From a virus (Duplodnaviria > Heunggongvirae > Uroviricota > Caudoviricetes): a DNA stretch of 64,000 nucleotides. The position numbers and the translations under genes are program-made. The stretch is from positions 1 to 64,000 of IMG/VR virus record IMGVR_UViG_3300037258_000549; one strand, written 5' to 3'. The notes below the pieces were generated by a model that searched no databases, was not told where the DNA came from, and was given only the letters and a program-made list of their open reading frames with translations. Of this stretch, positions 1-64,000 are shown piece after piece. Numbering within the stretch: the stretch's first letter is position 1; each line of letters starts with the position of its first letter.

Positions 1-1320
1 AGGGCAGGCGGGACTGGGACCGGGGCGGAAAGTCGGTGTGGAACGGGCTGGGCAGGGGCGGGTCGGCCAGGCAAGTCGGTGTGAGATGGGTTGATTGGAG
101 GCGATCAGGGCTGGCAAGTCGGTATGGTGCGGCCAGGAACGTGATGGGTCGAGACGTCGGTGTGGGTCGGGACGAAGCGGTACGGGGTGGGTAGTCGGCC
201 TGGGGCGGGTCGGCTGGGTCTGGGCGGGGCTGGATGGTGTAGTCGTACGGGCTGGCTCGGATTGGGCTGGGTAGGGCAGGTAAGTCGGGGTGGTGCGGAC
301 GGGAACGGAATGGTAAGTCGGCGCGGGCTGGTTCGGTGCGTGATGATCCGGGAAGTCGGTAGGGGCCGGGCGGGGTAGGGGCGGATCGGGGTGGCTTGTC
401 GGTATGGAACGGACGGGGCAGGTATGGCAAGTCAGTACGGGGCGGGGCGGACCGGGGTGGCTTGTCGGCAGCGGCCAGGCAGGGGCGTTTCGGCTCGTCG
501 GTGTGGGGTGGGTTGGGCTGGGTTGGGTGGTCGGGGCCGGTTGGCTTGTCGGCAGGAGGGGGCTGGTGTGGTGCGGCTTGTCGGCTCGGCGCGGACCTGG
601 GGTGACGTGGTTCGCTTGGGATGGCTCGGCTAGTCGGGCAGGTGGGGGTCGGACGGGGGTGGCGTGGCTCGTCGGGGAGGTGAGGCTTGCTGCGGGCCGG
701 GCTGGCGTGGCGAGTCACGGGTGCGGACGGGTTTGGGTTGGTAAGTCGGTGCGGGCAGGTGAGGCACGAGGTGGCCTGTCGGCTTGGCCTGGGGCGGCGC
801 GTGATGGACGGGCGTGTCGGCCTGGGCTGGAGTGTAATGGACTGGCGCGTCGGCGGGGGCCGGGTAGGGGTGGGTCGAGACGGTTCGTCGACGTGGGAAG
901 GAGTGAAGCGGTGTGGGCGGGACAGAGCTGGGTGGTCGGTGTGGCCTGGCGGGGGCTGAGGCGGGTTGGGCTGTGAAGGATAGTCGGTACGGTGCGGTTC
1001 GGGCTGGAGCGGGTTGTCGGTGTGGCCTGGCGGGGGCTGAGGCGGGTTGGGCTGTGAAGGGTAGTCGGTGCGGGCAGGTGAGGCACGGGGTGGCATGAGA
1101 AGTCGGTACGGTGCGGTTCGGAAAGGGAGGACAAGTCGGCGGGGGAGGGATCGGGCAGTCTCGGCTCGTCGGGGAGGGGTGAGCGGGCCGGGTTTGGCTG
1201 GTGATGACAAGTTGGTGCGGGCCGGATTTGGCTGGGGTGGGATGGCCGGATGCGTCGGGTAAGCCGGACAGGTGCTGGGATGTCGGCGCGGGGAGGGCCA
1301 GGAGAAGTCGATGAGGTTTG
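1..1320. repeat. Block B1 of degenerate RGTCGGYRCGG repeats (G-rich on + strand); runs off the left edge of the window
   Basis: Dozens of GTCGG(T/C)(A/G)CGG motifs separated by GGG-rich, A/T-poor spacers. No consistent reading frame. Confidence 0.8.
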
Positions 1321-1426
1321 TGTAGCCGCCCTGATGCGGCGTAGCGGTAGCACTAGACCGTATGATACCTTCTGCTCCAGCGACCGCAAATTAGCTGTAA
1401 GGCAACAGTTGCACCCTCTCCTGCGG

Positions 1427-1441
1427 TCTGTTACAGTATAG
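1427..1441 (+). promoter_or_regulatory. Promoter-like motif TCTGTTACAGTATAG (copy a), preceded by AACAGTT
   Basis: About 36 nt upstream of the 1463 ATG. The same 15-mer family recurs at 3910, 12410, 13805, 20364, 52889 and 54263. Confidence 0.4.
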
Positions 1442-1462
1442 AACGAGCCCAAGGAGGGGAGC

Positions 1463-2173
1463 ATGACACCATCGAGTGAGCGCGATTACCTGGACGAAGT
1501 GGCCGAGGAGGTCGCTAAGTACCTCGACGGCCACGATCACGTTATCTCAGCGGAGGCAGCCAGTGAGCTGATCGCCCGCTGGGAGGCGGAAAACCCCGGC
1601 CTGCTGATCGGCTGGCTGCGCGTCCGGGCACAGCAGGTGCTGAAGGATTACATTTACACGGTCACCCTGAGCCGGGGCGCCCGCCGCCGCGGGGAAGAGC
1701 AACGCGGCCGGTTCGCCAAGTTCGCCGATGGCTTCCACGACGCGCTGAATGAGGGAGCGGAGAAAGGGCGGGAGTTTTACCGCTACCACAGCGTGACGGA
1801 AGGAGCGCTGCTGATCAGGAAGCCACTCGGTGACCTGACCGCCAAGCAGGTCCAGGAGGTGCGTGACCGCTACCACCAGGCGGCCCGGGACAGCGGGTTC
1901 TACGCCCGGGTTTACGAGAAGGTCCGGCTGCGGGTAGTCGCAAAGGGGTCGGAGGCGGTCGTCGCTGACGTCTATACCCCGGAGCAGCTGGAGAACATGT
2001 TCAAGCGGGGGGACCGGTCGCCGCTGGTAGCGGAGGACCTCCGCGCGGCCTCCGATCGACAGCAGTCGTCGACAGGCGCCGGGGAAGCCGGGCCGCCGGC
2101 CGTTGGTGCCGGGGAAGCCGGGCCGCCGCAGCAAGACGCCGTAGCGGAAGTGCGCTTTCAGCCTGGGGTGTAA
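1463..2173 (+). CDS. Hypothetical protein
   Basis: RBS AAGGAGGGGA then ATG. GC3-rich coding. Contains an internal 30-bp tandem duplication (GAGEAGPP x2) at ~2078-2137. Confidence 0.6.
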   Translation: MTPSSERDYLDEVAEEVAKYLDGHDHVISAEAASELIARWEAENPGLLIGWLRVRAQQVLKDYIYTVTLSRGARRRGEEQRGRFAKFADGFHDALNEGAEKGREFYRYHSVTEGALLIRKPLGDLTAKQVQEVRDRYHQAARDSGFYARVYEKVRLRVVAKGSEAVVADVYTPEQLENMFKRGDRSPLVAEDLRAASDRQQSSTGAGEAGPPAVGAGEAGPPQQDAVAEVRFQPGV

Positions 2174-2257
2174 ACGGCAACCAGGGGATAAGAAAATAAG
2201 CACAGCGATGATCCGGGGAATCACCCGGGTCAGGAAAAGCACAGGAGAGCGGCAGTA

Positions 2258-2980
2258 ATGAGCAGTGGAGTGTTCGAGAAGTACAGCAATGACGCCTTCC
2301 CGTACTGGTACGCGGGTGAGCTGAAGGTCGGGATTCTCGCCGGCGGCATCCCGCAGGACCCGAACGTCGTCGAGTCGTGGATTAAGACGAAGCTGCGCGA
2401 TATCCGCAGCGACGCCGAGATCCAGGAGGTCATCGCGACCACCATGGCCGAGCTGGGCCTGGACGAGGAAGAGGCGGTTAAGAAGGCGTCGACTCAGATG
2501 GTCGGCATGAACGGCTTCAAGCGGGACGAGACGGGCCTGCTAGTGGAAGGCCGCCAGCTGAAGGCGGCAATGAAGGAAGCGGTCATGGTCGCCGCTAACG
2601 CCGGTAAGATCGAGACCGGCAAATGGGGCTCACCGGACAACGCGTCCTACAAGAAGCAAATCAAAGGATGGTTTCCGGAGCATTTCTTTATTGTTCAGGA
2701 ATACCTGCATATCTTCCGTGACGGTGAGCCGGTCAAGATTCATGACGGCGTCACGCAAAAGTTTGTCCATACGCACCGCGGCGACTCGATCTCCTACGAG
2801 CAGTACGTCAAGGATGCCATCGTGCCCTTCACTTTGAAGTCTGACTTCGAATTGAAGGAGCAACAGTGGGCAATGATCTGGCTGACTGGTCAGATGCAGG
2901 GATTTGGTGCTTCTCGGTCCCAGGAGTACGGCCGGTACGAAATGACTCGCTGGGAGCAGATTGAGCCGCAAGGGAACTGA
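2258..2980 (+). CDS. Hypothetical protein
   Basis: RBS ACAGGAGAG then ATG. 240-aa ORF followed by an intrinsic terminator. Confidence 0.6.
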   Translation: MSSGVFEKYSNDAFPYWYAGELKVGILAGGIPQDPNVVESWIKTKLRDIRSDAEIQEVIATTMAELGLDEEEAVKKASTQMVGMNGFKRDETGLLVEGRQLKAAMKEAVMVAANAGKIETGKWGSPDNASYKKQIKGWFPEHFFIVQEYLHIFRDGEPVKIHDGVTQKFVHTHRGDSISYEQYVKDAIVPFTLKSDFELKEQQWAMIWLTGQMQGFGASRSQEYGRYEMTRWEQIEPQGN

Positions 2981-3005
2981 GTTTAATCGCCGGGAATACC
3001 AAGCA

Positions 3006-3041
3006 GGCCGCGTCACCGGAATTCGGTGGCGCGGCCTTTTT
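3006..3041 (+). terminator. Rho-independent terminator
   Basis: GGCCGCGTCACCG-GAAT-TCGGTGGCGCGGCC, a 13-bp GC-rich stem, followed by TTTTT. Confidence 0.7.
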
Positions 3042-3840
3042 GCGTGGTAAGGGCGGGCTGGAGGTGGTCCGGTTAGTCGGCGTGGGACGGACAGGGCAGG
3101 CACGTCGGTACGGAGCGGTTAGTCGGCGTGGCCAGGGTGGGCGGGGGATGGTCCGGTTAGTCGGCGGGGAACGGAGGGGCGGCCTGGGTAGTCGTCGACA
3201 GGGAATGGCATGTCGGCGTGTGCTGGCCGGGGCAGGTTTGGCTTGGCACGTCGGTACGGGGTGGGACGGCTCGTAATGAGGTGGGCGGGCTTGTCGGGCG
3301 GGTCGGAAACGGGTCGGGATGCGGTGGGATGGCTTGTCGGCGGGGGCTGGGACGGGCCGATAAGGGCAGGCATGGGAAGGCCAGTCGGCGGGGGCCAGGG
3401 ATGGCAGGGGTAGTCACCGGGGTGGGCGGGGGTTGGGAGGAGCTGTCGACGGAGAGGGTCGTCCTGGATTGGGTCGGCCAGTCGGAGTGGGCAGGCACGG
3501 GGCGGACTGTGGCGGTTGGGTACGTCGGTGCGGGGCGGTGGGGTTCGGCATGGTCGGTCGGCGCAGGCAGGCACGGGGCGGACGGTCGGCGCGGGCGGGT
3601 ACGGACAGGACCGGCGAGGCTTGTCGGCAGGGGCCGGGGCGGAACGACTGGTGATGGGTTGTCGATGCGGGCTGGGGCGGATCGGAATGGTCAGTCGGCA
3701 AGGAATGGCGGGGCCAGGGACGGGAGGAGTAGTCGGCGGGGCTGGGACGGGCGGGAACGGGTCGGGATGCGGTGGGATGGCTTGTCGGGGCGGTCAGGGG
3801 CGGGTCGGGCTGTAAAGGAGTGGATCGTCGGTCAAAGCTT
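3042..3840. repeat. Block B2 of RGTCGGYRCGG repeats (G-rich on + strand)
   Basis: Same motif family as B1. Starts immediately after the terminator and ends in the conserved boundary followed by the 3910 motif. Confidence 0.8.
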
Positions 3841-3909
3841 GGTTTGGTTTGGTTAGCCGTCACATTCAGGCGTCATTTTTAAAGTATCATGAACGCTGGC
3901 GTATTGGAG

Positions 3910-3924
3910 TCTCTTGCAGTATAG
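3910..3924 (+). promoter_or_regulatory. Promoter-like motif TCTCTTGCAGTATAG (copy b)
   Basis: Member of the conserved 15-mer family. Lies in an AT-richer spacer upstream of the 3972 gene. Confidence 0.4.
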
Positions 3925-3971
3925 TAAAGAGGTCCCCCGGATAACCAGGGGCACAACGACGGGAATCACCA

Positions 3972-4346
3972 GTGCGAGTTACTACGGTCGCTGCGGCTGC
4001 TGCTGCAGCTGGACTTATCACCCTAGCGGTCGGCTGCGGGCCGGGCGGCAGTACGCTGACCGCGGGCGCCGTCGCAGGCAGCACTACCCGGGTTTCGTTC
4101 GGCGCGCAGGCCGTCGGGGCGGACCCGTACCGGACAGCAGCTCAGCAGCTCATTAAGCCGTGCTTTACCGCTACGCACCTGGTGGCAGCCCGGTCGTGCA
4201 TTGCGGGCAAGGTAGCGCCGACTGAGCGCAAGGCGCTCACGGACTGCCTGACTACTAAGGTAGCGGGCTCGGTCGGTAAGCGGGGTGCCTCGGCTGCGTT
4301 TAAGACGGGCGCTGAGACGTGCACCGCGACAGCGCTGCGGTCATGA
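3972..4346 (+). CDS. Putative lipoprotein
   Basis: GTG start. N-terminal Ala-run signal peptide with an LAVGC lipobox. Confidence 0.5.
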   Translation: MRVTTVAAAAAAAGLITLAVGCGPGGSTLTAGAVAGSTTRVSFGAQAVGADPYRTAAQQLIKPCFTATHLVAARSCIAGKVAPTERKALTDCLTTKVAGSVGKRGASAAFKTGAETCTATALRS

Positions 4347-4552
4347 TTCGGCAGCACGGTGAAAGGCCGGTTTACGCCGCGCCCGCCACCACCACGGTCA
4401 CTATTACCGCTCAGGTCGACGTGGCGGCGCTGGCGGTCGCAGTGGCGTTCGGTGTCATTGTCGGCCTGCTGACCGCAGTGCCCTGGTGGGCGATAGCGCC
4501 CGGCGCCCTGGCGGCCTACTTCTTCTTTCGCTTTGTCGGGCGGCAGGCATGA
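4343..4552 (+). CDS. Small membrane protein
   Basis: ATGA start/stop overlap with the upstream gene. Hydrophobic TM segment (AVAFGVIVGLLTAVPWWAIAPGALAAYFFF). Confidence 0.45.
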   Translation: MIRQHGERPVYAAPATTTVTITAQVDVAALAVAVAFGVIVGLLTAVPWWAIAPGALAAYFFFRFVGRQA

Positions 4553-4851
4553 GACGGGCGCGCAATCACAGCGCCCCGTTCCCGCCATCCGGGCCACTAA
4601 GTGCGGGTCACCAGCTGCACGACCGCGAGCGCGGGCTCCCCTGGCAGGACGATCACGGGTTTCTTGGCCCGGAGGAAGCAGCCAAGCACGCGATCGTGGT
4701 GCAGGGCGGATTCAGCACACCGCCGATTGAGGCGTACCGGATGATTCGTGACGGCGGGGTGATGCGCGAGCGCGCGCTGGCCTGGCTGGGCGAGCACGGC
4801 CTGGACCCGGCTGACCCGCGCGAGGGCAAGGATACGCCGTGGCCACGATGA
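4549..4851 (+). CDS. Hypothetical protein
   Basis: ATGA overlap start. GC3-rich. Confidence 0.45.
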   Translation: MRRARNHSAPFPPSGPLSAGHQLHDRERGLPWQDDHGFLGPEEAAKHAIVVQGGFSTPPIEAYRMIRDGGVMRERALAWLGEHGLDPADPREGKDTPWPR

Positions 4852-5036
4852 CAAAGGACGCGTTCATCAAGGAAGTCGCGCAGCTGCTCGCCGGACTCCA
4901 GGTGCCTATATCACTAAAGTTGCCGCTCGGGGCAGCGGCCCCCGCCTGGACACAGCTGCACCGCGGCTTGTATGGCTTTGGCTGGGCGAGCGCCGACGAC
5001 TACGAGGCGCGCATCAACGAGGTGCTGGAACCGTGA
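4848..5036 (+). CDS. Hypothetical protein
   Basis: ATGA overlap start (alternative GTG at 4839). Confidence 0.4.
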   Translation: MTKDAFIKEVAQLLAGLQVPISLKLPLGAAAPAWTQLHRGLYGFGWASADDYEARINEVLEP

Positions 5037-5275
5037 CCCGGCCGCAGTGCTGGGATAACGGGGAACTTGATGCACTGGAGCTAGGCGAGCGGGTGGCTGA
5101 TTGCTTGTTCGCAGAGAACTTGAGCGCGGTGTACCCGAGCGCTGGGGATCGCACCCGGAGCATGGTGCTGCACCTGTTCGGCTTTGTCACCGTGGCCGCG
5201 GATGACGCCGGGCGGGAAGTACCGGATGACTGGCGGCCGACCTTCGACAAGTACGGGAGGTGGCAGTTGCCATGA
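5033..5275 (+). CDS. Hypothetical protein
   Basis: GTGA overlap start. Confidence 0.45.
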   Translation: MTRPQCWDNGELDALELGERVADCLFAENLSAVYPSAGDRTRSMVLHLFGFVTVAADDAGREVPDDWRPTFDKYGRWQLP

Positions 5276-5499
5276 TAACGAGGGAGCTGCTGCGTCTGGC
5301 AGCGGACGCGCTGGATAACGGCGTTGATCCGTTCAGTAGTGTTTTCCTGGGTGATCATGAGGTTACTTCTGACCAGTGTTTTTCCCTGGCGCAGCAGCTA
5401 GCCGTCGGGGCCAGGGTGGTGGCAGCGGGCATCGAGAGCCCGACGTCAGTGCAGGGCATTGCAATGCTGCTGGCCATCGGGGAAAGCGCGCTGCGATGA
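5272..5499 (+). CDS. Hypothetical protein
   Basis: ATGA overlap start. Confidence 0.45.
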   Translation: MITRELLRLAADALDNGVDPFSSVFLGDHEVTSDQCFSLAQQLAVGARVVAAGIESPTSVQGIAMLLAIGESALR

Positions 5500-5651
5500 C
5501 TAGGTGCAAACGAGCGACAGGCGCCGCCGCGGCTGCTAACCTAGCGGGGCAGTACACACGCGAGAGCGCACGTCTGCAGAAGATGCGCGGAGTCCCGCCT
5601 TGGCTGTCGCAGACCAGGGTGGGGCTTTGCATCCCTGGGGCCGTGTCATGA
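5496..5651 (+). CDS. Small hypothetical protein
   Basis: ATGA overlap start. 51 aa. Confidence 0.3.
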   Translation: MTRCKRATGAAAAANLAGQYTRESARLQKMRGVPPWLSQTRVGLCIPGAVS

Positions 5652-6535
5652 CCATCCCGGTGGCAGTGCCTCGCGAGATCCCGGTGAACGGTAGAGTTAT
5701 CACGTTCCGCCGGGAGCAGATGCTGGGCTGGTCAGTGATTGCCGGGTTCGCCGGGGCCTGCCTCGCGGCCGGCGTGTACCTGCTGTGGCTAGAAGTTGAC
5801 TGGCATATTCATCTGGGCAGCTTCAACCACGGTTCCTCGTTGAAGCTGTGGTGGGATAACCTGTTCAGTTTCAAGAGCTGGGTGCTGTACCGGCACGGGC
5901 TGCGTGACCTGGGCGAGCCGGCCGCGGCGGTGATCGGCGTCAAGACACTGCTTACTAAACCGAGATGGTGGACGTTCCGGGCAAGCACCGGGCAGCTGCT
6001 GGCCATTACGGCACTGCTGGCGGTATCGGCGGTCGCGCTGATCGTCGGCGGCATGTGGCTGATCAACTTCGGGCTGCCGGACGCCTGGCACTGGGCATTC
6101 GGCTCGTACCGGGTCACCGGCCCCGGCTGGATTGCGCATTCATCCTGGGAGAACCTGGCACTCGGGCTGCTGGTCATCGGCCCGGTACTGCACTACATCT
6201 GGGCGCCGGCCGGCGCGACCTTGCAGGGCTACCAGATCGACGCGGCGGTCGACCGGACGCTGCGTACCGGGCACTTCCCGCTGTGGGTTGACTTCCCGGT
6301 GGTACCCCCGGTGATCCGTGAGCGGTACAGCTGGGACCTGGCCCGGCAGAAAGAGCGCATCCTGCGTGAGTCGCACGGGGTGATGCAGCCGGGTCAGCGC
6401 CGCCGCCGGACGAGCCGTAGCACCCGGGTCCTGGTAGCCGTCTTGGTTACCGTCGGCGTGCTCGTCACCGCGGTCGGCGTGATCGCTAAATTCTGGATTG
6501 CCACCCATCATGGTTTTTGGTACTTGACGCCATGA
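5648..6535 (+). CDS. Polytopic membrane protein
   Basis: ATGA overlap start. Several hydrophobic segments. Confidence 0.55.
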   Translation: MTIPVAVPREIPVNGRVITFRREQMLGWSVIAGFAGACLAAGVYLLWLEVDWHIHLGSFNHGSSLKLWWDNLFSFKSWVLYRHGLRDLGEPAAAVIGVKTLLTKPRWWTFRASTGQLLAITALLAVSAVALIVGGMWLINFGLPDAWHWAFGSYRVTGPGWIAHSSWENLALGLLVIGPVLHYIWAPAGATLQGYQIDAAVDRTLRTGHFPLWVDFPVVPPVIRERYSWDLARQKERILRESHGVMQPGQRRRRTSRSTRVLVAVLVTVGVLVTAVGVIAKFWIATHHGFWYLTP

Positions 6536-7020
6536 CCGGCGAAAGCAGTAAGCCACTAGGGGAGCAGCACCCGCCAGGCATTAGCTCCGATTCCGTGCGC
6601 CAGCGTATTACCACCGGGTTTGCGACGCGGGAGATGTTTGAAGCGTACCGCGGCTGGCTGGAGTCCGGTGTGGCACATGAGGCGTTCGGCAACTGGGCTG
6701 ATGGTAGAGGCGTTGAGCACGAGCAGGAACGTGTTAATCGCCGAAGTATGCGACGCTGCCCGTGCAGTGTCATCAGGGAACCGCATGCGTACGGTGATCA
6801 CGAGGAGAAACAAGGAGATCACATGCCGACAGGTAGTTTGTGTGAGTTTGAGCGCGGTAACGCGACCGTCTGTGCAGACACGGCTGACTGGCGGGTCAGC
6901 GTTGGTACCCGGGCAGCGGACGCACAACTGACCTGTGGTACGCACCTAGCTGAGACGTGCATGGCAATGTACGAGGCCGAGGGGCGCAGGGGAGTAGTTC
7001 TGCAGGTGATGTTGCCGTGA
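6532..7020 (+). CDS. Hypothetical protein
   Basis: ATGA overlap start. Confidence 0.5.
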   Translation: MTGESSKPLGEQHPPGISSDSVRQRITTGFATREMFEAYRGWLESGVAHEAFGNWADGRGVEHEQERVNRRSMRRCPCSVIREPHAYGDHEEKQGDHMPTGSLCEFERGNATVCADTADWRVSVGTRAADAQLTCGTHLAETCMAMYEAEGRRGVVLQVMLP

Positions 7021-7238
7021 ATGAGGATATCGACTTCGCCCCGTTCATCGCGTCGCACCCGGCGATGTGGAGTGCGATGGCTGAGCAAGGCTGGAACTCA
7101 CTGGACGGGCTGCAAGCGCCGGTACTTGGTGGCTACGGGACTGGCTGGGCAGCGCTGCTGGAGCTGCCGCACGTTGGCCCGCGGCGGGTACTTGACCTGG
7201 TGAACTTCATCCGCGATCACGGGGTAGAGCTGCCCTGA
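7017..7238 (+). CDS. Hypothetical protein
   Basis: GTGA overlap start. Confidence 0.4.
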   Translation: MNEDIDFAPFIASHPAMWSAMAEQGWNSLDGLQAPVLGGYGTGWAALLELPHVGPRRVLDLVNFIRDHGVELP

Positions 7239-7325
7239 TTCGCTGACTGGGACTTGTTCAGCGCGAGCTGGACGTACTTGGAGGGCTGTCGCCGGGCGGA
7301 CCCGGTAAAAGAGGGGTGAATTTCC

Positions 7326-7649
7326 GTGGGTGACGTGATTTTGCTGTTCGTCGCCTTCGTTGTCGTGCTGGTCGGCGCAGTGCCCGTCATGCTGACCGTG
7401 CGCGCGGCCCGGCGCAAACGGGCACTCGAACCCCGGATCAGGGAAAAGCGCATCCGCGCGGAAAACGAGTACCTGGACCGCTATCTTGCCCGCCTCGACC
7501 AGGCCGAGGACGGGACTGAGATCGACTGCCTGGAAGAAGAAAAGGACGATCGCAAGTGGCTCAGTTTATCTTCGCCATCATTTTCTGGCTCGCGGCGGTT
7601 ATCGCGGTGCTCTATGGTGTTTTCCTCGCGGAAGGCAACCGGGGCCTAG
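7326..7649 (+). CDS. Small membrane protein
   Basis: GTG start. N-terminal TM helix followed by a charged coiled region. Its 3' end overlaps the next gene. Confidence 0.4.
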   Translation: MGDVILLFVAFVVVLVGAVPVMLTVRAARRKRALEPRIREKRIRAENEYLDRYLARLDQAEDGTEIDCLEEEKDDRKWLSLSSPSFSGSRRLSRCSMVFSSRKATGA

Positions 7650-8473
7650 TGATCACTGCCAGTGTCATCGCGGCCTTGCTCGGCTTCGGCCTGTTCGCCT
7701 GGGGCGGGGTCAAGTCCGTTCCGGTGAAGAACATCGGCATCCCGCAGTCGTTCGGGGCTATCGGGAGCAGCGTGTACCAGCCGGGGGCACATGAGACCTG
7801 GACGCCGTGGATGTCGATCACCGATATCAACGAGACTATCCAGACTACTACCTTCGAGGACAAGGGGAATGACAACGGTACCTCGTGCAATGGCGGCCTC
7901 CCGGTGCGGATCGGTGGCCAGCAGACCGCTTGCGCGGACGTTACCATCCAGTGGCAGATCCGGCCGCAGGCGGCGGCGTCGCTGTTCAGTGACTACGCCA
8001 ACCAGGGCAATTTCATGGCGGAGATCACTAACGCGGTGGTCGTCCGGGAACTGAAGCAGGTGGTCAACAACGACCTGGGTGACTATAACCCGATTACTGA
8101 CGTGCAGGCCGTCACCAGCACTGGGACGCAGACCAGCCAGTTCACCACGCTCGGTCCGAAGATCCTCAGCGACATGAAGGCCGATATCGGCAACCGGGTG
8201 AACATCCTGACGCTGCTGCTCCCGCAGCTGCACTACGCGACGCCGCTAGAAAACAAGCTGTCCGGCATCCAGCAGTCTTACGCTGACTTCGCTGTCGCGC
8301 AGGAGAACGTCAAGGTGGCGCAGCAGGAGCAGCTGGCGCTGGTTGCGCTTAAGAACCCGTCGCTGAACCAGCTGATCGCGCAGTGCCTGGTGGACAGCAA
8401 GACGGATACCAATCTTCAGTGTATCCCGGGAGCGACAAGCAACCTGCAGCTGTCAGGAGGCGCTGCGAAGTAA
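7556..8473 (+). CDS. Membrane protein, possibly SPFH/band-7-like
   Basis: Two N-terminal TM helices followed by a ~250-aa soluble domain. Confidence 0.5.
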   Translation: MAQFIFAIIFWLAAVIAVLYGVFLAEGNRGLVITASVIAALLGFGLFAWGGVKSVPVKNIGIPQSFGAIGSSVYQPGAHETWTPWMSITDINETIQTTTFEDKGNDNGTSCNGGLPVRIGGQQTACADVTIQWQIRPQAAASLFSDYANQGNFMAEITNAVVVRELKQVVNNDLGDYNPITDVQAVTSTGTQTSQFTTLGPKILSDMKADIGNRVNILTLLLPQLHYATPLENKLSGIQQSYADFAVAQENVKVAQQEQLALVALKNPSLNQLIAQCLVDSKTDTNLQCIPGATSNLQLSGGAAK

Positions 8474-8487
8474 CCCGGGAAAAAGAC

Positions 8488-8517
8488 TTGACCGGGTGAG
8501 CAGTAAGCCGTTACGGT
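8488..8517 (+). promoter_or_regulatory. Candidate sigma-70-like promoter for the ncRNA array
   Basis: TTGACC, 18-nt spacer, TACGGT (TAnnnT class). Directly upstream of the first repeat unit. Confidence 0.3.
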
Positions 8518-8552
8518 TGGTCTTGCTTAAGAGAGGCCTCCGGTCGGGCAAC

Positions 8553-8719
8553 GGGCCGGAAGAGAATCGGTTATCCATGCGGAGGACGAGGTCGCGGGGT
8601 GCAACTCCTCGCCACCTGGGTTAATCTCAGGTGTAGCTCAGCACAGAGCGCGTAAACCCCGGTTTTCATACACATGCCCGTTGCTCGACCAGGCTGATTT
8701 TGATAACTACATAGCTGGC
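8553..8719 (+). ncRNA. Y-RNA-like module 1
   Basis: Conserved 23-mer, GGTGCAACTCC T-arm-like segment, GGTGTAGCTCAGCACAGAGCGC D-arm-like segment. Confidence 0.35.
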
Positions 8720-8885
8720 GGGCCGGACGAGAATCGGTTATCGCCTTACAAGCGAGTGGTTGCAGGTTCAAGTCCTGTCATCCGGGAGAAATTTTGGGTG
8801 TAGCTCAAATGGCAGAGCGCTTAAACCCGGTTTTCACTCACACGCCTGCCAGTCTTACGACAATTACATAGACTATATAGCAAAC
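8720..8885 (+). ncRNA. Y-RNA-like module 2
   Basis: Conserved 23-mer. T-arm GCAGG-TTCAAGT-CCTGT, then TCATCCGGG pairing with the CCGGACGA of the 23-mer as an acceptor-like stem. D-arm-like segment. Confidence 0.4.
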
Positions 8886-9042
8886 GGGCCGGACGAGAAT
8901 CGGTTACCCACATTTAATGGAGAAGGCGCGAGGGTGTAAGTCCCTCGCCACCTGGAGGTAGACGGGTGTAGCTCAGGACAGAGCGCTTAAACCCCGGTAC
9001 TCACTAACATGCCCGTCTGCTTAACAACTGCACAGCGCTAGC
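8886..9042 (+). ncRNA. Y-RNA-like module 3
   Basis: Conserved 23-mer. T-arm-like GAGGG-TGTAAGT-CCCTC. Hairpin GACGGGT...GCCCGTC enclosing the D-arm-like segment. Confidence 0.35.
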
Positions 9043-9461
9043 GGGCCGGAATCGGTCGGTTACCCTTCAAACAGCACACTCGGTCGGTGTACCCACGCCC
9101 GCTAGCCCATAATTACATAGGAAGCCTGGCGGGCCGGACGAGGATCGGTTATCGATGGTTCGACTCCACCTGCTGGTGTCACAGCTGGCAAAGCCCGATG
9201 GCGGGCACTGCTCTCGTTTAGACGGGAGTTTTCCCCGGTACTCAAGGACCCATGCCTGCCAGGCTTCACCGTAGTGTCGGCCTCTTCAATAAGTCCTTCG
9301 CACGGCGGAGTGCACCCAACCGGGAGGCCGATGGTTAAGGGGCACACGACGGCTCGCGGGCCGGATAACGGTCGGTTATCTCCCTTTCAACAGAGAACAC
9401 AACCCGGCAGTCGGTTACACGCCCGCGAGCCTTCTTTTACGCCACATCAGACAGGATCATC

Positions 9462-9809
9462 ATGAGTGACTGCACTCCCCGGCGGCGCTACGCCGAGCGG
9501 GAGGCGGCCGAGCAAGCTAAGGCTGCAGCTGTGGAGGCAGCCCGGTGGAAGGACCCGTTTACCCCGCTGGAACGATGGTTCTCCCGGCTGCCGAATACCT
9601 TTCTGGAAGAGAAGTGCCATTGCGGGTCGGGTAAGCCGCTCCTGTACTGGTCGCCGGAGGATGGCGACGGCTGCAAGGATTGCGCTGGGTCACTGCATGT
9701 ATATATTCCTGAAGCAGTGATGTACAACGTAATGGATAAGTTTGGTATTACCGGGGACGTCCGGGCGCAGGTTTATGCTCAGATCGAGAAGTCGCGAGAG
9801 GAGAGGTAG
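9462..9809 (+). CDS. Cys-rich hypothetical protein
   Basis: RBS and ATG. CHCGSG...CKDC motif. Confidence 0.5.
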   Translation: MSDCTPRRRYAEREAAEQAKAAAVEAARWKDPFTPLERWFSRLPNTFLEEKCHCGSGKPLLYWSPEDGDGCKDCAGSLHVYIPEAVMYNVMDKFGITGDVRAQVYAQIEKSREER

Positions 9810-9810
9810 C

Positions 9811-11481
9811 ATGAACGATCCGCTGAAGCAGGTCATCACCCGGGTTACTCCTCAGAGTGAGCAGGCCGATTCGCGTCAGGTTCTCAACAATGCGGGCGGC
9901 TACGGGTTCCAGGTCACCGGTGACGCGCGACTCCACCGATTTCTGACACTAGGCACTTCATCAGGCACTTACTACGTGCGCGAGCAGGACCTTACCAAGC
10001 AGAACGCTGCGGTCGTACTCGACTGGGCGAAGAACCGGCCGGGTGAGCTAGTGGAGAAGCTTACTGAGGTTTCCGTGCAGGGCCGGGCCCCGCGGAACAA
10101 TGCTGCGCTGTTCGCGCTGGCCGCCGCGGCGGGGCTGGGCAGCGAAAACGGCCGCAAGCAGGCACTGGGCGCGCTGCCGCTGGTGGCCCGCACCGGCACC
10201 CACCTGTACACCTGGGCCGGGTACTGCCAGCAATTTCGTGGCTGGGGGCGCGGGATGCGCCGTGCGGTCAGCGACTGGTACCTGGCCAAGGACGCCGACC
10301 AGCTCGCTTACCAGATGGTTAAATATCGTGCGCGGGACGGTTGGAAGCACGCGGACCTGCTGCGGCTTGCCCACCCCGGGTACGAGAAGGGCGGGTACGC
10401 TAGCGATGCCTCGCCCGCGCACCGGGCGCTGTTCAACTTCGCCTGCGGGCGTCCGGCGGGAGATAACCTGCCGCCACTGGCCGCGGCCTACCTGGAAGCA
10501 CTTGGTATCGACCGCAGCACGGCCGGGGCTAAAGCGAAGGGCGCCGCGTACGTGCGGTTGATCGCGCAGAACCCGGGACTACCCTGGGAGGCGCTGCCGG
10601 ACGGTGCGCTGACCCAGCCGGACGTGTGGGCGGAGCTGATCCGGCACGGCCTGCCGCAGACGGCACTGCTGCGTCAGCTGCCCCGGCTGACCACCCTCGG
10701 CGTGCTGACCCAGCTGGGCGTGATCACTGACCTGGTAACCGCGCAGCTGGCTGACACCAATCGGCTGCGCAAGGCCCGGGTACACCCGATTGCCGTACTA
10801 CTTGCGGCGAAGACTTATGCGTCTGGTCACGCGGTGCGCGGTGACGGCCACTGGGCGCCGGTGCCGAAGGTAACCGATGCGCTCGATGCTGCGTTCTATG
10901 CTGCGTACGGTGCGATTGAGCCAGCGAACAAGCGGACAATGGTAGCGCTGGACGTGTCCGGGTCGATGGGTGCCGCGGTCGGCGGGCTGCCACTCACCTG
11001 CCGGGAAGCTTCGACGGCGCTGGCCCTGGTCACCGCTGCGACTGAATCGCAGGTGCTGATTACCGGGTTCACTGCGGGTAGCAGACCGTCCCGGTGGGGA
11101 GCTAGTTACGGTACGGCAATTAGTCTGCTGAACATCAGCCCGCGGCAGCGGCTCGACGACGCGGTCAGCGCGATCTCCGGCCTGCCGTTCGGCGGCACCG
11201 ACTGCTCACTGCCGATGCTGTGGGCGATGCAGAACAAGGTCGAAGTCGATACTTTCGAAATCATTACGGATAATGAGACGTGGGCGGGGGATATCCATCC
11301 GCATCAGGCGCTGGAGCAGTACCGGCAGCAGACTGGTATCCCGGCTCGGCTCGCTGTCGCGGCAATGACCAGCACGGACTTTACCATCGCCGATCCGGAC
11401 GACCCGGGCAGCCTAGATATTTCCGGACTCGATGCCGCGGTGCCGACGCTGCTAAGCGATTTTTCTCGGGGCAGTATCTGA
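9811..11481 (+). CDS. rsr: Ro60/Rsr-like ribonucleoprotein (TROVE-like N-terminal domain plus C-terminal vWA domain)
   Basis: RBS GAGGAGAGG then ATG. ~555 aa. C-terminal MIDAS motif DVSGSM and a downstream TDC/GGTD element. The size and TROVE+vWA architecture match bacterial Rsr. Adjacent to the Y-RNA-like array. Confidence 0.6.
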   Translation: MNDPLKQVITRVTPQSEQADSRQVLNNAGGYGFQVTGDARLHRFLTLGTSSGTYYVREQDLTKQNAAVVLDWAKNRPGELVEKLTEVSVQGRAPRNNAALFALAAAAGLGSENGRKQALGALPLVARTGTHLYTWAGYCQQFRGWGRGMRRAVSDWYLAKDADQLAYQMVKYRARDGWKHADLLRLAHPGYEKGGYASDASPAHRALFNFACGRPAGDNLPPLAAAYLEALGIDRSTAGAKAKGAAYVRLIAQNPGLPWEALPDGALTQPDVWAELIRHGLPQTALLRQLPRLTTLGVLTQLGVITDLVTAQLADTNRLRKARVHPIAVLLAAKTYASGHAVRGDGHWAPVPKVTDALDAAFYAAYGAIEPANKRTMVALDVSGSMGAAVGGLPLTCREASTALALVTAATESQVLITGFTAGSRPSRWGASYGTAISLLNISPRQRLDDAVSAISGLPFGGTDCSLPMLWAMQNKVEVDTFEIITDNETWAGDIHPHQALEQYRQQTGIPARLAVAAMTSTDFTIADPDDPGSLDISGLDAAVPTLLSDFSRGSI

Positions 11482-11590
11482 GGTGGAGAGATGTAGCAAC
11501 CTGGCCTGCCTGATCTGCTACCCGTTGCAGACGAAGACAGGCCAGGTGCTGACCGGAAGCCGAGCGCGGTTACGACGTCGGGGGTACCTG

Positions 11591-11947
11591 ATGGAAGTCT
11601 GGCTGGTCTGGCTGCGGGATGGTGAGTGGGGTGACACGAACCTGATGGACCCTGCTCACCGGACCCGGGAGAGCGCGATGGCCTGGTGCAACGAGAACCG
11701 GAAGCTGTCGGATGGCGACCCGGTTCGGTGGAACAGGTCAGGGGGCGCTGACCCGGCGGACTATGGCGAGTCAGGACACGTTGTGATCCTGCCTGCTTCC
11801 CGGAAGAGCAAGGAAATCAGGGAGACGCGCCACTATTCGCTTCAGGTCATGAAGGTGGCGGACTACGAGGAACTGTTGTGCGCGGACGCTGCAGCCGTTC
11901 TTGATGACGACCTTGGTGATCTTGACGACGAGGCATTCGATGGGTGA
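11591..11947 (+). CDS. Acidic hypothetical protein
   Basis: In-frame ATG inside the 11483 ORF. Acidic C-terminus. Confidence 0.4.
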   Translation: MEVWLVWLRDGEWGDTNLMDPAHRTRESAMAWCNENRKLSDGDPVRWNRSGGADPADYGESGHVVILPASRKSKEIRETRHYSLQVMKVADYEELLCADAAAVLDDDLGDLDDEAFDG

Positions 11948-12016
11948 GGATGAGCGCCTTTTCTTGCTAGGTGCCTTGTGCGGTGTACTGGAACGGCGTC
12001 TGAGCGGGGATTAGCG

Positions 12017-12241
12017 ATGGACGTGCGTGCAGCGCTGGCCCGTGATTACCACCGGGCGGCGGCCCGGCAGGTCGAACTGGCCCGCCGGGACCGTCGGCAG
12101 CGCGACCGGCTAGTCCGGGAGCTGCGTGAGGAGGACTCCGCTAGCTGGACCTACGAGGCGCTCGCGACGGCGGTGGGTTGCTCTCCCGAGTTGATCGCTT
12201 TTATTTGCAAGAACGAGTCGGCGCCAGAGAAAGGGAGCTGA
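12017..12241 (+). CDS. Small helix-turn-helix DNA-binding protein
   Basis: In-frame ATG with an RBS. C-terminal HTH-like WTYEALATAVGCSPELI. Confidence 0.45.
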   Translation: MDVRAALARDYHRAAARQVELARRDRRQRDRLVRELREEDSASWTYEALATAVGCSPELIAFICKNESAPEKGS

Positions 12242-12243
12242 CA

Positions 12244-12360
12244 ATGGCTGAGAAGGCGAACTGCCAGGCAAAATGCGATACGTGCGGAAGCCAGTGCACT
12301 CGCTCTGAGCATTTCTGGGGTGAGCACCGCTGCTCTAAGGGGCACACCTGGAATAGCTGA
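12244..12360 (+). CDS. Small Cys-rich protein (38 aa)
   Basis: RBS AAAGGGAG then ATG. CxxxCxxC...C pattern. Confidence 0.35.
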   Translation: MAEKANCQAKCDTCGSQCTRSEHFWGEHRCSKGHTWNS

Positions 12361-12409
12361 TAACGCAGGCGTGGTCAGTTCAGGTGTTAGTTAGCTAACA
12401 GTTCAGCTG

Positions 12410-12424
12410 TCTGTTATAGTATCG
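12410..12424 (+). promoter_or_regulatory. Promoter-like motif TCTGTTATAGTATCG (copy c, free-standing), preceded by the palindrome GTTAGCTAAC and AACAGTT
   Basis: 27 nt upstream of the 12451 ATG. Closest match to copy a, including the upstream AACAGTT. Confidence 0.45.
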
Positions 12425-12450
12425 AGGGTAGTCAACCAGGAGGAGAAATC

Positions 12451-13269
12451 ATGAAGATCATCCGGGAAGAAACCCCGACCGGCGGCCCCAACCGGACTCC
12501 GCGACAGGAAATCGTCGCACTGAACACCGGCATGCGGGAGGTCGAGCCGGAAGGGTACCTGGACTTCTCTGAGTCGGAGGGCTGGCCCTGGGACAGCGAT
12601 GGCACCAAGAACACCTGGGACATCCAGATCGAGGCCGTCCGCTACTTCATCGTCCCGTTCGAGGGCTTGGATAGCCAGGCGGCAGCCGAGCAGGCAGGCG
12701 GGGACGATGACCACGGCGGGGTTTACTTCTACCCGTTCTCTAACATGTTCCTGCCTATCGGCGAGGGCGACGACGACGGTGACCTGAACACGGCCAATTT
12801 CGATGAGAAGCTGGCCGGGTTCCTGCACAAGTACGGCAAGAACGGCAAGCCGCAAGGCGGCACTGAGATCATGGCGGCGATCCGGGCCGGCGACCAGCAC
12901 TTCCTGGGCGAATTCGGTCCGGGCGGGGAAAACGAGAAGCCGCGTGACCAGCGGCCAGTTCGCGCCCGTGTTGTGTTCACCGACGGCATTCTCAACGACG
13001 CCGCCCGGTTCCGCAGCTACCTGGAGCAGGGCACCCGCAGCAAGGACGGCTACGGCAGTCACGGTGAGTGGGATGAAGTCTGGGCTGTCTGTATTTTGGG
13101 CGAAGGCCGCAAGTCAGACGGCAGCAACCCGGCGAAAGACGCGTATGACCAGTACGTGACCCTGGCCAAGGACCACCCGTGGATCCACACCTATTTGTTC
13201 GAAACGGTGACGAACCCAGCTGAGGTAGCTGAGGATATGGCCCTCGCGGTGGCGCCCACCCAGGGCTGA
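12451..13269 (+). CDS. Hypothetical acidic protein
   Basis: RBS AGGAGGAG then ATG. 272 aa. Confidence 0.6.
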   Translation: MKIIREETPTGGPNRTPRQEIVALNTGMREVEPEGYLDFSESEGWPWDSDGTKNTWDIQIEAVRYFIVPFEGLDSQAAAEQAGGDDDHGGVYFYPFSNMFLPIGEGDDDGDLNTANFDEKLAGFLHKYGKNGKPQGGTEIMAAIRAGDQHFLGEFGPGGENEKPRDQRPVRARVVFTDGILNDAARFRSYLEQGTRSKDGYGSHGEWDEVWAVCILGEGRKSDGSNPAKDAYDQYVTLAKDHPWIHTYLFETVTNPAEVAEDMALAVAPTQG

Positions 13270-13274
13270 CCTAT

Positions 13275-13805
13275 AAGCGGGAAGTCCGGTCGCATTAGGC
13301 GTGCGGCCGGGCTTTCGGCTTGTCTAGGCTTGGGATGTCGGCACGGGAAGGGAGGGGTAGAGGCGGGTGGGGATGGCCAGTCGGCGCGGGACGGAGGGGT
13401 GTGGGATGAGTCGGATCGTCGGTACGAGGCGGGCGGGCGTGGGCCGTGTCGTCGTCAGGGTGCGGGCAGGCTCGGGCGGGCCAGTCGGGGTGATTCGGGC
13501 CGGACTGGCGTGGCTTGTCGAAGTGGCTCGGCCTGGTGCGAGACGGGCCGGGTAGTCGGCGCGGGAGGTGACGGGAGGAGACGGGAGGGTGGGAGAAGTC
13601 GGTACGGGGTAGGGAAGGACTGAGCTGGGTCGGCGTGACCAGTCGGGGTGGAGAGGGATGGCCCGGTACGTGATGGACTGTCGGCTTGACTTGGTCAGGG
13701 TCGGCGTGGGGGGATTCGTCGGTACGGATCGGAGCAGGCCGGGGTGTAGGGGCAGACTGGTCAATGTGGAAAGGCTAGGTCCGGGTAGCCACCCTGGTGT
13801 GGCGT
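13275..13805. repeat. Block B3 of RGTCGGYRCGG repeats (G-rich on + strand), with the conserved boundary TAGCCACCCTGGTGTGGCGTG at its right end
   Basis: At least 13 GTCGG motifs. The right boundary is the reverse complement of the ACGCCACACGAGGGTGGCTA leader of the inverted blocks C1/C2. Confidence 0.8.
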
Positions 13806-13819
13806 GCTTAGAGTATAGC
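13805..13819 (+). promoter_or_regulatory. Motif TGCTTAGAGTATAGC (copy d) at the end of block B3
   Basis: Member of the 15-mer family. Immediately followed by a - strand gene. Confidence 0.35.
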
Positions 13820-13833
13820 GGAGCGCGAAGCTA

Positions 13834-14592
13834 TTACCGGATGCTCGACAGCTGTTTTCGCACTTGAAGTCCGAGAAATGAAGTCATGTACGGTGGCAGT
13901 GCTTCGGCGATATCTTCCCGGTTGCTCATCCAGGTAATATCCATCGCCTCGCGGACTGGTTCTTTTCGTTCGTGCCCGCCGACGCTGACGTACATGCCTG
14001 GCTGCCAGTGGCCTGCCCTTGCTGCAGCGACAGGGTGACTCCAGCCACATTCCCGGTTTCGCTTGACGGCCTCTAGTTGCACGGGCGCGGTGAGGGTGAG
14101 ACCGTTCCCGGGTTCGAACAGCCGGTGCCGGTAGACCGGCCGGTTAAACATTTGCCCGCACAAGGTAGTGGGATCGCGTAGCCAGGGTCGAGCACCGGAT
14201 ACGTTTTCGATGATGTACGGCACTCCGGCAGGTAGCAGCAGCTCGCGTACCGGGTCAATGAGCGCTGGATAGGAGTCAGCCAGCCCGGGACGGCACCGGC
14301 TAAGCTGAGAATATGCTTGACATGGCGGGCTAACGTGGACAAAGTCAAAGTGCCGTATGAACGACCGGTCGGCGAGCACGTCCAGGATGTCAGCGCAGAT
14401 GAACTGCTCGGCGCCGGAGGACAGGTAGTCGGTTTCTAGTCGTGCGTTATTGTCCACGCCCCAGACGGCGAACCCGGCGTCCCGGTACCCGCGGGCCGCG
14501 CCGCCCGCGCCTGAGCAACCGTCAAGTACGGTCGGCGGGGATGACGAGGGCGGCCGGGACCCACTCCATCTGCTCATGCAGGGTCTGCACAT
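13834..14592 (-). CDS. C5-cytosine DNA methyltransferase
   Basis: Motif I (LDGCSGAGG), motif IV (HVSPPCQ) and motif VI (ENV). The start may be the internal Met (MSRW). Confidence 0.7.
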   Translation of the reverse strand: MCRPCMSRWSGSRPPSSSPPTVLDGCSGAGGAARGYRDAGFAVWGVDNNARLETDYLSSGAEQFICADILDVLADRSFIRHFDFVHVSPPCQAYSQLSRCRPGLADSYPALIDPVRELLLPAGVPYIIENVSGARPWLRDPTTLCGQMFNRPVYRHRLFEPGNGLTLTAPVQLEAVKRNRECGWSHPVAAARAGHWQPGMYVSVGGHERKEPVREAMDITWMSNREDIAEALPPYMTSFLGLQVRKQLSSIR

Positions 14593-14858
14593 GAAGCTAG
14601 GCAGCAGGAGAACCGACCATGTACCGCATACCCGGCAGTAATGCTCGATGATCTCAGGGTAGCGCTAATAATCGGTCCTCCTCGCGGATGGTGGGAGTTG
14701 TATCGTAGCGTGCATGAGCTTGCTTGGCCCCTGGGTCGTTGCTGCTTACTATGGTGCGTGCGCGGACTGCAGTGTGGACATCGAACCGGGTGACCTGATC
14801 CGTGTTGGCGGCGAAGGCGACCGGTGCGAAGCATGTGGTCAGGATGAGGGAGATGGCG

Positions 14859-15491
14859 ATGACTGACCTGGGGTACCGGCATTACCTGCTGATCGTTGAC
14901 CGTTCCGGCACTATGTACGCGATCAGGGACGAAGCGCAGGATGGCATCCGGTTTTTTGTCCGGGAGCAGGCAGCCCTGCCCGGCCGGGCGACGCTGACGC
15001 TGTGCCAGTTCGATAACAAGTTCGAGGTGGTATATGATTTCGCCCCGCTGGCGGCTGCCGCTGACTACCAGCTGGTCCCGCGGAACATGACAGCATTGCT
15101 GGACGCTTGCGGCGCGTCGGTTACCAACGTTGGTGAGCGGCTGGCGGCACTGCCGGAACACGAGCGGCCGGGCAAGGTCATCGTATTGATCACCACGGAC
15201 GGGAAAGAGAACGTCTCCAGCAAGTACACGCTGGCGCAGGTCAAGGACCTCTTTACCCGTCAGCAACGGGACTACGGCTGGCAGTTCTCTTACGTGGGCG
15301 CCAACGTGGACGCATTCGCTGAAGCGGGCGGGATGGGCATGGTAAGCAGTGCAACGCTCGATTACGCGGCTACCCCAGCAGGTACGCGTAACGCGTACGC
15401 GGCGGCATCGGCGGCATCGGCTCGGTATGCACGCGGGCAGTCCACGGGCATCTCTTACACCGACGAGGAACGGGCGGCGGCCGGCCAGTGA
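14859..15491 (+). CDS. von Willebrand factor type A domain protein
   Basis: RBS GAGGGAG. MIDAS-like LLIVDRSGTM and ITDGKEN. Alternative starts at 14853 and 14844. Confidence 0.6.
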   Translation: MTDLGYRHYLLIVDRSGTMYAIRDEAQDGIRFFVREQAALPGRATLTLCQFDNKFEVVYDFAPLAAAADYQLVPRNMTALLDACGASVTNVGERLAALPEHERPGKVIVLITTDGKENVSSKYTLAQVKDLFTRQQRDYGWQFSYVGANVDAFAEAGGMGMVSSATLDYAATPAGTRNAYAAASAASARYARGQSTGISYTDEERAAAGQ

Positions 15492-15799
15492 AACTACGGG
15501 ACAAGTTTCTGGTAACCCGGCGAGATGGCACCGCACCGGACTGGCCGTATTTTGTCCTGGGTGCCCGGGACCCGGCGGTGCCTGCGGCGCTGCGTGCCTA
15601 CGCCGATGAAGCGGCTAGGCAGGGCACGGACCCGGCCTACGTCGCTGACGTGCGATGGCAGGCGGCCGACTTCGAGCGGTACCGGCGCGCGCACGGTGAC
15701 GGCGACCCGGACGCGCCGCCGCACCGGCTTGACGATCAGGAAACGGTCACTCGGATGAAAGCCGGATCGCGCCGCGTACCCGAGGCACCGGGTCAGTGA
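15488..15799 (+). CDS. Hypothetical protein
   Basis: GTGA overlap start. GC3-rich. Confidence 0.5.
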   Translation: MKLRDKFLVTRRDGTAPDWPYFVLGARDPAVPAALRAYADEAARQGTDPAYVADVRWQAADFERYRRAHGDGDPDAPPHRLDDQETVTRMKAGSRRVPEAPGQ

Positions 15800-15957
15800 G
15801 TGACAAGCAGCCGGACTGGCGGGTAGAGGTAAACCGGGTTCCCGGCGCCGGGTACGAAGCGTGCATCCGGTCGGCGACGGAACTGGTCATCATCCAGGGG
15901 CATACCCTGACGGAATTGATGGACTTGTCCGGTCAGTGGATGGCGGGCTACCGGTGA
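15796..15957 (+). CDS. Small hypothetical protein (53 aa)
   Basis: GTGA overlap start. Not in the ORF track (under 60 aa). Confidence 0.35.
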   Translation: MSDKQPDWRVEVNRVPGAGYEACIRSATELVIIQGHTLTELMDLSGQWMAGYR

Positions 15958-16187
15958 GCGCCGAGCGGATGCTGTATGGCACGATCAGGGAAATCGCTGA
16001 TCCGCTGATCGCTGCCGGGGAACCGCCGTCAGTGGTCCGTGATGCAGTGCTGTGGCAGCTGCGCGTCGGTATCGGCACTGGTGGCGGAGGACCGGATGAG
16101 AGCATTCCGCCCTGCAAGTACTGTGGTGCTTATGGTGGTGGCGGCCATGGCGGGTTCTGCCCGAACGGGGGCTACTGGAGTGAGTGA
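15954..16187 (+). CDS. Gly-rich small protein with a CKYC motif
   Basis: GTGA overlap start inside the 15861 ORF. Confidence 0.4.
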   Translation: MSAERMLYGTIREIADPLIAAGEPPSVVRDAVLWQLRVGIGTGGGGPDESIPPCKYCGAYGGGGHGGFCPNGGYWSE

Positions 16188-16368
16188 CGAGCCGACGGGT
16201 ACCTGCCAGTGCAAGCGGCAGCGGGAGATTTGCGAAAGCAGTATCACCCAGGAAGACCTGCTGTGCGATGCGTGCCGCAGCAGCTGTACCGCGGTGCGCG
16301 GGATTTTTGACGGGCCGACCAGGCACCTGCGACTGGACGCAACCGGTATCCGGGTGACTTTGAGGTGA
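16180..16368 (+). CDS. Cys-rich zinc-ribbon-like small protein
   Basis: GTGA overlap start. CQC...C...CDACRSSC. Confidence 0.4.
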   Translation: MSDEPTGTCQCKRQREICESSITQEDLLCDACRSSCTAVRGIFDGPTRHLRLDATGIRVTLR

Positions 16369-16378
16369 GTTGTTACGG

Positions 16379-16711
16379 GTGAATGACGAGTCAGGCGGAG
16401 ACCGGGTTCTCGAAGGACTGGTAGTAGATAACAGCGACGGTGATGACGAGGACCTGACGCTGGAAGAGTCGGTGCTAGTTGACCTGGCCGCGTTGCCGGT
16501 GAACATGCGCCGTGGCGGGGTGGCCGGGGTGGCGCTGATGTGCGCGAGGGCGTTGGATCAGGGGGGACTGCCCCCACGAGATGCCGCCGGGTTCGCCCGG
16601 GAGCTACGACTGTCGCTCGCTCAATTGCGGGAAATGGCGCCGGGCGAAGCTCGCGGGGACGTGACGGATGAAGTGAAGCAGCGGCGGGAAAAAAGATTGG
16701 CCGGTGAATGA
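16379..16711 (+). CDS. Acidic hypothetical protein
   Basis: GTG start (alternative TTG at 16370). Confidence 0.4.
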   Translation: MNDESGGDRVLEGLVVDNSDGDDEDLTLEESVLVDLAALPVNMRRGGVAGVALMCARALDQGGLPPRDAAGFARELRLSLAQLREMAPGEARGDVTDEVKQRREKRLAGE

Positions 16712-16741
16712 CGCGGCTGGTCAGCGGTACAGTCAAGTTTA

Positions 16742-16905
16742 ACGCCATATAAGGGTGGCTACGCAAGCCAGTCCTTCTCATGGTAACGGACCGTGCCAAT
16801 CCCAATCCGCCCCATCCGAGTTAGCCCAGCCCCTATCGCGCCGACCAGCCCTGCCTACACGCTCCCGCCCAACCCGGTCCGACGATCCCGTGCTATCCCA
16901 TCCGG
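16742..16905 (+). repeat. Block C1: inverted (C-rich, CCGAC) copy of the repeat element, with leader ACGCCATATAAGGGTGGCTACGCAAGCC
   Basis: TATAAG box then GGGTGGCTA then a CCGAC-rich tract. Same polarity as C2 and opposite to B1-B6. Confidence 0.6.
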
Positions 16906-16925
16906 AAAGTAATGGCAAAAGATCC

Positions 16926-17585
16926 GTGGAAATACGGCATTTCTATCACCTGTACCTCGACGGTGATGCGCCCTGGCGGGTGATCGCCGATGAGTACGCG
17001 GACGTCTTGCGGCTCGCGGGATTCCCGGTTGACCCGGTGGTGGGCCTGGTCGGTAAAGACCGCGGGGACGCGCGGTTGTGGGCAGCGGGCCGCCGGTGGG
17101 TAGTCGGTGCGGAAGCGGACACCGGGTTTGAGCAGGTAACCCTGGCCGTGCTGCAGGACCAGCTAGGGCAGCTGCCCGACGATACGGCGGTGCTGTACAC
17201 GCACAGTAAGGGGGCGATGCGGAACATGATCGCCGAGGACCAGTGGCGCCGGTCGATGCTCTGGCACCTGGTGTTCGGCTGGCAGCGGTGCGTGGAACTC
17301 CTGCAAGGGCACGATGTAGTGGGTTGTCACTGGCGGCATGGTAATCACTTCGCAGGGAACTTCTGGTGGGCGCGGGCGCGGTTCCTGCGAACCCTGCCGC
17401 TGGTGGATGCGGCGGAAGCTGACCGGTACTCCGCTGAGCTGTGGCTTGGCAGCGGGCGCCCGGGGCGGGTGGCCAACCTGGTGGAGGGCTTCCCTCCGGA
17501 CGGAACACGGGACGGGGCCATCTTGCTGTCAGAGCGGCTGCCGCGGAAATTTACCCGGCAGCGGCATATCTGGCCGCGCGGGTAA
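16926..17585 (+). CDS. Hypothetical protein, paralog of the 36768 gene
   Basis: GTG start. Shared motifs with the paralog: RH(F/Y)YH(L/I)Y-DG, Y(T/A)H(S/T)KGA, HD-VGCHW, AGNFWWA. The ORF track extends it upstream through the C-rich block (16755), which I consider unlikely. Confidence 0.5.
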   Translation: MEIRHFYHLYLDGDAPWRVIADEYADVLRLAGFPVDPVVGLVGKDRGDARLWAAGRRWVVGAEADTGFEQVTLAVLQDQLGQLPDDTAVLYTHSKGAMRNMIAEDQWRRSMLWHLVFGWQRCVELLQGHDVVGCHWRHGNHFAGNFWWARARFLRTLPLVDAAEADRYSAELWLGSGRPGRVANLVEGFPPDGTRDGAILLSERLPRKFTRQRHIWPRG

Positions 17586-17652
17586 TACTCTAGTAAGGAA
17601 AGCGCCCGGCCCCGCACGGGGAGCGGCTCAGCATCAAGTACATCGAGTTCTC

Positions 17653-19338
17653 GTGACCGCTGCTGAGTATCGTCTTCACGCTGTACCCGACGTTTTCCTG
17701 CCGGATGGCTCGGTGCTGCACGACTCACTTGTCGGCAGCCAGCGGCCCCGGTTCTGGACGGCCCCGCCGCGGCACCGGGATAAGCAGCCCGGGTGCACGT
17801 CCTGCGCGAAAGACGGCTATCGAGCGGGCTGCGGCGATTACGCAGCTGAGGAGCTGCTCGACTGGTGCCCGTCTTACGGGTACGAGCTGGACTCGTGGCA
17901 GCAGTGGTGGCTGAGCGAGGCGTGCGGGGTGCGCCCGGATGGCCGGTGGGCTGCATTCGAGTGCGCAAACGTAGCGTCCCGGCAGAATGGAAAAAACGTT
18001 CTACTGGAGGTTCGCGAGCTAGGCGGACTGTTCGTGTTCGGCGAGTCGATGATTATTCATACCGCCCATGAGTTCAAGGCGGCGGCCGAGCATTTCCGCC
18101 GGGTACGGGACACCATCACCGCTTACGATGACTTGTCGCGCCGGGTAAAGCGGATCATGACCAGCCACGGTGACGAGGCTATCGAGCTGCGCCCGGCACC
18201 CACGTTGATCTTCGGCGCCGGGGGCAAGCGGGTGCGCCGCAATATCGGTGGCCGACTGCGCTTCCTGGCCCGCTCCCGCGGCTCTGGGCGCTCGTTTACC
18301 GCTGACCTTGTTGTTTACGACGAGTCGATGTTCTTGTCGGATGAGCAGGTGGGCGCGTCTATGCCGACCATGTCCGCGGTGGCTAACCCGCAGATGATTT
18401 ACACGGCGTCAGCCGGCTACCACGACTCGGTGCAGCTGGCCATGGTGCGCCGTCGGATGCTGCGGCATGACCAGTCGCTGATGGGCGCGGAGTGGAGCAT
18501 CGACCCGCATACTGACCTGTGCCCCCGCGATGAGGTTCTCGGCCGGAAAACTAACCGGTACGTCATCTGCGACCGGCACGACGACCGCGATGACCCGCGC
18601 TCGTGGGCGAAGGCTAACCCGGCGTTCGGCACCCGGATCTCCTATGAGCACGTGCAGAAAGAGTTCAAGTCCATGTCGGCTGCCGCGTTCGACCGGGAGC
18701 GGCTGGGCGTCGGGGACTGGCCCGAGGAGGAGGAAAGCTGGACAGTCATCTCCGAGGAAAGCTGGGAGCGGTGCGCGCTGCCTGACCCGGGCGGCGCCGT
18801 GCGCCCGCTGGCCTTTGCCGTAGACGTGGACCCGCAAATGCGCTACTCCACCATTTCGGCGGCGTGGCAGCGGCCTGAGCTAGTCGGCGGGCCGCCGCGT
18901 ACCGTGCTGGAAATTCCACGCGGCTGCTCGAAAGAGGGGACCGGCTGGGTTATCCAGCGGCTGGTGGAGCTGCGGAGGCAATGGCGCCCGATCGCAGTGT
19001 GCTTCCCCAAGAACGGCCCCGCGGCTGGACTCGCTGACCAGGCTGAAAATGCCGGGCTAGAGGTCGTGCGTGCGAGCAGCGGGGATGAAGCTGAGGCGTT
19101 TTCACAGATGATTACCGCAATTAAAAGCAGGACGATCATCCACCTGGGTAAAGAGCAAGCCCCCGCACTCTGGAGCGCTATCGCCAGCGCAGAAACTAGG
19201 GTGGTGGGAGACGGCGGGCAGGCCTGGTCACGGAAGGATTCCGAAAGCGATATCACGCCTATCGTTGCGGCGACCCTGGCTAACTGGGCGCTGGGAAAGA
19301 AGCGCAGAAATTATGACCCCCGGAAATCCGTAGGTTAG
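17653..19338 (+). CDS. Terminase large subunit
   Basis: Conserved terminase ATPase/nuclease architecture (...LVVYDESMF..., ...IYTASAGYHD...). The N-terminal ~100 codons of the ORF look non-coding, so the start is placed at the in-frame GTG at 17653 (uncertain). Confidence 0.75.
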   Translation: MTAAEYRLHAVPDVFLPDGSVLHDSLVGSQRPRFWTAPPRHRDKQPGCTSCAKDGYRAGCGDYAAEELLDWCPSYGYELDSWQQWWLSEACGVRPDGRWAAFECANVASRQNGKNVLLEVRELGGLFVFGESMIIHTAHEFKAAAEHFRRVRDTITAYDDLSRRVKRIMTSHGDEAIELRPAPTLIFGAGGKRVRRNIGGRLRFLARSRGSGRSFTADLVVYDESMFLSDEQVGASMPTMSAVANPQMIYTASAGYHDSVQLAMVRRRMLRHDQSLMGAEWSIDPHTDLCPRDEVLGRKTNRYVICDRHDDRDDPRSWAKANPAFGTRISYEHVQKEFKSMSAAAFDRERLGVGDWPEEEESWTVISEESWERCALPDPGGAVRPLAFAVDVDPQMRYSTISAAWQRPELVGGPPRTVLEIPRGCSKEGTGWVIQRLVELRRQWRPIAVCFPKNGPAAGLADQAENAGLEVVRASSGDEAEAFSQMITAIKSRTIIHLGKEQAPALWSAIASAETRVVGDGGQAWSRKDSESDITPIVAATLANWALGKKRRNYDPRKSVG

Positions 19339-19342
19339 GGGG

Positions 19343-19905
19343 TATAATCGAGTCTGACGCCACACGAGGGTGGCTAGGCAAACCATCCCGGTACTGACGG
19401 GTCATTCCAGATCACCCCCACCCGGACCACCCCGACGTACCCGCCCTCCTCCGGCCCCATCTACTCCGCGCCCTACCGCGCCGACTTCTCACGCCTGCGC
19501 ATCCCAGCCCCGGCCCGTCCGACAAGCCACGCCTGATCAAGCCAACCCATGCCGACGTACCAGGCCTGTCCCAGCCAATCCGTCCCGGCCGACGTCCCAT
19601 CTCGGCCCTTGCCCAGCCATCCCTCGCCGACCAGCCCGGTCACGCCTGTCCTTGCCACACCCGGTCGACGTTCCATACCAGGCCGTTCCACTCCGACTGG
19701 CCATCCCGAGTCCAGCCGCCCCAAGTCACGCCGACAGCTCACAGCACGCCGTTCCCAGCCAGTCCGCACCGACGAACCAGGCCAGTCCCCCTCCTCCCGT
19801 CCCGGGCCGACGGTCCCTCCCAGTTCTTTCCGGTCCCTCCCATTCCTGCCCGACAAGCCACCCCATCCCACGTCCTCCCACCCCAGCTGACGGGCCACTT
19901 CACGA
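19343..19905 (+). repeat. Block C2: inverted (C-rich) copy of the repeat element, with perfect TATAAT and leader ACGCCACACGAGGGTGGCTAGGCAAACC
   Basis: GGGGGTATAATCGAGTCTG then the leader, then a ~530-bp CCGAC-rich tract. Lies just after the terminase stop. Confidence 0.7.
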
Positions 19906-20065
19906 CAGGAGCCGACGAACGAGCAGGAATAAGCTGTTGCTGGCGGGCATCGTGGTGTTCCTGGTTTTCGTTTTCCAGGACCCGGTGGGTACCGCGCACG
20001 CGCTGTCAACGGCCTGGCACCGCATCGTGGTGTTCATTGACAACGTGTGACACTAAGCTGGCGTC

Positions 20066-20362
20066 ATGGCTACTACGTCACCGCCGGTCACCCGGGCGGA
20101 TATCCCGGCCATCACCGATGACGTCCTGGCACGCGCCCGCTCGGTACGGCCTTCTCGTGTCCTGCTCACGGTGCTGGGAGCGATCGGCACGGTGCTCGGC
20201 TGGGTGCCCGGCCGGGCGTTTGTTGCCATTGGCTGGCTGGCCGGGCGCAGTTTCCTGATCGGCGCATTCTTCGTCGAGGCGGTCATTTACGGGTTCCGTC
20301 AAGGCGCGATGCTCGGGCCGAGGCAGCCAGAACAGCCGCCTAAGCCGCCAGAGTCTCGTTAA
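20066..20362 (+). CDS. Small membrane protein
   Basis: ATG start. Two hydrophobic helices. Confidence 0.45.
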   Translation: MATTSPPVTRADIPAITDDVLARARSVRPSRVLLTVLGAIGTVLGWVPGRAFVAIGWLAGRSFLIGAFFVEAVIYGFRQGAMLGPRQPEQPPKPPESR

Positions 20363-20363
20363 G

Positions 20364-20378
20364 TCTGCTGCAGTATCG
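20364..20378 (+). promoter_or_regulatory. Motif TCTGCTGCAGTATCG (copy e, free-standing), directly after the 20362 stop
   Basis: Member of the 15-mer family. The next downstream feature is a - strand HNH gene. Confidence 0.35.
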
Positions 20379-20539
20379 AATAATCCGCTGCTATGTGCGA
20401 AATCTGTTCAATGCGCGTACGCTAGGCGAGAATAGCTTTTTGCCCGCGGCCAGCGTAGGAGCCGGGCTCCGTTGCAAGCGGAGGGTTCCGGCGTCCGTTG
20501 AGTCAGGTTGGGGTAGGCACAGGCGCGCTAGTCGGCGTG

Positions 20540-21217
20540 TCAGCTGCTGCGTCGACTGCAATCCTTCCCGCTCAGTGCACGCGATATCGTCCCCCGGGCC
20601 AAGCTCATCCGCGTAGCGATAGCGTCCAATGTCATTCCGGTTGTACGCAACCGTTTTATCTCGGTGATGACTTCCGGGAACAGTTTGAAAGCTCGACTGT
20701 TCACCATCTGCTCGTGTGGAGTAGCCCAGCGGCAGTTACCGGGTTCGTAGTTTCCGGCACCATTAGGATAACGGTCGAGGGTCATACCGGACGGACGCTC
20801 ACCCATATCAGCCAGAAACGTGGGATAGTCCAGCCAGCGCTCGCATACGGCAATGCCACGTCCGCCGTAATTGACATAACGAGGGTCATCCTTCGGGTAG
20901 TTGACTCGCTGCAGCATCATCTTCCAGCTGTCGTACGTAGGGGTGTTCGACAGTCCGTGCGTGGTGTTGTAGGCAGTAGTCACGTCATGTCGCAGGCAGC
21001 CGCAGCTTTTGGTATTACCCGAGCGCAGCAAGCCGCCAGCAACGACCGTCTCAGCTCCGAAGTCGCAAATACATTGCCAGCGGGTTGTTCCGTGCGCGCC
21101 AGGTATGCGCGGTACTGGAGAAAGAGCTATCAGCCGTCCGAATCTCTGTCCCGTTATGTCGGGCGCTCGCTTGCCTGCCACATGGTTAATAATAGGTGGT
21201 ATTTCTACCTTCCTCAA
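20540..21217 (-). CDS. HNH endonuclease (HNH_3-like)
   Basis: Motif TLDRYPNGAGNYEPGNCRWATPHEQMVN resembles the HNH_3 core. Lies between the terminase and portal genes on the opposite strand. Confidence 0.55.
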   Translation of the reverse strand: MRKVEIPPIINHVAGKRAPDITGQRFGRLIALSPVPRIPGAHGTTRWQCICDFGAETVVAGGLLRSGNTKSCGCLRHDVTTAYNTTHGLSNTPTYDSWKMMLQRVNYPKDDPRYVNYGGRGIAVCERWLDYPTFLADMGERPSGMTLDRYPNGAGNYEPGNCRWATPHEQMVNSRAFKLFPEVITEIKRLRTTGMTLDAIATRMSLARGTISRALSGKDCSRRSS

Positions 21218-21240
21218 GCGCTTGGAAGGGGTGATGCGGC

Positions 21241-24219
21241 GTGGGCCTTATCGAACGTATAATGTCGGAGAGGCGTGCGGAGTCCAGAGCCCTGGGAGGC
21301 GTACCTTGGAAACCTTGGGACGATCCCCGGTGGCGTTTTAGCCAAGGCGGGCCGATTCATCCGACCCGCGCGATATACGGTACTGACAAAGCACTCGGCT
21401 TGCCCGCCTTGTACGCGTGCGTTCGGCTGATCGCTGACTCGACTGCTTCCCTGCCGCTGAAGATTTACACGACTGCTGGCTCGACGGGGCGCGGCGTTCG
21501 CTATGAGGGGCCGTCCATTTTCGATCAGCCTTCGGCGGATGGCACTATCTATGACTGGATTTTCCAGTGTATGACCTCGCTACTGCTGCATGGTAATGCC
21601 TGGGGACTGATTACCGGTCGCGACGGGTACGGCTTCCCGACCGGGATCGAGTGGCTGCCGCCGGACATGGTGGACGTGCAGGATGACCCGCAGCAGCCGT
21701 GGAATAAGATGCGCACCCGGGTGTTTGTATTCGGCCGTCAGATGGCTGACTGGCGCAATGAGTTGTTCCACGTTAAGGCGTTCTCACTACCCGGCCGGAC
21801 CGAGGGGATCTCGCCGCTGCGCGCGTTTGCGCTGACCATCCTTAACGGGATGGAGGCCGCCCGGTACGGCACCGACTGGTTCGCGGCCGGCGGCTTTCCA
21901 CCCGGCACCTTCCAAAACTGCGTTGACACTGAGACGGAGTTGCTAAGCCGCGACGGCTGGCTACGGTACGACCAGGTGAAACCCGGTACCGAGGCACTGA
22001 CGCTGAATACGGAAACAAGTCAGTCCGAATGGCAGCCGGTTAAGCGCGTGTACGTGAATGAGGGGCCGAACGAGGTCGTAGCGATGCGGAATCTTTCGCA
22101 CTCGTCGGTCTCCACGCCGAACCACCGCTGGCCCGCTGTAGCTCCCGGGGCAGCCGAAATTGCGTGGTACAGGACTTCGACGTTGCCTCTGGATGCGCAA
22201 CTGCTCATCAGTGAGACGGAGCGAACCGACAAGGTAGCTGACCTGGCTGTTAGGCAGGAGACGATTGACGGTCCGGTTTGGTGCCCGGTGACTGAGAATA
22301 AGACCTGGTTCGCCCGCCGGGATGGTACCTGCTATTTCACTGGCAATACCGAAATTGAGATTGATTCTACCGCCGCCGCCGAGATCCGTGAATCGCTAAC
22401 CACAGCCATTAGGAACAGGCAGCCGCTGGTTTACGGGCGGGACTGGGATTACAAGCCGGTTGTGGTGCCGCCGTCAGAGGCTCAATTTATCGAAAGCCTG
22501 CAACTTAATGCTACGCAAATTGCTGCCATTTACGGATTGCCCGCGGAAAGGGTTGGCGGCCTCAAGAGTTCGTCACTGACCTACTGCGCGGACGGTGAAA
22601 CGGAGATCCTGACCCGGCGTGGCTGGCTGCGTTATGACCAGGTGACGACCGCAGATACCTGCTTGGGCCTGGATATCAAAACGGGGCTGTCGCGGTGGCA
22701 GCGGGTTCAGGCGGTAAACGTCTTTGATGACGGCCCGTACGACGTGATCCGCCTGGAGAACAGTACGCACTCCTCGGTGACGACGCCGAACCACCGCTGG
22801 CCGATAATGCTGTCTGGCGTGACCCGGACTCGGGAGGGCTGGCAGTGGCGGACTACGGAGACGCTGCCCGCGGACGCCCGGATCTGCGCGGCGGCCCCGG
22901 TCGAAGCGCCTGAGCCGAAGTGGTCGGATGCGACGGTAGAGCTGGTGGCCTGGTTGTGGACAGAGGGCCATATCGATCCGTACGGAGGCGTGCAGCTAAC
23001 CCAGTCGCAGCGAGTTAATCCGGGGAACGTGGCGCGAATCCGGGCTGCACTGACTGAGATATTCGGCCCGGCGGCGGAGAAGTTGCATGTCCGGTCCCGG
23101 CCGTCGTGGCGGGAAGATTATCACGACGACCGTGGAATCGTTCAGTTTCGGTTGAATGCTTTGGCTGGAGCAGTACTAACGCAGCATGCACCCGGCAAGG
23201 TAGTGAGCACGGAGTTCCTGGCATCGCTGACCCGGGCGCAGCTGGAATTGTTTTACCAGGTGTCGATAGATGCGGACGGGTGGCGGCGGCTTAATGGCCG
23301 GGCGTCCAGCTTGGCACAGAAAGACCGTGCCCGCCTTGACGCGTTCCAGATCGCGTGCGCGCTGACCGGTCGCTCGGGAGTAGTGCGTCAGCTTCCCACA
23401 AGCGGCCAGTGGTATATGGCCGTGCAAGTCACATCCTGGCGTAAGCCAGCCGGTCACCCGGAGTACAAGAGCCGAGAAACGGTGCCGCTGGTCTGGTGCC
23501 CGACGACGCCGAGCGGGACGTGGTTCGCCCGGCGCAACGGGACCACGTACTTTACCGGAAATACTAATGTCGAGATGTCGGCGCTGCAGATCATTGAGGC
23601 GCTGCGCCCGTGGCTGGTCCGGCTGGAGACGGCGTTTTTCGCGTTGCTGCCAACCAGTCGTTACACCCGGTTCTACACCGACGCGCTGCTGAAGACCGAC
23701 CTGGCGTCCCGGGCGAACATTTACAAGATCTTCCGGGATGTCGGCATCCGCACTGTTGATGAGCTGCGCGAGCTGGAAGACCTGGAGCCGATGCCGAAAG
23801 GCGTGGGTTCGGAGGCGATTCCGCACGAGATCATGGTCCAGCTGGTCCGGGCTGGCGTGGTGCAGGGCGTGCCCACCTCGCTGCTGCCCGCGCTCACCCT
23901 GGACACTGACCTGCTCGTCCCGGTGCTGGAGAAGCTGCAGGCGCAGGGCCTGGCCGCGGCGGCCGTACCAGGTAAGGCGCCGGTGCAGGAAAGCCCGCAG
24001 GGCCAGGTTGGCATGTCTATCGACAAGCTGCGCGGCTTCGGGGACATCGATCCTGTTGACGTGGACCAGATGGTCGCCATCTTGCAGAAGGCAGCGCGTA
24101 AGCAGCGGCTGCGTGAGCAGCAGGCAAGCGGCCCGGATTACATCGGCCCGTGGATTCCGTCCGAGGAAGAGCTGGCCCGGCTGACCGCGGCCAATGGCAA
24201 CGGAAACGGCAGGCACTGA
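21241..24219 (+). CDS. Portal protein precursor with two inteins (mature exteins total ~523 aa)
   Basis: Portal-like N- and C-terminal exteins. The ORF is interrupted in-frame by two self-splicing elements (next two features). GTG start (alternative ATG at 21262). Confidence 0.8.
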   Translation: MGLIERIMSERRAESRALGGVPWKPWDDPRWRFSQGGPIHPTRAIYGTDKALGLPALYACVRLIADSTASLPLKIYTTAGSTGRGVRYEGPSIFDQPSADGTIYDWIFQCMTSLLLHGNAWGLITGRDGYGFPTGIEWLPPDMVDVQDDPQQPWNKMRTRVFVFGRQMADWRNELFHVKAFSLPGRTEGISPLRAFALTILNGMEAARYGTDWFAAGGFPPGTFQNCVDTETELLSRDGWLRYDQVKPGTEALTLNTETSQSEWQPVKRVYVNEGPNEVVAMRNLSHSSVSTPNHRWPAVAPGAAEIAWYRTSTLPLDAQLLISETERTDKVADLAVRQETIDGPVWCPVTENKTWFARRDGTCYFTGNTEIEIDSTAAAEIRESLTTAIRNRQPLVYGRDWDYKPVVVPPSEAQFIESLQLNATQIAAIYGLPAERVGGLKSSSLTYCADGETEILTRRGWLRYDQVTTADTCLGLDIKTGLSRWQRVQAVNVFDDGPYDVIRLENSTHSSVTTPNHRWPIMLSGVTRTREGWQWRTTETLPADARICAAAPVEAPEPKWSDATVELVAWLWTEGHIDPYGGVQLTQSQRVNPGNVARIRAALTEIFGPAAEKLHVRSRPSWREDYHDDRGIVQFRLNALAGAVLTQHAPGKVVSTEFLASLTRAQLELFYQVSIDADGWRRLNGRASSLAQKDRARLDAFQIACALTGRSGVVRQLPTSGQWYMAVQVTSWRKPAGHPEYKSRETVPLVWCPTTPSGTWFARRNGTTYFTGNTNVEMSALQIIEALRPWLVRLETAFFALLPTSRYTRFYTDALLKTDLASRANIYKIFRDVGIRTVDELRELEDLEPMPKGVGSEAIPHEIMVQLVRAGVVQGVPTSLLPALTLDTDLLVPVLEKLQAQGLAAAAVPGKAPVQESPQGQVGMSIDKLRGFGDIDPVDVDQMVAILQKAARKQRLREQQASGPDYIGPWIPSEEELARLTAANGNGNGRH
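21919..22347 (+). mobile_element. Mini-intein 1 in the portal (143 aa)
   Basis: Begins with Cys (CVDTETELLSRDGW). Block B TPNH. Ends in ...YFTGN followed by Thr (+1). Confidence 0.65.
22585..23562 (+). mobile_element. Intein 2 in the portal (326 aa), with a LAGLIDADG-type homing-endonuclease domain
   Basis: Begins with CADGETEILTRRGW. Block B TPNH. Internal LWTEGHIDPYGG and YQVSIDADGW (LAGLIDADG-like). Ends in ...YFTGN followed by Thr. Paralogous to intein 1. Confidence 0.65.
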
Positions 24220-24240
24220 TGCCGTCGAAAGGAAATTAAA

Positions 24241-25275
24241 ATGGATGAGCACAGGGCCGCTATGTCAGCTGCTGATATGAACAATCTTCCCGATGAGGCA
24301 TTCGCCTATGTGGAGCCGGGTGGGAAAAAAGACGCGGGCGGTAAGACGATCCCGCGGAGCAAGCGGCATTTCCCGATTCACGACGAGGCGCACGTCCGGA
24401 ATGCCTTGTCGCGCGCGCCGCAGAGTCCGTTCGGTAAGCTGGCGCTGCCCAAGATCATGTCCGCAGCCAAGCGCTTTAACGTCAAGGTTTCCGGCGCGCA
24501 GCGGTCCGCCTTCGGCGAGACGTCGATTCAGGAGAGCAGCGCCTTCCCCGAGCGCCGGTTCACCCGGTTCCCGCTGGAGGTGCGCACCGAGCCGAACGGC
24601 GGCCCAAAGCACATTTACGGCTACGCGGCCTGCTTCAACAAGCTGAGCCGCAAGCTGGGCGGGTTCGTCGAGCAGGTGAACAACACGGCATTCAATGAGT
24701 CCCGGCATGACAACTGGCCGGATGTGGTGTGCCGGTTCAACCACAAGGACGACCTGCTGCTCGGTACCACGCACGCGCACACCCTGGACCTGAAGCTTGA
24801 CGACACCGGGCTGGCTTATAACGTGATCCCGCCGCAGTCGCGGGCTGACATCCTGGAGTACGTGGACCGCGGTGACGTGCGGCACTCTAGCTTCGCGTTC
24901 CGGGTTTTCCCCGGCGGGGACGAGTGGGGCGTGTCGGAGTTCAACTACCCGATGCGCACCCTGACCTCGGTGCAGCTGGTGGACGTGGCCCCGGTGCTCG
25001 ACCCCGCCTACCCCGACTCGACGGCCGCCGCGCGGGCGCTCAACGGCGCGGTGGAGTCACTGGCCAGCTGGGTACAGGGCGATACCGAGGAGGTCCGGTC
25101 CCGGTTGTCGGAGGGGCGCGCGATGGAGTTCTTCAAGCGTACCGACAACATCGGCCCGGCCGCCCAGCAGCGCCAGCTGGTCAAGACGCCCGCTAAGCCG
25201 GTGCTGTCCGGCGCACAAGCGATGCTCACCATGCTGGCCAACATGGAAGACCCGTACGCTGACGACGAGGGTTAA
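24241..25275 (+). CDS. Prohead (capsid maturation) protease, HK97 S78 family
   Basis: RBS AAAGGAAA then ATG. N-terminal KRHFPIHDEAHVRNALSR domain. Protease core ...LLGTTHAHTLDLKLDDTGL...GDVRHSSFAF. Confidence 0.7.
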   Translation: MDEHRAAMSAADMNNLPDEAFAYVEPGGKKDAGGKTIPRSKRHFPIHDEAHVRNALSRAPQSPFGKLALPKIMSAAKRFNVKVSGAQRSAFGETSIQESSAFPERRFTRFPLEVRTEPNGGPKHIYGYAACFNKLSRKLGGFVEQVNNTAFNESRHDNWPDVVCRFNHKDDLLLGTTHAHTLDLKLDDTGLAYNVIPPQSRADILEYVDRGDVRHSSFAFRVFPGGDEWGVSEFNYPMRTLTSVQLVDVAPVLDPAYPDSTAAARALNGAVESLASWVQGDTEEVRSRLSEGRAMEFFKRTDNIGPAAQQRQLVKTPAKPVLSGAQAMLTMLANMEDPYADDEG

Positions 25276-25420
25276 TTCGAACTTCCCGGGTTTATTCTGG
25301 GAGCACAAGAAAAAATTGCCGTGGCCGTAGCTGCCCTTCCTGGGGTGTGGACGGAGCCGGTGACGAAAGCGCTGGATACTCAGCGCGTAGTCACGTAAGC
25401 TCTCGAAAGGAGCAGCGAAA

Positions 25421-26683
25421 ATGGCCTCTGAGGTGGCAAAACGCCTCCGTGATAGAAGGCTCTCCGTCTGGAATGAGGCGAAGAAAATCGCCGAGGACGC
25501 GGCCGGCGAGAACCGTTCCTTCAGCCCGGAAGAGCAGGGCCGCTGGGACGCGATGCAGGAAGAGATGTCCACCCTGGACACTCGCATCAAGGCCGTCCTG
25601 GACACCGAGAAGCGCGCTAAGGACGCCGACGACAGCTACAACGCGCTGACGGAAAAGCCGACTGAGCGCGGTACTCCGGCGCAGTCCGCTGCCGCGGACG
25701 AGATCCGCAAGTGGGCGCGGGGTGAGTCCGGTCCCAAGTCGATGGAGTTCCGGCACAACACCGACGCCACCGGTCCGATCAACTACCGCGTGCTGACTAC
25801 CGCCGGGCAGTCTAGTGGCACCAACGCCAGCTCCATCGTGCCGACCGACTTCTACGACATGCTGATCGCGCACCTCATTGAGGTGTCCGGCGTCATGCAG
25901 TGCGGACCTACCGTGCTGAACACCGGCGGCGGCGAGACGCTGCAGATCCCGAAGACCACGGCGCACACCGCGGTGACCGCGCAGTCGACGCAGGCGGGCA
26001 ACCTGCTGACCGGCGTTGACCCGGCGTTCTCGATGGCCACCCTGTCGGCGTATAAGTACGGCGTGCTCATCCAGGTGGCCCGCGAGCTGATTGACGATAC
26101 GGCGGTCGATTTGCTCGGCTACCTGGCCATGCAGGCCGGCCGTGCGCTCGGTAACAAGTTCGGTTCTGATCTGGTCAACAGCACCAGCGCGCCGACCGGG
26201 CTGCTCACCGGGACCGTGACCTCCAGCCCGGGTGTGACCGGGGCGACCACCGGCGCGGGCGGCGCGCCCAGCTACGCCAACCTGGTGGACCTGGAGTACT
26301 CGGTCATCGCGCCGTACCGTCAGTCCCGGTCCTGCTACTGGCTGGCCGCCGACAAGACAATTGGCGGGTTCCGCAAGATCACCGACACCGTCGGGCGCCC
26401 CATCTGGGAGCCTTCGGCGGTGCTCGGCTCGCCCGACTTGCTGCTCGGCAAGCCGCTCGTCGCTGACCCGTTCATGCCGGCCCAGGCGACCAGTGCGTTC
26501 TCCATCGTCTTCGGTGACTTCAGCCAGTTCTTCGTTCGCCTGGTGGGTGGCGTTCGATTCGAACGTAGTGACGACTTCGCCTTCGGTTCGGACCTCGTTT
26601 CGTTTAGGGCCATCCTTCGTGGGGACGGTACCCTAGTCGACCAAACCGGGGCGATAAAATCCTATAAAGGTGCATCTGCCTGA
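25421..26683 (+). CDS. Major capsid protein (HK97 fold) with an N-terminal delta/scaffold-like coiled coil
   Basis: RBS AAAGGAG then ATG. 420 aa. Charged coiled-coil N-terminus followed by HK97-like core. Lies downstream of the protease. Confidence 0.8.
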   Translation: MASEVAKRLRDRRLSVWNEAKKIAEDAAGENRSFSPEEQGRWDAMQEEMSTLDTRIKAVLDTEKRAKDADDSYNALTEKPTERGTPAQSAAADEIRKWARGESGPKSMEFRHNTDATGPINYRVLTTAGQSSGTNASSIVPTDFYDMLIAHLIEVSGVMQCGPTVLNTGGGETLQIPKTTAHTAVTAQSTQAGNLLTGVDPAFSMATLSAYKYGVLIQVARELIDDTAVDLLGYLAMQAGRALGNKFGSDLVNSTSAPTGLLTGTVTSSPGVTGATTGAGGAPSYANLVDLEYSVIAPYRQSRSCYWLAADKTIGGFRKITDTVGRPIWEPSAVLGSPDLLLGKPLVADPFMPAQATSAFSIVFGDFSQFFVRLVGGVRFERSDDFAFGSDLVSFRAILRGDGTLVDQTGAIKSYKGASA

Positions 26684-26727
26684 TCCAGTCTGATCAGCAA
26701 GAGTTACCCGGTAGGGAAGGCTCCCGG

Positions 26728-26997
26728 ATGAGCAATACGCGCAAGATTGGCAAGGTCCGCCATAAGGTGAACTGCGCCATTTGCGGCGGTAACGCCAGCC
26801 GGGAGCCGACCCCGCTGCCCGACGGCCGTAGCGTCTGCCGCCGGTGCCGGGAGGAGGGCCGCCTTTTGCACCGGCTGCCGTGCGGGCACCAGACCGTTCC
26901 GGGGTTGCTGGTGATCAGTGACAGCACTGAAGGCAATTTTCAGTGTGTTCAGTGCACGTCTTATTCAGCAGCGAAGTTCCTGGGAAGGAGGGGTTAA
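26728..26997 (+). CDS. Cys-rich zinc-finger-like small protein
   Basis: CAICGG...CRRC...C..H...CVQC. Confidence 0.5.
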   Translation: MSNTRKIGKVRHKVNCAICGGNASREPTPLPDGRSVCRRCREEGRLLHRLPCGHQTVPGLLVISDSTEGNFQCVQCTSYSAAKFLGRRG

Positions 26998-27363
26998 ATG
27001 ACAGCGTGGACAGAGCCCAGCAGTAGTTTCACGGCGACGGTAATCGACGGGCCGACTACTGGCCCGGCCTGGGGCGGACTGGTTACCGGGGACGTAATTA
27101 ATTATGAGCGGGTGATGAATTCACACGCCATGCAAATGATTGTCAGTATGACAGGCGCGGGCGGATACCAGATGTTCTTGCAAGGGTCGCTGGACGGAAC
27201 TAATTTTTACAATCTTGGCGGCCCGTACGGCGGCGGAATGGCGGTCGTAGAGAATGAGCCGGCCCAGTTCGTGAGAACAACGCTTTCCCCTTACACAGAT
27301 AGCGGCCCGCCGGGATCCGTATTTACTGCCACCACCCTCGTGATCGCCCAGGAAAGTGCGTAG
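26998..27363 (+). CDS. Hypothetical virion-associated protein
   Basis: RBS GGAAGGAGGGG then ATG. Confidence 0.5.
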   Translation: MTAWTEPSSSFTATVIDGPTTGPAWGGLVTGDVINYERVMNSHAMQMIVSMTGAGGYQMFLQGSLDGTNFYNLGGPYGGGMAVVENEPAQFVRTTLSPYTDSGPPGSVFTATTLVIAQESA

Positions 27364-27369
27364 CGCGTT

Positions 27370-27792
27370 ATGATCATCCAGATGATCTTGCAGATGTCCG
27401 GCGGCCGGTACGACGACCGCAGCTGGCCGCCACCTTGGACGGACTTTGAGGTGCCGGATGAGGAAGGCCGCGGGCTGATTGACAGCGGAGTAGCGGCCTG
27501 GGTAGCCGACCGGGCGGTTCCGGTTAAGCCCGCCCCGGTAACCAAGTCGGCCACTGAAACCGTCGCCCTGACGGCGAAAGCAGCCGGGTCGGCGACCGAG
27601 ACGACGGCACTGGCCGCGCAGCCTGCCGAGCCTGCCACCGCGGTAAAGCCAGTTACCCATGTTAACGTCCCGGTGCCCGCCGATCCGAAGGCCGCTTGGG
27701 TGGAGTACGCGGTCAGCCGGGGCGCGGCCCAGGCGGAGGCGGAAGCCATGACAAAAAGCCAGTTGCAAATCGCGTACGGTGGTCGGCTGTGA
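27370..27792 (+). CDS. Hypothetical protein (Ala/Pro-rich middle region)
   Basis: ATG start. GC3-rich. Confidence 0.45.
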   Translation: MIIQMILQMSGGRYDDRSWPPPWTDFEVPDEEGRGLIDSGVAAWVADRAVPVKPAPVTKSATETVALTAKAAGSATETTALAAQPAEPATAVKPVTHVNVPVPADPKAAWVEYAVSRGAAQAEAEAMTKSQLQIAYGGRL

Positions 27793-27870
27793 CGAGGCAG
27801 GGATTGTCGGTATGGGACGGTAAGTGAAGGTCAGGGCTGGGCAGGAGTGTCGGGATGGCCGGGTTAGCCG
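27790..27870. repeat. Mini-copy of the GTCGG repeat (2-3 units)
   Basis: GATTGTCGGTATGGGACGG ... GAGTGTCGGGATGG. Confidence 0.4.
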
Positions 27871-27954
27871 CCCTCATGTGGCGTAGATGGCTAATCGTAG
27901 CACCGGATTGCCGGTTGGCCGTTATCATCAAGTGACGAGAGAAGGCCGGTAAAA

Positions 27955-28485
27955 ATGGCTGACAATGCGAACAAAACCCAGACGACTGCTCGCCCGTACT
28001 CCGGCGTTACCGAGACCGGTGACCCGACTAACGAGCCCGGTCAGTACCCGGTCAGCGGGCAGAACAATATCTTCGGCGGCCCGTTGCCGACCGGGACCGG
28101 CGCACCCGGGACGGCGGGCGCTTACCCTGGTCCGGCGGACGCGACCAATGAGCCCGGCCAGCTCGACGACGGCTTCACCGGGTTGAGCGAAGCGCAGATT
28201 ACCGGGACCGGCGCGCCCGGCACCCAGGGCGCCCAGGATCATGACGGCGGCGGTGACGCGATCACTTACACCCAGGCTAGTGACGGCATCGGCCCGTACC
28301 AGATGGCCTCCACCTCTGATGATGTGAGCGGCTCCGGGGACTGGACCGGCGCTAACGACCAGGGGTACGCGTCCGGTGGCCCGCAGCTGCCTGGAATTAA
28401 GGGCAATGAGCCGCAGGCGGGCGGCGGCCGGTTCCAGCCGGGCTCTGGCAGCGTCATGCGAGGCGGCCGATCCGTCCGAGGCTGA
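27955..28485 (+). CDS. Gly/Pro/Thr-rich low-complexity protein
   Basis: RBS GAGAAGG then ATG. Confidence 0.5.
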   Translation: MADNANKTQTTARPYSGVTETGDPTNEPGQYPVSGQNNIFGGPLPTGTGAPGTAGAYPGPADATNEPGQLDDGFTGLSEAQITGTGAPGTQGAQDHDGGGDAITYTQASDGIGPYQMASTSDDVSGSGDWTGANDQGYASGGPQLPGIKGNEPQAGGGRFQPGSGSVMRGGRSVRG

Positions 28486-28536
28486 TCACGGTCGGCGGGA
28501 GTATCCAATCTGCACCTGAAAAGAGAAGGGCTGATC

Positions 28537-28836
28537 ATGGCAGCTCCGGCGAAGAAAGCTCCTGCTGCGAAAGCGGCTCCGGCGGCGAAAGGTACGGCCC
28601 GGCCTGCCCCGACGGTGACGATGAAGCCGCCTGCTATGCCTGCTCTCGGGCCGGGTGCGAGCAATGCGCTGGCGGCATTCACTAAAGGACAGGCCGCGCA
28701 CGGGAGCCGGCTCGACGCCCACGACGGGCGGCTAGACGGTCACGACGCCTCACTGGCCAGCCACGATGACCGGCTGACCGCGCTGGAGAAAGCGTCGGCG
28801 GGCGACCAGCCGCAGGATTCGAGTGACGGCAGCTGA
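28537..28836 (+). CDS. Ala/Lys-rich small protein
   Basis: RBS then ATG. AAPAKKAPAAKAAPAAKG N-terminus. Confidence 0.45.
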   Translation: MAAPAKKAPAAKAAPAAKGTARPAPTVTMKPPAMPALGPGASNALAAFTKGQAAHGSRLDAHDGRLDGHDASLASHDDRLTALEKASAGDQPQDSSDGS

Positions 28837-28854
28837 CCGAAGGGGTGTGGAGTC

Positions 28855-29190
28855 ATGGCTGATTTTGAGTGGACCAACAACGGCAGTTGCCGGGACGTGA
28901 CGAGTCAGGTGCTCCCAGCTGGCCCGGTCAGCGCGCTGGCCCCCACGTCACAGCACGGGGGTAACCAGATCTGGGCGAACAACGCGCATACCGCACCCGG
29001 CGGCAACTCTGGTGACCTGGGTAACGACCTGAACGAAGCCGTCGTGGTGGACGCGCCGGTTATCGAGGCGCAGCCGGTTATCAAGCCGGGGACCGACGGC
29101 AAGCCGCCCGCCCGCAGCAGCGGGAGTTATACAGCGCCGGCGCCCGCCTGGGCGAAGACGTCGGTGCCGGACGTGGTGCGGGAACAGTAA
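28855..29190 (+). CDS. Hypothetical protein
   Basis: RBS GAAGGGG then ATG. Confidence 0.45.
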   Translation: MADFEWTNNGSCRDVTSQVLPAGPVSALAPTSQHGGNQIWANNAHTAPGGNSGDLGNDLNEAVVVDAPVIEAQPVIKPGTDGKPPARSSGSYTAPAPAWAKTSVPDVVREQ

Positions 29191-29766
29191 ATGATTGTCG
29201 TCAACGGCATCGTTCCCGATTCGCCGCACATCCTGTCGGGAACTAACACCCAGCGCGGGATGACGCCTGCTTACTGGGATGCCACCGATAAGGGAAACCT
29301 CGCGGGCGCGTGGCTGTCGGTGGACACCGGGAGCGGCTCGGCGAACCGGGTGGGAGACGTGGCCGGGGATTTCGAGGACGGTCCCGGGAACTGGAGGCAG
29401 ACGTTATGCTGGTGCTCCGCCGTGAAACAGCGATGCGAACCGCGCCGAACCGACGACCCGTCTCCCCCGCTTCCTCCTATTCCACACCGACTGACTATCC
29501 AAGAGGAGTACATTATGCCTGACGTTCCTAGTCCTATTACCTCTCCGCCACGGGTTCCCGGCCAGCCTTATAATGCGGCTGCGCCCGGCGCCGCTGAAGG
29601 TCAGACCGCGCCACTGACTATTTACGATGCTGCTGGTGGTTCGGGTAGCGGCAGCCCGTGGCAGAAGATCCAGGACGGCGGCTCGTGCAGCGCTGAAGGC
29701 CTGGCGGTCGCCGGCGGCTGGCCTGACAACAGTGCCTCTAGTGATGGCGGCTGGCAGCAGACGTAA
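29191..29766 (+). CDS. Hypothetical protein; possible separate product from an internal start at ~29515
   Basis: TAAATG overlap start. A strong internal RBS AGGAG precedes ATG 29515. GC3 drops between ~29400 and 29510. Confidence 0.4.
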   Translation: MIVVNGIVPDSPHILSGTNTQRGMTPAYWDATDKGNLAGAWLSVDTGSGSANRVGDVAGDFEDGPGNWRQTLCWCSAVKQRCEPRRTDDPSPPLPPIPHRLTIQEEYIMPDVPSPITSPPRVPGQPYNAAAPGAAEGQTAPLTIYDAAGGSGSGSPWQKIQDGGSCSAEGLAVAGGWPDNSASSDGGWQQT

Positions 29767-29830
29767 GTGAGCGATATCGCTGACGGGCGATAACGGTGCT
29801 TACTCGAAAAAGCCTGCTAAAGTCTAGGGT

Positions 29831-30526
29831 ATGAGCCTGGCCGTCCTAGTCCCGAGCAAGGGGCGCCCGCTGAATGCCGGGCGGCTGGCTCATGCCGTCC
29901 GCGCGACACACGGCGCGCAGTTCGCGAGCTTGACTTTCGCCCTTGATCATGACGAGCGGTCTTTCACTGACTACCTGATTCAGGTCCCGTCGTTGCCCGG
30001 TTACCATGTCGAGATGGTAGCGGCCCGGCCGCAGCGCATTGGTCCGATTCTTAACGTATTGGCCCCACCCCTGGCCCGGCACTATACGCATGTTGGTTTC
30101 ATGGGTGATGACCACCTGCCGCGTAGTCCCGGGTGGGATGAGCAGCTGGTTGATGCCCTCGGTGGCCGGCCGGGCGTTGCCTACGGGAACGACCTGGTTA
30201 AAGGCGAGACCATCCCGACGGCTGCGGTTATCTCCGCCGATATCGTTATGGCTCTCGGGTACTTGGTTCCGCCTAGACTAGAGCACTTGTATTTTGATGA
30301 TTTCTGGAAGGCCCTCGGGCAGGCGGTCGGTAACCTGGCCTACCTTCCGGGCGTAACGATTGAGCACTTGCACCCGATAGCGGGCACGGCTGACTGGGAC
30401 GACGGCTACCGGCGGGCTAACGACCCGGGACAGTTTGCCCGGGACAAGGCAGCGTACGACGAGTTCTTGAACGAGCAGTGGCCGGGTGACCTGGCCCGGT
30501 TGCGCCGGGAGCTGGGCAGTGACTGA
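29831..30526 (+). CDS. Glycosyltransferase (GT-A fold)
   Basis: VLVPSKGRP N-terminus and GDDH (DxD). Confidence 0.6.
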   Translation: MSLAVLVPSKGRPLNAGRLAHAVRATHGAQFASLTFALDHDERSFTDYLIQVPSLPGYHVEMVAARPQRIGPILNVLAPPLARHYTHVGFMGDDHLPRSPGWDEQLVDALGGRPGVAYGNDLVKGETIPTAAVISADIVMALGYLVPPRLEHLYFDDFWKALGQAVGNLAYLPGVTIEHLHPIAGTADWDDGYRRANDPGQFARDKAAYDEFLNEQWPGDLARLRRELGSD

Positions 30527-31109
30527 GTGGAAGCTGTTCGACGGCGACACCGCTTACGTTTCCACTTCGGAGTTTCACGCCGGCCGCGAGCGCGCTCCGC
30601 ATCTGGAGCAGCCCGGTCATCGTGACCGGTTGCACGCGGCGGCTGGCCTGGTCCGGTCTTGTGCTGCGCCGCAGCGAAGGTACGCTGACCTCGGCTGCGG
30701 TGACGGCGGCCTGCTCTCCTTGTGCCAGCACGTGTTTGAGCGGGCGTGGGGTTACGATTTCCAGCCGTCTAACGCGCCCGGCTGGGCGGAACGCGGAGTT
30801 ACCGCTGAGCAGCTAGACGTATTCGGGAAAGACTGGAACCGGGTTAACCTCGGCCATGTTGTTTCCTGTACTGAAGTGCTGGAGCACTTGACTGACCCGC
30901 ACGGGGCCTTGAGGCAAGTGCACAGCACCTGGCCCGTTGAGTACCTAGTCTGCTCTAGCCCGGTCAACGAGCATGCAGGTGCGCATGATGAATGTCACGC
31001 CTGGGCCTGGGATTATGACGGGTACGAGCAGTTGGTTACCGGGGCCGGGTTCCGGCTGATTGAGCACGTGCTGACCGGTTCTTACCAGTTGATCCGGGCG
31101 GTCGCATGA
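30519..31109 (+). CDS. SAM-dependent methyltransferase
   Basis: GTG overlap start. Motif I DLGCGDGG. Confidence 0.6.
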   Translation: MTEWKLFDGDTAYVSTSEFHAGRERAPHLEQPGHRDRLHAAAGLVRSCAAPQRRYADLGCGDGGLLSLCQHVFERAWGYDFQPSNAPGWAERGVTAEQLDVFGKDWNRVNLGHVVSCTEVLEHLTDPHGALRQVHSTWPVEYLVCSSPVNEHAGAHDECHAWAWDYDGYEQLVTGAGFRLIEHVLTGSYQLIRAVA

Positions 31110-31600
31110 TTGTATTCGATCTGGATGGCTGCCTGATTGACTCCGAGAAGATGATTCGGGCGTCCTACCGTGAAGCAGGTGTCGAGCCTCCGGGTAATTT
31201 TCTCTCGCTTGGTCATCATGACTGGATCGATGAAAACCGGGAGATGGTTCATGCGCGGAAGAACGCCGTGTACTTGCAGCGGCTTACCGAAGGGTGGTTT
31301 CGGCCGCTCCCGCCTTGGCGAACGGCTGAGATGCTGCATAAAGAAAGGCACGCGGTAGCATTGCTAACCATGGCGCCGGAGGGAGCAGTCCGGGTACTGG
31401 CGGAGTATGGTGCGCGGTCGTGGCCGTTTACGGCTGCCCGGTCTGTTTCTAGTTTGGTAGCAAAAACGGCCTGGCTGCGAGATTTTTCCGGCGGCGTGTA
31501 CGTCGATGACCAGCAGCACGTGACGATGCCGACGGGATGGCGGTTCGTGCACTGGACCGGGCAGGATGCCGACCAGTTGTACGCGCAGGTTACCCGGTGA
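31106..31600 (+). CDS. HAD-superfamily hydrolase/phosphatase
   Basis: ATGA overlap start. Motif I IVFDLDGCLIDSE. Confidence 0.6.
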   Translation: MIVFDLDGCLIDSEKMIRASYREAGVEPPGNFLSLGHHDWIDENREMVHARKNAVYLQRLTEGWFRPLPPWRTAEMLHKERHAVALLTMAPEGAVRVLAEYGARSWPFTAARSVSSLVAKTAWLRDFSGGVYVDDQQHVTMPTGWRFVHWTGQDADQLYAQVTR

Positions 31601-32478
31601 TACTGTGCGCGGGCGCAGCGTCGCAGCGCGTCGTCGAGGAGGCTGCCCGGCTGCGCGTGCACCAGGTGGTTGCGTCCCGGCGGCAAGTTGGCGAGACAGT
31701 GCCCGGCTACACCGGCTACACCAGTGAGACCCTCGTCGAGGCAGTGCACCGGCTGAGCGGCGGCACCACCCGGGTTGTACGTGACCACGGTGGTCCGTAC
31801 CAGAACGGTGACCCGGGTGACAACTGGACAGCCGCACTCGACGCTGATGCAGGTGCCGGGCTCGACGTGCTGCACCTGGACGTCTGTTACTTGCCCTATG
31901 ATGATCAGCCTGCCGAACTGATCCGGCTCTGCCGACGGTACCGGGATAAAGCTGTCATTGAGGTCGGCGGTGAGCGTGACACGCAGTCACGGCTGGACAT
32001 GCTGCTGGAAACCGCGCTGACCGTGTGCCAGCCGTCGGCAGCAGTCGCTGACTTCGGCGGTCATATCTGGGCTGACCGGCAGCATGGCCGGCTAATCAGT
32101 CAAGACCGGGCGGAAGAGGTTGTGGCAGCGTATGCCGTTCGGCAGGTAGCCGCCAAAGCGCATAATTTCGACTGGCTGGGTCAGCGGCGTTCTTATGGTT
32201 TGAATAGCCTTTATAATGTGGCGCCGGAATTCGGTAACGTGGAGATTGACGCCTGGCTCCACGTACTGTTTCACGCTGACGGGCAGTACCTGCTGAAATT
32301 CGCCTACGGGACGGGGTCGTGGCAGCGCTGGTTCAGTAAGGATGAAGGGACTTGGTTGGAGCGTGCTCGCGCAGCCCTCCGTTACCATCTTCATACACGA
32401 GAGGTCCGTCACGTCCTTGCCCGGTACGACGACAGCTACGTGCGGGAGGTGATCAGGGATGCCATCCGGCGTGGCTGA
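31597..32478 (+). CDS. Hypothetical enzyme in the sugar cassette
   Basis: GTGA overlap start. 293 aa, GC3-rich. Confidence 0.5.
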   Translation: MILCAGAASQRVVEEAARLRVHQVVASRRQVGETVPGYTGYTSETLVEAVHRLSGGTTRVVRDHGGPYQNGDPGDNWTAALDADAGAGLDVLHLDVCYLPYDDQPAELIRLCRRYRDKAVIEVGGERDTQSRLDMLLETALTVCQPSAAVADFGGHIWADRQHGRLISQDRAEEVVAAYAVRQVAAKAHNFDWLGQRRSYGLNSLYNVAPEFGNVEIDAWLHVLFHADGQYLLKFAYGTGSWQRWFSKDEGTWLERARAALRYHLHTREVRHVLARYDDSYVREVIRDAIRRG

Positions 32479-32827
32479 CTTGCTCGATGAGCTGCTAGCC
32501 CACACGCGGACCGACGTGCGCCCGTGGGGGTTCATGCGCTGCCTTGACGCGCCAGGCGGTAACCTTACCGTTAAGTACCTGGTTGTTCTTGAAGGTCAGC
32601 GGACTTCGCTGCAGCGGCATGACCGCAAAGACGAACTGCTGTTCATCCTTGACGGAGCTGGCCAGGTGGAAGCTGGCGGTATCAGTCATCAAGGTCTCGG
32701 GTGCGGGGTACGAGTGCCGCCAGGGACCGCTCACCGGGTCACCGGGCCGCTCGCCTACCTGGAAGTGTCGTCCTACGACGACAATACAGATACGGTCCGT
32801 TTTACTGATGACTACGGTCGCGCGTAG
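32459..32827 (+). CDS. Cupin-domain protein
   Basis: RPWGF...SLQRH...VPPGTAHR cupin motifs. Confidence 0.5.
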   Translation: MPSGVADLLDELLAHTRTDVRPWGFMRCLDAPGGNLTVKYLVVLEGQRTSLQRHDRKDELLFILDGAGQVEAGGISHQGLGCGVRVPPGTAHRVTGPLAYLEVSSYDDNTDTVRFTDDYGRA

Positions 32828-32851
32828 TGCTGAACGAGGAGGGTAGCCACC

Positions 32852-33616
32852 ATGCCATTGCCTGACCTGCCATTGTTCAGCTCGCATAATGTTGTGCTGC
32901 CGAACGGCAGGCTAACCGCCCCGGGTCTGCCTCTAGTATCTGATTCGTATGCCTGTCGTGCTGCACTGCGCGCGCTGGATCAGGTGTTCGGGGATGCCCG
33001 CGAGGGAGTTACCGTTGCTGATCTCGGCTCTCTAGAGGGTGGTTATGCCGCTGCGTTCGCCCGTGCCGGGTACGACGTAACTGGTTTTGAGGCAAGGCAG
33101 GAAAATCACGACAATGCGGTATGGCTTCAGGAGGCCCTGGGACTGCCGAACCTTCGCTTCGTCCAGGGTGACGCCCGCGAGCTACTAGAGGGCAGGCAGT
33201 TCGACGTAGTGTTCTGTTCCGGGCTGCTCTACCATCTCGACAAGCCAGTAGCTTTTCTGAAACTGCTTGGCCAGGTGACCCGGCGCATGCTCGTCTTGAA
33301 TACTAACGTCTCGCAGCCGGGCACGGGTCACCCGGAAACGGCGCACCATCCGGGCAGCGGGTGTGATTATGGCGCTTATGAAAACGAGGGACGTCAGGGG
33401 CACTGGTACCGCGAGAGTGTTACCCGCTGGGACAGTTACGGCAATTCGCTGTCGTTCTGGCTGCGTAGGGACGACCTCATGGACAGCCTCCGAGAAGACG
33501 CCGGGTTTGCCACGGTGACTGAAATACCCGACTGGCGTGACGGCTCTCTCAAGGATCATGTTCCGGGAGGTGCCGGGCCTTTCGCTGACCGGCGCATGTT
33601 CACGGCGCTCAAGTGA
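32852..33616 (+). CDS. Class I SAM-dependent methyltransferase
   Basis: RBS GAGGAGGG then ATG. VADLGSLEGG motif I. Confidence 0.6.
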   Translation: MPLPDLPLFSSHNVVLPNGRLTAPGLPLVSDSYACRAALRALDQVFGDAREGVTVADLGSLEGGYAAAFARAGYDVTGFEARQENHDNAVWLQEALGLPNLRFVQGDARELLEGRQFDVVFCSGLLYHLDKPVAFLKLLGQVTRRMLVLNTNVSQPGTGHPETAHHPGSGCDYGAYENEGRQGHWYRESVTRWDSYGNSLSFWLRRDDLMDSLREDAGFATVTEIPDWRDGSLKDHVPGGAGPFADRRMFTALK

Positions 33617-35109
33617 CCGCCTTCGTCATCCTCGCCGCCGGCCCCGGCACCCGGATGGGCCGGCCGGGCGATACGCTGCACAAGGCGCTAGTGCCATTGG
33701 GTAGCCAAGCGGTTATCTCGCGCCAAATCGGCCTCGCGCCGCCGGGCGCCCGGGTCATCGTGTGCACCGGCAGCCGGGCGCAGCAGGTCCGCGGCTACCT
33801 GGAGCTTGCCCATCCGGACCTGCCGGTGACGTTCGTGAACGTACCGGACTGGGACCAGCCGGAGAACGGGCCGGGAGCGTCGCTGCTGGCCGCGCGGGAT
33901 GCGATCAATGGCGACGACCTGGTTTTCACCGCATGCGACACGCTATGGCGGGCAGATGAGTCGCTGTGGAAGGCGGATGCGTCCTGGTCTGCCGTCGCGC
34001 CCGTCCCGGCGGGTACCCCTTTGGCGCGCTGGTGCCGGATCGGCGTTTTTGACGGCGACCGGGCCTGGGGGATTCTCGACAAGATCCCGGATTACGCCGG
34101 GGCAGGCGACGCGTACACCGGACTGTCTATGATCCTGCGGGGCGACCTAGGCGTCTTCTGGGCAGGCATCGAGAACTCGGGCCTGTCAGGCGGCGAGAAG
34201 CGAGACGTGGCGGGCCTGGCCGCGCTGACCATGAACGGCGCCCTGGCTGTACGGCGTATCACCTGGACGGACACCGGAGACGAGGCCGCCTACCAGCGCG
34301 CGGTCGCTGCCTGGTCTGGCTACGACTGGTCCAAGCCCGATGAGGTGACCTACGTGCTGCCCGAGCAGGGCCGCGTCGTCAAATTCCGGGCAGACCAGGG
34401 GTCAGTCACACGGCGCGTGCAGCGGCAGGCGACGATCGCTGCCGCGGTCCCAGTGCTGACAGGCACGCGTCCGGGCCTGTTTGCTTACGAGTACGTATCG
34501 GGGGTGACCGGTTACACTGCCGCTGAGAGCGATCCGGAGCTGGTGCCGCGGCTGCTGGACTGGGCGCAGGCGAACCTGTGGCGTCCCGTGTCGTTCGCAG
34601 ACGACCTCACGCGTACGTGTGACCTGTTCTACCGGGTCAAGACCACCGCTCGCACCGGGCAGCTCCGACCGGGGCTCCAGCCGGCTGCCTGGGATGCGGC
34701 CAGCCATGTTGACTGGGACAAGCTAGTACGAGGCTGCGTACCGGTTACTTTTCACGGCGACTTCAATCTCGGCAACGTGATCGTGATGCCGGACGGTGGA
34801 TTCCGCGGCATCGACTGGCGCGAAGACTTCGGCGGCAATACCACTTGGGGTGACCTGCGCTACGACCTTGGCAAGCTAGCCGCGGGGCTGATCGTGCACT
34901 GGGAAAACGCCCAGCGCGGTGACTTCCGCCCCTGGGAAGCCGGAAAGCAGCACCTGGCCAGGCTGGCAGACTGGTTGGGCGGGACGATTCCGCATGACGT
35001 GATGCTGATCGCGGCTTTGTCGCTGCTGAACTGCGCCCCGTTGCATGCCGCGCCGCTCGACGAGATACTGGTGGTCCGCGCTATCGCACTCCTAGAGGAA
35101 CTAGCTTGA
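33613..35109 (+). CDS. Bifunctional nucleotidyltransferase (N-terminal) and APH/choline-kinase-like kinase (C-terminal)
   Basis: FVILAAGPGTRMG (sugar-phosphate nucleotidyltransferase G-loop). C-terminal HGDFNLGNVIVMPDGGFRGIDWRE kinase motif. Confidence 0.6.
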   Translation: MTAFVILAAGPGTRMGRPGDTLHKALVPLGSQAVISRQIGLAPPGARVIVCTGSRAQQVRGYLELAHPDLPVTFVNVPDWDQPENGPGASLLAARDAINGDDLVFTACDTLWRADESLWKADASWSAVAPVPAGTPLARWCRIGVFDGDRAWGILDKIPDYAGAGDAYTGLSMILRGDLGVFWAGIENSGLSGGEKRDVAGLAALTMNGALAVRRITWTDTGDEAAYQRAVAAWSGYDWSKPDEVTYVLPEQGRVVKFRADQGSVTRRVQRQATIAAAVPVLTGTRPGLFAYEYVSGVTGYTAAESDPELVPRLLDWAQANLWRPVSFADDLTRTCDLFYRVKTTARTGQLRPGLQPAAWDAASHVDWDKLVRGCVPVTFHGDFNLGNVIVMPDGGFRGIDWREDFGGNTTWGDLRYDLGKLAAGLIVHWENAQRGDFRPWEAGKQHLARLADWLGGTIPHDVMLIAALSLLNCAPLHAAPLDEILVVRAIALLEELA

Positions 35110-35876
35110 AACCCGGTGACGTATCTTTGTGGATTGTCAGCTTTCGGCGGCTGGAGGCATTGCACCGCACGGTCAGCGACTGGCTCGGATCGTTTCCGTT
35201 TGAGGCGGTCAACATTATCGCTAATGACCCGGACGTCAGTTACGAGCTGGTTGAGACCGCCTTCCCGCAGGTGAAAGTCTGGCGTAATATTTTCCGGTCG
35301 CCCTGGGAAACGGGGAGCATTGCCTGGTGCTGGAACCAGTGCATGCGGCATACCTTTGAAACACGCCAATGGTGCCTAATGTCGCAGGATGATGTAGCTG
35401 TAACGCCTGGCTGGCCTGAGCTGGTCACCGGTGATCACTGGATGTACGTTGCACCGGTCGGGGACACGATCCAGCTGCAGTCGCTGGCGGGATTTAATGT
35501 CGTCGGCTGGTTCGACGAGCGGTTCCGCGCCATCGGCGGGCCGGAGAATGACTACCTGCTCCGCGCTTTGCAGGTCTGCCCGGACCAGCTGTCGGTGCAC
35601 GACGAGCATGTCTGGCAGCTGCGGCATAACGACGTTGGGCTGGCTGACTACTGGCACGGAGTGCCGAAAGACGGCGAGGTGGGCGCGACGCGGGCGAGCT
35701 TTAACGCTCCGTTCGCTGACGCTGAGTGCTTCGCCCGGTGGACGCAGAAATGGGGTACCCCCGTGGACGACTTGTTTAACGGGCATCATTACGATATAAT
35801 GCGCCAGCCGGGCTGGGACGAGATCGACTGGTACCCGTCGTTCACCCGGCGGCTAGCGGAATTGGGGCGACGGTGA
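35106..35876 (+). CDS. Putative glycosyltransferase
   Basis: TTGA overlap start. SQDD motif. Position in the cassette. Confidence 0.4.
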   Translation: MKPGDVSLWIVSFRRLEALHRTVSDWLGSFPFEAVNIIANDPDVSYELVETAFPQVKVWRNIFRSPWETGSIAWCWNQCMRHTFETRQWCLMSQDDVAVTPGWPELVTGDHWMYVAPVGDTIQLQSLAGFNVVGWFDERFRAIGGPENDYLLRALQVCPDQLSVHDEHVWQLRHNDVGLADYWHGVPKDGEVGATRASFNAPFADAECFARWTQKWGTPVDDLFNGHHYDIMRQPGWDEIDWYPSFTRRLAELGRR

Positions 35877-36778
35877 AAACGGCACTAGTTACCGGCCACC
35901 TAGGGTTCGCCGGGCGCCACTACAAGGCCGAGCTAGAAGTCCGCGGGTGGAAAGTAGACGGTATCGATCTAGGTAGCCCGCTCGGTGGTGACGCGCGCCG
36001 GTTCTTCCTGAGCAATGATTCACGCGGCTACGACCTCGTCGTTAACTGCGCAGCTGTCGTCGGCGGCCGGGAGGTCATTGATGGTGCGCCGCTTGCGCTG
36101 GCTGCCAACCTGGAGCTGGACGCAGGGTTTTTCCAGTGGGCAGCGCGCGTTAAGCCGGGCCGTATCGTCTACCTTTCTTCTTCAGCGGTTTACCCGGTAC
36201 ACCGGCAGCAGCTGCGTGACCACCGTAAGCTCGTCGAGAGCGACGTTGACCCGATGCTGGCCGGGGATACCGTCGGCATTCCCGATCAGTTGTACGGCTG
36301 GGCAAAACTCACCGGTGAGCACCTGGCCGTGCGCGCGCGCGCCGCGGGGTTGAGCGTTACAGTCGTCCGGCCGTTTTCTGGCTACGGCAGCGACCAAGAT
36401 AAAAGCTACCCGTTTCGCGCGTTCACTGAGCGCGCTAAGGCCCGCGAGGACCCGTTCGAGATCTGGGGCAGCGGCCAGCAGGTGCGCGACTTCATTCATA
36501 TTGACGACATCGTTGCCGCTACCCTACTCATGGTTCACGAAGACCGTGACGGGCCGGTGAACCTCGGCACCGGGCGCGCGGTGTCGATGAGTGCGCTGGC
36601 CCGGATGTTCTGCGCGGCTGCCGGGTACAGTCCGTTTATCCTGCCGCGCCGGGACGCACCGACCGGAGTCAGCTACCGGGTGGCCGACTCGACGGCACTT
36701 ACGGAGTTCTACCAGCCCCGGGTTCTCCTGGAAGACGGTATCCGGCGGGCGTTGCAGGAGCGCATCGGTGCCCGGTAG
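35873..36778 (+). CDS. NAD-dependent epimerase/dehydratase (SDR)
   Basis: GTGA overlap start. ALVTGHLGFAGRH (GxxGxxG) and YGWAK (YxxxK). Confidence 0.7.
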   Translation: MKTALVTGHLGFAGRHYKAELEVRGWKVDGIDLGSPLGGDARRFFLSNDSRGYDLVVNCAAVVGGREVIDGAPLALAANLELDAGFFQWAARVKPGRIVYLSSSAVYPVHRQQLRDHRKLVESDVDPMLAGDTVGIPDQLYGWAKLTGEHLAVRARAAGLSVTVVRPFSGYGSDQDKSYPFRAFTERAKAREDPFEIWGSGQQVRDFIHIDDIVAATLLMVHEDRDGPVNLGTGRAVSMSALARMFCAAAGYSPFILPRRDAPTGVSYRVADSTALTEFYQPRVLLEDGIRRALQERIGAR

Positions 36779-37406
36779 TCAGGACCTGCCGGTCCGGCAT
36801 TACTATCACATCTACGCGGACGGTGCCTGGCCTGCGCCGGTGCGTGAGCACTTTCGGTCCCTAGGCCGGTACGCGCTAGCGACAGATATGACGGTTGGTA
36901 TAGTCGGGGCACCCGGAGACCGGGAGAAGGTCCGGGAGATGATTACCTTGCGTGCGCGCAGCCAGGCGCTCCCGGTTCCGGTGCACTGGGTGGAGGCGGA
37001 TCACGGCTGGGAGCAGCTAACCCTCCAGCAAGTCTACGATGACGTGCACCAGGCTCCGGGTGACTACGCCGTTTTTTACGCGCACACGAAAGGTGCTTTC
37101 GTAGACTCGGAGTTTAACGCTTACTGGCGCTGGTCGATCACCCGGGAACTGGTCGGGGAGTGGCGGCGCTGCACGGTGCTGCTTGCTGACCATGACATGG
37201 TGGGCTGCCACTGGATTAAGGCGCCAGAACAGGGTCACCCTAGCCGGCCGATGATCTTCGCCGGTAATTTCTGGTGGGCGACGGCGGCGTACCTGCGCCA
37301 GCTGCCACCACCGGGCAATGAAACCCGGTATGCTGCCGAAGACTGGGTAGCCCAGGGTAACCCAAAGGTTTATGATATGTTGCCCGGTTTCCCGGAGTAC
37401 TCGTAA
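36768..37406 (+). CDS. Hypothetical protein, paralog of the 16926 gene
   Basis: GTG start overlapping the epimerase stop. Shares the RHYYHIY-DG, YAHTKGA, HDMVGCHW and AGNFWWA motifs. Confidence 0.5.
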   Translation: MPGSQDLPVRHYYHIYADGAWPAPVREHFRSLGRYALATDMTVGIVGAPGDREKVREMITLRARSQALPVPVHWVEADHGWEQLTLQQVYDDVHQAPGDYAVFYAHTKGAFVDSEFNAYWRWSITRELVGEWRRCTVLLADHDMVGCHWIKAPEQGHPSRPMIFAGNFWWATAAYLRQLPPPGNETRYAAEDWVAQGNPKVYDMLPGFPEYS

Positions 37407-37413
37407 AAGGGGA

Positions 37414-37707
37414 ATGACTGTGCCGGATAACCGGGTACTGATGACCGGCGGCGGGACTGATTACCGTCCCGCGGGGGGCTGCCCGGTGGCCGGCGAGAAG
37501 TACGGGAATGGTGAGTTCATGGCGCACCAGGGAGACCCGGATTCTTTCCTGGTGGCTGAGGCGCGGGTGAAAGACGGCAGCGCAAGCGTGCGCGTCGCGG
37601 TGTGGGCCTGTGTTTTCTGCCAGGCAGAGCTGATCGGCCTCGGTAAGCCGGAAGAGCTACTGGATGCGCAGGATTTCAGCTGGTTCGAGCGGAGCAGGGG
37701 AGGCTAG
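37414..37707 (+). CDS. Small Cys-containing hypothetical protein
   Basis: RBS AAAGGGG. ATG 37414 or GTG 37420. Confidence 0.35.
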   Translation: MTVPDNRVLMTGGGTDYRPAGGCPVAGEKYGNGEFMAHQGDPDSFLVAEARVKDGSASVRVAVWACVFCQAELIGLGKPEELLDAQDFSWFERSRGG

Positions 37708-37762
37708 TCGGCATGAGTTCGCCGCTGGTGAGCATCATCTGCTCTTGAACGGGTGCTATTAA

Positions 37763-38392
37763 GTGTGCATAGTTGAAGGGTGCAACAAGCCGGTGCGATG
37801 CCGTAACCTGTGCTCGAAGCATTATAGGCGCTGGTTGCGGTACGGTGACCCACTAGGAGGTAAACCGTCTCCGGTACCGAGTCCGCTTGACGGATTGTGC
37901 ACGATTGACGACTGTAATATTTTGCATTATGCTCATGGCTGGTGTGAGATGCATTACGCGCGCTGGAGAAGGTCTGGCGATCCGTTGGTTGCGAGAAAGC
38001 GCCGTAAGGCACCGGTTGATGGTTATTGTACAGTATTTGAATGCAAGGAACAGCACCTAGCACGCGGTTTGTGTAATATGCACTATCAGCGATGGAGGGC
38101 GCATGGAGATCCGCTAATCTTTCTGGTTACGCCTTCTGGTCCGGGGGATCACCAATGGAAAGGCATGGATGCGGGTTACCTTCCGAAACACCGTCGAGTC
38201 GAGACAGCGCGTGGTAAAGCCAAGTTTGGGTCCTGTATTTGGGAAGATCTAACTGATAATTGCAAAGGTATCATGGATTGGGCTAATATGACGGGAAACT
38301 ACGACAGCGTCTGGGACTTTGAGCCTATGTGCCGAAAACATCATAATCGGTACGATGGGGCTAGGCGGAGATGTAATGTTGCCGTTGTGTAG
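37763..38392 (+). CDS. HNH endonuclease with three N-terminal CxxC...HYxRWxRxGDP zinc-binding repeats; AT-richer than its neighbours
   Basis: Three tandem repeats of C..C......C..HY.RW.R.GDP. C-terminal CRKHHNRYDG (HNH). Codons are visibly AT-richer than the flanking genes. Confidence 0.55.
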   Translation: MCIVEGCNKPVRCRNLCSKHYRRWLRYGDPLGGKPSPVPSPLDGLCTIDDCNILHYAHGWCEMHYARWRRSGDPLVARKRRKAPVDGYCTVFECKEQHLARGLCNMHYQRWRAHGDPLIFLVTPSGPGDHQWKGMDAGYLPKHRRVETARGKAKFGSCIWEDLTDNCKGIMDWANMTGNYDSVWDFEPMCRKHHNRYDGARRRCNVAVV

Positions 38393-39005
38393 TATCATAA
38401 CACCTACGTGGAAGAGAAATTCGCTTCTTCTGAACAGGTGCATCCCTAGCGTTGATGCGCAAGTATACCCGAACGTCGAGCACCTGATTATTTCGGATGG
38501 CCCTGATCCGGAGCTGGCAGAAAAGATGTTCCCGCTGCAGCGGGCGGGCCAGCGCAGCCGGTGGTTCCTTCAGCTAGCTGAGCACGACCCGGCGCCGCAC
38601 TGGGGGCACCTGGCCCGGTCGCACGGAATTGAGCTGGCAGCCGGGGAGCTGATCGGTTACGTCGATGACGATGACGCGCTGCGCCCGCAGCACGTCGAGT
38701 TGCTGGCTGCCGCGCTGGCGGCGCACCCGGAAGCGGGCTGGGCCTGCTCCGTTATGGCTTCGCACCGGCCGCCGGACGGAACAGTGACGGAGATCGGCCA
38801 CGGGCCGCCGTCCGCGGGCAATATCGGTACCCCGGTAATCGTTCACCGCCGTGAGATCCTGGAGCACGGCACGTGGGGACCGCCGTCAGCCCTGGAAGAC
38901 TGGGAAATGGTTAACCGCTGGCTGCACGTGGGAATCCCGCACGTCAAGGTGGAAGAGGTTACTGTTGACGTGTGGCCGTCGATTTATTACGGTCCTGGTC
39001 ACTAA
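38376..39005 (+). CDS. Family 2 glycosyltransferase
   Basis: RBS AGGCGGAG then ATG. CSIITPTWKRN...EHLIISDGPD and YVDDDD. Confidence 0.65.
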   Translation: MLPLCSIITPTWKRNSLLLNRCIPSVDAQVYPNVEHLIISDGPDPELAEKMFPLQRAGQRSRWFLQLAEHDPAPHWGHLARSHGIELAAGELIGYVDDDDALRPQHVELLAAALAAHPEAGWACSVMASHRPPDGTVTEIGHGPPSAGNIGTPVIVHRREILEHGTWGPPSALEDWEMVNRWLHVGIPHVKVEEVTVDVWPSIYYGPGH

Positions 39006-39020
39006 GCGGAGAGAGTCGTT

Positions 39021-39185
39021 ATGCTCGCGGTCATCGCTGGAGTCGTCTTTATTATCACTGCTGTCCTCGGCTGGACGGACAAGTCCATCTCGGTGCCGCA
39101 CTTGCTAGCCCTCGGCTTCATCGGCCTGGCCTTCCTGGCCGGCCACCTGGTCTTCCGGCTCTGGGGACCTAACGGGTACTGGTAG
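39021..39185 (+). CDS. Small two-TM membrane protein (54 aa)
   Basis: RBS GCGGAGAGAG then ATG. Not in the ORF track. Confidence 0.35.
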   Translation: MLAVIAGVVFIITAVLGWTDKSISVPHLLALGFIGLAFLAGHLVFRLWGPNGYW

Positions 39186-39280
39186 AAAAGGAGCGAGATC
39201 GTGCCGAATCTGCTGTACATCCTGCTGGGCGTGCTGGTAATCAATACCAGAATACGCGCCCTTCTTTCCGCTAAGGCGGC

Positions 39281-39523
39281 ATGATGATCGACCCGAGGGT
39301 GGTCGGCCTGGTGAAGTTCGTGGAGAGCCTGCAGCCGGGCGAGCGGGACAAGGGACTGTTCTGGGCCGCGTGCCGGGGATACGCTGATGACCTGGATACT
39401 GCTCCGCTGGTCACCGCCGCGGTCAAGACCGGCCTGCCCCGGGACAAGGCGCAGAGTACAGTGGAGTCAGCGGCTAAGCACATCGCTAAGGCGCGGGCGG
39501 AGCATCAAAAGGTGAGCGGATGA
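39281..39523 (+). CDS. Hypothetical protein
   Basis: ATG start. Confidence 0.4.
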   Translation: MMIDPRVVGLVKFVESLQPGERDKGLFWAACRGYADDLDTAPLVTAAVKTGLPRDKAQSTVESAAKHIAKARAEHQKVSG

Positions 39524-39778
39524 TGAGGCAGCCATGAAGGACCTGACCGAGGAACTGCGCCAGGACACCCAGCCGATCGCGTGGGGCTCGGGCCTGGTCG
39601 ACTACGAGCCGGCGCCGTACATCCCGCCGCTCGCCCGGGAAGAAAACAGCGGCGAGGTAGACGGGGCAGGTCGGCCGCTCGCTTACGGATGAGCTAGCCA
39701 GCGTTGCTATTATAAAACTCCAGCTCACCGCGGCCGTTAACCCACGGAGCCGGAGAGCCCGTATAGACGGGTACCCTC

Positions 39779-40813
39779 TTGGCAGCCTTGCGGATTCTCG
39801 CACTCCACGACGGTGGTTCGGGTTGCATGTATTACCGGGTAGAGCTTCCACTGCGGCAACTTGAAAAGCACGGCCATGAGGTAACCCTCCGGTCGGTTAA
39901 CGATGACGTCGGCGCTACGGTTACCGCGCGCGACATGGCCGGCTACGACGTCCTGCTCGGGCAGCGGCTTAACGTGCACCGCGGGATGGAGGCATGGCGC
40001 CGCGCCCGCGGGCCGTTCTCCCGGCTGGTTTACGATACCGACGACGACTGCTTCACCGTGAACCTGGAGAACTGGGCGGCCTACAAGCTCTATAGTCAGC
40101 CGGAAACCCAGGACGCGGTGACGCACATGGCGCAGGTTTCTGACCTGGTTACGGTGACTACCGAGCACCTGGCCGCGGTGATGCGCGAGCATACCGGCGC
40201 GGCGAACGTCACGGTGCTGCCTAATTGCATTCCGGCTTTCGTGCTGGACATGGCCCGCGAGCCGCGTGCCCGCCCGGCGATCGGCTACCAGGGCGGGGCT
40301 AGTCACGGGGCGGACGTCGGGGTGGTGGCCGCCGCGGTACGCCGGTTCCTGAAGCGCTTCCCCGGCTGGGACCTGCGGCTGGGCGGCACTGACTTCCGGC
40401 CGACGTTCCGGGCCGGCGACCGGGCACTGTTCAGCCCGTGGGTGCCGGTTTACGATGACCCGGCTGGTTACTACGCGACGCTTGATTTCGATATTGGGCT
40501 GGCCCCGCTGGCCGGGAAAGCCTTCGACGACTCGAAATCGGCGATTAAGGCGATCGAGTACGGGGCCAGGGGTATTCCGTGCATCGCCACCGATTGCGCG
40601 GTATACCGCGAATTTGTCCGGCACGGTGAGAATGGCTTCCTGGTTAAGGCCCCGCATGAATGGCTGAAATTTTTGTCGATCCTGGCCGGTGATGATACCT
40701 TGCGCGCTAAAATGGGCGATCAGGCCCGGGAAGACGCCCGGAGCTGGACTGTCGAAGGCAACTACGGGCGCTGGGAACAGGCGTACGAATGTTTGTTTAC
40801 CAGGCGGGACTAG
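39779..40813 (+). CDS. GT-B fold glycosyltransferase (GT1/GT4-like)
   Basis: C-terminal KSAIKAIEYGARGIPCIATDCAVYREFVRHGENGFLV (EX7E-like). TTG start (alternative Met at MYYRV). Confidence 0.6.
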   Translation: MAALRILALHDGGSGCMYYRVELPLRQLEKHGHEVTLRSVNDDVGATVTARDMAGYDVLLGQRLNVHRGMEAWRRARGPFSRLVYDTDDDCFTVNLENWAAYKLYSQPETQDAVTHMAQVSDLVTVTTEHLAAVMREHTGAANVTVLPNCIPAFVLDMAREPRARPAIGYQGGASHGADVGVVAAAVRRFLKRFPGWDLRLGGTDFRPTFRAGDRALFSPWVPVYDDPAGYYATLDFDIGLAPLAGKAFDDSKSAIKAIEYGARGIPCIATDCAVYREFVRHGENGFLVKAPHEWLKFLSILAGDDTLRAKMGDQAREDARSWTVEGNYGRWEQAYECLFTRRD

Positions 40814-41122
40814 CCCTTCCGGGTCTGATGCGGTAGTATCAGTGAACCTGTCCGCCCCGGTGAGTACGCACCCCCGCTCTAGTGTGCGCCCCGGCGGTAA
40901 CGGACCCCAGAGCCCCCGACCGCCGGGCGGGGCGGGCCGGGTTAACCGGCGGCAACAGGAAGGGCACTGGTGTCTGGTGGGATCTGCGGTTACACCTGGA
41001 GCCTGTGCGCTCAGCGTAGCGGTCGGGGGCACAGTAATCCGCACCTGTGCGGTGACACCAGCGGGAAGGCGCACGCGCACCGGTGCACCGCCTGTGAAGC
41101 ACCCGGATAAGCGAGGACAGTC
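40814..41122 (+). other. Structured ~310-bp non-coding region
   Basis: No credible ORF. Perfect hairpin CCGCAC-CT-GTGCGG. Palindrome GCACCGGTGC. Confidence 0.4.
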
Positions 41123-41308
41123 ATGGATGACGCTTACGTGATCGGGGAGGTCAGTGAGCCGCTGTTCCTCCTGATTAACAGCTGGCACGCGGAGCATCCT
41201 GGTGAGCCGCTGAGCCTGTCCGGAGCCAACATCGCCGAGCTAGCGGGCTGCGCCTGCCACGACGACGACGAGGAACGCCCGGTTACCACGGGGCGCCGCG
41301 GGCAGTAG
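41123..41308 (+). CDS. Small hypothetical protein
   Basis: ATG with a modest RBS. Confidence 0.4.
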   Translation: MDDAYVIGEVSEPLFLLINSWHAEHPGEPLSLSGANIAELAGCACHDDDEERPVTTGRRGQ

Positions 41309-41311
41309 CAT

Positions 41312-41578
41312 ATGGCCTGCATCAGCTGCGGCTCACCGCTGGCGGGCACGCACTACTCGTTCTGCATTACCAGGCAGGGAGGAACCGTGGGACCGTACGA
41401 GATCAGGCGCATCCCGGAGCAGGAGACCCGGGGCGGGAACCGGGTGGACTGGGCGCAAGCTAAGCCCGGTGAGCCGCTGCCCGAGCTGCCGCCGGAGGAC
41501 TACCCCGAACCCGACTCGGAGCAGTTGCCGCTCTGGGATGAAGCTGACGATGGTGATATGCCGGGCGATGAGGGATGA
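41312..41578 (+). CDS. Zn-ribbon small protein
   Basis: CISCGS...C motif. Acidic C-terminus. Confidence 0.4.
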   Translation: MACISCGSPLAGTHYSFCITRQGGTVGPYEIRRIPEQETRGGNRVDWAQAKPGEPLPELPPEDYPEPDSEQLPLWDEADDGDMPGDEG

Positions 41579-41856
41579 TCCCGCGCCGCTATGTGAGCAT
41601 CCCGCATGAGATCAGCGCGCTGTCCTGGCCGGAGGCATCCATTTCTGATCTGGAAGCCCTGATTGGCATGGAGAATGTGAACGCTATCGCGCCAGGGTGC
41701 GTTCAGGTTCGCAATGCGACTGGCGAGTGGTTCACCCTGGGTGACGGGTGGGTGGTTGGTATCAGTACGGACAGTGTCCGCGAAGTGCTTACGCCGAATT
41801 CACTGGCGGCGTTCTACCGGCTCGGTGAGAGTTCTCCCTATAGTGCATCATGCTAA
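41575..41856 (+). CDS. Hypothetical protein
   Basis: ATGA overlap start. Confidence 0.4.
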   Translation: MIPRRYVSIPHEISALSWPEASISDLEALIGMENVNAIAPGCVQVRNATGEWFTLGDGWVVGISTDSVREVLTPNSLAAFYRLGESSPYSASC

Positions 41857-41880
41857 TGAGTCAGGCCTCCTGGAGGGTCA

Positions 41881-42426
41881 GTGAGCAAGCGCACGCAGCA
41901 GATTCGCGACATGATCAGCACAACGATCAGTCTCGACAGGGAATGGCTGGGCCGGACGGGGGCCGGGCGCGACGAACCAGAACTTTACCTGCCCTGGATG
42001 CCGTTTTCCTGGCCCGACTTCATCGCACTGGTCGCTGAAGCGCTACCAGAGACAACAGGTGATAAATTCCTCGACATCGGAGCGGGCGTCGGCAGCAAGA
42101 TGATGCTCGCCGAGGAAATCTTCGGGCTGGATGTTCGCGGTATCGAGCGCGTTCCCGAGTACGTGAAAGAAGCGCGCCAGCGCGGGCTGATCGTTACCGA
42201 GGCGGACGCGCTCGGCTGGGATGGCTACTGCGACTACGACCTGATTTTCTTCAACCGGCCGTTTTTCAGTCAGCAGCGGCAAGCTGAGCTGGAGCAGCAG
42301 GTATGGGCAGACATGAAGCCTGGTGCGGTCGTCATCGGCGTTAACCTGCTCGCGCCGCCGCCCGCGACGTGGAACCTCCTCCTCGATGACGGTGAAGTCC
42401 GCCGCTGGGTCCTGCAAAAGAATTAA
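41881..42426 (+). CDS. SAM-dependent methyltransferase
   Basis: GTG start. Motif I FLDIGAGVGSKM. Confidence 0.55.
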   Translation: MSKRTQQIRDMISTTISLDREWLGRTGAGRDEPELYLPWMPFSWPDFIALVAEALPETTGDKFLDIGAGVGSKMMLAEEIFGLDVRGIERVPEYVKEARQRGLIVTEADALGWDGYCDYDLIFFNRPFFSQQRQAELEQQVWADMKPGAVVIGVNLLAPPPATWNLLLDDGEVRRWVLQKN

Positions 42427-42444
42427 GGAGAGTGCACAGTTCTC

Positions 42445-42654
42445 ATGACTGTTACTGTTCGCCCGGGTGACACGCTGATTATCGGGCGCGGCGAGCGTTT
42501 CCCGACGGAGGAAGCAGGTAACATCGCCCGGAAAAACATTGAGGAGCAGCTGCCGAGAGTCAAGATCGTACTCATTGGCGGTGTTAGCGACCTAGCTGTC
42601 TACCGGGATGCGGAAACGGCACATGATGATATTGCAGATTCAGCAGAGGAATGA
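42445..42654 (+). CDS. Small hypothetical protein
   Basis: RBS AAGGAGAG then ATG. Confidence 0.45.
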   Translation: MTVTVRPGDTLIIGRGERFPTEEAGNIARKNIEEQLPRVKIVLIGGVSDLAVYRDAETAHDDIADSAEE

Positions 42655-42685
42655 CTTCCTCGGACGCAGTGACCCCGGCAGGCAG

Positions 42686-42895
42686 ATGATTCCCGGAAGA
42701 GCCGAAACGGACCAGCAGAAGCAGGAGGTCCTCAAACACTTGCTGCACGCCTGGCGCCAGTTGCCCACCCTGCGACTCGGCCAGCTGGTCTGCGCCGCGA
42801 CGGGCGGCCGGGATATCTTTTATGACGAGGACGAGAAGCTGGCTGCTGACGTGGGGAGGTACGCGGATGGCTACCCCGCAAGTCCCGCTGATTGA
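42686..42895 (+). CDS. Small hypothetical protein
   Basis: In-frame ATG within the 42608 ORF. Confidence 0.35.
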   Translation: MIPGRAETDQQKQEVLKHLLHAWRQLPTLRLGQLVCAATGGRDIFYDEDEKLAADVGRYADGYPASPAD

Positions 42896-43154
42896 CATCG
42901 GCAACAGGCTGCTCGCGCCCGGCCCGGCGGAGTTGCATACCGGGTACCGAGATGACGCTGACGGCAGGAGAATGGACATTCTGACCATCCGTACTGCCAG
43001 TACGACGCTGACCTGTCAGTTGGGCGTTACCGGCCTGCGCGAGTGGGCGTCTTCGCTGAACAGCCTCGCCGACCAACTGTCCAACGGCATCGTAGTAGTC
43101 AGCGGGTCTGATGTCGCCGCGGTCAGCCAGTGGCCGCCGGTCAGCCGGGCCTGA
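42867..43154 (+). CDS. Hypothetical protein
   Basis: RBS GGGGAGG then ATG. Confidence 0.4.
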   Translation: MATPQVPLIDIGNRLLAPGPAELHTGYRDDADGRRMDILTIRTASTTLTCQLGVTGLREWASSLNSLADQLSNGIVVVSGSDVAAVSQWPPVSRA

Positions 43155-43167
43155 CAGGGGAAATTAG

Positions 43168-43362
43168 ATGACCGTTGATGACGAGGCTGAGGCAAGGCAG
43201 CAAGCGGCGGACGGCCTTATCCGGGACATTCTTGAGTCTGTTTGCCGGCGCGACGGACTGCCCCTTGAGAGCGCCGTTGTACCCGGTGAGGCTGCCAGGA
43301 ATTATGAACTTGCTGACCGCCTCGGTATCGGTCATGTTTTCGGCCTTCCGGGGCGGTCATGA
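43168..43362 (+). CDS. Small hypothetical protein
   Basis: RBS CAGGGGAAA then ATG. Confidence 0.4.
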   Translation: MTVDDEAEARQQAADGLIRDILESVCRRDGLPLESAVVPGEAARNYELADRLGIGHVFGLPGRS

Positions 43363-44133
43363 GCTTGACCAGGCAGAAGCTAGACCGGATGCATGACCCC
43401 CGGCTGCATGACAAGGCACGGGCCGCTGTTCTTTCACGCTCAGTGTCACCCGGACGCAGCCATGGAGGTTCAGTACGAGGCGGGGGAACTGACGGTGGCG
43501 TGCGCCCGGTGCAAGACAGTAGTAGCAGTTGTCGCGGTGCGGGCTTGAGTAACAGGGACGACATCGACGCCGGCCACCAGCGAGTGATGACGGAAAAGGA
43601 AATGACCGGCATGAACGAGGCGTTCCGGTGAAAGCCCAGATCTGGAAAGAAGACGGCTGGTGGGAATGGGCTGTCCTCGATGACCGGCCACCAGCGACAC
43701 GCTCCACCGGTACCCGGCTTACCTGGCGTGAAGCTATAGACAGTGCACTGGAGGAACTGGCTTGGCTGGCTGACCGATGACTGTCACCAGTCGGATCGTG
43801 TACGGGACGGGGTCCGGGCGGTGAGCCCGCAGCGGCCCGGTACCATCCCGACGGGCAGCTGCCTGCTGTTCTGGTCGCCCTGGTGGCGTAAAGTTACGTC
43901 CGTGATAAGGCGGAAAATCACGTGATGAGTGACGACATTGACGCCGAATGGCAGGACATCGACGAGGCGATCCGCCTGTCCTACCTGGTTACCTGGTCTG
44001 ACTGGATCAGGCAGGGTACCGCCGAGCGGTACTAGGCGTAGACTAACAGTAGCCGAGGTCTGTGGCTGCCGCATGCACGTGTGAGGTAGAGCCGGAAGCC
44101 GGGTAACCGCTCCCCGCTGGAGAGGCTCCCTCC

Positions 44134-44454
44134 GTGCGCGACATCCCGCTGCTCGGCCCGCTGTTTACGGATTACTACTGCCCTAATTGCGGGCTAGAAG
44201 AGCGCATCAAGGGATCGCTGCCGCCTGGCTCCTCCCGGTACCACACCTGCCCGCAGCTGCACATGCTGACCGCGCCGCTGGTCCGGGCCGACGTGTACGC
44301 CAAGGTAGCAGCGGAGGAGCGCGCCGACTACCTGGGCCAGGAGATTCAGGCCACCGGTGACGACGGCAGGCCGTACATGGCCGTGCGTACCACCCGCGAT
44401 GAGGGCGATGACCTGATGGTCAACGCTGGGCTCGCGCAGGGGCGGCTGAGCTAA
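44134..44454 (+). CDS. Zn-ribbon protein
   Basis: RBS GGAGAGG then GTG. CPNC...C. Confidence 0.45.
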   Translation: MRDIPLLGPLFTDYYCPNCGLEERIKGSLPPGSSRYHTCPQLHMLTAPLVRADVYAKVAAEERADYLGQEIQATGDDGRPYMAVRTTRDEGDDLMVNAGLAQGRLS

Positions 44455-44627
44455 TGGGCAACCGTCAGCAGTGCCAAGAACGCGTGCAGGTGCAGGAGCA
44501 ACGTGAGCAGCTGGCGACGGCCGTGGGGTTCACTACGGAACCGCTGGAACGCCAGGATGTGACCGTAACGGCCGGGATAGCAGCAGCATCTGGCTCAGTA
44601 AACACATCTAAGGACAGCGAGGACTGA
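44454..44627 (+). CDS. Small hypothetical protein (57 aa)
   Basis: TAATG overlap start. Not in the ORF track. Confidence 0.3.
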   Translation: MGNRQQCQERVQVQEQREQLATAVGFTTEPLERQDVTVTAGIAAASGSVNTSKDSED

Positions 44628-44630
44628 GCT

Positions 44631-45164
44631 ATGTCCTGGACGACTAATACTCCTAATAGCAGGATTTTTTCGCAGGCGATGCTTAACCCGATCGGTCGCG
44701 CGGTAAATGCAGGAACAGCGCCGACCTCGTTTGTCAGCCTTACCGCAACCAGTGAAGTATACGTCGCGCTGTACGGGAACTCCGGCACCCCGGATGCCAC
44801 GGCATTGGTAGGCCTGACCGGATATAACGCGTCTACCTCGGCCTGGGTGACAGCGAATGAGACGACTGGCACTAACTACTCAGCGGGCGGGCAGGCGCTG
44901 TCTACCCCGGGTGCGGTGACTTTCATTCAAGACAGCTCGGCCTTCTCAATTTGCTATCACGCTTCGCCCCTGGTCTGGTCGACGGCGTCCTTTACCGCGT
45001 ACGGTTGCCTGGTTTATGACAACGTGATCTCCGGTGGCACTGTGTCTAAGCAGGGCATGTGCTATAACTACTTCGGTGGATCGCAGACGGTAACTACCGG
45101 TACGTTCACGGTGAACTGGGCCACCGTAGGCGCGACGACTGCTGTCTTCAATATTGCCGTTTAG
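44631..45164 (+). CDS. Minor-tail-like protein A1, paralog of the 53501 gene
   Basis: RBS AAGGACAGCGAGG then ATG. Shared NE(T/V)TGTN(Y/W)S-GG and (Y/F)GC-(V/I)Y-N...TGTF-(V/I)-WNT-G(A/V) motifs. Confidence 0.55.
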   Translation: MSWTTNTPNSRIFSQAMLNPIGRAVNAGTAPTSFVSLTATSEVYVALYGNSGTPDATALVGLTGYNASTSAWVTANETTGTNYSAGGQALSTPGAVTFIQDSSAFSICYHASPLVWSTASFTAYGCLVYDNVISGGTVSKQGMCYNYFGGSQTVTTGTFTVNWATVGATTAVFNIAV

Positions 45165-45243
45165 AGGATTTAAATAAACGGGTGACATGCACCTGAAGTA
45201 ATAGGTACCATCCCGCCGATGACATAAACCGGGGAGGTAGCTG

Positions 45244-46104
45244 GTGCCCACGGTTTACGCGAACCAGCCGACTGGGACGGTCACGTCCGGCGGTACCACG
45301 ACGGGCAGTACGGCATTCACTGTCACCGCAACCAACGCGTTTCCGGTGGCGTCAGCGTCAGCAGAACCTCCGACGGTTTTCCACATCGCCGACCCGGCAC
45401 TGCCCACCGAGGTCATGACGGTGACTACCGCCCCGGGTGGCGCCGGCAGCGGCCAGTCGTGGACGGTGGCTCGTGGCGCGGAAGGCACCACAGCAGTGTC
45501 ACATGCGGCCAGCTGGACGTGCGTGCAAGTAGTATCCGCCGGGGACCTGACCGCGATGAAGCAGGCGACCGGGGCTATCACTGCAGGCGCGACTGTTTCT
45601 AATACGACGACTGAGACAGTGGTGTGCAGCTACCAGCCGGCGCCCGGGGAGATCGTTGCCGGGACGACGTTCGAACTGATCGCTACCGGGAGCATGCGGG
45701 CTAGTGTCACCGCGTCCCTGCTCACTTGGCGGCTGCGCTGGGGCGGTGTGTCCGGTACCGTACTCCTCGGCATGGCCAGCGGCGCCAGCGGCAGTGTCAG
45801 CGGCCTGTGGGTCTGTTCGGCGTTCAGTTCCGCCATGAGCGTCACGCAGGGCGTCCCATTCGACGTCAACGGCACGGTTACGTTCCTCAGCACCACCAGT
45901 GCCATTGCCAACCTGAACTTCTGGTTTTCCCAGGGCAGTGCCACCGGCTGCGGTACCGGGGTAGCGTCTAACGGCACGGCGATAACGGGGTTGACGGCAA
46001 ACAACGGCAGTTCTACTCCGCTCGTGCTTACCGCTCAGTGGGCTTCAGCAACGAGCATCGTCGGGCTGACCGCGCCGGCGCCGCTTGCCTACCGGGCGGC
46101 CTGA
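45244..46104 (+). CDS. Minor tail protein (Thr/Gly/Ala-rich)
   Basis: RBS GGGGAGG then GTG. MPTVYANQPTGTVTSGGTTTG-style N-terminus. Confidence 0.55.
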   Translation: MPTVYANQPTGTVTSGGTTTGSTAFTVTATNAFPVASASAEPPTVFHIADPALPTEVMTVTTAPGGAGSGQSWTVARGAEGTTAVSHAASWTCVQVVSAGDLTAMKQATGAITAGATVSNTTTETVVCSYQPAPGEIVAGTTFELIATGSMRASVTASLLTWRLRWGGVSGTVLLGMASGASGSVSGLWVCSAFSSAMSVTQGVPFDVNGTVTFLSTTSAIANLNFWFSQGSATGCGTGVASNGTAITGLTANNGSSTPLVLTAQWASATSIVGLTAPAPLAYRAA

Positions 46105-46676
46105 TGCGGGTTATGGTCAGTCATGCTGGCACCGTGCACGCGAACTGCGCTGCCGCGCTGCGCGCGCATGTCCCGGCGGCGGAGTACGTGCAGGTGGATA
46201 CCGATGACGACCAGTCCTACGCCCGGCTGATCGGGGAGCGCTGGACGGGGCGCGACGACCTGGTGCTTATCGAGCACGACAACGAGGTTACCGCTGAGGT
46301 GCTGCCGTCGTTTGCCGCCTGCCCGCAGCCGTGGTGCACCTATGAATATGAGATCTTCCCGCCGCCCTGGACCCGCTGGTGCGACACGGGGCTGGGCTGC
46401 GCCCGGTTCACCGCCGCGCTGCAGCGCGAGTTCGACTTCGCCGCCGAGATCCTGAAAGCTTGCGGAAGCTGCGGGGGCACGCATGTGCACTGGGGTACCG
46501 TTGACGTTCAACTGGCCGCCGGGCTGGCCAGTCGGCACCTGTCACCGCATGTGCACGGGCGCATCCGCCATTTTCACCCGTACCGGGCACTGGAACCGGA
46601 TGCGAACGGGGAGTTTCCGGCATTCGGTCCGCTCCTGGAAGAAGTTAACGGTGAGTTCCGCCGGGTAACAGGGTGA
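46104..46676 (+). CDS. Hypothetical Cys-rich protein
   Basis: TGATG overlap start. 190 aa. Confidence 0.45.
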   Translation: MRVMVSHAGTVHANCAAALRAHVPAAEYVQVDTDDDQSYARLIGERWTGRDDLVLIEHDNEVTAEVLPSFAACPQPWCTYEYEIFPPPWTRWCDTGLGCARFTAALQREFDFAAEILKACGSCGGTHVHWGTVDVQLAAGLASRHLSPHVHGRIRHFHPYRALEPDANGEFPAFGPLLEEVNGEFRRVTG

Positions 46677-46680
46677 GCCG

Positions 46681-49600
46681 GTGACTGTCGCCTTTGTTCA
46701 GTCTAATGACTCCAACGGCAGCACTGCCACCACGCTGTCGGCGACCGGGCTGGGCAACACCGTTGCTTACCTTATCTTCTCGTACAACGACACGGCGATT
46801 ACTTTCGCCTCGTCGTCCCCGACAGTCGGCGGGTCAGCCTACCCAGCTGCCTATCTTGCATACTCCGCGCAGACTGCGGGCGCCGAAGCCGTCTGGTTCG
46901 CGATCTGGGTGTTCCCGGATGTCCCGTCTGGCGCGACCGTATTCAGTACTACCCTTACCGCCGGCGTCATGGACACCAACGTCGGGTCGGCAGCGCTGGA
47001 ATTTAGCGGTCTCGGGGCAGCTCCGGTTGTAGACGTGGATGTATCGGCCCCCGGGACGACAGCGGGCCTGTCTTCGGGCGCGTCACCGACTAATAACTAC
47101 GCTCCCGAGCTGGTCATCGGCGCGGGTGTCGAGTACGGCGTCGTCGTTACCGCGCCGGGCGGCTCATGGCTGGGGACGCTGCAGCCAGGGGATAACGACT
47201 ACTGCATCGTCAACTACCAGATCGCCACCACGTCCGGTAACTCGTACACTTACAATCCCGGGAGCGCTTCAGGTAGCCCGTGGGTAGCAGGTCTCGTCAC
47301 CATCACGGCGGCGCTAGCACCGGTAATCACTACCACGTCCCTGCCGGGTGCAGCCCAGGGCCAGGCCTACTCGGCCACTCTGGCTGCTACTGGCGGTGCT
47401 GGCGGGTACACCTGGGCGGTTACCTCCGGGTCACTGCCCGGCTGGGCGACGCTCAGCTCCGGGGTGATCAGCGGGACTGTCTCCGGCTCAGCCGCGGTCA
47501 CCACGTTCACTGCTACGGTCACCGACTCGGCCAGCAACACCGCCTCGCAGGTGCTGACCCTGGCGGTCGAGGTCAACCTGGCGCTCACGTCGGCCATCCC
47601 CGGCAGTGCCGTGCCGGGTATATTCACCCCCGGCCAGCTGGTAGCTAGCGCCGTTAACGCGACCGCCAGTGCCGGGCTCGCTGCCGCGACCGGAGCGGCT
47701 AAGGCGCCAGCGGCTGCCATCGGTACGGCAACCGGGCTTGCTGCTGCTACTGGCGCTGCGAAACCGCCCGCGGTCCGGCTTGATGCGAATGTCACGGCCG
47801 GGCTCGCTGCCGCGACTGGAGCGGCTAAGGCGCCAGCGGCTGCCATCGGTACGGCAACCGGGCTGGCAAGTGCCACCGGCACCGCCCAGCCGCCCGCGGT
47901 CCAGCTTGATGCGAATGTCACGGCCGGGCTCGCCACCGCCGCGGGAGCAGCTAAAGCGCCAGCGGTTACGGCGGGCACGGCAACCGGACTGGCAAGTGCC
48001 ACCGGCACCGCCCAGCCGCCTGCAATTCGGCTTGATGCGACTGTCACGGCCGGGCTCGCTGCCGCGACCGGGACCGCGGGGGCTTCCCTAGCTGCCGTTG
48101 GCACAGCAGCTGCGCTCGCCGCTGCTACCGGACTCGCAAAGCCGCCCGCGGTCCGGGGGGACGTCAGTACTACGACCGGGCTGGCAAGTGCTACCGGTAC
48201 CGCCGAGCCGCCCGCGGTCCGGGGGGACGTCAGTACTACGGCCGGGCTGGCAAGTGCCACTGGCACCGCCCAGCCGCCCGCGGTCCGGCTTGATGCGAGT
48301 GTCACGGCCGGACTCGCCGTTGCCACCGGGATGGCGGGTCCACCGCTCACTACCGTTGGCACAGCAACCGGGATGGCAAGTGCCACTGGCACCGCCCAGC
48401 CGCCCGCGGTCCGGCTTGATGCGAGTGTCACGGCCGGGCTGGCAAGTACCAGTGGTGCTGCGAAGCAGCCAGCAGCCCGGGTCGACGCGAATGTCGCGGC
48501 CGGGCTGGCAAGTGCCACTGGCACCGCCCAGCCGCCCGCGGTCCGGCTGGATGCGAGTGTTACCGCTGGGCTTGCTGCTGCTACCGGGACGGCCGAGCCG
48601 TCGCCGGTCACCGTCGGTACCGCAACCGGGCTTGCTGCTGCTACCGGAGTCGCTCAGCCGCCTGCAATTCGGCTTGACGCGACTGTCGCCGCCGGACTGG
48701 CTGCTGCTACTGGAGTTGCCCAGCCGGCCTCGGTTAACACGACCGGTAACGCGACCGTCACCGCTGGGCTAGCAGCGGGCACCGGGACCGGGTCACTGCC
48801 CACCGTTCAGCTGAGCGCGGCAGCGGGACTAGCGGCGGCAACGGGTACCGGGTGGCTGGCCGCTACCGGGCGGGTGGCTGACCTGGCAGCTGCTACCGGG
48901 TCCGGGTCACCGCCAACGGCTCAGCTGACCATGGCGACCGGGCGTGCGGCGGGCACCGGGACCGCGCAGCAGCCGGCGGTGCGACTCGACGCGAGTGCCG
49001 CGGCTGGGCTGGCTACCGCTACCGGGTCCGGGCAGCCGCCCGCTGCTGTCATCGTCTTCGCCACCGGGCTGGCGGCCGGTACCGGAACCGGGTCAGCGCC
49101 AACAGCCCAGGTGGCTGCCGTAGCCGGGCTGGCGGCGGGCAGCGGGACCGCGCAGCCGGCGGCGGTGCGGCTGGATACTAGTGCTAGTGCCGGGCTCGCT
49201 GTCGCGACCGGGACCGCGCAGCAGCCGTCGGCCAATACGACGGGCAACGCGAATGTTACGGCCGGGCTTGCCGTCGCGACCGGGACCGCGCAGCCGCCTT
49301 CGGTCAGCATCACCGGTAACGCGTCCCCGGGTGCCGGACTAGCCAGCGCGACCGGAACCGGGTCAGCGCCCAGCGCCCAGGTGACAACAGCGACCGGGCT
49401 CGCTGCTGCTACCGGTGCGGCAAAGCCACCGGCGGTGCGGCTTGATGCCAGCGCCACCGCCGGGCTGGCGGCGGCCACCGGGACCGCGCAGCCGCCCTCG
49501 GTCAGCATCACCGGTAATGCTTCGCCAAGTGCTGGGCTGGCTGCTGCTACCGGGATCGCGCAGCCGCCCTCGGTTAGCACGACCGGTAACGCCTCGCCGG

Positions 49601-50217
49601 GCGCTGGGCTGGCCAGCGCAACCGGGACCAGCTCGCTGCCCGCTGCTCAGCTAACCACGGTGACCGGGCTGGCGGTTAGTACCGGGACTGCGCAGCCGCC
49701 GGGTACCACGGTAAGCGCTGCCGCCGGGCTTGCCGTCGCGACCGGGACCGCCCAGCAGCCGGCCGTCGTGGTGACGGGTAACGCGAGCGCCGTCGCTGGG
49801 CTGGCTGCCGCCATGGGTGCGGCCAGGCAGTCGGCCGCCGCGGTTACGGTTATCGCCGGGCTCGCTGCTGCTACCGGGACCGTTCCGGGAGCGGGCACCG
49901 GGCGCGTCCCCGGTGCGGCGGACGCGACCGGGACCGCGCTGGCACCCGCGCTGGCCCTGGTAGCCAGTGCGCGAGCGGCAACGGCACGGGCGACCGCCTT
50001 GGCGCCCGCGGTCAGTTCCGCGGCCAGCGTGGTCAAGGGCACGAGCGCTGGCACGTCGGTCATCCCTGCGGGTACCGCGCTGGCCACGGTGAGCAACGCA
50101 GTGCCGCCAGTGGCTACGACAGGGGAAAGCGCCGGGACGAGTGCGGCGGTCAGCAACGCGGCGGCGTCGTCGGCAGCGGTATCCGATCAAGTTCTGTCGC
50201 TGAGCGGGGTGAGCTAA
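46681..50217 (+). CDS. Giant repeat-containing tail-fibre-like protein (1178 aa) with a putative Ig-like domain and ~35-45 tandem 21-aa repeats
   Basis: N-terminal domain, then LPGAAQGQAYSATLAATGGAGGYTWAVTSGSLPGW (putative Ig-like), then the repeat unit AGLA(A/S)ATGTAQPPAVRLDASVT (63 bp). Confidence 0.65.
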   Translation: MTVAFVQSNDSNGSTATTLSATGLGNTVAYLIFSYNDTAITFASSSPTVGGSAYPAAYLAYSAQTAGAEAVWFAIWVFPDVPSGATVFSTTLTAGVMDTNVGSAALEFSGLGAAPVVDVDVSAPGTTAGLSSGASPTNNYAPELVIGAGVEYGVVVTAPGGSWLGTLQPGDNDYCIVNYQIATTSGNSYTYNPGSASGSPWVAGLVTITAALAPVITTTSLPGAAQGQAYSATLAATGGAGGYTWAVTSGSLPGWATLSSGVISGTVSGSAAVTTFTATVTDSASNTASQVLTLAVEVNLALTSAIPGSAVPGIFTPGQLVASAVNATASAGLAAATGAAKAPAAAIGTATGLAAATGAAKPPAVRLDANVTAGLAAATGAAKAPAAAIGTATGLASATGTAQPPAVQLDANVTAGLATAAGAAKAPAVTAGTATGLASATGTAQPPAIRLDATVTAGLAAATGTAGASLAAVGTAAALAAATGLAKPPAVRGDVSTTTGLASATGTAEPPAVRGDVSTTAGLASATGTAQPPAVRLDASVTAGLAVATGMAGPPLTTVGTATGMASATGTAQPPAVRLDASVTAGLASTSGAAKQPAARVDANVAAGLASATGTAQPPAVRLDASVTAGLAAATGTAEPSPVTVGTATGLAAATGVAQPPAIRLDATVAAGLAAATGVAQPASVNTTGNATVTAGLAAGTGTGSLPTVQLSAAAGLAAATGTGWLAATGRVADLAAATGSGSPPTAQLTMATGRAAGTGTAQQPAVRLDASAAAGLATATGSGQPPAAVIVFATGLAAGTGTGSAPTAQVAAVAGLAAGSGTAQPAAVRLDTSASAGLAVATGTAQQPSANTTGNANVTAGLAVATGTAQPPSVSITGNASPGAGLASATGTGSAPSAQVTTATGLAAATGAAKPPAVRLDASATAGLAAATGTAQPPSVSITGNASPSAGLAAATGIAQPPSVSTTGNASPGAGLASATGTSSLPAAQLTTVTGLAVSTGTAQPPGTTVSAAAGLAVATGTAQQPAVVVTGNASAVAGLAAAMGAARQSAAAVTVIAGLAAATGTVPGAGTGRVPGAADATGTALAPALALVASARAATARATALAPAVSSAASVVKGTSAGTSVIPAGTALATVSNAVPPVATTGESAGTSAAVSNAAASSAAVSDQVLSLSGVS
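47650..49900 (+). repeat. 63-bp (21-codon) in-frame tandem repeat array within the 46681 gene
   Basis: GTCACGGCCGGGCTGGCAAGTGCCACTGGCACCGCCCAGCCGCCCGCGGTCCGGCTTGATGCGA-like unit, reiterated with variants. Confidence 0.7.
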
Positions 50218-50218
50218 T

Positions 50219-52414
50219 GTGGCGCTGAGTGACAGCGCCGTCACCTCCAACCAGGTGGCAGCGGCCAGCGGCGTCGCCACATCCACGACGTCGTTCTCAC
50301 CGGGGGCCGGGTCCCTGGTGCTGGTGATGGTGTCGTGGATGTTCGCCACCAACGTTACGGCCACGCTGACCTGCAAGGACTCGGCTGGTACGACATACAC
50401 GGCCGGCCCGCAGAAGCAGGATACGCAGGGCATCGGCATCTCGGCCGTTTTCACGCACGTGTACGCCAGCGCACCCGGCAGCATCACGGTTAAGGCCACC
50501 TGCTCGAATACCGGCGCGGCGGACGCGATCATCTCCCCCCGGATCATCACCGGGCAGGCGAGCAGCCAGTCCGGGGCGGCTACCCTGACGACCAACAACG
50601 CATCCATTTCAACGGCGGTCCACGGGTCTATCACTACCACGGTCGCCGGCAGCCTGGTCTACGTTGCCTGCGACATCGGCGGCGTGTTCACGCTGACGGC
50701 GGTGAGCGGCATTACCACCGTGAACACCTGGGCAGATGCCAGCGCCGGGGATGCCGGGGCAACCGGGCGCACCACAAGTGTGACCGGGACACCCGGTGCG
50801 GTCACGGCCGGCTGGACGTCATCGTCATCCGGCTTCTGGGGCCTGGCCGCGCTGGAAGTCCTGCCGGTGAGCGGCATCTCCGCGAGCGCCGGGCTGGCAA
50901 CGGGCACCGGGACCGCTGAGCAGCCGTCAGTAGAAGTTGACGACAGCGGCCCGGCCGGGCTGGCCGCGGCTACCGGGGTCGCGCAGCCACCGGTAGCTAA
51001 GGCGAGTGCCGCGGCGGGGCTCGCGACGGCAACCGGGACGGCGTGGCCGGCGTCGGTGACCCTCACCGGGAACCGGACGGTATCGGCCGGGCTCGCGACC
51101 GCAACGGGGACCGCTGAACCGCCTGCCGTCCGGCTTGATGCGACGGTGACCGCCGGGCAGGCTGCGGCTACCGGGGCCGCGCTGCTGCCTGCCGTCCGGC
51201 TTGATGCGACGGTGACCACCGGGCAGGCTGCGGCTACCGGGGCGGCACGACCGGCGTCGGTGACCACCACCGGGAGTCAGTCGCCAACGGCCGGGCTGGC
51301 CGCCGCGGTGGCTGCCGCCGGGTCACCGGTCACAAAAATCGGCATCGCCGCGGGGCGGGCAGCCGGGGCCGGGAGCGGGTTGCCGGTTATTTTCTATGCA
51401 ACCTCCCCGGCGCTGGCCACCTCCGGGTTCGGCCCGTTCTCACAGGTCCCGGTGAACTCAGCGGTGCTGGCCGTCATCGCGAATATCGCCGCGTACGGCT
51501 CCGACTCGGCTATTGCCGCGCCGGTCTACGAGTTGTGGGACGGCGCGAGCGCCCGGATTGGCGCCGCGCAGCCCGGCACAGCGACCACCAGTGCGGCGAA
51601 TGTGGACAGCCTGGTGTTTCCCGGGGTGGCCTACAGCCAGCTGGCCACGCTGCAGCTGCGGGTTTACGCCCGGTCGGCGCAGCCCGGGAATTCCGGCGCA
51701 ACTGAGTCGGCCGATTACGTGGCGCTGTCGGTGGCCTGGAGCCCGGCTACTAGTGTCGTTATCACCCCGGGCGTGCAGAAAGGCAGCACGGGGTTTCCGG
51801 CACCGGCGATCGTGGCTGGCCGGACAATGACGCCTAATACGCTGGCGGTCACCCCGGCTTTTCCCGCCGTAAGTACCGGTACACTGCTACCTGGCATTAT
51901 CACCCCGGTAGTACTTGCTGCTGCCCGGTCACTTCCCGGCCCGGCGGTCAGCACCGGGACTACCGTGTTTCCCAGTGTGCTGGCGCGGCTCGCAATGTTC
52001 CCGGCGGTGCTGCCGTCGACCGCTGTTAACGTCGTCATTACCCCGGGCGTGCGGAAAGGCGGCACAGCGATCCCGGCACCGGCGATCGTGGCTGGCCGGA
52101 CGGTGCTGCCTAGCACGCTGGCGGTTACCCCGGCCTTTCCCGCTGTTAGCACCGGTACGCTGCTGCCCGGCATTATCACCCCGGTGGTGTTCGCTGCCAC
52201 CCGGTCACTTCCCGGCCCGGCGGTCAGCACCGGAACCACCGTGTTTCCCGGCGTGCTGGCGCGGCTCGCCGTATTCCCGGCGATTACCGACGTTTCCGCG
52301 CCCGGGTACGCCGCAGCGGAAAGCGTGCTGGCCGGTGGCAGCGGAAGCTGGGCTAACCCGGCGGGCATCATTGGACCGCCGGACGGGAACAGCGCGACGT
52401 GGACGGTGGCCTGA
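50219..52414 (+). CDS. Second repeat-containing tail-fibre-like protein (731 aa)
   Basis: GTG start. Same 21-aa repeats (~50880-51300). Also a ~275-bp direct duplication (~51756-52030 versus 52031-52290). Confidence 0.65.
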   Translation: MALSDSAVTSNQVAAASGVATSTTSFSPGAGSLVLVMVSWMFATNVTATLTCKDSAGTTYTAGPQKQDTQGIGISAVFTHVYASAPGSITVKATCSNTGAADAIISPRIITGQASSQSGAATLTTNNASISTAVHGSITTTVAGSLVYVACDIGGVFTLTAVSGITTVNTWADASAGDAGATGRTTSVTGTPGAVTAGWTSSSSGFWGLAALEVLPVSGISASAGLATGTGTAEQPSVEVDDSGPAGLAAATGVAQPPVAKASAAAGLATATGTAWPASVTLTGNRTVSAGLATATGTAEPPAVRLDATVTAGQAAATGAALLPAVRLDATVTTGQAAATGAARPASVTTTGSQSPTAGLAAAVAAAGSPVTKIGIAAGRAAGAGSGLPVIFYATSPALATSGFGPFSQVPVNSAVLAVIANIAAYGSDSAIAAPVYELWDGASARIGAAQPGTATTSAANVDSLVFPGVAYSQLATLQLRVYARSAQPGNSGATESADYVALSVAWSPATSVVITPGVQKGSTGFPAPAIVAGRTMTPNTLAVTPAFPAVSTGTLLPGIITPVVLAAARSLPGPAVSTGTTVFPSVLARLAMFPAVLPSTAVNVVITPGVRKGGTAIPAPAIVAGRTVLPSTLAVTPAFPAVSTGTLLPGIITPVVFAATRSLPGPAVSTGTTVFPGVLARLAVFPAITDVSAPGYAAAESVLAGGSGSWANPAGIIGPPDGNSATWTVA

Positions 52415-52890
52415 GGTTCGGGATGGCTGGTCGGTGCGGGCCGGGTAGTCGGTACGGGATGGGCCGGCGCGGGAGGGGTTGAACTGGCCAGTCGGTGGGG
52501 GTCGGGATGGCTGGTCGGTGCGGTCCGGGGGCGGGGCGGGATGGCTGGTCGAGGAGGAGCGGGCAGGAGTGAACTGGGCGGGTATGAGCTGTCGGTGCGG
52601 CTCGGCTCAGAGGGTCTGGTGGGGGTAGTCGGTCCGAGATGGGCAGGGTGGGGGCGGGTAGTCGGCGCGGGAGGGATGGACTGGGCCTGGCCTGTCGGTC
52701 CGGGACGGTTGGGGCTGGCAAGGTAAGTCGGTTCGCAACGGGCCGGGTGGGGGCGGGTAGTCGGCGCGGTCCGGAGCGGGCTGGCCTGGCATGTCGGCGC
52801 GGGAGGGATGGACTGGGGATGAGTTGTCGGTCCGTTATGGCAGGCCGTCAGAAGCGGGAAGGCCGGTATATCCGCCCTGGTTACGGAGTC
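52415..52890. repeat. Block B4 of RGTCGGYRCGG repeats with boundary CCGCCCTGGTTACGGAGTC
   Basis: Starts 1 nt after the 52414 stop. G-rich. Ends in the conserved boundary. Confidence 0.8.
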
Positions 52891-52903
52891 CTCTGGAGTA
52901 TAG
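52889..52903 (+). promoter_or_regulatory. Motif TCCTCTGGAGTATAG (copy f)
   Basis: Member of the 15-mer family. Confidence 0.35.
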
Positions 52904-52999
52904 CAAGATCGGGCGTATGCTGGAGGTGCAGCCTGCGGCCAACAATGAAGCCGGGCTAACCGGAGGAGCCGGGCATGCCTTGAACTAAGGCTGCCCTGG

Positions 53000-53224
53000 A
53001 TGTCTGAGTACTCGGATAAGTTGAAGTCGGTCGGCTACCTGTCCCGTGGCCGTACCCGCAGCCGCGAGAAATCCGGCCGGTCACACCCCGAATCCGGCCA
53101 GCCATTCAAGGCCGTGCGGGACGAACTGGGCAATGTCGTTACGGAACATTCCCAGCCGGGTTCGGGCGTGTCGTGCCGCCAGGACGTGAACCTGCATCCG
53201 GACGTGGTGCGGGGTCCGCGGTGA
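53000..53224 (+). CDS. Small hypothetical protein
   Basis: ATG start. GC3-rich. Confidence 0.45.
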   Translation: MSEYSDKLKSVGYLSRGRTRSREKSGRSHPESGQPFKAVRDELGNVVTEHSQPGSGVSCRQDVNLHPDVVRGPR

Positions 53225-53514
53225 GCCGGGAGTCGCAGGAGATCCTCTTCCGGGAGCTGAACAAGTTCCGGCCGGGAGACGACCCGGCGCCGCTGCAGGC
53301 CGCTGCCGTCGGCCACCTAGGCGCGTCCCGGCGGCTGGAAATTTTGATGGAGGAGTACGCCGCGGCGATGGACGGCCGGGAAAGCCACAACGCGGAGCAG
53401 CACGCTGCCGCTCAGCGGATCGCCGACGAGATGGCCCCGGTGAATATGGCCCGGCGCGTGACCGCGGGGCTGCTGCCGGGCGTGTCGCACGTGGCCGGAG
53501 GTGATTCCCGTTAG
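53221..53514 (+). CDS. Hypothetical protein
   Basis: GTGA overlap start. Confidence 0.45.
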   Translation: MSRESQEILFRELNKFRPGDDPAPLQAAAVGHLGASRRLEILMEEYAAAMDGRESHNAEQHAAAQRIADEMAPVNMARRVTAGLLPGVSHVAGGDSR

Positions 53515-53974
53515 TTGGACGGAAAGCGGACTGTTTTTTGCTACCTGGCGCGATATGCTTAAGGATGCCACGTCTGTTAGCTTGGTTGACACTAATAATA
53601 ACCTCGCGCTGGTCAGCAATACTGAGACGCCTGATTATATCTCAGCCACTGACCCGTCCACCTGGACAACGACTAATGAGGTAACTGGAACCAACTGGTC
53701 GTCCGGTGGGATTAACTTGAGTACCGGCAGCTACGGCCCGACGGTCACCCAGAGTCCAAGTAAGACACTGATGTGGGACATGACTAATAACGTCGCCGTG
53801 GCTAGTACTACCATTACTGGTGCATATGGCTGCTATATCTATGCCAATGGGCTAAGTCCGAAGGCAAAGATTATCGGTGTCTGGTTCGGCGGCACTGGCT
53901 ATTCCACAGTGGCGGGCACTTTTGCTATTACCTGGAATACTTTGGGCGTAGCAACTATCCAAATGGCGGCATGA
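53501..53974 (+). CDS. Minor-tail-like protein A2, paralog of the 44631 gene
   Basis: GTG start. Conserved SWT N-terminus and C-terminal motifs shared with A1. Confidence 0.55.
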   Translation: MIPVSWTESGLFFATWRDMLKDATSVSLVDTNNNLALVSNTETPDYISATDPSTWTTTNEVTGTNWSSGGINLSTGSYGPTVTQSPSKTLMWDMTNNVAVASTTITGAYGCYIYANGLSPKAKIIGVWFGGTGYSTVAGTFAITWNTLGVATIQMAA

Positions 53975-53975
53975 T

Positions 53976-54264
53976 GAATTACTGGGCTGGCGCGACGGGA
54001 TGGCTGGTCGCCTGGGATGGGCCGGAGCGAGGCGGGTCGACTGGGGTCGTCGGCGCGGGAGGGAAGGGTTCGGGTAGCCGAGGGCCGGGACGTCGGCGCG
54101 GGCTGGGTGGAGATGGCGCGGGATGGCACGTCGTTTGGGATGGACCGGGGCGGGGCGGGCCGACTGGGGTAGTCGGTGCGGGCGGGTTAGGCGTGTGCAG
54201 TCGGTGCGGGTCCGGGGCGGGATGGGTTGGGTTGGGTAGTCGTATCCGCCCTGGTTACGGAGTC
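53976..54264. repeat. Block B5 of RGTCGGYRCGG repeats with boundary CCGCCCTGGTTACGGAGTC
   Basis: G-rich GTCGG tract. The boundary is nearly identical to that of B4. Confidence 0.8.
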
Positions 54265-54277
54265 TCCTGCAGTATAC
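54263..54277 (+). promoter_or_regulatory. Motif TCTCCTGCAGTATAC (copy g), 7 nt upstream of the 54284 ATG
   Basis: If TATACC acts as a -10 box, the transcript would be leaderless or near-leaderless. Confidence 0.35.
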
Positions 54278-54283
54278 CCTTAG

Positions 54284-55231
54284 ATGGGCTTTGGTATGAC
54301 GAGCACTATTTTTTACGATGACGTTAACGAAATCGCCCTGCTCACTAACAATTTTCAGCTGAACGGCGTCAATACCGATCCGACGACGGTTTCCTGCGTG
54401 GTGACCGACCCGAGCGGTACTAGTGTTACGCACACCTACGCCGGCGCCCTCCCCGCGGATATCACTAAACCGTTGGTCGGGAAGTACTCGCTGAGCGTGC
54501 CGTGCTCGCCGGTCATTGCCGGGATCGACGGACTGTGGTCTTACGTGTGGATCGGCACCGGTGCGGTCTCTGATGTGCAGCCGGGGACCTGGCGGGTGCT
54601 GCCCGAGTCGGTGAACCAGTTTTATTGCGGGCTGGAAGAGTTGAAGGACCGGCTGGGCATTACTGATAATACTGATGACTACGCCGCGCAAATGGCGATT
54701 CAGGCTGCATCTTCATGGATCGCGGAGTACTGCGCGCAGCCATTCTATCGGCTGACCGAAACGCGTACCTTCCGGCCGCATGATATCTGGGCTTTGGATA
54801 TCGACCCGGTTATTACCGTGACCGCGCTGAATGTGGACACCGACGGCGACGGCGTCTTTGAGCAGGCCTGGGTGCAGGGCACCGATTACCAGCTGCTCGT
54901 TGGTGACAATTCTTATAATGTCAACGCTTACGGGGTCGCGCGCCCGTACCGGCGAGTGCAGGTGCTGCAAGCGGGTAAATGGTTCCCGTTCGTTTGGCCG
55001 TACAGCCACCTGGACCGCATTCAGATTTCCGGGACCTGGGGCTGGCCCGCGGTACCACCGCCCGTCGCTCAGGCGTGCCTGGTGCTGGCCGCGCAATGGT
55101 TCAAAGAGAAGGATGCGCCTTTCGGAATTTTGGGGACCTCCGATTTCGGTGTCACCCGCATACAACAGAGCCCGTGGACAGTCGAGCAGCTTCGACCCTA
55201 TATCTACACAAAACGCAAGGTGGGAGTATAA
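54284..55231 (+). CDS. Structural protein, possibly with a gp6-like head-tail connector domain
   Basis: 315 aa. The central region GITDNTDDYAAQMAIQAASSWIAEYC resembles a head-tail connector family. The assignment is tentative. Confidence 0.5.
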   Translation: MGFGMTSTIFYDDVNEIALLTNNFQLNGVNTDPTTVSCVVTDPSGTSVTHTYAGALPADITKPLVGKYSLSVPCSPVIAGIDGLWSYVWIGTGAVSDVQPGTWRVLPESVNQFYCGLEELKDRLGITDNTDDYAAQMAIQAASSWIAEYCAQPFYRLTETRTFRPHDIWALDIDPVITVTALNVDTDGDGVFEQAWVQGTDYQLLVGDNSYNVNAYGVARPYRRVQVLQAGKWFPFVWPYSHLDRIQISGTWGWPAVPPPVAQACLVLAAQWFKEKDAPFGILGTSDFGVTRIQQSPWTVEQLRPYIYTKRKVGV

Positions 55232-55234
55232 TTT

Positions 55235-55255
55235 TGATTTATTTTTTCGAATCAA
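55235..55255 (+). terminator. Weak AT-rich hairpin TTGATT-N9-AATCAA after the 55231 stop
   Basis: Inverted repeat flanking a T-rich loop. Confidence 0.25.
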
Positions 55256-55369
55256 AGTTGCTGACTGCGGAGCGACTAGGTATCCGCCAAAAGAGAGGAT
55301 AACTAGCATGCACTACCGCGCTGAGCTGCTTGAACGCCTGTGAGATACTGAGCGCGAAAGGGGGTATCA

Positions 55370-55903
55370 GTGCCTGACGATGACCGGCTGACCGCGCTGC
55401 AGCTCGCTGTCGCCGTGCAGACGGCAAACAAGAGCTTGCCGACCGCGCAGGCGGGGGACGTGACGGCGATGGCGGAGGCCTTCTACCGCTGGCTGGAAGC
55501 TCCCGTTACCCTGGTTCTCTCCTGTGATCCGCTCACTTACCCGCAGGCGTCCCCGGAAAGCCCGGGAACACCGACTGTTATGAAGGGAAGTACCGTGCAA
55601 CTCACCGATACCCAGCAGGTCACGCTCACCGTGTCCGAGCAGGACAGCAAGCAGCAGCCGGTCACCGGCGACAGCCTCGCCTGGACGGTCGACAACCCGG
55701 CCGTCGTCGTGATCACCCCGGCTGCCGACGGCTACTCGTGCCTGTGCGTGGCGGGAACCGACGGCGTGGCTACCGTTACCGTCGCGGACAACACGGTGAC
55801 GCCGCCGCTGACCGGCACGGACGTGCTCACGGTGGTCTCTTCCGCCGCGACCAGTCTCATGGTCAGCGAGGGCACCGCGGAAGACCAGCCGCCCGCAGTC
55901 TGA
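55370..55903 (+). CDS. Protein with a bacterial Ig-like (Big_2-like) domain
   Basis: RBS GAAAGGGGG then GTG. TVMKGSTVQLTDTQQVTLTV...VATVTVAD. Confidence 0.5.
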   Translation: MPDDDRLTALQLAVAVQTANKSLPTAQAGDVTAMAEAFYRWLEAPVTLVLSCDPLTYPQASPESPGTPTVMKGSTVQLTDTQQVTLTVSEQDSKQQPVTGDSLAWTVDNPAVVVITPAADGYSCLCVAGTDGVATVTVADNTVTPPLTGTDVLTVVSSAATSLMVSEGTAEDQPPAV

Positions 55904-56092
55904 GCTGTAGCTGAAGCTCCCGGGTGGCGCACCGTCCGCAGCGTGCGCTACCCGGGGCAGGACCAACTGAAGTAGCAAGGTAATAGCATGCGCGTCCTTA
56001 CCACCGCCGCCCTGTCCGGTGGCTCATTGGTTCCAGTCGACAACGTGAGGTCGAGTACGCCTCGGCCGCCGCGCACCCGAGCAGGCTGAGCG

Positions 56093-56758
56093 ATGGCCGT
56101 CGCGCCGAAGCCGAAGAAGACCGCCGCTCAGGCGAAGGCAGCGACCGCGTTCGCGGCGGCAGGCCGGGCGGCGCAGGCGGCTACCCGGGCGGCGGCGATC
56201 AAGAAGACTGGTAAGCCACCACCGGTTTCTAAGGCCCGGCATCAGGCAGCACTGAAGTGGGCGGCGGCCGGGCGCGCGTCCCAGGCAGCAGCTAAAGCCG
56301 GCAAGAAGGTAGCAAAGAAGAAGGTCGCTGCCGTTGCCCCGGAGCTGCTCCAGGCGCACCCGGGCGCGCAGTGGCCTGTCGGCTGCAACGATACTGACCC
56401 TACGTGCGCGGCGGTGGCTGTCGCCTGCCATCTGCAAGCAGTTACCGGCTTTACCATGAGCAACAAGGACATATTGAAGCTGCACCGGCTAGCCGGCGGT
56501 GAAACCGGAGCGACGATCAGCGACGTGCTGGAAGCGATGCAGGAGCACTGGGCCAGCTTTAGTAAAGGCCGGGTCAGGTTGCTGTCGTTTTTCCAGACTG
56601 ATGAGCAGTTTATTGTCGCGGGCCTGGTAGTCGGCGTCCAGCTTGGTCATGAGGGGCACGCCGTTTTGTCCTGCCCCGGGGGGATGATCACTTGGGGCCG
56701 GTACCTGCCGTGGGCGGGCGAGCCCCGTGAAGCATGGGCCATCGAGTGGGGTTTGTGA
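56093..56758 (+). CDS. Ala/Lys-rich N-terminus plus a putative Cys/His peptidase-like C-terminal domain (candidate lysis enzyme)
   Basis: N-terminal AKAATAFAAAGRAAQAA... and C-terminal ...DPTCAAVAVACHL...GHAVLSCPGGMITWG. The function is a guess. Confidence 0.45.
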   Translation: MAVAPKPKKTAAQAKAATAFAAAGRAAQAATRAAAIKKTGKPPPVSKARHQAALKWAAAGRASQAAAKAGKKVAKKKVAAVAPELLQAHPGAQWPVGCNDTDPTCAAVAVACHLQAVTGFTMSNKDILKLHRLAGGETGATISDVLEAMQEHWASFSKGRVRLLSFFQTDEQFIVAGLVVGVQLGHEGHAVLSCPGGMITWGRYLPWAGEPREAWAIEWGL

Positions 56759-56759
56759 G

Positions 56760-64000: not shown

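What the first reader, a model, noticed from the sequence alone, without database searches (positions are those of the whole stretch)
8488..11481. Tandem array of ~6 Y-RNA-like tRNA-mimic modules upstream of a Ro60/Rsr-like gene
- **Array.** 8553-9445 is ORF-free and consists of ~160-bp units. Each unit starts with GGGCCGGACGAGAATCGGTTATC (units 4 and 6 are degenerate or truncated).
- **tRNA-like parts.** Each unit carries a T-arm-like hairpin (GCAGG-TTCAAGT-CCTGT in unit 2, GAGGG-TGTAAGT-CCCTC in unit 3, GGTTCGACTCC in unit 5) and a D-arm-like GGTGTAGCTCA-N6-AGAGCGC segment. In unit 2 the 3' TCATCCGGG pairs with the CCGGACGA of the conserved 23-mer, forming an acceptor-like stem of tRNA length.
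- **Partner gene.** The gene directly downstream (9811-11481) has the size and TROVE+vWA architecture (MIDAS DVSGSM) of Ro60/Rsr.
- **Context.** Bacterial and some phage rsr loci are known to be accompanied by Y RNAs whose second domain mimics tRNA. A six-fold reiterated array with a strictly conserved 23-nt module is unusual. It could titrate or program an Rsr/exoribonuclease RNA-degradation machine during infection.
- A large hairpin (ACCTGGCCTG-N29-CAGGCCAGGT, ~11505-11553) follows rsr.
Basis: partly seen in the sequence, partly recalled or inferred. Interest (0 to 1): 0.75.

Follow-up and report, generated by a model that had tools for sequence, protein, structure and literature searches.

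The report
Six phage Y RNAs beside Ro60/Rsr
A previously unsequenced high-GC phage carries six small structured RNA genes of the known Y RNA kind (three of them tRNA look-alikes) directly in front of the gene for their protein partner Ro60/Rsr; this is a larger-than-described but otherwise ordinary example of a known RNA-protein system.

Summary
Window 8542-9435 (+) holds six tandem RNA modules and one extra conserved hairpin. The gene at 9811-11481 is a full-length Ro60/Rsr (TROVE + Ro60 vWA, MIDAS DVSGSM; E 4e-101 to D. radiodurans Rsr).

Every module has a covarying closing stem made from its 5' and 3' ends. Every module also has the 5' strand GGGCCGGA-N5-6-TCGGTTA, a one-base variant of the published Ro60-binding motif.
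- U1-U3 are YrlA-type tRNA mimics with V hairpin, T arm, closed acceptor-like hairpin, UA linker and D arm.
- U5 has a T arm only, like M. smegmatis YrlB.
- U4 and U6 are complete minimal Y RNAs, not truncated copies.

A covariance model built only from YrlA-type RNAs of isolated actinophages scores U1-U3 at 67-83 bits. Rfam's YrlA model stays under threshold (29 bits), but it also does so (36 bits) in a cluster-C1 mycobacteriophage, the group where YrlA was published.

Two points of the finding fail. The U2 acceptor pairing with the conserved 5' motif is not conserved in relatives. Six-fold reiteration is not exceptional: 2-10 such modules precede rsr in many viral contigs.

Verdict: a new member of a known kind. 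No expression or binding data exist. The proposed mechanism, Y RNAs tethering Rsr to host exoribonuclease or tRNA-binding factors, is inferred from published systems.

The parts
8488..8517 (+). Candidate promoter TTGACC-N18-TACGGT ahead of the first unit (inferred)
   Evidence: Read by eye. A similar TTGACC-N17-TACACT lies just before the first unit in the closest relative, L001 2618-2646. The E. coli-type consensus scan did not flag it.
8542..8690 (+). U1: YrlA-type Y RNA (closing stem, Ro-motif GCCGGAAG, V hairpin, T arm with variant loop UGCAACU, acceptor-like hairpin, UA linker, D arm)
   Evidence: 15-bp closing stem; MFE -71 kcal/mol, z -5.5. R1 65.3 bits. R2 66.7 bits. Closest counterpart is L001 A2, 79% identity in the inner domain.
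8709..8858 (+). U2: YrlA-type Y RNA with canonical T loop UUCAAGU and a GG-containing D loop
   Evidence: R1 60.5 bits. R2 83.4 bits, E 9e-20. Rfam YrlA 29.4 bits at 8754-8824 and Rfam tRNA 30.2 bits at 8723-8786. The MFE fold is the YrlA architecture.
8875..9025 (+). U3: YrlA-type Y RNA (T loop UGUAAGU)
   Evidence: R1 58.9 bits. R2 67.4 bits. Fold. Its 5' inner part matches 15 of 18 bases of the M. smegmatis YrlA sequence deduced from the published probe (PMC4201824).
9032..9111 (+). U4: short (minimal) Y RNA: closing stem, Ro-motif, second helix, small loop
   Evidence: R1 52.7 bits. R2 25.4 bits. Fold.
9120..9268 (+). U5: Y RNA with a T arm directly after GGUUAUC, followed by further hairpins and no D arm (M. 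smegmatis YrlB-like)
   Evidence: 14-bp closing inverted repeat (I3). MFE -70.8 kcal/mol, z -3.9. Alignment with four homologues in other viral contigs shows a covarying closing stem. Neither covariance model reported it at the thresholds used.
9276..9332 (+). Extra conserved hairpin without the Ro-motif, between U5 and U6
   Evidence: Conserved in L001 within 3118-3192. Four pairs there are kept through changes on both sides, and the loops are identical. No Rfam match. Function unknown.
9347..9435 (+). U6: short (minimal) Y RNA. Its GC-rich closing stem is followed by UUCUUUU, a possible partial terminator (inferred)
   Evidence: R1 63.5 bits. Fold z -3.6. Counterpart is L001 A4, 65% identity in the inner domain.
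9462..9809 (+). Small ORF (115 aa, four Cys) between the array and rsr. Function unknown
   Evidence: Called as a gene in an independent assembly of the same phage. No Pfam hit. Only the N-terminus resembles the ORF at the same place in L001.
9811..11481 (+). rsr: Ro60/Rsr protein (TROVE ring + vWA domain with MIDAS DVSGSM)
   Evidence: Pfam TROVE 4.9e-38 and vWA_Ro60 5.6e-58. PDB 2nvo 4.3e-101 and Xenopus Ro60 1yvp 7.6e-92. Translation.
11499..11549 (+). Stable hairpin in a ~108-nt intergenic insert after rsr, with no U-tract
   Evidence: z -3.5. Absent in L001, where the next gene overlaps the rsr stop.
12017..12241 (+). Small helix-turn-helix-like protein conserved downstream of rsr (possible regulator; inferred)
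   Evidence: The motif WTYxALAxAVGCSPELIA is found downstream of rsr in 10 other viral loci. Weak, sub-threshold Pfam HTH_3 and HTH_31 hits. Gene call.

Best explanation
Window 8542-9435 encodes six distinct Y RNAs of the bacterial/phage YrlA-YrlB kind, in tandem on the + strand. They are probably transcribed from a promoter near 8488-8517 and cut into individual RNAs. The gene for their protein partner, Ro60/Rsr, follows at 9811-11481.

All six share one module: a closing stem of the 5' and 3' ends, then GGGCCGGA..., an internal loop and a second helix. By homology with characterised Y RNAs, this is the Rsr-binding site.

The units differ in the distal 'effector' module.
- U1-U3 carry a circularly permuted tRNA mimic.
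- U5 carries a T arm plus other hairpins.
- U4 and U6 carry almost nothing.

During infection the RNAs would assemble with phage Rsr into ribonucleoproteins. By analogy with D. radiodurans Rsr/Y RNA/PNPase and Thermus phage phiLo Ro60/Yrl/PNPase, the distal modules would tether the Rsr ring to a host 3'-5' exoribonuclease or to tRNA-binding enzymes, and would gate access to the ring. This would redirect degradation or quality control of structured RNA.

Shown here: the identity of the protein, the RNA folds, their homology to YrlA-type RNAs, and the tight genomic coupling to rsr. Inferred: expression, processing, Rsr binding and the partner enzymes.
For: **Protein**
- TROVE + vWA_Ro60 domains, and a full-length match to solved Rsr and Ro60 structures.

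**RNA**
- The motif occurs 5 times against 0 expected, all on one strand.
- Each unit folds with its 5' and 3' ends paired (z -1.8 to -5.5; weakest for U4).
- Across 16 units from three phages, the closing stem and second helix are 82% paired, against 71% in shuffles and 31-48% when the partner is slid.
- 44 cells changed on both sides, against 16 in shuffles (0/500 shuffles as high). Up to four pair types occur per position.
- Frequent G-U pairs fix the strand as +.
- The YrlA architecture (V, T, AS, UA, D) is recovered by consensus folding and listed per unit.

**Homology**
- A covariance model built only from Phox, Cashline and Sparky RNAs hits U2, U3 and U1 full-length at 83.4, 67.4 and 66.7 bits.

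**Coupling to rsr**
- 31 of 32 clusters of two or more motifs in fetched loci lie next to rsr on the same strand. The remaining locus is only 1.7 kb long.
- No units occur elsewhere in the window.

**Age of the paralogues**
- Several units resemble counterparts in other phages more than each other. U1-A2 is 79% and U2-B5 74%, against 64-73% among U1-U3. They are maintained paralogues, not fresh duplicates.

**Published mechanism**
- PMC4201824, bioRxiv 10.1101/312249 and PMC12135203.
Against: - There is no expression, processing or binding evidence for this phage.
- Rfam YrlA scores 29.4 bits against a gathering score of 69.
- The 5' motif is GCCGGA, not the published GNCGAA.
- U1 and U3 have T loops without U54-U55-C56, and the U1 D loop lacks GG. 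They may therefore not mimic tRNA tertiary structure fully.
- U5 was not reported by either of my covariance models.
- No PNPase was seen among the proteins scanned. About 40 of roughly 98 candidate ORFs were scanned.
- The promoter and terminator are read by eye and were not flagged by the consensus scan.
Confidence: 0.8

Rival explanations
1. The tRNA-like units act mainly on their own, as decoys or sponges for host tRNA-directed factors such as anticodon nucleases, tRNA-modifying enzymes, RNase P or CCA-adding enzyme. Rsr would merely stabilise or chaperone them. On this view the array is a phage counter-defence or tRNA-metabolism tool rather than an adaptor for an exoribonuclease.
For: - U1-U3 have acceptor-like hairpins of about 6-8 bp, read from the unit sequences. 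Each is followed by UA and a D arm.
- Published M. smegmatis YrlA, with a 7-bp stem, is cut by RNase P and receives CCA (PMC4201824).
- In related phages rsr and Y units sit inside large tRNA gene arrays. One contig has about 35 tRNAs, an RNase P RNA, six Y units and then rsr.
- In Gordonia phage Sixama a YrlA-type unit lies between two tRNA genes.
Against: - Three of the six units (U4, U5, U6) lack a full tRNA mimic, yet keep the Rsr-type stem module.
- The strict linkage to rsr points to a joint function.
- No tRNA-targeting defence is known for the unknown host.
Confidence: 0.12
2. The array is chiefly a cis-acting leader of the rsr mRNA. Rsr would bind the repeated stems in its own 5' untranslated region and so regulate its own synthesis or the stability of the transcript. 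The units would not be released as free RNAs.
For: - The units lie on the same strand and immediately upstream of rsr in nearly all loci.
- No strong terminator was found between the array and rsr.
Against: - In Sixama and in a Chloroflexota MAG contig the units lie downstream of rsr.
- In the window and in L001, one or two ORFs separate the array from rsr.
- Homologous RNAs in Salmonella and M. smegmatis accumulate as free Rsr-bound RNAs (PMC4201824).
- Distinct effector domains conserved across phages would be needless for autoregulation.
Confidence: 0.04
3. The units are decayed remnants of a tRNA gene array, or DNA-level repeats such as protein-binding iterons, with no RNA function.
For: - One unit passes the Rfam tRNA threshold by 1 bit.
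- Phage tRNA arrays often lie next to rsr.
- An HTH-like protein is conserved nearby.
Against: - ARAGORN finds no tRNA in the array.
- The tRNA alignment lacks a D arm and uses a pairing that is not conserved in counterpart units (sequences).
- Compensatory changes and G-U pairs preserve RNA helices that join the two ends of each unit, on one strand only. DNA-binding sites and pseudogenes would not preserve these.
- The architecture is conserved from mycobacteriophages to this phage.
Confidence: 0.03

Closest known systems
YrlA (Rfam RF02553; S. Typhimurium, M. smegmatis, mycobacteriophage ET08; Chen et al. 2014, PMC4201824; Wang et al. 2018, bioRxiv 10.1101/312249)
   Same: - Encoded next to rsr on the same strand.
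- Long stem made of the 5' and 3' ends, with a conserved 5' strand.
- Distal domain of T stem-loop, closed acceptor-like stem-loop, UA linker and D stem-loop, with the Y stem in place of the anticodon stem.
- U1-U3 show all of these. They score 67-83 bits with a model built from isolated-phage YrlA-type RNAs.
   Different: - The 5' motif is GCCGGA(A/C)G rather than GNCGAAN0-1G.
- The Rfam model reaches only 29.4 bits. It also reaches only 36.1 bits in mycobacteriophage Phox.
- U1 and U3 have non-canonical T loops.
- There are three YrlA-type copies in one locus.
YrlB of M. smegmatis (Chen et al. 2014)
   Same: A second Rsr-bound Y RNA that carries a T arm but not the full tRNA mimic. U5 has GGUUAUC followed directly by a GGUUCGACUCC T arm. 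The sequence deduced from the published YrlB probe also has UAUC...GGUUCGACU.
   Different: U5 carries further hairpins that are conserved only among viral contigs.
Thermus phage phiLo Ro60 with Yrl1 and Yrl2 (PMC12135203)
   Same: A phage-encoded Ro60 with Y-RNA-like genes directly upstream. In vitro the RNAs bind the phage Ro60 and form ternary complexes with host PNPase.
   Different: phiLo has two RNAs, against six here. The phiLo RNAs were chosen by the CGAA motif and a stem-bulge-stem fold, and no tRNA-like domain is described for them. The host phylum is different.
D. radiodurans Rsr / Yrn1 / PNPase complex (RYPER), with four small RNAs encoded upstream of rsr (as summarised in PMC4201824)
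   Same: Several small RNAs are clustered upstream of rsr. The Y RNA tethers Rsr to an exoribonuclease. This is the mechanistic template used here.
   Different: Yrn1 belongs to a separate, more metazoan-like lineage. Both strands of its Ro-binding helix are conserved, and its T- and D-like arms are in a different order. Only two of the four RNAs were accepted as Y RNAs.
Y-like units of isolated actinophages: Mycobacterium phages Phox (cluster C1) and Sparky, Gordonia phages Cashline and Sixama
   Same: They have the same stem module and YrlA-type units next to the annotated 'Ro-like RNA binding protein'.
   Different: They carry 1-3 units rather than six. The records do not annotate them, and in Phox they lie under 'hypothetical protein' CDSs. 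Rsr is only 52-56% identical.

Membership tests
Ro60/Rsr protein | TROVE (HEAT-repeat ring) domain followed by a vWA domain with a MIDAS motif | tested here: met
   Pfam TROVE 4.9e-38 and vWA_Ro60 5.6e-58. DVSGSM is present. Full-length match to 2nvo at 4.3e-101 and to 1yvp at 7.6e-92.
Y RNA (general) | 80-150-nt RNA whose 5' and 3' ends pair into a long stem, interrupted by an internal loop or bulge, that carries the Ro60 site | tested here: met
   All six units fold this way. The stem covaries across 16 units.
Y RNA (general) | Physically bound by Ro60/Rsr | not testable with these tools
   Needs immunoprecipitation or gel-shift assays. Only genomic linkage could be shown.
YrlA (RF02553) | Encoded within 4 kb of rsr on the same strand | tested here: met
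   The units end 376 nt upstream of rsr on the + strand.
YrlA (RF02553) | Conserved 5'-strand motif GNCGAAN0-1G in the Rsr-binding stem | tested here: inconclusive
   The window units have GCCGGAA, GCCGGAC or GCCGGAT, one base away from the motif. Phox units have GCCGAAG, GCCGAGA and GCCGATT, and Cashline has GCCGGAG. The position therefore also varies in isolated phages.
YrlA (RF02553) | T stem-loop, closed acceptor-like stem-loop, UA linker and D stem-loop, in that order | tested here: met
   Met for U1-U3, including UA before GCUC. Only U2 has the canonical T loop UUCAAGU. Not met for U4, U5 and U6.
YrlA (RF02553) | Score at or above the Rfam gathering threshold (69 bits) | tested here: not met
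   29.4 bits, model positions 23-87 only. Control: the YrlA-type unit of cluster-C1 mycobacteriophage Phox gets 36.1 bits over the same span. The threshold therefore excludes this actinophage lineage as a whole.
YrlA (RF02553) | Homology to YrlA-type RNAs of isolated actinophages, by an independent covariance model | tested here: met
   Model R2 was built from Phox, Cashline (two units) and Sparky only. It scores U2 at 83.4, U3 at 67.4 and U1 at 66.7 bits, full length.
tRNA (RF00005) | Cloverleaf with acceptor stem from the two ends, D arm, anticodon arm and T arm, detectable by tRNA finders | tested here: not met
   The Rfam hit at 8723-8786 is 30.2 bits against a threshold of 29, with the D arm reduced to 5 nt. 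ARAGORN finds nothing in the array. The acceptor pairing is not kept in the L001 and L012 counterparts (sequences).

The most novel reading that the evidence does not exclude
Phages of this group may use one Rsr ring as a common chassis, programmed by a library of up to about ten Y RNAs. The effector ends fall into several classes: canonical tRNA mimic, tRNA mimic with altered T and D loops, T arm only, and minimal. Each class would dock Rsr onto a different host factor, such as PNPase, RNase P, CCA-adding enzyme, tRNA-modifying enzymes or anticodon nucleases. That would give the phage a multiplexed system for taking over host RNA decay and tRNA surveillance, or for countering tRNA-directed defence. 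The conservation of distinct unit classes across phages and the embedding of rsr and Y units in tRNA and RNase P RNA gene arrays are compatible with this reading but do not show it.
Probability: 0.25. Interest if true: 0.65.

Novelty: new member of a known kind. Interest (0 to 1): 0.4.

Why it matters
- Y RNA/Ro60 particles are studied as adaptors that specialise exoribonucleases and as tRNA mimics. The work I could read covers loci with one or two verified Y RNAs.
- This locus and its relatives show that phages keep three to about ten structurally distinct Y RNAs beside one Rsr gene. That gives a natural series of effector modules on a constant Rsr-binding stem, which can be used to test what the effector end recruits.
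- The units are unannotated in deposited actinophage genomes. In at least one they are covered by 'hypothetical protein' calls. The Rfam YrlA threshold also misses this lineage. The stem model and the YrlA-type model built here could correct both.
- The finding does not reveal a new kind of system.

Tried and rejected
- **Rfam at gathering threshold.** On the window it found only the marginal tRNA hit in U2. On 11 related loci it found tRNAs and one RNase P RNA, but no YrlA.
- **First motif-plus-stem scripts.** One had an off-by-one error in the stem register. The corrected version was swamped by chance matches in this GC-rich DNA. I replaced them with covariance models.
- **Stem model with filters off.** It lost the long units, because hits longer than the model's window are not scored. 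The default mode was better.
- **blastn of the array against isolated phages.** It matched only the rsr gene.
- **Scan of bacterial genomes with Rsr peptides.** It returned only two loci, so I could not properly compare bacterial and phage array sizes.
- **Reviews on bacterial Y RNAs and the supplementary tables of Chen et al. 2014.** None were held. The largest published number of Y RNAs per locus could therefore not be checked.
- **Literature search for YrlC and YrlD.** It gave nothing relevant.
- **Rejected readings.**
  - A tRNA gene in U2 is rejected: it lacks a D arm and the acceptor pairing is not conserved.
  - The downstream hairpin as an rsr terminator is rejected: it has no U-tract and is absent in L001.
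  - The ORFs inside the array are rejected: they are short and have low GC3.


Full report
**Setting**

The window is a high-GC (63.9%) genome segment of a tailed phage. It encodes a large terminase, a portal protein, a head maturation protease and a major head protein at 17.3-26.7 kb. No close relative exists among deposited phage genomes. Only the rsr gene aligns, at 66-67% nucleotide identity, mostly to Mycobacterium, Streptomyces and Gordonia phages. The same Rsr protein sequence is encoded on an 18-kb contig in an independent public assembly (SRR11832711). The closest relative I found is an IMG/VR viral contig (L001) whose Rsr is 77% identical.

**Check of the observation**

- The motif GGGCCGGANNNNNNTCGGTTA occurs five times in 64 kb. 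All copies are on the + strand between 8553 and 9378, against 0.00 expected from shuffles.
- A sixth copy at 9043 has a spacer one base shorter.
- Start-to-start spacing is 167, 166, 157, 88 and 227 nt, so the array is not a regular 160-bp repeat.
- The only ORFs in the region are 40-81 aa. The two longest have GC3 of 0.49-0.57, against about 0.7-0.85 in genes of this genome.
- The downstream gene 9811-11481 has Pfam TROVE (4.9e-38) and vWA_Ro60 (5.6e-58) domains.
- It contains the MIDAS sequence DVSGSM.
- It matches D. radiodurans Rsr (2nvo, 4.3e-101) and Xenopus Ro60 (1yvp) over its whole length.

**Anatomy of the units**

Folded alone, each unit pairs its 5' and 3' ends into a closing stem of 10-15 bp. 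An internal loop follows, then a second helix of about 9 bp (GAGAAUCGG with CCGGUUUUC in U1), and then a variable distal domain. With 11-nt flanks the coordinates are:

| Unit | Coordinates |
|---|---|
| U1 | 8542-8690 |
| U2 | 8709-8858 |
| U3 | 8875-9025 |
| U4 | 9032-9111 |
| U5 | 9120-9268 |
| U6 | 9347-9435 |

- **U1-U3.** From 5' to 3' they carry a small hairpin with a 7-nt loop, a T arm, a closed hairpin of 6-8 bp, the dinucleotide UA, and a D arm GCUC-loop-GAGC. This is the published YrlA architecture. It is a circularly permuted tRNA mimic whose acceptor stem is a closed hairpin and whose anticodon stem is continued by the Y stem (PMC4201824; bioRxiv 10.1101/312249).
- **U5.** It has a T arm immediately after GGUUAUC (UGG-UUCGACU-CCA) and then further hairpins, with no D arm. 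Four homologues in other viral contigs keep this plan.
- **U4 and U6.** These are short but complete. Each has a closing stem, the motif, the second helix and a small loop.
- **A seventh element.** This hairpin at 9276-9332 lacks the motif. It is conserved in L001 with identical loops, and four of its pairs are kept through changes on both sides.

**Is the structure real?**

I aligned the stem modules of 16 units from the window, L001 and L012 and counted pairs.

| Measure | Observed | Shuffled | 3' partner slid 1-3 columns |
|---|---|---|---|
| Cells forming a standard pair | 82% | 71% | 31-48% |
| Cells changed on both sides | 44 | 16.4 (0 of 500 shuffles as high) | 10-24 |

- The variable part of the closing stem shows up to four pair types per position, for example UA, CG, AU and GC.
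- G-U pairs are frequent, which fixes the transcribed strand as +.
- Caveat: I chose the structure after looking at these same sequences, and they are related to each other, so both controls are lenient. The number of different pair types at columns 7-10 is still hard to explain otherwise.

**Is it YrlA?**

- Rfam's YrlA model matches U2 only at 29.4 bits (gathering score 69), over model positions 23-87, which is the tRNA-like core.
- As a control I ran the same search on Mycobacterium phage Phox. Phox belongs to the same group as ET08, the phage for which Chen et al. reported a YrlA. Its YrlA-type unit scores 36.1 bits over the same span. The threshold therefore excludes this actinophage lineage in general.
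- I then built a covariance model (R2) from four YrlA-type units of isolated phages only: Phox, Cashline (two units) and Sparky.
- R2 finds U2, U3 and U1 full-length at 83.4, 67.4 and 66.7 bits (E 1e-19 to 2e-15). It finds nothing outside the array in the window.
- The stem-only model R1 likewise finds units only in the array.
- Short stretches of the M. smegmatis YrlA and YrlB sequences, deduced from the published probes, match U3, U2 and U5. That evidence is thin.

**The tRNA hit**

Rfam tRNA scores 30.2 bits (threshold 29) at 8723-8786. It uses the small hairpin as an anticodon arm and has almost no D arm.

In the counterpart units of L001 (A1) and L012 (B5) this pairing is weakened or lost (sequences). 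The closed acceptor-like hairpin is present in every YrlA-type unit and is part of the minimum-energy fold of U2. ARAGORN calls no tRNA in the array. I therefore read the tRNA hit as a by-product of the mimicry.

**Linkage to rsr and size of arrays**

- Among all loci fetched, 32 clusters of two or more motifs were found. Of these, 31 lie next to an rsr homologue on the same strand, and the exception is a 1.7-kb fragment.
- Cluster sizes by motif count range from 2 to 9. The window, L012 and L109 have six each. L046 reads as about ten units.
- These loci were partly selected by the motif itself, so the distribution is biased.
- Isolated phages have fewer units. By reading their sequences, Phox has three and Cashline and Sparky two each. 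By model hits, Sixama has at least three, two of them inside its tRNA gene array.
- None of these units is annotated. In Phox they lie under two 'hypothetical protein' CDSs.
- A Chloroflexota MAG contig has about four to six units downstream of rsr, so arrays may not be limited to phages.
- The papers I could read describe two Y RNAs each in Salmonella, M. smegmatis and phage phiLo, and four candidates in D. radiodurans (PMC4201824, PMC12135203). The relevant reviews and supplementary tables were not available.

**Age of the paralogues**

The inner domains of U1-U3 are 64-73% identical to each other. U1 is 79% identical to L001 A2, and U2 is 74% identical to L012 B5. U5 and U6 likewise pair best with counterparts in other phages. 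U4 pairs best with L012 B1. The unit types therefore predate the divergence of these phages and are being maintained as distinct genes.

**Mechanism**

Shown here: the protein family, the RNA folds, their homology, and the genomic linkage to rsr.

Inferred from published systems:
- The shared stem binds the outer surface of the Rsr ring.
- The distal module recruits another protein. That protein is PNPase in D. radiodurans and, in vitro, in phage phiLo (PMC4201824, PMC12135203).

The candidate promoter TTGACC-N18-TACGGT (8488-8517) has a counterpart in L001. The U-rich tract after U6 suggests one transcript with partial termination before rsr. Both are read by eye, and the consensus scan did not flag either.

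**Verdict**

This is a new member of the known Rsr/Y RNA (YrlA/YrlB) kind, in an unsequenced phage lineage, with more Y RNA genes per locus than the literature I could access describes. Related viral contigs show the same expansion. Nothing points to a new kind of system.

Noticed in passing
window 12017-12241 (+): A 74-aa protein with a helix-turn-helix-like motif (WTYxALAxAVGCSPELIA) is conserved shortly downstream of rsr in 10 other viral loci. It has weak, sub-threshold Pfam HTH_3 and HTH_31 hits. It may regulate the rsr/Y RNA locus.
   Followed up: partly
window 9276-9332 (+): A structured hairpin without the Ro-motif lies between U5 and U6. It is conserved in L001 with identical loops (CAAUAAGUCC and GUGCACCCAACCGGG) and compensatory stem changes. 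It matches no Rfam family and its function is unknown.
   Followed up: partly
window 11482-11590 (+): A ~108-nt insert between rsr and the next gene (true start ATG 11591) holds a stable hairpin at 11499-11549. In L001 the two genes overlap and the insert is absent.
   Followed up: partly
window 58961-59035 (-) and 60038-60110 (-): ARAGORN calls tRNA-Pyl(cta) and tRNA-Ile(gat) here. The Rfam tRNA model does not reach threshold at either site, and both lie inside long ORFs. They are probably false calls. If so, the window has no real tRNA gene.
   Followed up: partly
L012 536-887 and 130-5590 (IMG/VR contig of 190 kb): This viral contig encodes a full bacterial-type RNase P RNA (261 bits) and about 35 tRNA genes. 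Six Y RNA units and rsr follow directly.
   Followed up: no
L136 5389-5528 (Gordonia phage Sixama, MN484601) and L013 2527-2886 (Mycobacterium phage Phox, MF919527): Unannotated Y RNA units occur in deposited phage genomes. In Sixama a YrlA-type unit (88 bits) sits exactly between tRNA-Gln and tRNA-Ile. In Phox three units lie under two 'hypothetical protein' CDSs.
   Followed up: partly
window 8590-8612 and 8925-8947 (T arms of U1 and U3): U1 and U3 have T loops UGCAACU and UGUAAGU, which lack the U54-U55-C56 of tRNA, and the U1 D loop lacks GG. Nearly all units with a canonical UUCRANU T loop whose D loop could be read have GG there. This hints that the T and D loops change together.
   Followed up: partly
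window 8696-8716, 8862-8884, 9022-9040, 9108-9128: The spacers before the closing stems of U2-U5 share a motif AA(C/T)T(A/G)CA(T/C)AG. The same motif is seen in L001 and L012. It may be a processing site or a promoter element.
   Followed up: no
window 60982-62205 (-): A 407-aa protein has a just-sub-threshold match to the Rv2179c-like 3'-5' exoribonuclease domain (26.2 vs 27 bits). This is the only nuclease-like hit among the proteins scanned.
   Followed up: no
window 33613-39005 (+): A cluster of sugar-modification genes lies within the phage genome: a MobA-like nucleotidyltransferase fused to a kinase-like domain, an NAD-dependent epimerase/dehydratase, and a family-2 glycosyltransferase.
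   Followed up: no

What the first reader, a model, noticed from the sequence alone, without database searches (positions are those of the whole stretch)
12361..12424. Conserved promoter-like 15-mer TCTGYTRCAGTATAG (seven copies), also found free-standing
- **Copies.** 1427 (TCTGTTACAGTATAG), 3910, 12410 (TCTGTTATAGTATCG), 13805, 20364, 52889 and 54263, plus a degenerate copy near 57063.
- Five copies terminate G-rich repeat blocks. The copies at 12410 and 20364 stand alone.
- Copies a and c share an upstream AACAGTT. Copy c is preceded by the perfect palindrome GTTAGCTAAC, an operator-like feature.
- Downstream spacing to start codons varies from 7 nt (54263 to ATG 54284, which implies a leaderless mRNA if TATACC is the -10 box) to 36-50 nt with normal RBSs.
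- On the + strand the hexamer is T(A/G)NAGT (weak). On the opposite strand it reads TATACT or TATAAT-like (stronger), so the directionality is ambiguous.
Basis: seen in the sequence. Interest (0 to 1): 0.65.

Follow-up and report, generated by a model that had tools for sequence, protein, structure and literature searches.

The report
Conserved phage promoter core without -35
A 17-20 base sequence repeated about nine times in this uncultured soil phage is most likely a rightward-firing promoter core kept across related phages; it is a useful annotation rather than a surprise, but in this lineage it is oddly tied to long G-rich repeat arrays.

Summary
The motif is real. Five copies match the 15-mer with at most 2 mismatches, against 0.15 expected by chance. 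All seven reported copies exist (13805 is really 13804). The "degenerate copy" at 57063 is not convincing.

The full element is gAGTCTgtTAnAGTATaG, and there is no conserved -35. A matrix trained only on the window copies finds 13 strong hits in about 1.15 Mb of related phage DNA. All 13 lie on the gene-sense strand; none are antisense or in null sequence. Upstream of orthologues of the 12451 gene, the motif is the only conserved island.

In five cases TAnAGT sits 6-7 nt before the ATG of a long ORF with no room for a ribosome-binding site. These include window 29810 to ATG 29831 and an epimerase whose N-terminal Rossmann motif fixes the start. That fits leaderless mRNAs, so the -10 is 15-mer positions 6-11 and transcription runs rightward.

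The best reading is an actinobacterial sigma-A-type, -35-less promoter with a family-specific AGTCT box one helical turn upstream. No transcription data exist. The palindrome and AACAGTT are not conserved. Block-linked copies also carry a symmetric -10 (TATACT on the other strand), and three face convergent genes. Their role is not fully explained.

The parts
1424..1443 (+). Motif copy CGGTCTGTTACAGTATAGAA at the end of G-rich block 1. TTGCAC lies 17 nt upstream of TACAGT. ATG 1463 has an AAGGAGG ribosome-binding site.
3907..3926 (+). Motif copy GAGTCTCTTGCAGTATAGTA at the end of block 2. It is the only promoter candidate between the terminator at 3005-3037 and the gene starting at 3972.
12407..12426 (+). 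Stand-alone copy CTGTCTGTTATAGTATCGAG (the reported finding). It lies 26 nt before ATG 12451, which has an AGGAGGA ribosome-binding site. It is conserved at the orthologous site in L212, L004 and L006.
12390..12399 (.). Palindrome GTTAGCTAAC. It is not conserved in the orthologue L212.
13801..13820 (+). Copy GGCGTGCTTAGAGTATAGCG at the end of block 3. It points into the 3' end of the minus-strand C5-methylase gene 13834-14592.
19341..19360 (-). Decayed inverted copy (minus strand GCGTCAGACTCGATTATACC; plus strand reads GGTATAATCGAGTCTGACGC). It sits at the end of the inverted block 19379-19909, directly after the terminase stop codon.
20361..20380 (+). Stand-alone copy AAGTCTGCTGCAGTATCGAA, with an extra AGTCT box 10 nt upstream at 20352. 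It precedes a conserved leader (ATGTGCGAAA...). Orthologous copies occur in L010, L031 and L008.
29810..29829 (+). Newly found copy AAGCCTGCTAAAGTCTAGGG. TAAAGT is followed by 7 nt and then ATG 29831 (231 aa, GC3 0.74), with no room for a ribosome-binding site, which implies a leaderless start.
52886..52905 (+). Copy GAGTCCTCTGGAGTATAGCA at the end of block 4. The next gene starts at ATG 53000.
54260..54279 (+). Copy GAGTCTCCTGCAGTATACCC at the end of block 5, upstream of gene 54284/54296-55231. An orthologous copy occurs in L090.
59579..59598 (-). Newly found minus-strand copy AAGTCTCTCCAAGTATAGTA, upstream of minus-strand ORF 59519-59217 and the tRNA at 59035-58961.
57063..57077 (+). Only its position is analogous; the sequence match is not convincing.
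1..1340 (+). G-rich, C-poor repeat block 1, cut by the window edge. Further blocks lie at about 3038-3860, 13320-13780, 52415-52860, 53975-54240 and 56759-57045, with an inverted block at 19379-19909. GTCGG boxes are spaced 5k+3 nt apart (13, 18, ... 33, 38, 43, 48).
3005..3037 (+). Intrinsic terminator with a 15-bp stem and a TTTTT tail, lying between gene 2258-2980 and block 2.
13280..13316 (+). 16-bp terminator-like hairpin between gene 12451-13269 and block 3. An equivalent hairpin is present in L212.

Best explanation
The element is the core of a family-specific promoter that fires rightward, in the sense of the genes. Its consensus is gAGTCTgtTAnAGTATaG. It is most likely read by the host's primary-sigma RNA polymerase.

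**Proposed anatomy.**
- The -10 hexamer is T(A/g)nAGT, at 15-mer positions 6-11.
- Where position 2 of that hexamer is G, the overlapping nAGTAT two bases downstream supplies the A-N3-T pattern.
- Transcription would start about 7 nt after the hexamer.
- There is no -35 element.
- A conserved AGTCT box lies at about -19 to -15, one helical turn upstream of the AGT of the -10. This box is the family-specific part. It may be read by RNA polymerase itself or by an unidentified phage or host factor.

**What is shown.** The motif is non-random, restricted to intergenic gaps, co-oriented with genes, conserved at orthologous sites amid diverged flanks, and placed at a fixed 6-7 nt from leaderless start codons.

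**What is inferred.** That RNA polymerase initiates there, which sigma factor is used, and what the AGTCT box does.
For: **1. Not chance.** There are 5 matches with at most 2 mismatches, against 0.15 expected.

**2. Independent validation in relatives.** A matrix built only from the 8 window copies was scanned over about 1.15 Mb of related loci.
- At 16 bits or more: 13 hits on the gene-sense strand, 0 antisense, 0 in reversed or complemented null sequence.
- At 14 bits or more: 15 sense, 0 antisense, 1 in the nulls.

**3. Orthologous footprint.** Upstream of orthologues of the 12451 gene (window, L212, L004, L006), the only conserved island in the intergenic region is GTCTGTTAnnGTAT (alignment A1). 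The 20364 site is matched in L010, L031 and L008, in each case followed by the same conserved leader. The 54263 site is matched in L090.

**4. Leaderless geometry.** TAnAGT is followed by 6-7 nt and then the ATG of long ORFs with GC3 of 0.74-0.91.
- L004 8003.
- L014 15034, L017 13734 and L009 12651. These are NAD-epimerases that begin MRxLVTGGAGF, so the start codon cannot lie further upstream.
- Window 29810 to ATG 29831.

**5. Information content.** Across 30 aligned sites, information is confined to positions 1-17 of the 20-mer. The best-conserved positions are T at -12 and T at -7. Nothing is conserved near -35.

**6. Host background.**
- The capsid gene has relatives in Micromonosporaceae, Jiangellaceae, Kribbellaceae and Nocardioides assemblies, among others.
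- The terminase is closest to those of Rhodococcus and Arthrobacter phages.
- In Mycolicibacterium smegmatis, 79% of promoters have ANNNT at the -10, there is no -35 consensus, and 24% of transcripts are leaderless (PMC6448022).

**7. Genomic logic.** Copy 3910 is the only promoter candidate after the strong terminator at 3005-3037. The single minus-strand copy precedes minus-strand genes.
Against: - No transcription start data exist for this uncultured phage.
- In 5 of the 9 window copies the main hexamer has G or C at the critical second position (TGCAGT three times, TGGAGT, CCAAGT). These would have to use the overlapping nAGTAT, which means a 2-nt shift of register within one conserved motif.
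- A conserved AGTCT box at -19 to -15 is not a known sigma-A promoter element, so a different reader is possible.
- Three block-linked copies point into the 3' end of a convergent gene and serve no downstream gene:
  - window 13804, facing the methylase;
  - the inverted copy after the terminase in the window, L008, L009 and L010;
  - L245, between two convergent HNH endonuclease genes.
- In L090 the predicted start site would cut into the GAGGAG ribosome-binding site of the downstream gene.
- More distant relatives have other promoters at the equivalent place, for example TTGCAT-17-TAGGCT in L003.
Confidence: 0.6

Rival explanations
1. The block-linked copies are bidirectional, or mainly leftward, promoters. 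On the opposite strand AGTATAG reads TATACT. This would fire into the adjacent block and make a C-rich, G-poor RNA. Such an RNA could be a Rho-binding decoy, or simply a transcript that Rho terminates quickly. The G-rich blocks would then be functionally paired with the motif.
For: - In nAGTATA the A and T that define the rightward -10 base-pair with the T and A of a leftward TATACT. This is the symmetric geometry reported for divergent bacterial promoters (bioRxiv 10.1101/2020.01.31.928960).
- Almost all block-linked copies keep AGTATAG or AGTATAC (TATACT on the other strand; L245 has AGTATAA, TATACT likewise), whereas the stand-alone copies 12410 and 20364 and their orthologues have AGTATCG or AGTATTA.
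- At the inverted block after the terminase, the gene-sense strand reads a perfect TATAAT in the window and L010, and TATACT in L008.
- Three block-linked copies have no downstream gene to serve.
Against: - In the L004/L006 lineage the leftward hexamer is TATACC or CATACC, with no T at -7, yet the motif is conserved.
- For six of the seven window blocks, the leftward RNA would be antisense to every neighbouring gene.
- The small hairpins next to these copies, which would form a 5' stem-loop on that RNA, fold no better than shuffled sequence, with z-scores from -0.9 to +1.2.
- This reading cannot explain the stand-alone or the leaderless copies.
Confidence: 0.2
2. The motif is mainly the binding site of a phage-encoded DNA-binding protein: an asymmetric operator used many times across the genome, like the 'stoperators' of Cluster A mycobacteriophages. 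On this reading its resemblance to a -10 is secondary.
For: - The site is asymmetric, repeated about 9 times in 64 kb, intergenic and co-oriented with transcription. These are also properties of stoperators (my own knowledge of mycobacteriophage L5).
- The element is built from direct repeats of RAGTM one helical turn apart. Examples are GAGTCtgctaGAGTC in L014, and AGTCT-AGTCT-AGTAT at 20352-20376. This layout suits tandem protein binding.
- A weak, sub-threshold helix-turn-helix protein is encoded at 11978-12241, just upstream of copy c.
Against: - The fixed 6-7 nt distance to leaderless ATGs is what a promoter needs, not what an operator needs.
- Pfam and PHROG scans of about 100 window proteins found no repressor, integrase or confident DNA-binding protein.
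- The best-conserved bases are the T at -12 and T at -7 positions of a -10 hexamer.
Confidence: 0.12
3. The motif is the promoter for a phage-encoded RNA polymerase or sigma factor, encoded outside the 64-kb window. The whole 17-20 bp element would then be read as one unit, as with T7/SP6-type promoters.
For: - The conserved stretch is about 17-20 bp and ends in TATAG. Copy a (TTACAGTATAGAA) resembles the SP6 promoter core GACACTATAGAA (comparison from memory only).
- Conservation persists even where the sigma-A rule (A at -11) is broken.
- Related contigs are 100-210 kb long, so much of the genome is unseen.
- Canonical TTGAC-N17/18-TACGGT promoters also exist, at 8488 and 38965. Two promoter classes could correspond to two polymerase forms.
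Against: - No RNA polymerase, sigma factor or WhiB domain was found in about 100 window proteins.
- With a T7-like start at the G of TATAG, the leaderless genes would carry an odd 3-nt leader. The sigma-type -10 puts the start exactly on the ATG.
- The epimerase-type copies lack TATAG altogether (GAGTCTGCTAGAGTCTCTTC) but keep TAGAGT.
Confidence: 0.06
4. The motif is only the decaying terminal part of a repeat or mobile cassette (G-rich block plus end sequence) and has no function of its own.
For: - Five of the original seven copies end blocks.
- The block plus motif occurs in either orientation, and in L245 it lies between homing-endonuclease genes.
Against: - The motif occurs without any block in L004, L005, L006, L014, L017 and L031, at window 12410, 20364, 29810 and 59598, and at the L212 orthologue of 12410, which has no block upstream.
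- It is kept at orthologous sites while the flanks diverge.
- It shows strict strand bias in relatives.
Confidence: 0.02

Closest known systems
Actinobacterial SigA '-10 only' promoters with leaderless mRNAs (Mycobacterium, Streptomyces; PMC6448022)
   Same: - A TANNNT/ANNNT hexamer with no conserved -35.
- The start codon lies 6-7 nt after the hexamer, with no ribosome-binding site.
- A partial TGn extension, since TCTGTTA is common.
- A likely actinobacterial host.
   Different: - A further conserved AGTCT box at about -19 to -15, and conserved AT(A/C)G after the hexamer, give a 17-20 bp consensus. That is far more constrained than host promoters.
- Several copies break the A-at-11 rule in the main register.
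Phage-specific promoter classes that dispense with the -35 element (T4 late promoters; the extended -10 middle/late promoters of Thermus phage P23-45) - from my own knowledge
   Same: A short, highly conserved, phage-wide consensus centred on the -10 region, with no -35, reused in front of many operons.
   Different: Those classes depend on identified phage proteins (gp55/gp33; gp39/gp76). No such factor was found here, and the upstream AGTCT box has no counterpart in them.
Symmetric bidirectional bacterial promoters (Warman et al., bioRxiv 10.1101/2020.01.31.928960)
   Same: In the block-linked copies, nAGTATA carries two -10 hexamers on opposite strands, and positions 2 and 6 of one base-pair with positions 6 and 2 of the other.
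   Different: The symmetry is absent from the stand-alone copies and from the L004/L006 lineage. Divergent transcription has not been demonstrated.
Stoperators of Cluster A mycobacteriophages (L5 gp71 sites) - from my own knowledge
   Same: An asymmetric 13-20 bp site, repeated many times, intergenic, oriented with transcription, and overlapping a promoter element.
   Different: No repressor or integrase was found. The sites lie at a fixed promoter distance from leaderless start codons. There are far fewer copies per genome length.
T7/SP6-type single-subunit RNA polymerase promoters
   Same: The length (about 17-20 bp) and the ...ACAGTATAGAA end of copy a resemble the SP6 sequence ...ACACTATAGAA.
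   Different: No such polymerase gene is present in the window. The epimerase-type copies lack TATAG. The leaderless spacing fits a sigma-type -10 instead.

Membership tests
Sigma-A-type -10 promoter (actinobacterial, -35-less) | An ANNNT or TANNNT hexamer about 6-8 nt upstream of the transcription start | tested here: met
   Every copy has at least one ANNNT in register: TAnAGT at 15-mer positions 6-11, or nAGTAT at positions 8-13. T at -12 carries 1.7 bits and T at -7 carries 2.0 bits across 30 sites. The rule is taken from PMC6448022.
Sigma-A-type -10 promoter (actinobacterial, -35-less) | A mapped transcription start at the predicted position | not testable with these tools
   No RNA data are available for this uncultured phage.
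Sigma-A-type -10 promoter (actinobacterial, -35-less) | Intergenic location, upstream of and co-oriented with genes | tested here: met
   All 9 window copies are intergenic, and 8 of the 9 face a co-directional gene. In relatives there are 13 sense hits and 0 antisense hits at 16 bits or more. The exceptions are 13804, the inverted copy at 19341-19360 and L245.
Leaderless mRNA promoter | The start codon coincides with the predicted start site (6-7 nt after the -10) and has no Shine-Dalgarno sequence | tested here: met
Five sites meet this: L004 8003, L014 15034, L017 13734, L009 12651 and window 29810. The epimerase N-terminus fixes the start codon.
Canonical -35/-10 sigma-70 promoter | A TTGACA-like hexamer 16-18 nt upstream of the -10 | tested here: not met
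   Only copy 1427 has TTGCAC at 17 nt. There is no information content around -35 in 30 aligned sites. The consensus scan does not call any of the copies.
Symmetric bidirectional promoter | Opposite-strand -10 hexamers whose positions 2 and 6 base-pair | tested here: met
   This holds for the block-linked copies (nAGTATA paired with TATACT). It does not hold in the L004/L006 lineage.
Symmetric bidirectional promoter | Divergent transcription starts about 18 bp apart | not testable with these tools
   No RNA data are available.
Stoperator / repeated asymmetric operator | A cognate phage repressor, in a temperate phage | tested here: inconclusive
   No repressor or integrase domain was found in about 100 window proteins. 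There is only a sub-threshold helix-turn-helix match at 11978-12241. The genome is incomplete.
T7/SP6-type phage RNA polymerase promoter | A phage-encoded single-subunit RNA polymerase | tested here: inconclusive
   None was found in the window, but related contigs are 100-210 kb, so the gene could lie outside it.
T7/SP6-type phage RNA polymerase promoter | An invariant TATA just before a fixed start site in all copies | tested here: not met
   The epimerase-type copies (GAGTCTGCTAGAGTCTCTTC, AAGTCTGATAAAGTCGGGTT) and window 29810 lack it.

The most novel reading that the evidence does not exclude
The 17-20 bp element is not read by plain host holoenzyme. Instead a so-far unidentified factor, encoded by the phage or appropriated from the host, recognises the two RAGTM boxes one helical turn apart. 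In the window lineage this promoter is also mechanistically coupled to the 0.25-1.3 kb G-rich pentamer arrays. These could be one-way Rho traps or insulators for anything transcribed leftward from the symmetric -10 or from convergent genes. Alternatively they could be genes for C-rich Rho-decoy RNAs.
Probability: 0.15. Interest if true: 0.7.

Novelty: new member of a known kind. Interest (0 to 1): 0.42.

Why it matters
- The motif gives a testable transcription map for a large, uncultured family of soil actinophages whose contigs run from 60 to 210 kb. It predicts operon starts, start codons and leaderless genes.
- It shows that the family reuses one tightly constrained, -35-less promoter core in front of structural, sugar-modification and unknown genes.
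- The conserved AGTCT box is a handle for finding whatever reads it.
- The physical link between this promoter and the long G-rich arrays is the unusual part. The arrays make up about 6% of the window. They sit after terminators and before promoters, and sometimes between convergent genes.
- If the arrays prove to be directional Rho-dependent insulators or decoys, that would be a new phage strategy. This is not shown here.

Tried and rejected
- **Near-identical DNA in cultured phages.** No match was found.
- **Exact-pattern scan of IMG/VR with GAGTCTNNTNNAGTATAG.** It returned 113 single hits. Nearly all are chance matches in unrelated, mostly lower-GC contigs. Only L151, from the same contig as L090, is a relative.
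- **Scan with the hairpin sequence GCCRCCCTSGTGYGGCG.** It returned 51 hits. Only L245, L260 and L270 belong to this lineage.
- **Look-up of the window's own contig.** Only a 2.3-kb Logan contig was found, so the window could not be extended. The 1463 protein has no relatives in IMG/VR.
- **Hairpin just upstream of the block-linked copies.** Four stem variants keep pairing: GCCAC/GTGGC, GCCGC/GCGGC, GCTG/CAGC and TCCG/CGGA. Folding energies are no better than shuffled sequence on either strand, so I do not build on it.
- **ECF-sigma reading (GTC as a -10).** No GGAAC-like box lies 16-17 nt upstream, so I rejected it.
- **SigF/SigB reading (GGGTAT).** No GTTT box lies at the required distance, so I rejected it.
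- **Rfam.** No family covers the motif or the blocks.
- **Skew 'blocks' in L003, L007, L219 and L221.** These are coding regions with GC skew, not the same repeat arrays.
- **Literature searches.** Searches for G-rich intergenic arrays or this consensus in actinophages found nothing relevant.

Full report
**Context**

The window is 63% G+C phage DNA, with genes mostly on the + strand.
- It encodes a large terminase (17338-19338), a portal protein (21241-24219) and a major capsid protein (25421-26683).
- It has no close DNA match among cultured phages.
- The terminase is about 35% identical to those of Rhodococcus and Arthrobacter phages.
- Capsid relatives occur in hundreds of soil viral contigs of 60-210 kb.
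- Capsid relatives also occur in assemblies of Micromonosporaceae, Jiangellaceae, Kribbellaceae and Nocardioides, among others.

An actinobacterial host is therefore likely.

**Observation**

The 15-mer is clearly non-random. It gives 5 matches with at most 2 mismatches against 0.15 expected, and 7 matches with at most 3 mismatches against 2.0 expected. All seven listed copies exist. The 13805 copy is in register at 13804. The copy at 57063 shares only its position at the end of a block.

Aligning the copies with their flanks extends the motif leftward to a 20-mer, (G/A)AGTCTnnT(A/G)nAGTAT(A/C)G.

A position weight matrix found three further sites:
- 29810-29829 on the + strand.
- 59598-59579 on the - strand, upstream of minus-strand genes and a tRNA.
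- A decayed inverted copy at 19341-19360. It lies at the end of a block that is inverted (C-rich on the + strand) directly after the terminase stop codon.

**Conservation in related phages**

Relatives were fetched through the 12451 protein, the capsid protein and the 54284 protein.

*Orthologous sites.*
- The intergenic region upstream of 12451 orthologues is unalignable except for one island, GTCTGTTAnnGTAT. This holds for the window, L212 (74% protein identity), L004 and L006.
- The palindrome GTTAGCTAAC and the AACAGTT heptamer are not kept in L212. In the window AACAGTT is out of register between copies a and c.
- The 20364 copy has orthologous copies in L010, L031 and L008. Each is followed 18-28 nt later by the same conserved leader, ATGTGCGAAA...GTACGCT...CCCGCGGCC.
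- The 54263 copy has an orthologous copy in L090.

*Blind test.* A matrix trained only on the eight window copies was scanned over about 1.15 Mb of related loci.
- At 16 bits or more it scores 13 sites on the gene-sense strand, none on the antisense strand and none in reversed or complemented null sequence.
- At 14 bits or more the counts are 15, 0 and 1.

*Independence from the blocks.* L004, L005, L006, L014, L017 and L031 carry the motif but have no G-rich blocks. In L212 the orthologue of the stand-alone 12410 copy is kept with no block upstream, although L212 does carry a block downstream of the gene.

**Direction and anatomy**

Several copies sit directly in front of a start codon, with no room for a ribosome-binding site:

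| Site | -10 hexamer | Spacer | Downstream ORF |
|---|---|---|---|
| L004 8003 | TATAGT | 6 nt | 171 aa |
| L014 15034 | TAGAGT | 7 nt | NAD-epimerase |
| L017 13734 | TAGAGT | 6 nt | NAD-epimerase |
| L009 12651 | TAAAGT | 7 nt | NAD-epimerase |
| window 29810 | TAAAGT | 7 nt | 231 aa, from ATG 29831 |

- The three epimerases begin M(R/K)xLVTGGAGF. This N-terminal Rossmann motif means the start codon cannot lie further upstream.
- This is the standard geometry of leaderless actinobacterial transcripts. In M. smegmatis, 79% of promoters have ANNNT at the -10, there is no -35 consensus, and 24% of transcripts are leaderless (PMC6448022).
- The geometry fixes the -10 hexamer at 15-mer positions 6-11 and sets transcription rightward.
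- Across 30 aligned sites, information content is confined to 20-mer positions 1-17. The peaks are T at -12 (1.7 bits) and T at -7 (2.0 bits). Nothing is conserved near -35.
- Only copy 1427 has a plausible -35 (TTGCAC at 17 nt).
- The unexpected part is the conserved AGTCT box at about -19 to -15, one helical turn upstream of the AGT of the -10. Some sites read as direct repeats, such as GAGTCtgctaGAGTC, and 20352-20376 carries three such boxes 10 nt apart.
- The phage also has ordinary promoters: TTGACC-18-TACGGT at 8488 in front of a Y-RNA-like array, and TTGACG-17-TACGGT at 38965. The AGTCT type is therefore a distinct class.
- Pfam and PHROG scans of about 100 window proteins found no sigma factor, RNA polymerase or WhiB. 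The only DNA-binding hint is a sub-threshold helix-turn-helix match at 11978-12241.

**What does not fit neatly**

*The hexamer rule.* In five of the nine window copies the main hexamer has G or C at its second position (TGCAGT three times, TGGAGT, CCAAGT). In these copies only the overlapping nAGTAT, two bases downstream, satisfies A-N3-T.

*Symmetry.* In the block-linked copies, nAGTATA is symmetric. The same A and T pair with a leftward TATACT. This is the arrangement described for divergent bacterial promoters. The stand-alone copies have AGTATCG instead.

*Copies with no gene to serve.* Three block-linked copies point into the 3' end of a convergent gene:
- 13804 faces the minus-strand C5-methylase.
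- The inverted copy lies after the terminase, conserved in L008, L009 and L010. There the gene-sense strand reads TATAAT or TATACT.
- L245 lies between two convergent HNH endonuclease genes.

For block-linked copies, 'promoter of the next gene' is therefore not the whole story. A leftward or bidirectional role, or a role of the block-plus-motif module as an insulator, remains open.

*The hairpin.* An apparent small hairpin lies just upstream of these copies. It keeps pairing through four stem variants but folds no better than shuffled sequence, so I give it little weight.

**The G-rich blocks**

The blocks are 0.25 to more than 1.3 kb long, strongly G-rich and C-poor. They are non-coding by GC3 and by ORF structure. 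They are built on a pentamer register, with GTCGG boxes spaced 5k+3 nt apart. Two of them are preceded by strong terminator hairpins, at 3005-3037 and 13280-16. Their function is unknown. Transcribed leftward they would give ideal C-rich Rho substrates, but this is inference only.

**Verdict**

The promoter interpretation is supported in the rightward direction by comparative evidence and by leaderless geometry. The operator-like palindrome and AACAGTT are not supported.

This is a new member of a familiar kind, a phage-family promoter consensus. It has two unusual features worth experimental follow-up: the AGTCT upstream box and the coupling to G-rich arrays. Nothing here is based on transcription data, so confidence in the mechanism is moderate (0.6).

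Noticed in passing
window 1-1340, 3038-3860, 13320-13780, 19379-19909 (inverted), 52415-52860, 53975-54240, 56759-57045; also L008 4994-5320, L010 3809-4474, L212 1361-1497, L245: Long non-coding arrays that are G-rich and C-poor (GC skew of 0.45 or more). They are built on a pentamer register, with GTCGG boxes spaced 5k+3 nt apart (33, 38 and 43 are the commonest spacings). They make up about 6% of the window. One array is inverted directly after the terminase gene in four relatives, and one lies between convergent HNH endonuclease genes in L245. Their function is unknown. The C-rich complement would be an ideal Rho substrate.
   Followed up: partly
window 8470-9440 and 9742-11481: The window encodes a Ro60/TROVE protein (Pfam E-values 6e-58 and 6e-38). 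Upstream of it lies an array of about five repeated modules (GGGCCGGA..ATCGGTTA ... tRNA-like arm) that look like Y RNAs. One of them scores as a tRNA in Rfam (8723-8786). The array is preceded by a canonical TTGACC-18-TACGGT promoter at 8488.
   Followed up: partly
window 20381-20500; L008 about 5670-5760, L010 about 4745-4830, L031 about 1030-1110: A conserved untranslated leader lies downstream of the 20364 promoter copy (ATGTGCGAAA ... GTACGCT ... CCCGCGGCCAGC..GGAGCC), in front of the portal-upstream gene. It could be a cis-regulatory RNA. It has no Rfam match at the gathering threshold.
   Followed up: no
window 57799-58200 (-), 58961-59035 (-), 60038-60110 (-): A translation-related cluster lies on the minus strand. 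It comprises an RF-1-domain (ArfB-like) protein, a tRNA with anticodon CTA (amber-reading; ARAGORN calls it tRNA-Pyl) and a tRNA-Ile (GAT).
   Followed up: no
window 21241-24219: The portal ORF is unusually long at 992 aa. The portal matches are split between residues 1-224 and 775-860. The intervening region gives a weak thymidylate-synthase PHROG match (447-571), which may indicate an insertion or a fusion.
   Followed up: no
window 46681-52414: Two very G+C-rich ORFs (up to 73% G+C), of 1178 and 731 aa, are built from 66-, 72- and 126-nt in-frame repeats. Neither has a family match. From their position they are probably tail-fibre-like or surface proteins.
   Followed up: no
window 29831-46100: A sugar- or small-molecule-modification cluster lies inside the late region. 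Pfam hits among these ORFs include an epimerase, GDP-mannose dehydratase, glycosyltransferases, an NTP-transferase, methyltransferases and a mannose-6-P isomerase/cupin. In relatives the epimerase is expressed from a leaderless copy of the motif.
   Followed up: partly
L014 14997-15056; L017 13711-13756: Tandem motif copies lie 37 nt and 23 nt apart in front of the epimerase gene in two relatives. In L014 the first copy is followed by a short ATG-initiated mini-ORF.
   Followed up: no
window 57467-57781: A 104-aa protein has a clear potassium-channel pore domain (Ion_trans_2, E = 7e-11).
   Followed up: no
window 1343-1360 and 3873-3890: Decayed extra motif-like copies (TAGCGGTAGCACTAGACC; TCATTTTTAAAGTATCAT) lie 40-80 nt upstream of the intact copies 1427 and 3910. 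Each follows its own GCC..GGC hairpin-like sequence. This suggests that the block ends have been duplicated.
   Followed up: no

What the first reader, a model, noticed from the sequence alone, without database searches (positions are those of the whole stretch)
16742..19905. Two inverted copies of the element bracket the terminase gene, each led by a TATAAT-like box and an identical GGGTGGCTA(C/G)GCAA leader
- **C1 (16742-16905)** lies upstream of the paralog and terminase genes. **C2 (19343-19905)** lies immediately after the terminase stop at 19338.
- They are the only two copies in the C-rich orientation. Both begin with the same 17-nt leader.
- In C2 a perfect TATAAT hexamer (19343-19348) sits 8 nt upstream of the leader.
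- The ORF track calls GTG-initiated proline-rich ORFs starting exactly in the leader (MATQ... at 16755 and MARQ... at 19370, the latter ending in a TM-like tail). The two predicted proteins share only their first 4 residues, so the conservation is at the DNA level.

This looks like a promoter plus transcribed leader feeding a C-rich RNA. Alternatively, the two copies could be recombination or packaging-related landmarks around the terminase gene.
Basis: partly seen in the sequence, partly recalled or inferred. Interest (0 to 1): 0.7.

Follow-up and report, generated by a model that had tools for sequence, protein, structure and literature searches.

The report
C-rich RNA arrays with Cas7-like partner
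The two "inverted copies" around the terminase gene are 2 of 9 non-coding, cytosine-rich arrays with a strict 5-base rhythm in this phage. Eight of the nine carry a promoter-like box and a 5' hairpin, and they belong to a widespread, undescribed phage module whose constant neighbour is an orphan protein with the fold of the CRISPR backbone protein Cas7.

Summary
C1 (16742-16912) and C2 (19357-19905) are the only arrays that are C-rich on the + strand. They share a leader, and C2 has a perfect TATAAT 8 nt upstream.

The pair is not a terminase landmark. C1 is absent from all 6 close relatives; C2's position is kept in 5 of 6. Seven more arrays lie elsewhere in the window, and 7.2% of it is array.

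- **Pattern:** each array is (NNNCC)n punctuated by CCGACNNN octamers, giving units of 28/33/38/43/48 nt. The period is 5, not 3.
- **Coding:** stops occur in all three frames of orthologous arrays, so the arrays are non-coding.
- **Head:** eight arrays start with a TAnnnT box, 6-9 nt of spacer, then a hairpin (AC-GCCNN-loop-NNGGC-UA) with compensatory changes.

Best reading: the arrays are the RNA partner of an orphan Cas7-like protein. Rho-utilisation and DNA-level roles remain rivals. Nothing comparable was found in Rfam, Pfam or the literature searched.

The parts
16728..16733 (+). -10-like box TACAGT of C1, 8 nt before the leader
   Evidence: Read. It occupies the same position as the TATAAT of C2 and the TATACT of other heads.
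16742..16769 (+). C1 head: ACGCCATATAAGGGTGGCTACGCAAGCC, hairpin GCCAU/GUGGC
   Evidence: Covariance model R1 hit, 32.7 bits. Pair counts.
16742..16912 (+). C1: short C-rich pentamer array (about 3 units) that runs up to the glycosyltransferase-cluster paralog gene
   Evidence: C 0.41, G 0.21. CCGAC anchors lie 38 nt apart. Absent from 6 of 6 relatives.
16890..17585 (+). Gene behind C1 (start at 16890 or 16926, uncertain). It is a paralog of 36768-37406 and was inserted together with C1.
   Evidence: tblastn gives 38% identity to 36774-37394. No homolog lies between the TerS-like gene and TerL in relatives.
17653..19338 (+). Terminase large subunit
   Evidence: phrog_9, E 3.5e-67.
19343..19348 (+). 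-10 box TATAAT of C2
   Evidence: Relatives carry TATACT, TATAAT, TAGTCT or TATGAT at the same place.
19357..19384 (+). C2 head: ACGCCACACGAGGGTGGCTAGGCAAACC, hairpin GCCAC/GUGGC
   Evidence: R1 hit, 34.2 bits. Covariation.
19357..19905 (+). C2: C-rich pentamer array
   Evidence: C 0.48, G 0.21. Lag-5 autocorrelation 0.30. MFE -146 kcal/mol with z +0.66, against -229 for a coding control. The position is kept in 5 of 6 relatives.
20054..20362 (+). Next gene, with its own leaderless-type promoter (TAAGCT, 6 nt, then ATG at 20066)
   Evidence: Read. The homologs in L001, L002 and L003 show the same TAnnnT + 6-7 nt + ATG arrangement.
1..1342 (-). Array E1 (cut by the window start), head at 1315-1342
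1463..2173 (+). gA: all-helical protein that precedes gX in several lineages
2258..2980 (+). gX: orphan Cas7-like (Csm3/Cmr4-like) RAMP protein, the conserved companion of the arrays
3005..3042 (.). Hairpin plus T-run terminator between gX and the inverted array E2
   Evidence: Read. The same arrangement occurs in L225.
3040..3873 (-). Array E2, head at 3846-3873
13300..13805 (-). Array E3, head at 13778-13805. It follows the co-oriented DNA methyltransferase gene 13834-14592 (-).
27725..27884 (-). Small array E4, head at 27857-27884
52415..52889 (-). Array E6, head at 52861-52889
53985..54263 (-). Array E7, head at 54235-54263
56760..57075 (-). Array E8 (no recognisable head)

Best explanation
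C1 and C2 are two of nine copies of one non-coding element. Eight copies, including C1 and C2, are small transcription units.

**Anatomy of a copy**
1. A host-type -10 box (TAnnnT).
2. After 6-9 nt, a transcript that begins at or next to ACGCC and folds at once into a 4-5 bp hairpin (AC-GCCNN-loop-NNGGC-UA).
3. A G-poor, weakly structured C-rich tail built from NNNCC pentamers. These are grouped into units by CCGACNNN octamers, so unit length is 8 + 5n nt.

**Proposed role**
The RNA is the ligand or scaffold of the phage's own Cas7-like RAMP protein gX (2258-2980). gX would coat the RNA with one subunit per pentamer, reading the CC step, much as Csm3/Cmr4/Cas7 coat a crRNA made of an 8-nt handle plus 6n nt.

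**Evolution**
In most lineages the arrays are part of the gX mRNA, as its 5' leader and/or 3' trailer. In this phage's clade they were inverted, acquired their own promoters and spread to other intergenic sites. One of those sites is behind TerL (C2). Another is in front of an inserted gene (C1).

**Shown:** the anatomy, the period, the non-coding nature, the hairpin covariation, the conservation of the -10 box, the array-gX adjacency, and the RAMP fold of the gX model.

**Inferred:** transcription, gX binding to the array, one subunit per pentamer, and the biological purpose of the ribonucleoprotein. That purpose could be anti-CRISPR decoy, RNA protection or sequestration, or regulation of early genes.
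For: - **Period and units:** lag-5 and lag-10 C autocorrelation is 0.2-0.3, with no lag-3 signal. The unit logo shows the second C at 0.88-0.98. Anchor spacings are 28/33/38/43/48 nt.
- **Non-coding:** stops occur in all frames of the orthologous arrays in L001, L003, L004 and L006. The GTG start is not conserved.
- **Promoter box:** TAnnnT lies 6-9 nt upstream of 14 of 18 heads, against 0.0048 per position expected. It is oriented toward the C-rich side.
- **Hairpin:** 87-95% of cells are paired, 3 pairs show compensatory changes, and 0 of 500 shuffles reach this level. Other lineages carry new stems such as GCCGC/GCGGC, GCCGU/ACGGC, GCCGG/CCGGC and GCCAG/CUGGC.
- **Low structure:**
- **Spread:** more than 115 IMG/VR stretches match the pattern, giving about 100 arrays of 150-3010 nt.
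- **Array-gX link:** gX homologs abut a sense-strand C-rich array in at least 28 of 35 array-selected loci and in 9 of 9 protein-selected contigs.
- **Operon form:** gA-array-SD-gX-array-terminator in L181 and L211.
- **gX fold:**
- **gX family size:** 863 clusters at 50% identity.
- **No known RNA family:**
Against: - There is no expression or binding data of any kind.
- The period is 5, whereas Cas7-family backbones are known to hold RNA in 6-nt steps and without sequence preference (established knowledge).
- The RAMP assignment rests on a predicted model at about 10% identity. Sequence profiles hit no Cas family.
- The position matching the catalytic Asp of Csm3/Cmr4 is variable in the family.
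- Adjacency could equally mean that the array is only a cis-regulatory leader of gX.
- In the window only 2 of 9 arrays are near gX, and those two are inverted.
- Many lineages lack the head. In some lineages the head follows a stop codon with no -10 box.
- No -35 element is found.
Confidence: 0.45

Rival explanations
1. **Rho-utilisation super-sites.** The C-rich, G-poor, unstructured, untranslated RNA with a YC step every 5 nt is an ideal loading platform for termination factor Rho. The arrays would then act in one of three ways: as Rho-dependent terminators or insulators between transcription units, as attenuating leaders (for gX elsewhere, for the gene behind C1 here), or, when made from their own promoters, as decoys that titrate Rho.
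For: - C>G skew of -0.3 to -0.5 and weak folding.
- The first position of each CC is C or T and the second is C at 0.88-0.98. This matches the 5'-YC pocket of Rho.
- Rut sites are defined only by C>G bias, low structure and a length of 60-90 nt. Each Rho subunit holds 5 nt, separated by linkers of 4-5 nt (PMC12360218).
- The arrays sit exactly between genes, and most are co-oriented with the upstream gene (38 of 51).
- C2 and E3 start right after a stop codon.
Against: - Known rut sites need no strict periodicity and no octamer punctuation.
- Arrays of 1-3 kb are far longer than a terminator needs.
- A terminator does not need its own promoter and 5' hairpin.
- This reading does not explain the constant pairing with gX.
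- Intrinsic terminators already follow some arrays.
Confidence: 0.2
2. **Anti-CRISPR decoy.** gX is a viral Cas7 homolog and the arrays mimic crRNA-like units (8-nt handle plus body). Together they would draw host type III or type I subunits into dead complexes.
For: - Orphan viral cas genes can act as anti-CRISPRs by building defective complexes (bioRxiv 10.1101/2023.06.24.545427).
- Phage RNAs that mimic CRISPR repeats sequester Cas6 and Cas7 (PMC10651486).
- gX has the Cas7 fold.
- Unit length of 8 + 5n parallels the crRNA length of 8 + 6n.
Against: - gX is only about 10% identical to any solved Cas7 and is invisible to Cas profiles, which is poor for co-assembly with host subunits.
- The family is conserved across contigs of GC 0.50-0.75, so it is not tuned to one host system.
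- The arrays do not resemble a CRISPR repeat.
- Outside this clade gX sits in replication and recombination modules, not in acr clusters.
Confidence: 0.1
3. **DNA-level element.** The G-rich strand (GGNNN)n forms G-quadruplexes, or is read like Chi or a telomere repeat. Its polarity is set relative to the genome ends or the packaging start near terminase.
For: - The polarity switches between E3 (13.8 kb) and C1 (16.7 kb), around the TerS-like and TerL genes. The same switch is seen in L003, L004 and L006.
- On either side of that point the G-rich strand runs 5'->3' toward it.
- (GGNNN)n fits a two-tetrad G4 motif (sequence).
Against: - E3's polarity is explained simply by the co-oriented methyltransferase gene in front of it.
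- The polarity always follows the -10 box and hairpin, which are single-strand features with compensatory changes.
- In other lineages the arrays lie inside operons between an SD sequence and a terminator, on the sense strand.
- C1 is not conserved, and more distant TerL relatives have no array.
- The genome ends are not known.
Confidence: 0.1
4. **Proline-rich proteins.** The GTG ORFs 16755-17585 and 19370-20050 are translated, the second ending in a membrane anchor.
For: - Both ORFs are open and in frame with downstream coding sequence.
- Stop codons are somewhat rarer than composition predicts.
Against: - Period 5, with no period 3.
- Unit lengths differ by 5 nt.
- The GTG is GCG in E1, E6 and E7.
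- There are stops in all three frames in L001, L003, L004 and L006.
- The TM tail is absent after the arrays of L001, L003 and L006, where the next gene has its own promoter.
- No protein-family hit.
- The paralog of the gene behind C1 starts near the residue that matches 16926.
Confidence: 0.03

Closest known systems
Class 1 CRISPR effector backbone: Csm3/Cmr4/Cas7 filament on a crRNA
   Different: There is no repeat-spacer structure and no other cas genes. The step is 5 nt, not 6. Each step has a conserved CC, whereas Cas7 binding is sequence-independent. There is no sequence-profile similarity to Cas7. The Asp at the cleavage-site position is not conserved. The arrays are dispersed over the genome with their own promoters.
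Type IV-B Csf ribonucleoprotein (Cas7-like Csf2 + Cas11 on non-CRISPR RNA), PMC7937560
   Different: Type IV-B assembles on heterogeneous cellular RNA of regular length. Here a dedicated, sequence-periodic RNA is encoded beside the gene. No Cas11 could be recognised: gA is helical but its fold is unresolved.
RNA anti-CRISPRs (Racr, solitary repeat units), PMC10651486, and orphan viral cas genes acting as Acrs, bioRxiv 10.1101/2023.06.24.545427
   Same: Both are phage-encoded non-coding RNAs, or Cas homologs without a full system, that engage Cas7-type proteins.
   Different: Racrs copy the host's CRISPR repeat, and these arrays resemble no repeat. Known viral cas genes are recognisable by sequence, and gX is not. 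No acr neighbourhood is seen here.
Rho utilisation (rut) sites, e.g. lambda tR1 with its boxB hairpin between rutA and rutB
   Same: C>G bias, low structure, YC dinucleotides, untranslated RNA (PMC12360218). A small hairpin lies next to the C-rich tract (lambda nutR/tR1, from established knowledge).
   Different: Rut sites are 60-90 nt long and have no fixed period or punctuation. These arrays are 0.15-3 kb with a strict 5-nt rhythm and a conserved protein companion.
TRAP-binding (G/U)AG repeats in the Bacillus trp leader
   Same: A short conserved motif recurs every about 5 nt in single-stranded RNA and is read by identical subunits of an oligomeric protein (established knowledge; a lead, not tested here).
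   Different: TRAP uses 11 repeats for one ring. Here there are tens to hundreds of steps, a different motif and a different protein fold.

Membership tests
CRISPR array | Near-identical direct repeats of 23-50 nt alternating with unique spacers of similar length | tested here: not met
   Only a 5-nt anchor (CCGAC) and the CC steps recur. Units are 28-48 nt with no repeat/spacer division. Tandem Repeats Finder sees only weak 33-43 nt periods.
Cas7 / RAMP superfamily (for gX, 2258-2980) | RRM-like RAMP fold with a glycine-rich loop | tested here: met
Cas7 / RAMP superfamily (for gX) | Match to a Cas7-family sequence profile | tested here: not met
   Pfam, NCBIfam, PADLOC and PDB-sequence searches give no Cas hit.
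Cas7 / RAMP superfamily (for gX) | Helical filament on RNA with a fixed number of nt per subunit | not testable with these tools
   Only indirect evidence: the 5-nt rhythm of the neighbouring arrays.
Csm3/Cmr4 target-RNA nucleases | Conserved catalytic Asp in the loop after strand 1 | tested here: inconclusive
   The GG(I/V/T)PxD position reads D/N/R/S across the family. The equivalence of positions was judged by eye, not by superposition.
Rho-dependent terminator / rut site | C>G skew, weak secondary structure, untranslated RNA | tested here: met
Rho-dependent terminator / rut site | Rho-dependent 3' ends or Rho ATPase activation | not testable with these tools
   No data.
Bacterial sigma-A/sigma-70 promoter | -10 hexamer TAnnnT 6-8 nt before the start site | tested here: met
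   Found at 14 of 18 heads, against about 2.4% expected per head.
Bacterial sigma-A/sigma-70 promoter | -35 hexamer at 16-18 nt | tested here: not met
   The two-hexamer scan finds none at any head. Actinobacterial promoters often lack a -35 element (established knowledge).
Bacterial sigma-A/sigma-70 promoter | Mapped transcription start | not testable with these tools
   No RNA data.
Protein-coding gene (proline-rich ORFs) | 3-nt periodicity and an ORF conserved in relatives | tested here: not met
Phage packaging site (cos/pac) or terminase-flanking landmark | Conserved position next to the terminase genes in relatives | tested here: not met
   C1 is absent from 6 of 6 relatives. The C2 position is kept only in relatives with TerL identity of 79% or more, and is lost at 64-72%.
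Any Rfam family | Covariance-model match | tested here: not met
   No hit at the gathering threshold in the window and none at E <= 1 in 16650-20100.

The most novel reading that the evidence does not exclude
A CRISPR-independent ribonucleoprotein system is widespread in soil-type phages. In it, an orphan, highly diverged Cas7-like protein polymerises on genome-encoded, sequence-periodic C-rich RNAs, with one subunit per NNNCC pentamer and CCGACNNN octamers plus a 5' hairpin setting phase and ends. These RNAs have become autonomous, promoter-driven, multi-copy genes in this phage. This would be the first Cas7-type filament with a sequence-specific register, and a new class of phage non-coding RNA taking up about 7% of a genome.
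Probability: 0.4. Interest if true: 0.9.

Novelty: new variant of a known kind. Interest (0 to 1): 0.8.

Why it matters
- **Scale:** the phage spends 7.2% of this window, and other phages up to 3 kb in one block, on strictly patterned non-coding sequence. No database or paper searched describes it.
- **Protein partner:** the only constant partner is an unannotated protein family. It comprises 863 clusters at 50% identity, and its predicted fold is that of the CRISPR effector backbone.
- **If the pairing is functional:** RAMP/Cas7 filaments would have a life outside CRISPR immunity. It would also be the first case where such a filament reads sequence, and it would give a directly testable RNA-protein pair.
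- **For annotation:** the long "proline-rich" and "glycine-rich" ORFs called across these arrays in many phage genomes are artefacts.
- **Alternative value:** if the arrays turn out instead to be Rho platforms, they would be the most extreme natural rut sites known, and a handle on Rho in Actinobacteria.

Tried and rejected
- **Known phages:** megablast and blastn of the region and of C2 against 50,697 phage records gave no match.
- **Rfam:** nothing at the gathering threshold or at E <= 1.
- **Sigma-70 two-hexamer scan:** no promoter at the heads and no U-tract terminators at most array ends.
- **Genome scan with the TerL profile:** only relatives at 52% identity or less, none with arrays, so the host stays unknown.
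- **Metagenome scan with the TerL profile:** relatives at 64-72% lack the array. This dates the C2 insertion but adds no copies.
- **tblastx of the distant array-bearing contig L085 against the window:** only TerL is shared; the rest is noise.
- **Alignment of orthologous array bodies:** identity of 0.67-0.73 against 0.66-0.69 for shuffles. No conserved "spacer-like" content exists, so position-wise substitution rates could not be compared.
- **Anti-Shine-Dalgarno mimic idea:** CCTCC is not favoured (31 occurrences in 4.4 kb), and the phage itself uses SD sequences.
- **Source contig:** the attempt to fetch the window's source contig through the identical gA protein returned only a 2.3-kb fragment.
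- **Literature:** searches for C-rich, G-rich or periodic phage arrays, Rho sponges and phage Cas7-like proteins found no description of this element.
- **Crude flank-gene orientation calls:** these are approximate. Two cases were visibly miscalled, so only the trend is used.


Full report
**1. What the window is**

It is a high-GC (about 63%) tailed phage. Recognised genes include:
- TerL at 17653-19338 (phrog_9, E 3.5e-67) and portal at 21241-24219;
- a DNA methyltransferase on the minus strand at 13834-14592;
- a Ro60 ortholog at 9742-11481.

No record in 50,697 GenBank phages matches at the DNA level. TerL is at most 36.5% identical to those of Rhodococcus, Arthrobacter and Mycobacterium phages.

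**2. Checking the observation**

- The TerL stop is at 19338 and TATAAT lies at 19343-19348.
- Eight nt later comes ACGCCACACGAGGGTGGCTAGGCAAACC (19357-19384), followed by about 520 nt with C 0.48 and G 0.21.
- C1 starts with ACGCCATATAAGGGTGGCTACGCAAGCC (16742-16769), followed by about 140 nt with C 0.41.
- A skew scan finds only these two arrays C-rich on the + strand. Seven are G-rich on it: 1-1342, 3040-3873, 13300-13805, 27725-27884, 52415-52889, 53985-54263 and 56760-57075. Together the nine make 4632 nt, or 7.2% of the window.
- The two GTG ORFs exist.

Three details need correcting:
- C1's TATAAG lies inside the leader. The box at the equivalent position is TACAGT (16728-16733), 8 nt before ACGCC.
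- The leader is not private to C1 and C2.
- The "bracketing" is not conserved (section 5).

**3. Anatomy of the arrays**

In the C-rich orientation, C occupancy is strongly periodic. Autocorrelation is 0.21-0.30 at lag 5 and 0.13-0.24 at lag 10, with nothing at lag 3. A coding control shows none.

Anchoring 97 units on CCGAC gives a clean logo:
- CC recurs every 5 nt on both sides of the anchor.
- The second C is at 0.88-0.98. The first is C, or less often T.
- The three positions between CC steps are almost free.
- The anchor itself is an 8-nt step (CCGACNNN).

Anchor spacings are therefore 28, 33, 38, 43 and 48 nt, that is 8 + 5n. The arrays are not a CRISPR-like repeat-spacer structure.

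As RNA, C2 folds to only -146 kcal/mol over 559 nt (z +0.66 against shuffles). A coding segment of the same length folds to -229.

**4. Coding or not**

The arrays are not coding, for these reasons:
- The rhythm is 5, not 3, and units differ by 5 nt.
- The orthologous arrays behind TerL in L001, L003, L004 and L006 have stops in all three frames.
- The membrane-like tail of ORF 19370-20050 is absent in L001, L003 and L006. There the array is followed directly by the next gene, which has its own TAnnnT + 6-7 nt + ATG (leaderless-type) promoter. The window shows the same arrangement: TAAGCT at 20054-20059 and ATG at 20066.
- The protein behind C1 aligns with its paralog (36768-37406) only from about residue 16926 onward.

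**5. Relatives: is the pair a terminase landmark?**

Six IMG/VR contigs encode TerL at 76-87% best-segment tblastn identity (79-84% in the full-length alignment).
- Five of them have a C-rich array starting a few bases after the TerL stop, with a -10 box and the head. The sixth has ordinary genes there.
- None has C1. In L001 and L006 the TerS-like gene abuts TerL. In the others, unrelated small genes fill the gap.
- C1 plus the gene behind it is therefore a recent insertion.
- TerL relatives at 64-72% identity lack the array altogether, and relatives at 52% or less in sequenced genomes have none.
- Orthologous arrays are alignable only over the head and the next about 45 nt. The bodies are no more similar than shuffles: 0.67-0.73 against 0.66-0.69. 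L001 and L006 differ by one 33-nt unit.

So the pattern is maintained, not the sequence.

**6. The head**

Written in the C-rich orientation, eight of the nine arrays in the window begin the same way. A TAnnnT box (TATACT, TATAAT, TACAGT, TATCAT, TACGAT or TAAAAT) is followed by 6-9 nt, then ACGCC, a variable 6-10 nt, GGCTA and the array.
- Counting paralogs and orthologs, 14 of 18 heads have the box at that distance. TAnnnT occurs at 0.0048 per position in the window.
- On the opposite strand the same sites mostly read TATAGC or TATACC, so the box points into the C-rich direction.
- The two-hexamer sigma-70 scan sees no -35. That is common in Actinobacteria (established knowledge).
- ACGCC...GGCTA is a hairpin. 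Its stems are GCCAC/GUGGC; GCCGC/GCGGC in E1; UCCG/CGGA in E6 and E7; and GCUGU/GCAGC in L002.
- On 17 W-clade sequences, 87% of cells pair, three of five pairs show double changes, and no shuffle of 500 reaches the observed score.
- With other lineages added (GCCGU/ACGGC, GCCGG/CCGGC), 95% pair and 0 of 500 shuffles reach the score. Slid registers drop to 6-61% (for the sequences).
- A covariance model places a head at the 5' end of eight arrays in the window.

A hairpin starting 2-3 nt from the 5' end would also stabilise the RNA (inference).

**7. The element is widespread**

The same pattern gives 21 hits in the window, all in arrays and all in the right orientation.

These stretches hold about 100 period-5 C-rich arrays of 150-3010 nt, in contigs of GC 0.50-0.75. 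One example is a 3-kb array between a terminator and the next gene in L204. In this wider set the arrays are mostly C-rich on the sense strand of the flanking genes (crude gene calls, so only the trend is used).

**8. The constant neighbour**

Some foreign heads follow the stop codon of a gene homologous to window 2258-2980, here called gX.

- **Array-selected loci.** tblastn found gX homologs (25-47% identity) in 35 loci that had been fetched by the array pattern alone. In at least 28 of them a C-rich array abuts gX within about 110 nt on gX's sense strand, upstream, downstream or both.
- **Typical operon.** The order is gA (homolog of window 1463-2173), array, SD-gX, array, intrinsic terminator (L181 and L211).
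- **Protein-selected contigs.** Nine contigs were chosen through gX homologs only. They include one from an Actinomadura assembly and two very distant family members. All nine carry a period-5 array next to gX. Lag-5 autocorrelation is 0.15-0.34, lag 6 is about 0 and lag 3 is negative.
- **The window's own clade.** In W, L003, L015 and L225 the arrays beside gA-gX are inverted, are separated from gX by a terminator (3005-3042), and have their own -10 boxes.

**9. What gX is**

- No Pfam, NCBIfam, PADLOC or PDB-sequence match was found.
- The family has 197 or more members at 90% clustering, and 863 clusters at 50% identity.
- An AlphaFold2 model built from 38 sequences has pLDDT 84 and pTM 0.75.
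- The conserved C-terminal GxGASRSQGYGRY resembles a RAMP glycine-rich loop (my reading).
- The Asp position of the Csm3/Cmr4 active site is not conserved.
- gA is all-helical, but its model is poor and its fold is unresolved.
- Outside this clade, gX sits among replication and recombination genes.

**10. Mechanism**

My best explanation (confidence 0.45) is that the arrays are the RNA partner of gX. It has three parts:
- A Cas7-like protein coats the C-rich RNA with one subunit per pentamer.
- The octamers and the head set phase and ends. This echoes crRNAs, which have an 8-nt handle plus 6-nt steps.
- In this phage the arrays became independent, promoter-driven genes and multiplied, with C2 and C1 being two such copies.

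Transcription, binding and purpose are all inferred.

The main rival (0.2) is that the arrays are extreme Rho-utilisation sites. They meet every sequence criterion of a rut site (PMC12360218). However, their strict rhythm, their length, their own promoters and their gX partner are not needed for that role.

An anti-CRISPR decoy role (0.1) and a DNA-level polarity element (0.1) are not excluded. Translation into proline-rich proteins is very unlikely (0.03).

**11. Known or new**

Nothing in Rfam or in six full-text literature searches describes these arrays or this protein family. The nearest known things are:
- the class 1 CRISPR backbone;
- the type IV-B Cas7-like filament on non-CRISPR RNA (PMC7937560);
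- RNA anti-CRISPRs (PMC10651486);
- orphan viral cas genes (bioRxiv 10.1101/2023.06.24.545427).

I file the element as a new variant of that kind, not as a member. It fails the CRISPR-array definition and the sequence-profile test for Cas7, and it has a different step length.

**12. Verdict**

The terminase "bracket" is a by-product of two dispersed copies. The element behind it is unusual and testable. Interest is 0.8.

Noticed in passing
window 8723-8824 and 9742-11481: A tRNA-like module (Rfam tRNA, 30.2 bits) overlaps a sub-threshold YrlA (Y RNA-like) match (29.4 bits, gathering score 69). It lies about 900 nt upstream of a Ro60 ortholog (TROVE + Ro60 vWA domains). This is probably a phage Ro60/Y-RNA module. 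Ro60 is also present in relatives L001 and L006 (77-78% identity).
   Followed up: partly
window 57799-58200 (-), 58961-59035 (-), 60038-60110 (-): An RF-1-domain (peptidyl-tRNA hydrolase/ArfB-like) protein lies next to a tRNA with anticodon CUA (called tRNA-Pyl by ARAGORN, i.e. an amber-reading tRNA) and a tRNA-Ile(GAU).
   Followed up: no
window 47672-51330 and 51746-52282: There are very long in-frame tandem repeats (60/66/72-nt units, 30 or more copies) in the tail-fibre-like genes, and a 276-nt duplication at 85-86% identity just before array E6.
   Followed up: no
window 21241-24219: The portal ORF is unusually long (992 aa). Portal matches cover the two ends, and a middle segment (aa 447-571) weakly hits a thymidylate-synthase PHROG. 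This may be an insertion or an intein. Relatives align in separate pieces.
   Followed up: no
L006 8378-11035: The TerL of this relative is split by an insertion of about 700 nt (tblastn pieces 8378-9307 and 10001-11035). It may be an intein or a homing element.
   Followed up: no
window 20054-20066; L001 4960-4985; L002 4455-4472; L003 7585-7603: The gene after the post-TerL array has a TAnnnT box 6-7 nt before its ATG in four phages. This is a leaderless-mRNA arrangement.
   Followed up: partly
L204 (reverse strand) 1081-4090; L085 (reverse strand) 18150-18900: One contig holds a single 3-kb array anchored on TCGAC instead of CCGAC. A distant phage (TerL 36% identical) has an NNGCC pentamer array without the octamer anchor, preceded by GATAAT + 6 nt + ACGCC.
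   Followed up: partly
window 35873-39005 and 16890-17585: This is a glycosylation-type gene cluster (an ORF whose translation reads like an NAD-dependent epimerase, by eye only, plus ORFs I took to be glycosyltransferases; none was scanned against a family library). One of its genes (36768-37406) has a 38%-identical paralog inserted, together with C1, between the TerS-like gene and TerL.
   Followed up: partly
window 62723-62887: An inverted repeat has 31-nt arms (90% complementary) 103 nt apart, in the minus-strand early region.
   Followed up: no
L230 3500-3600: In a distant gX-bearing contig, a tRNA-like sequence appears to sit between the gX stop and the downstream array. This was read by eye and not checked with a tRNA finder.
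   Followed up: no
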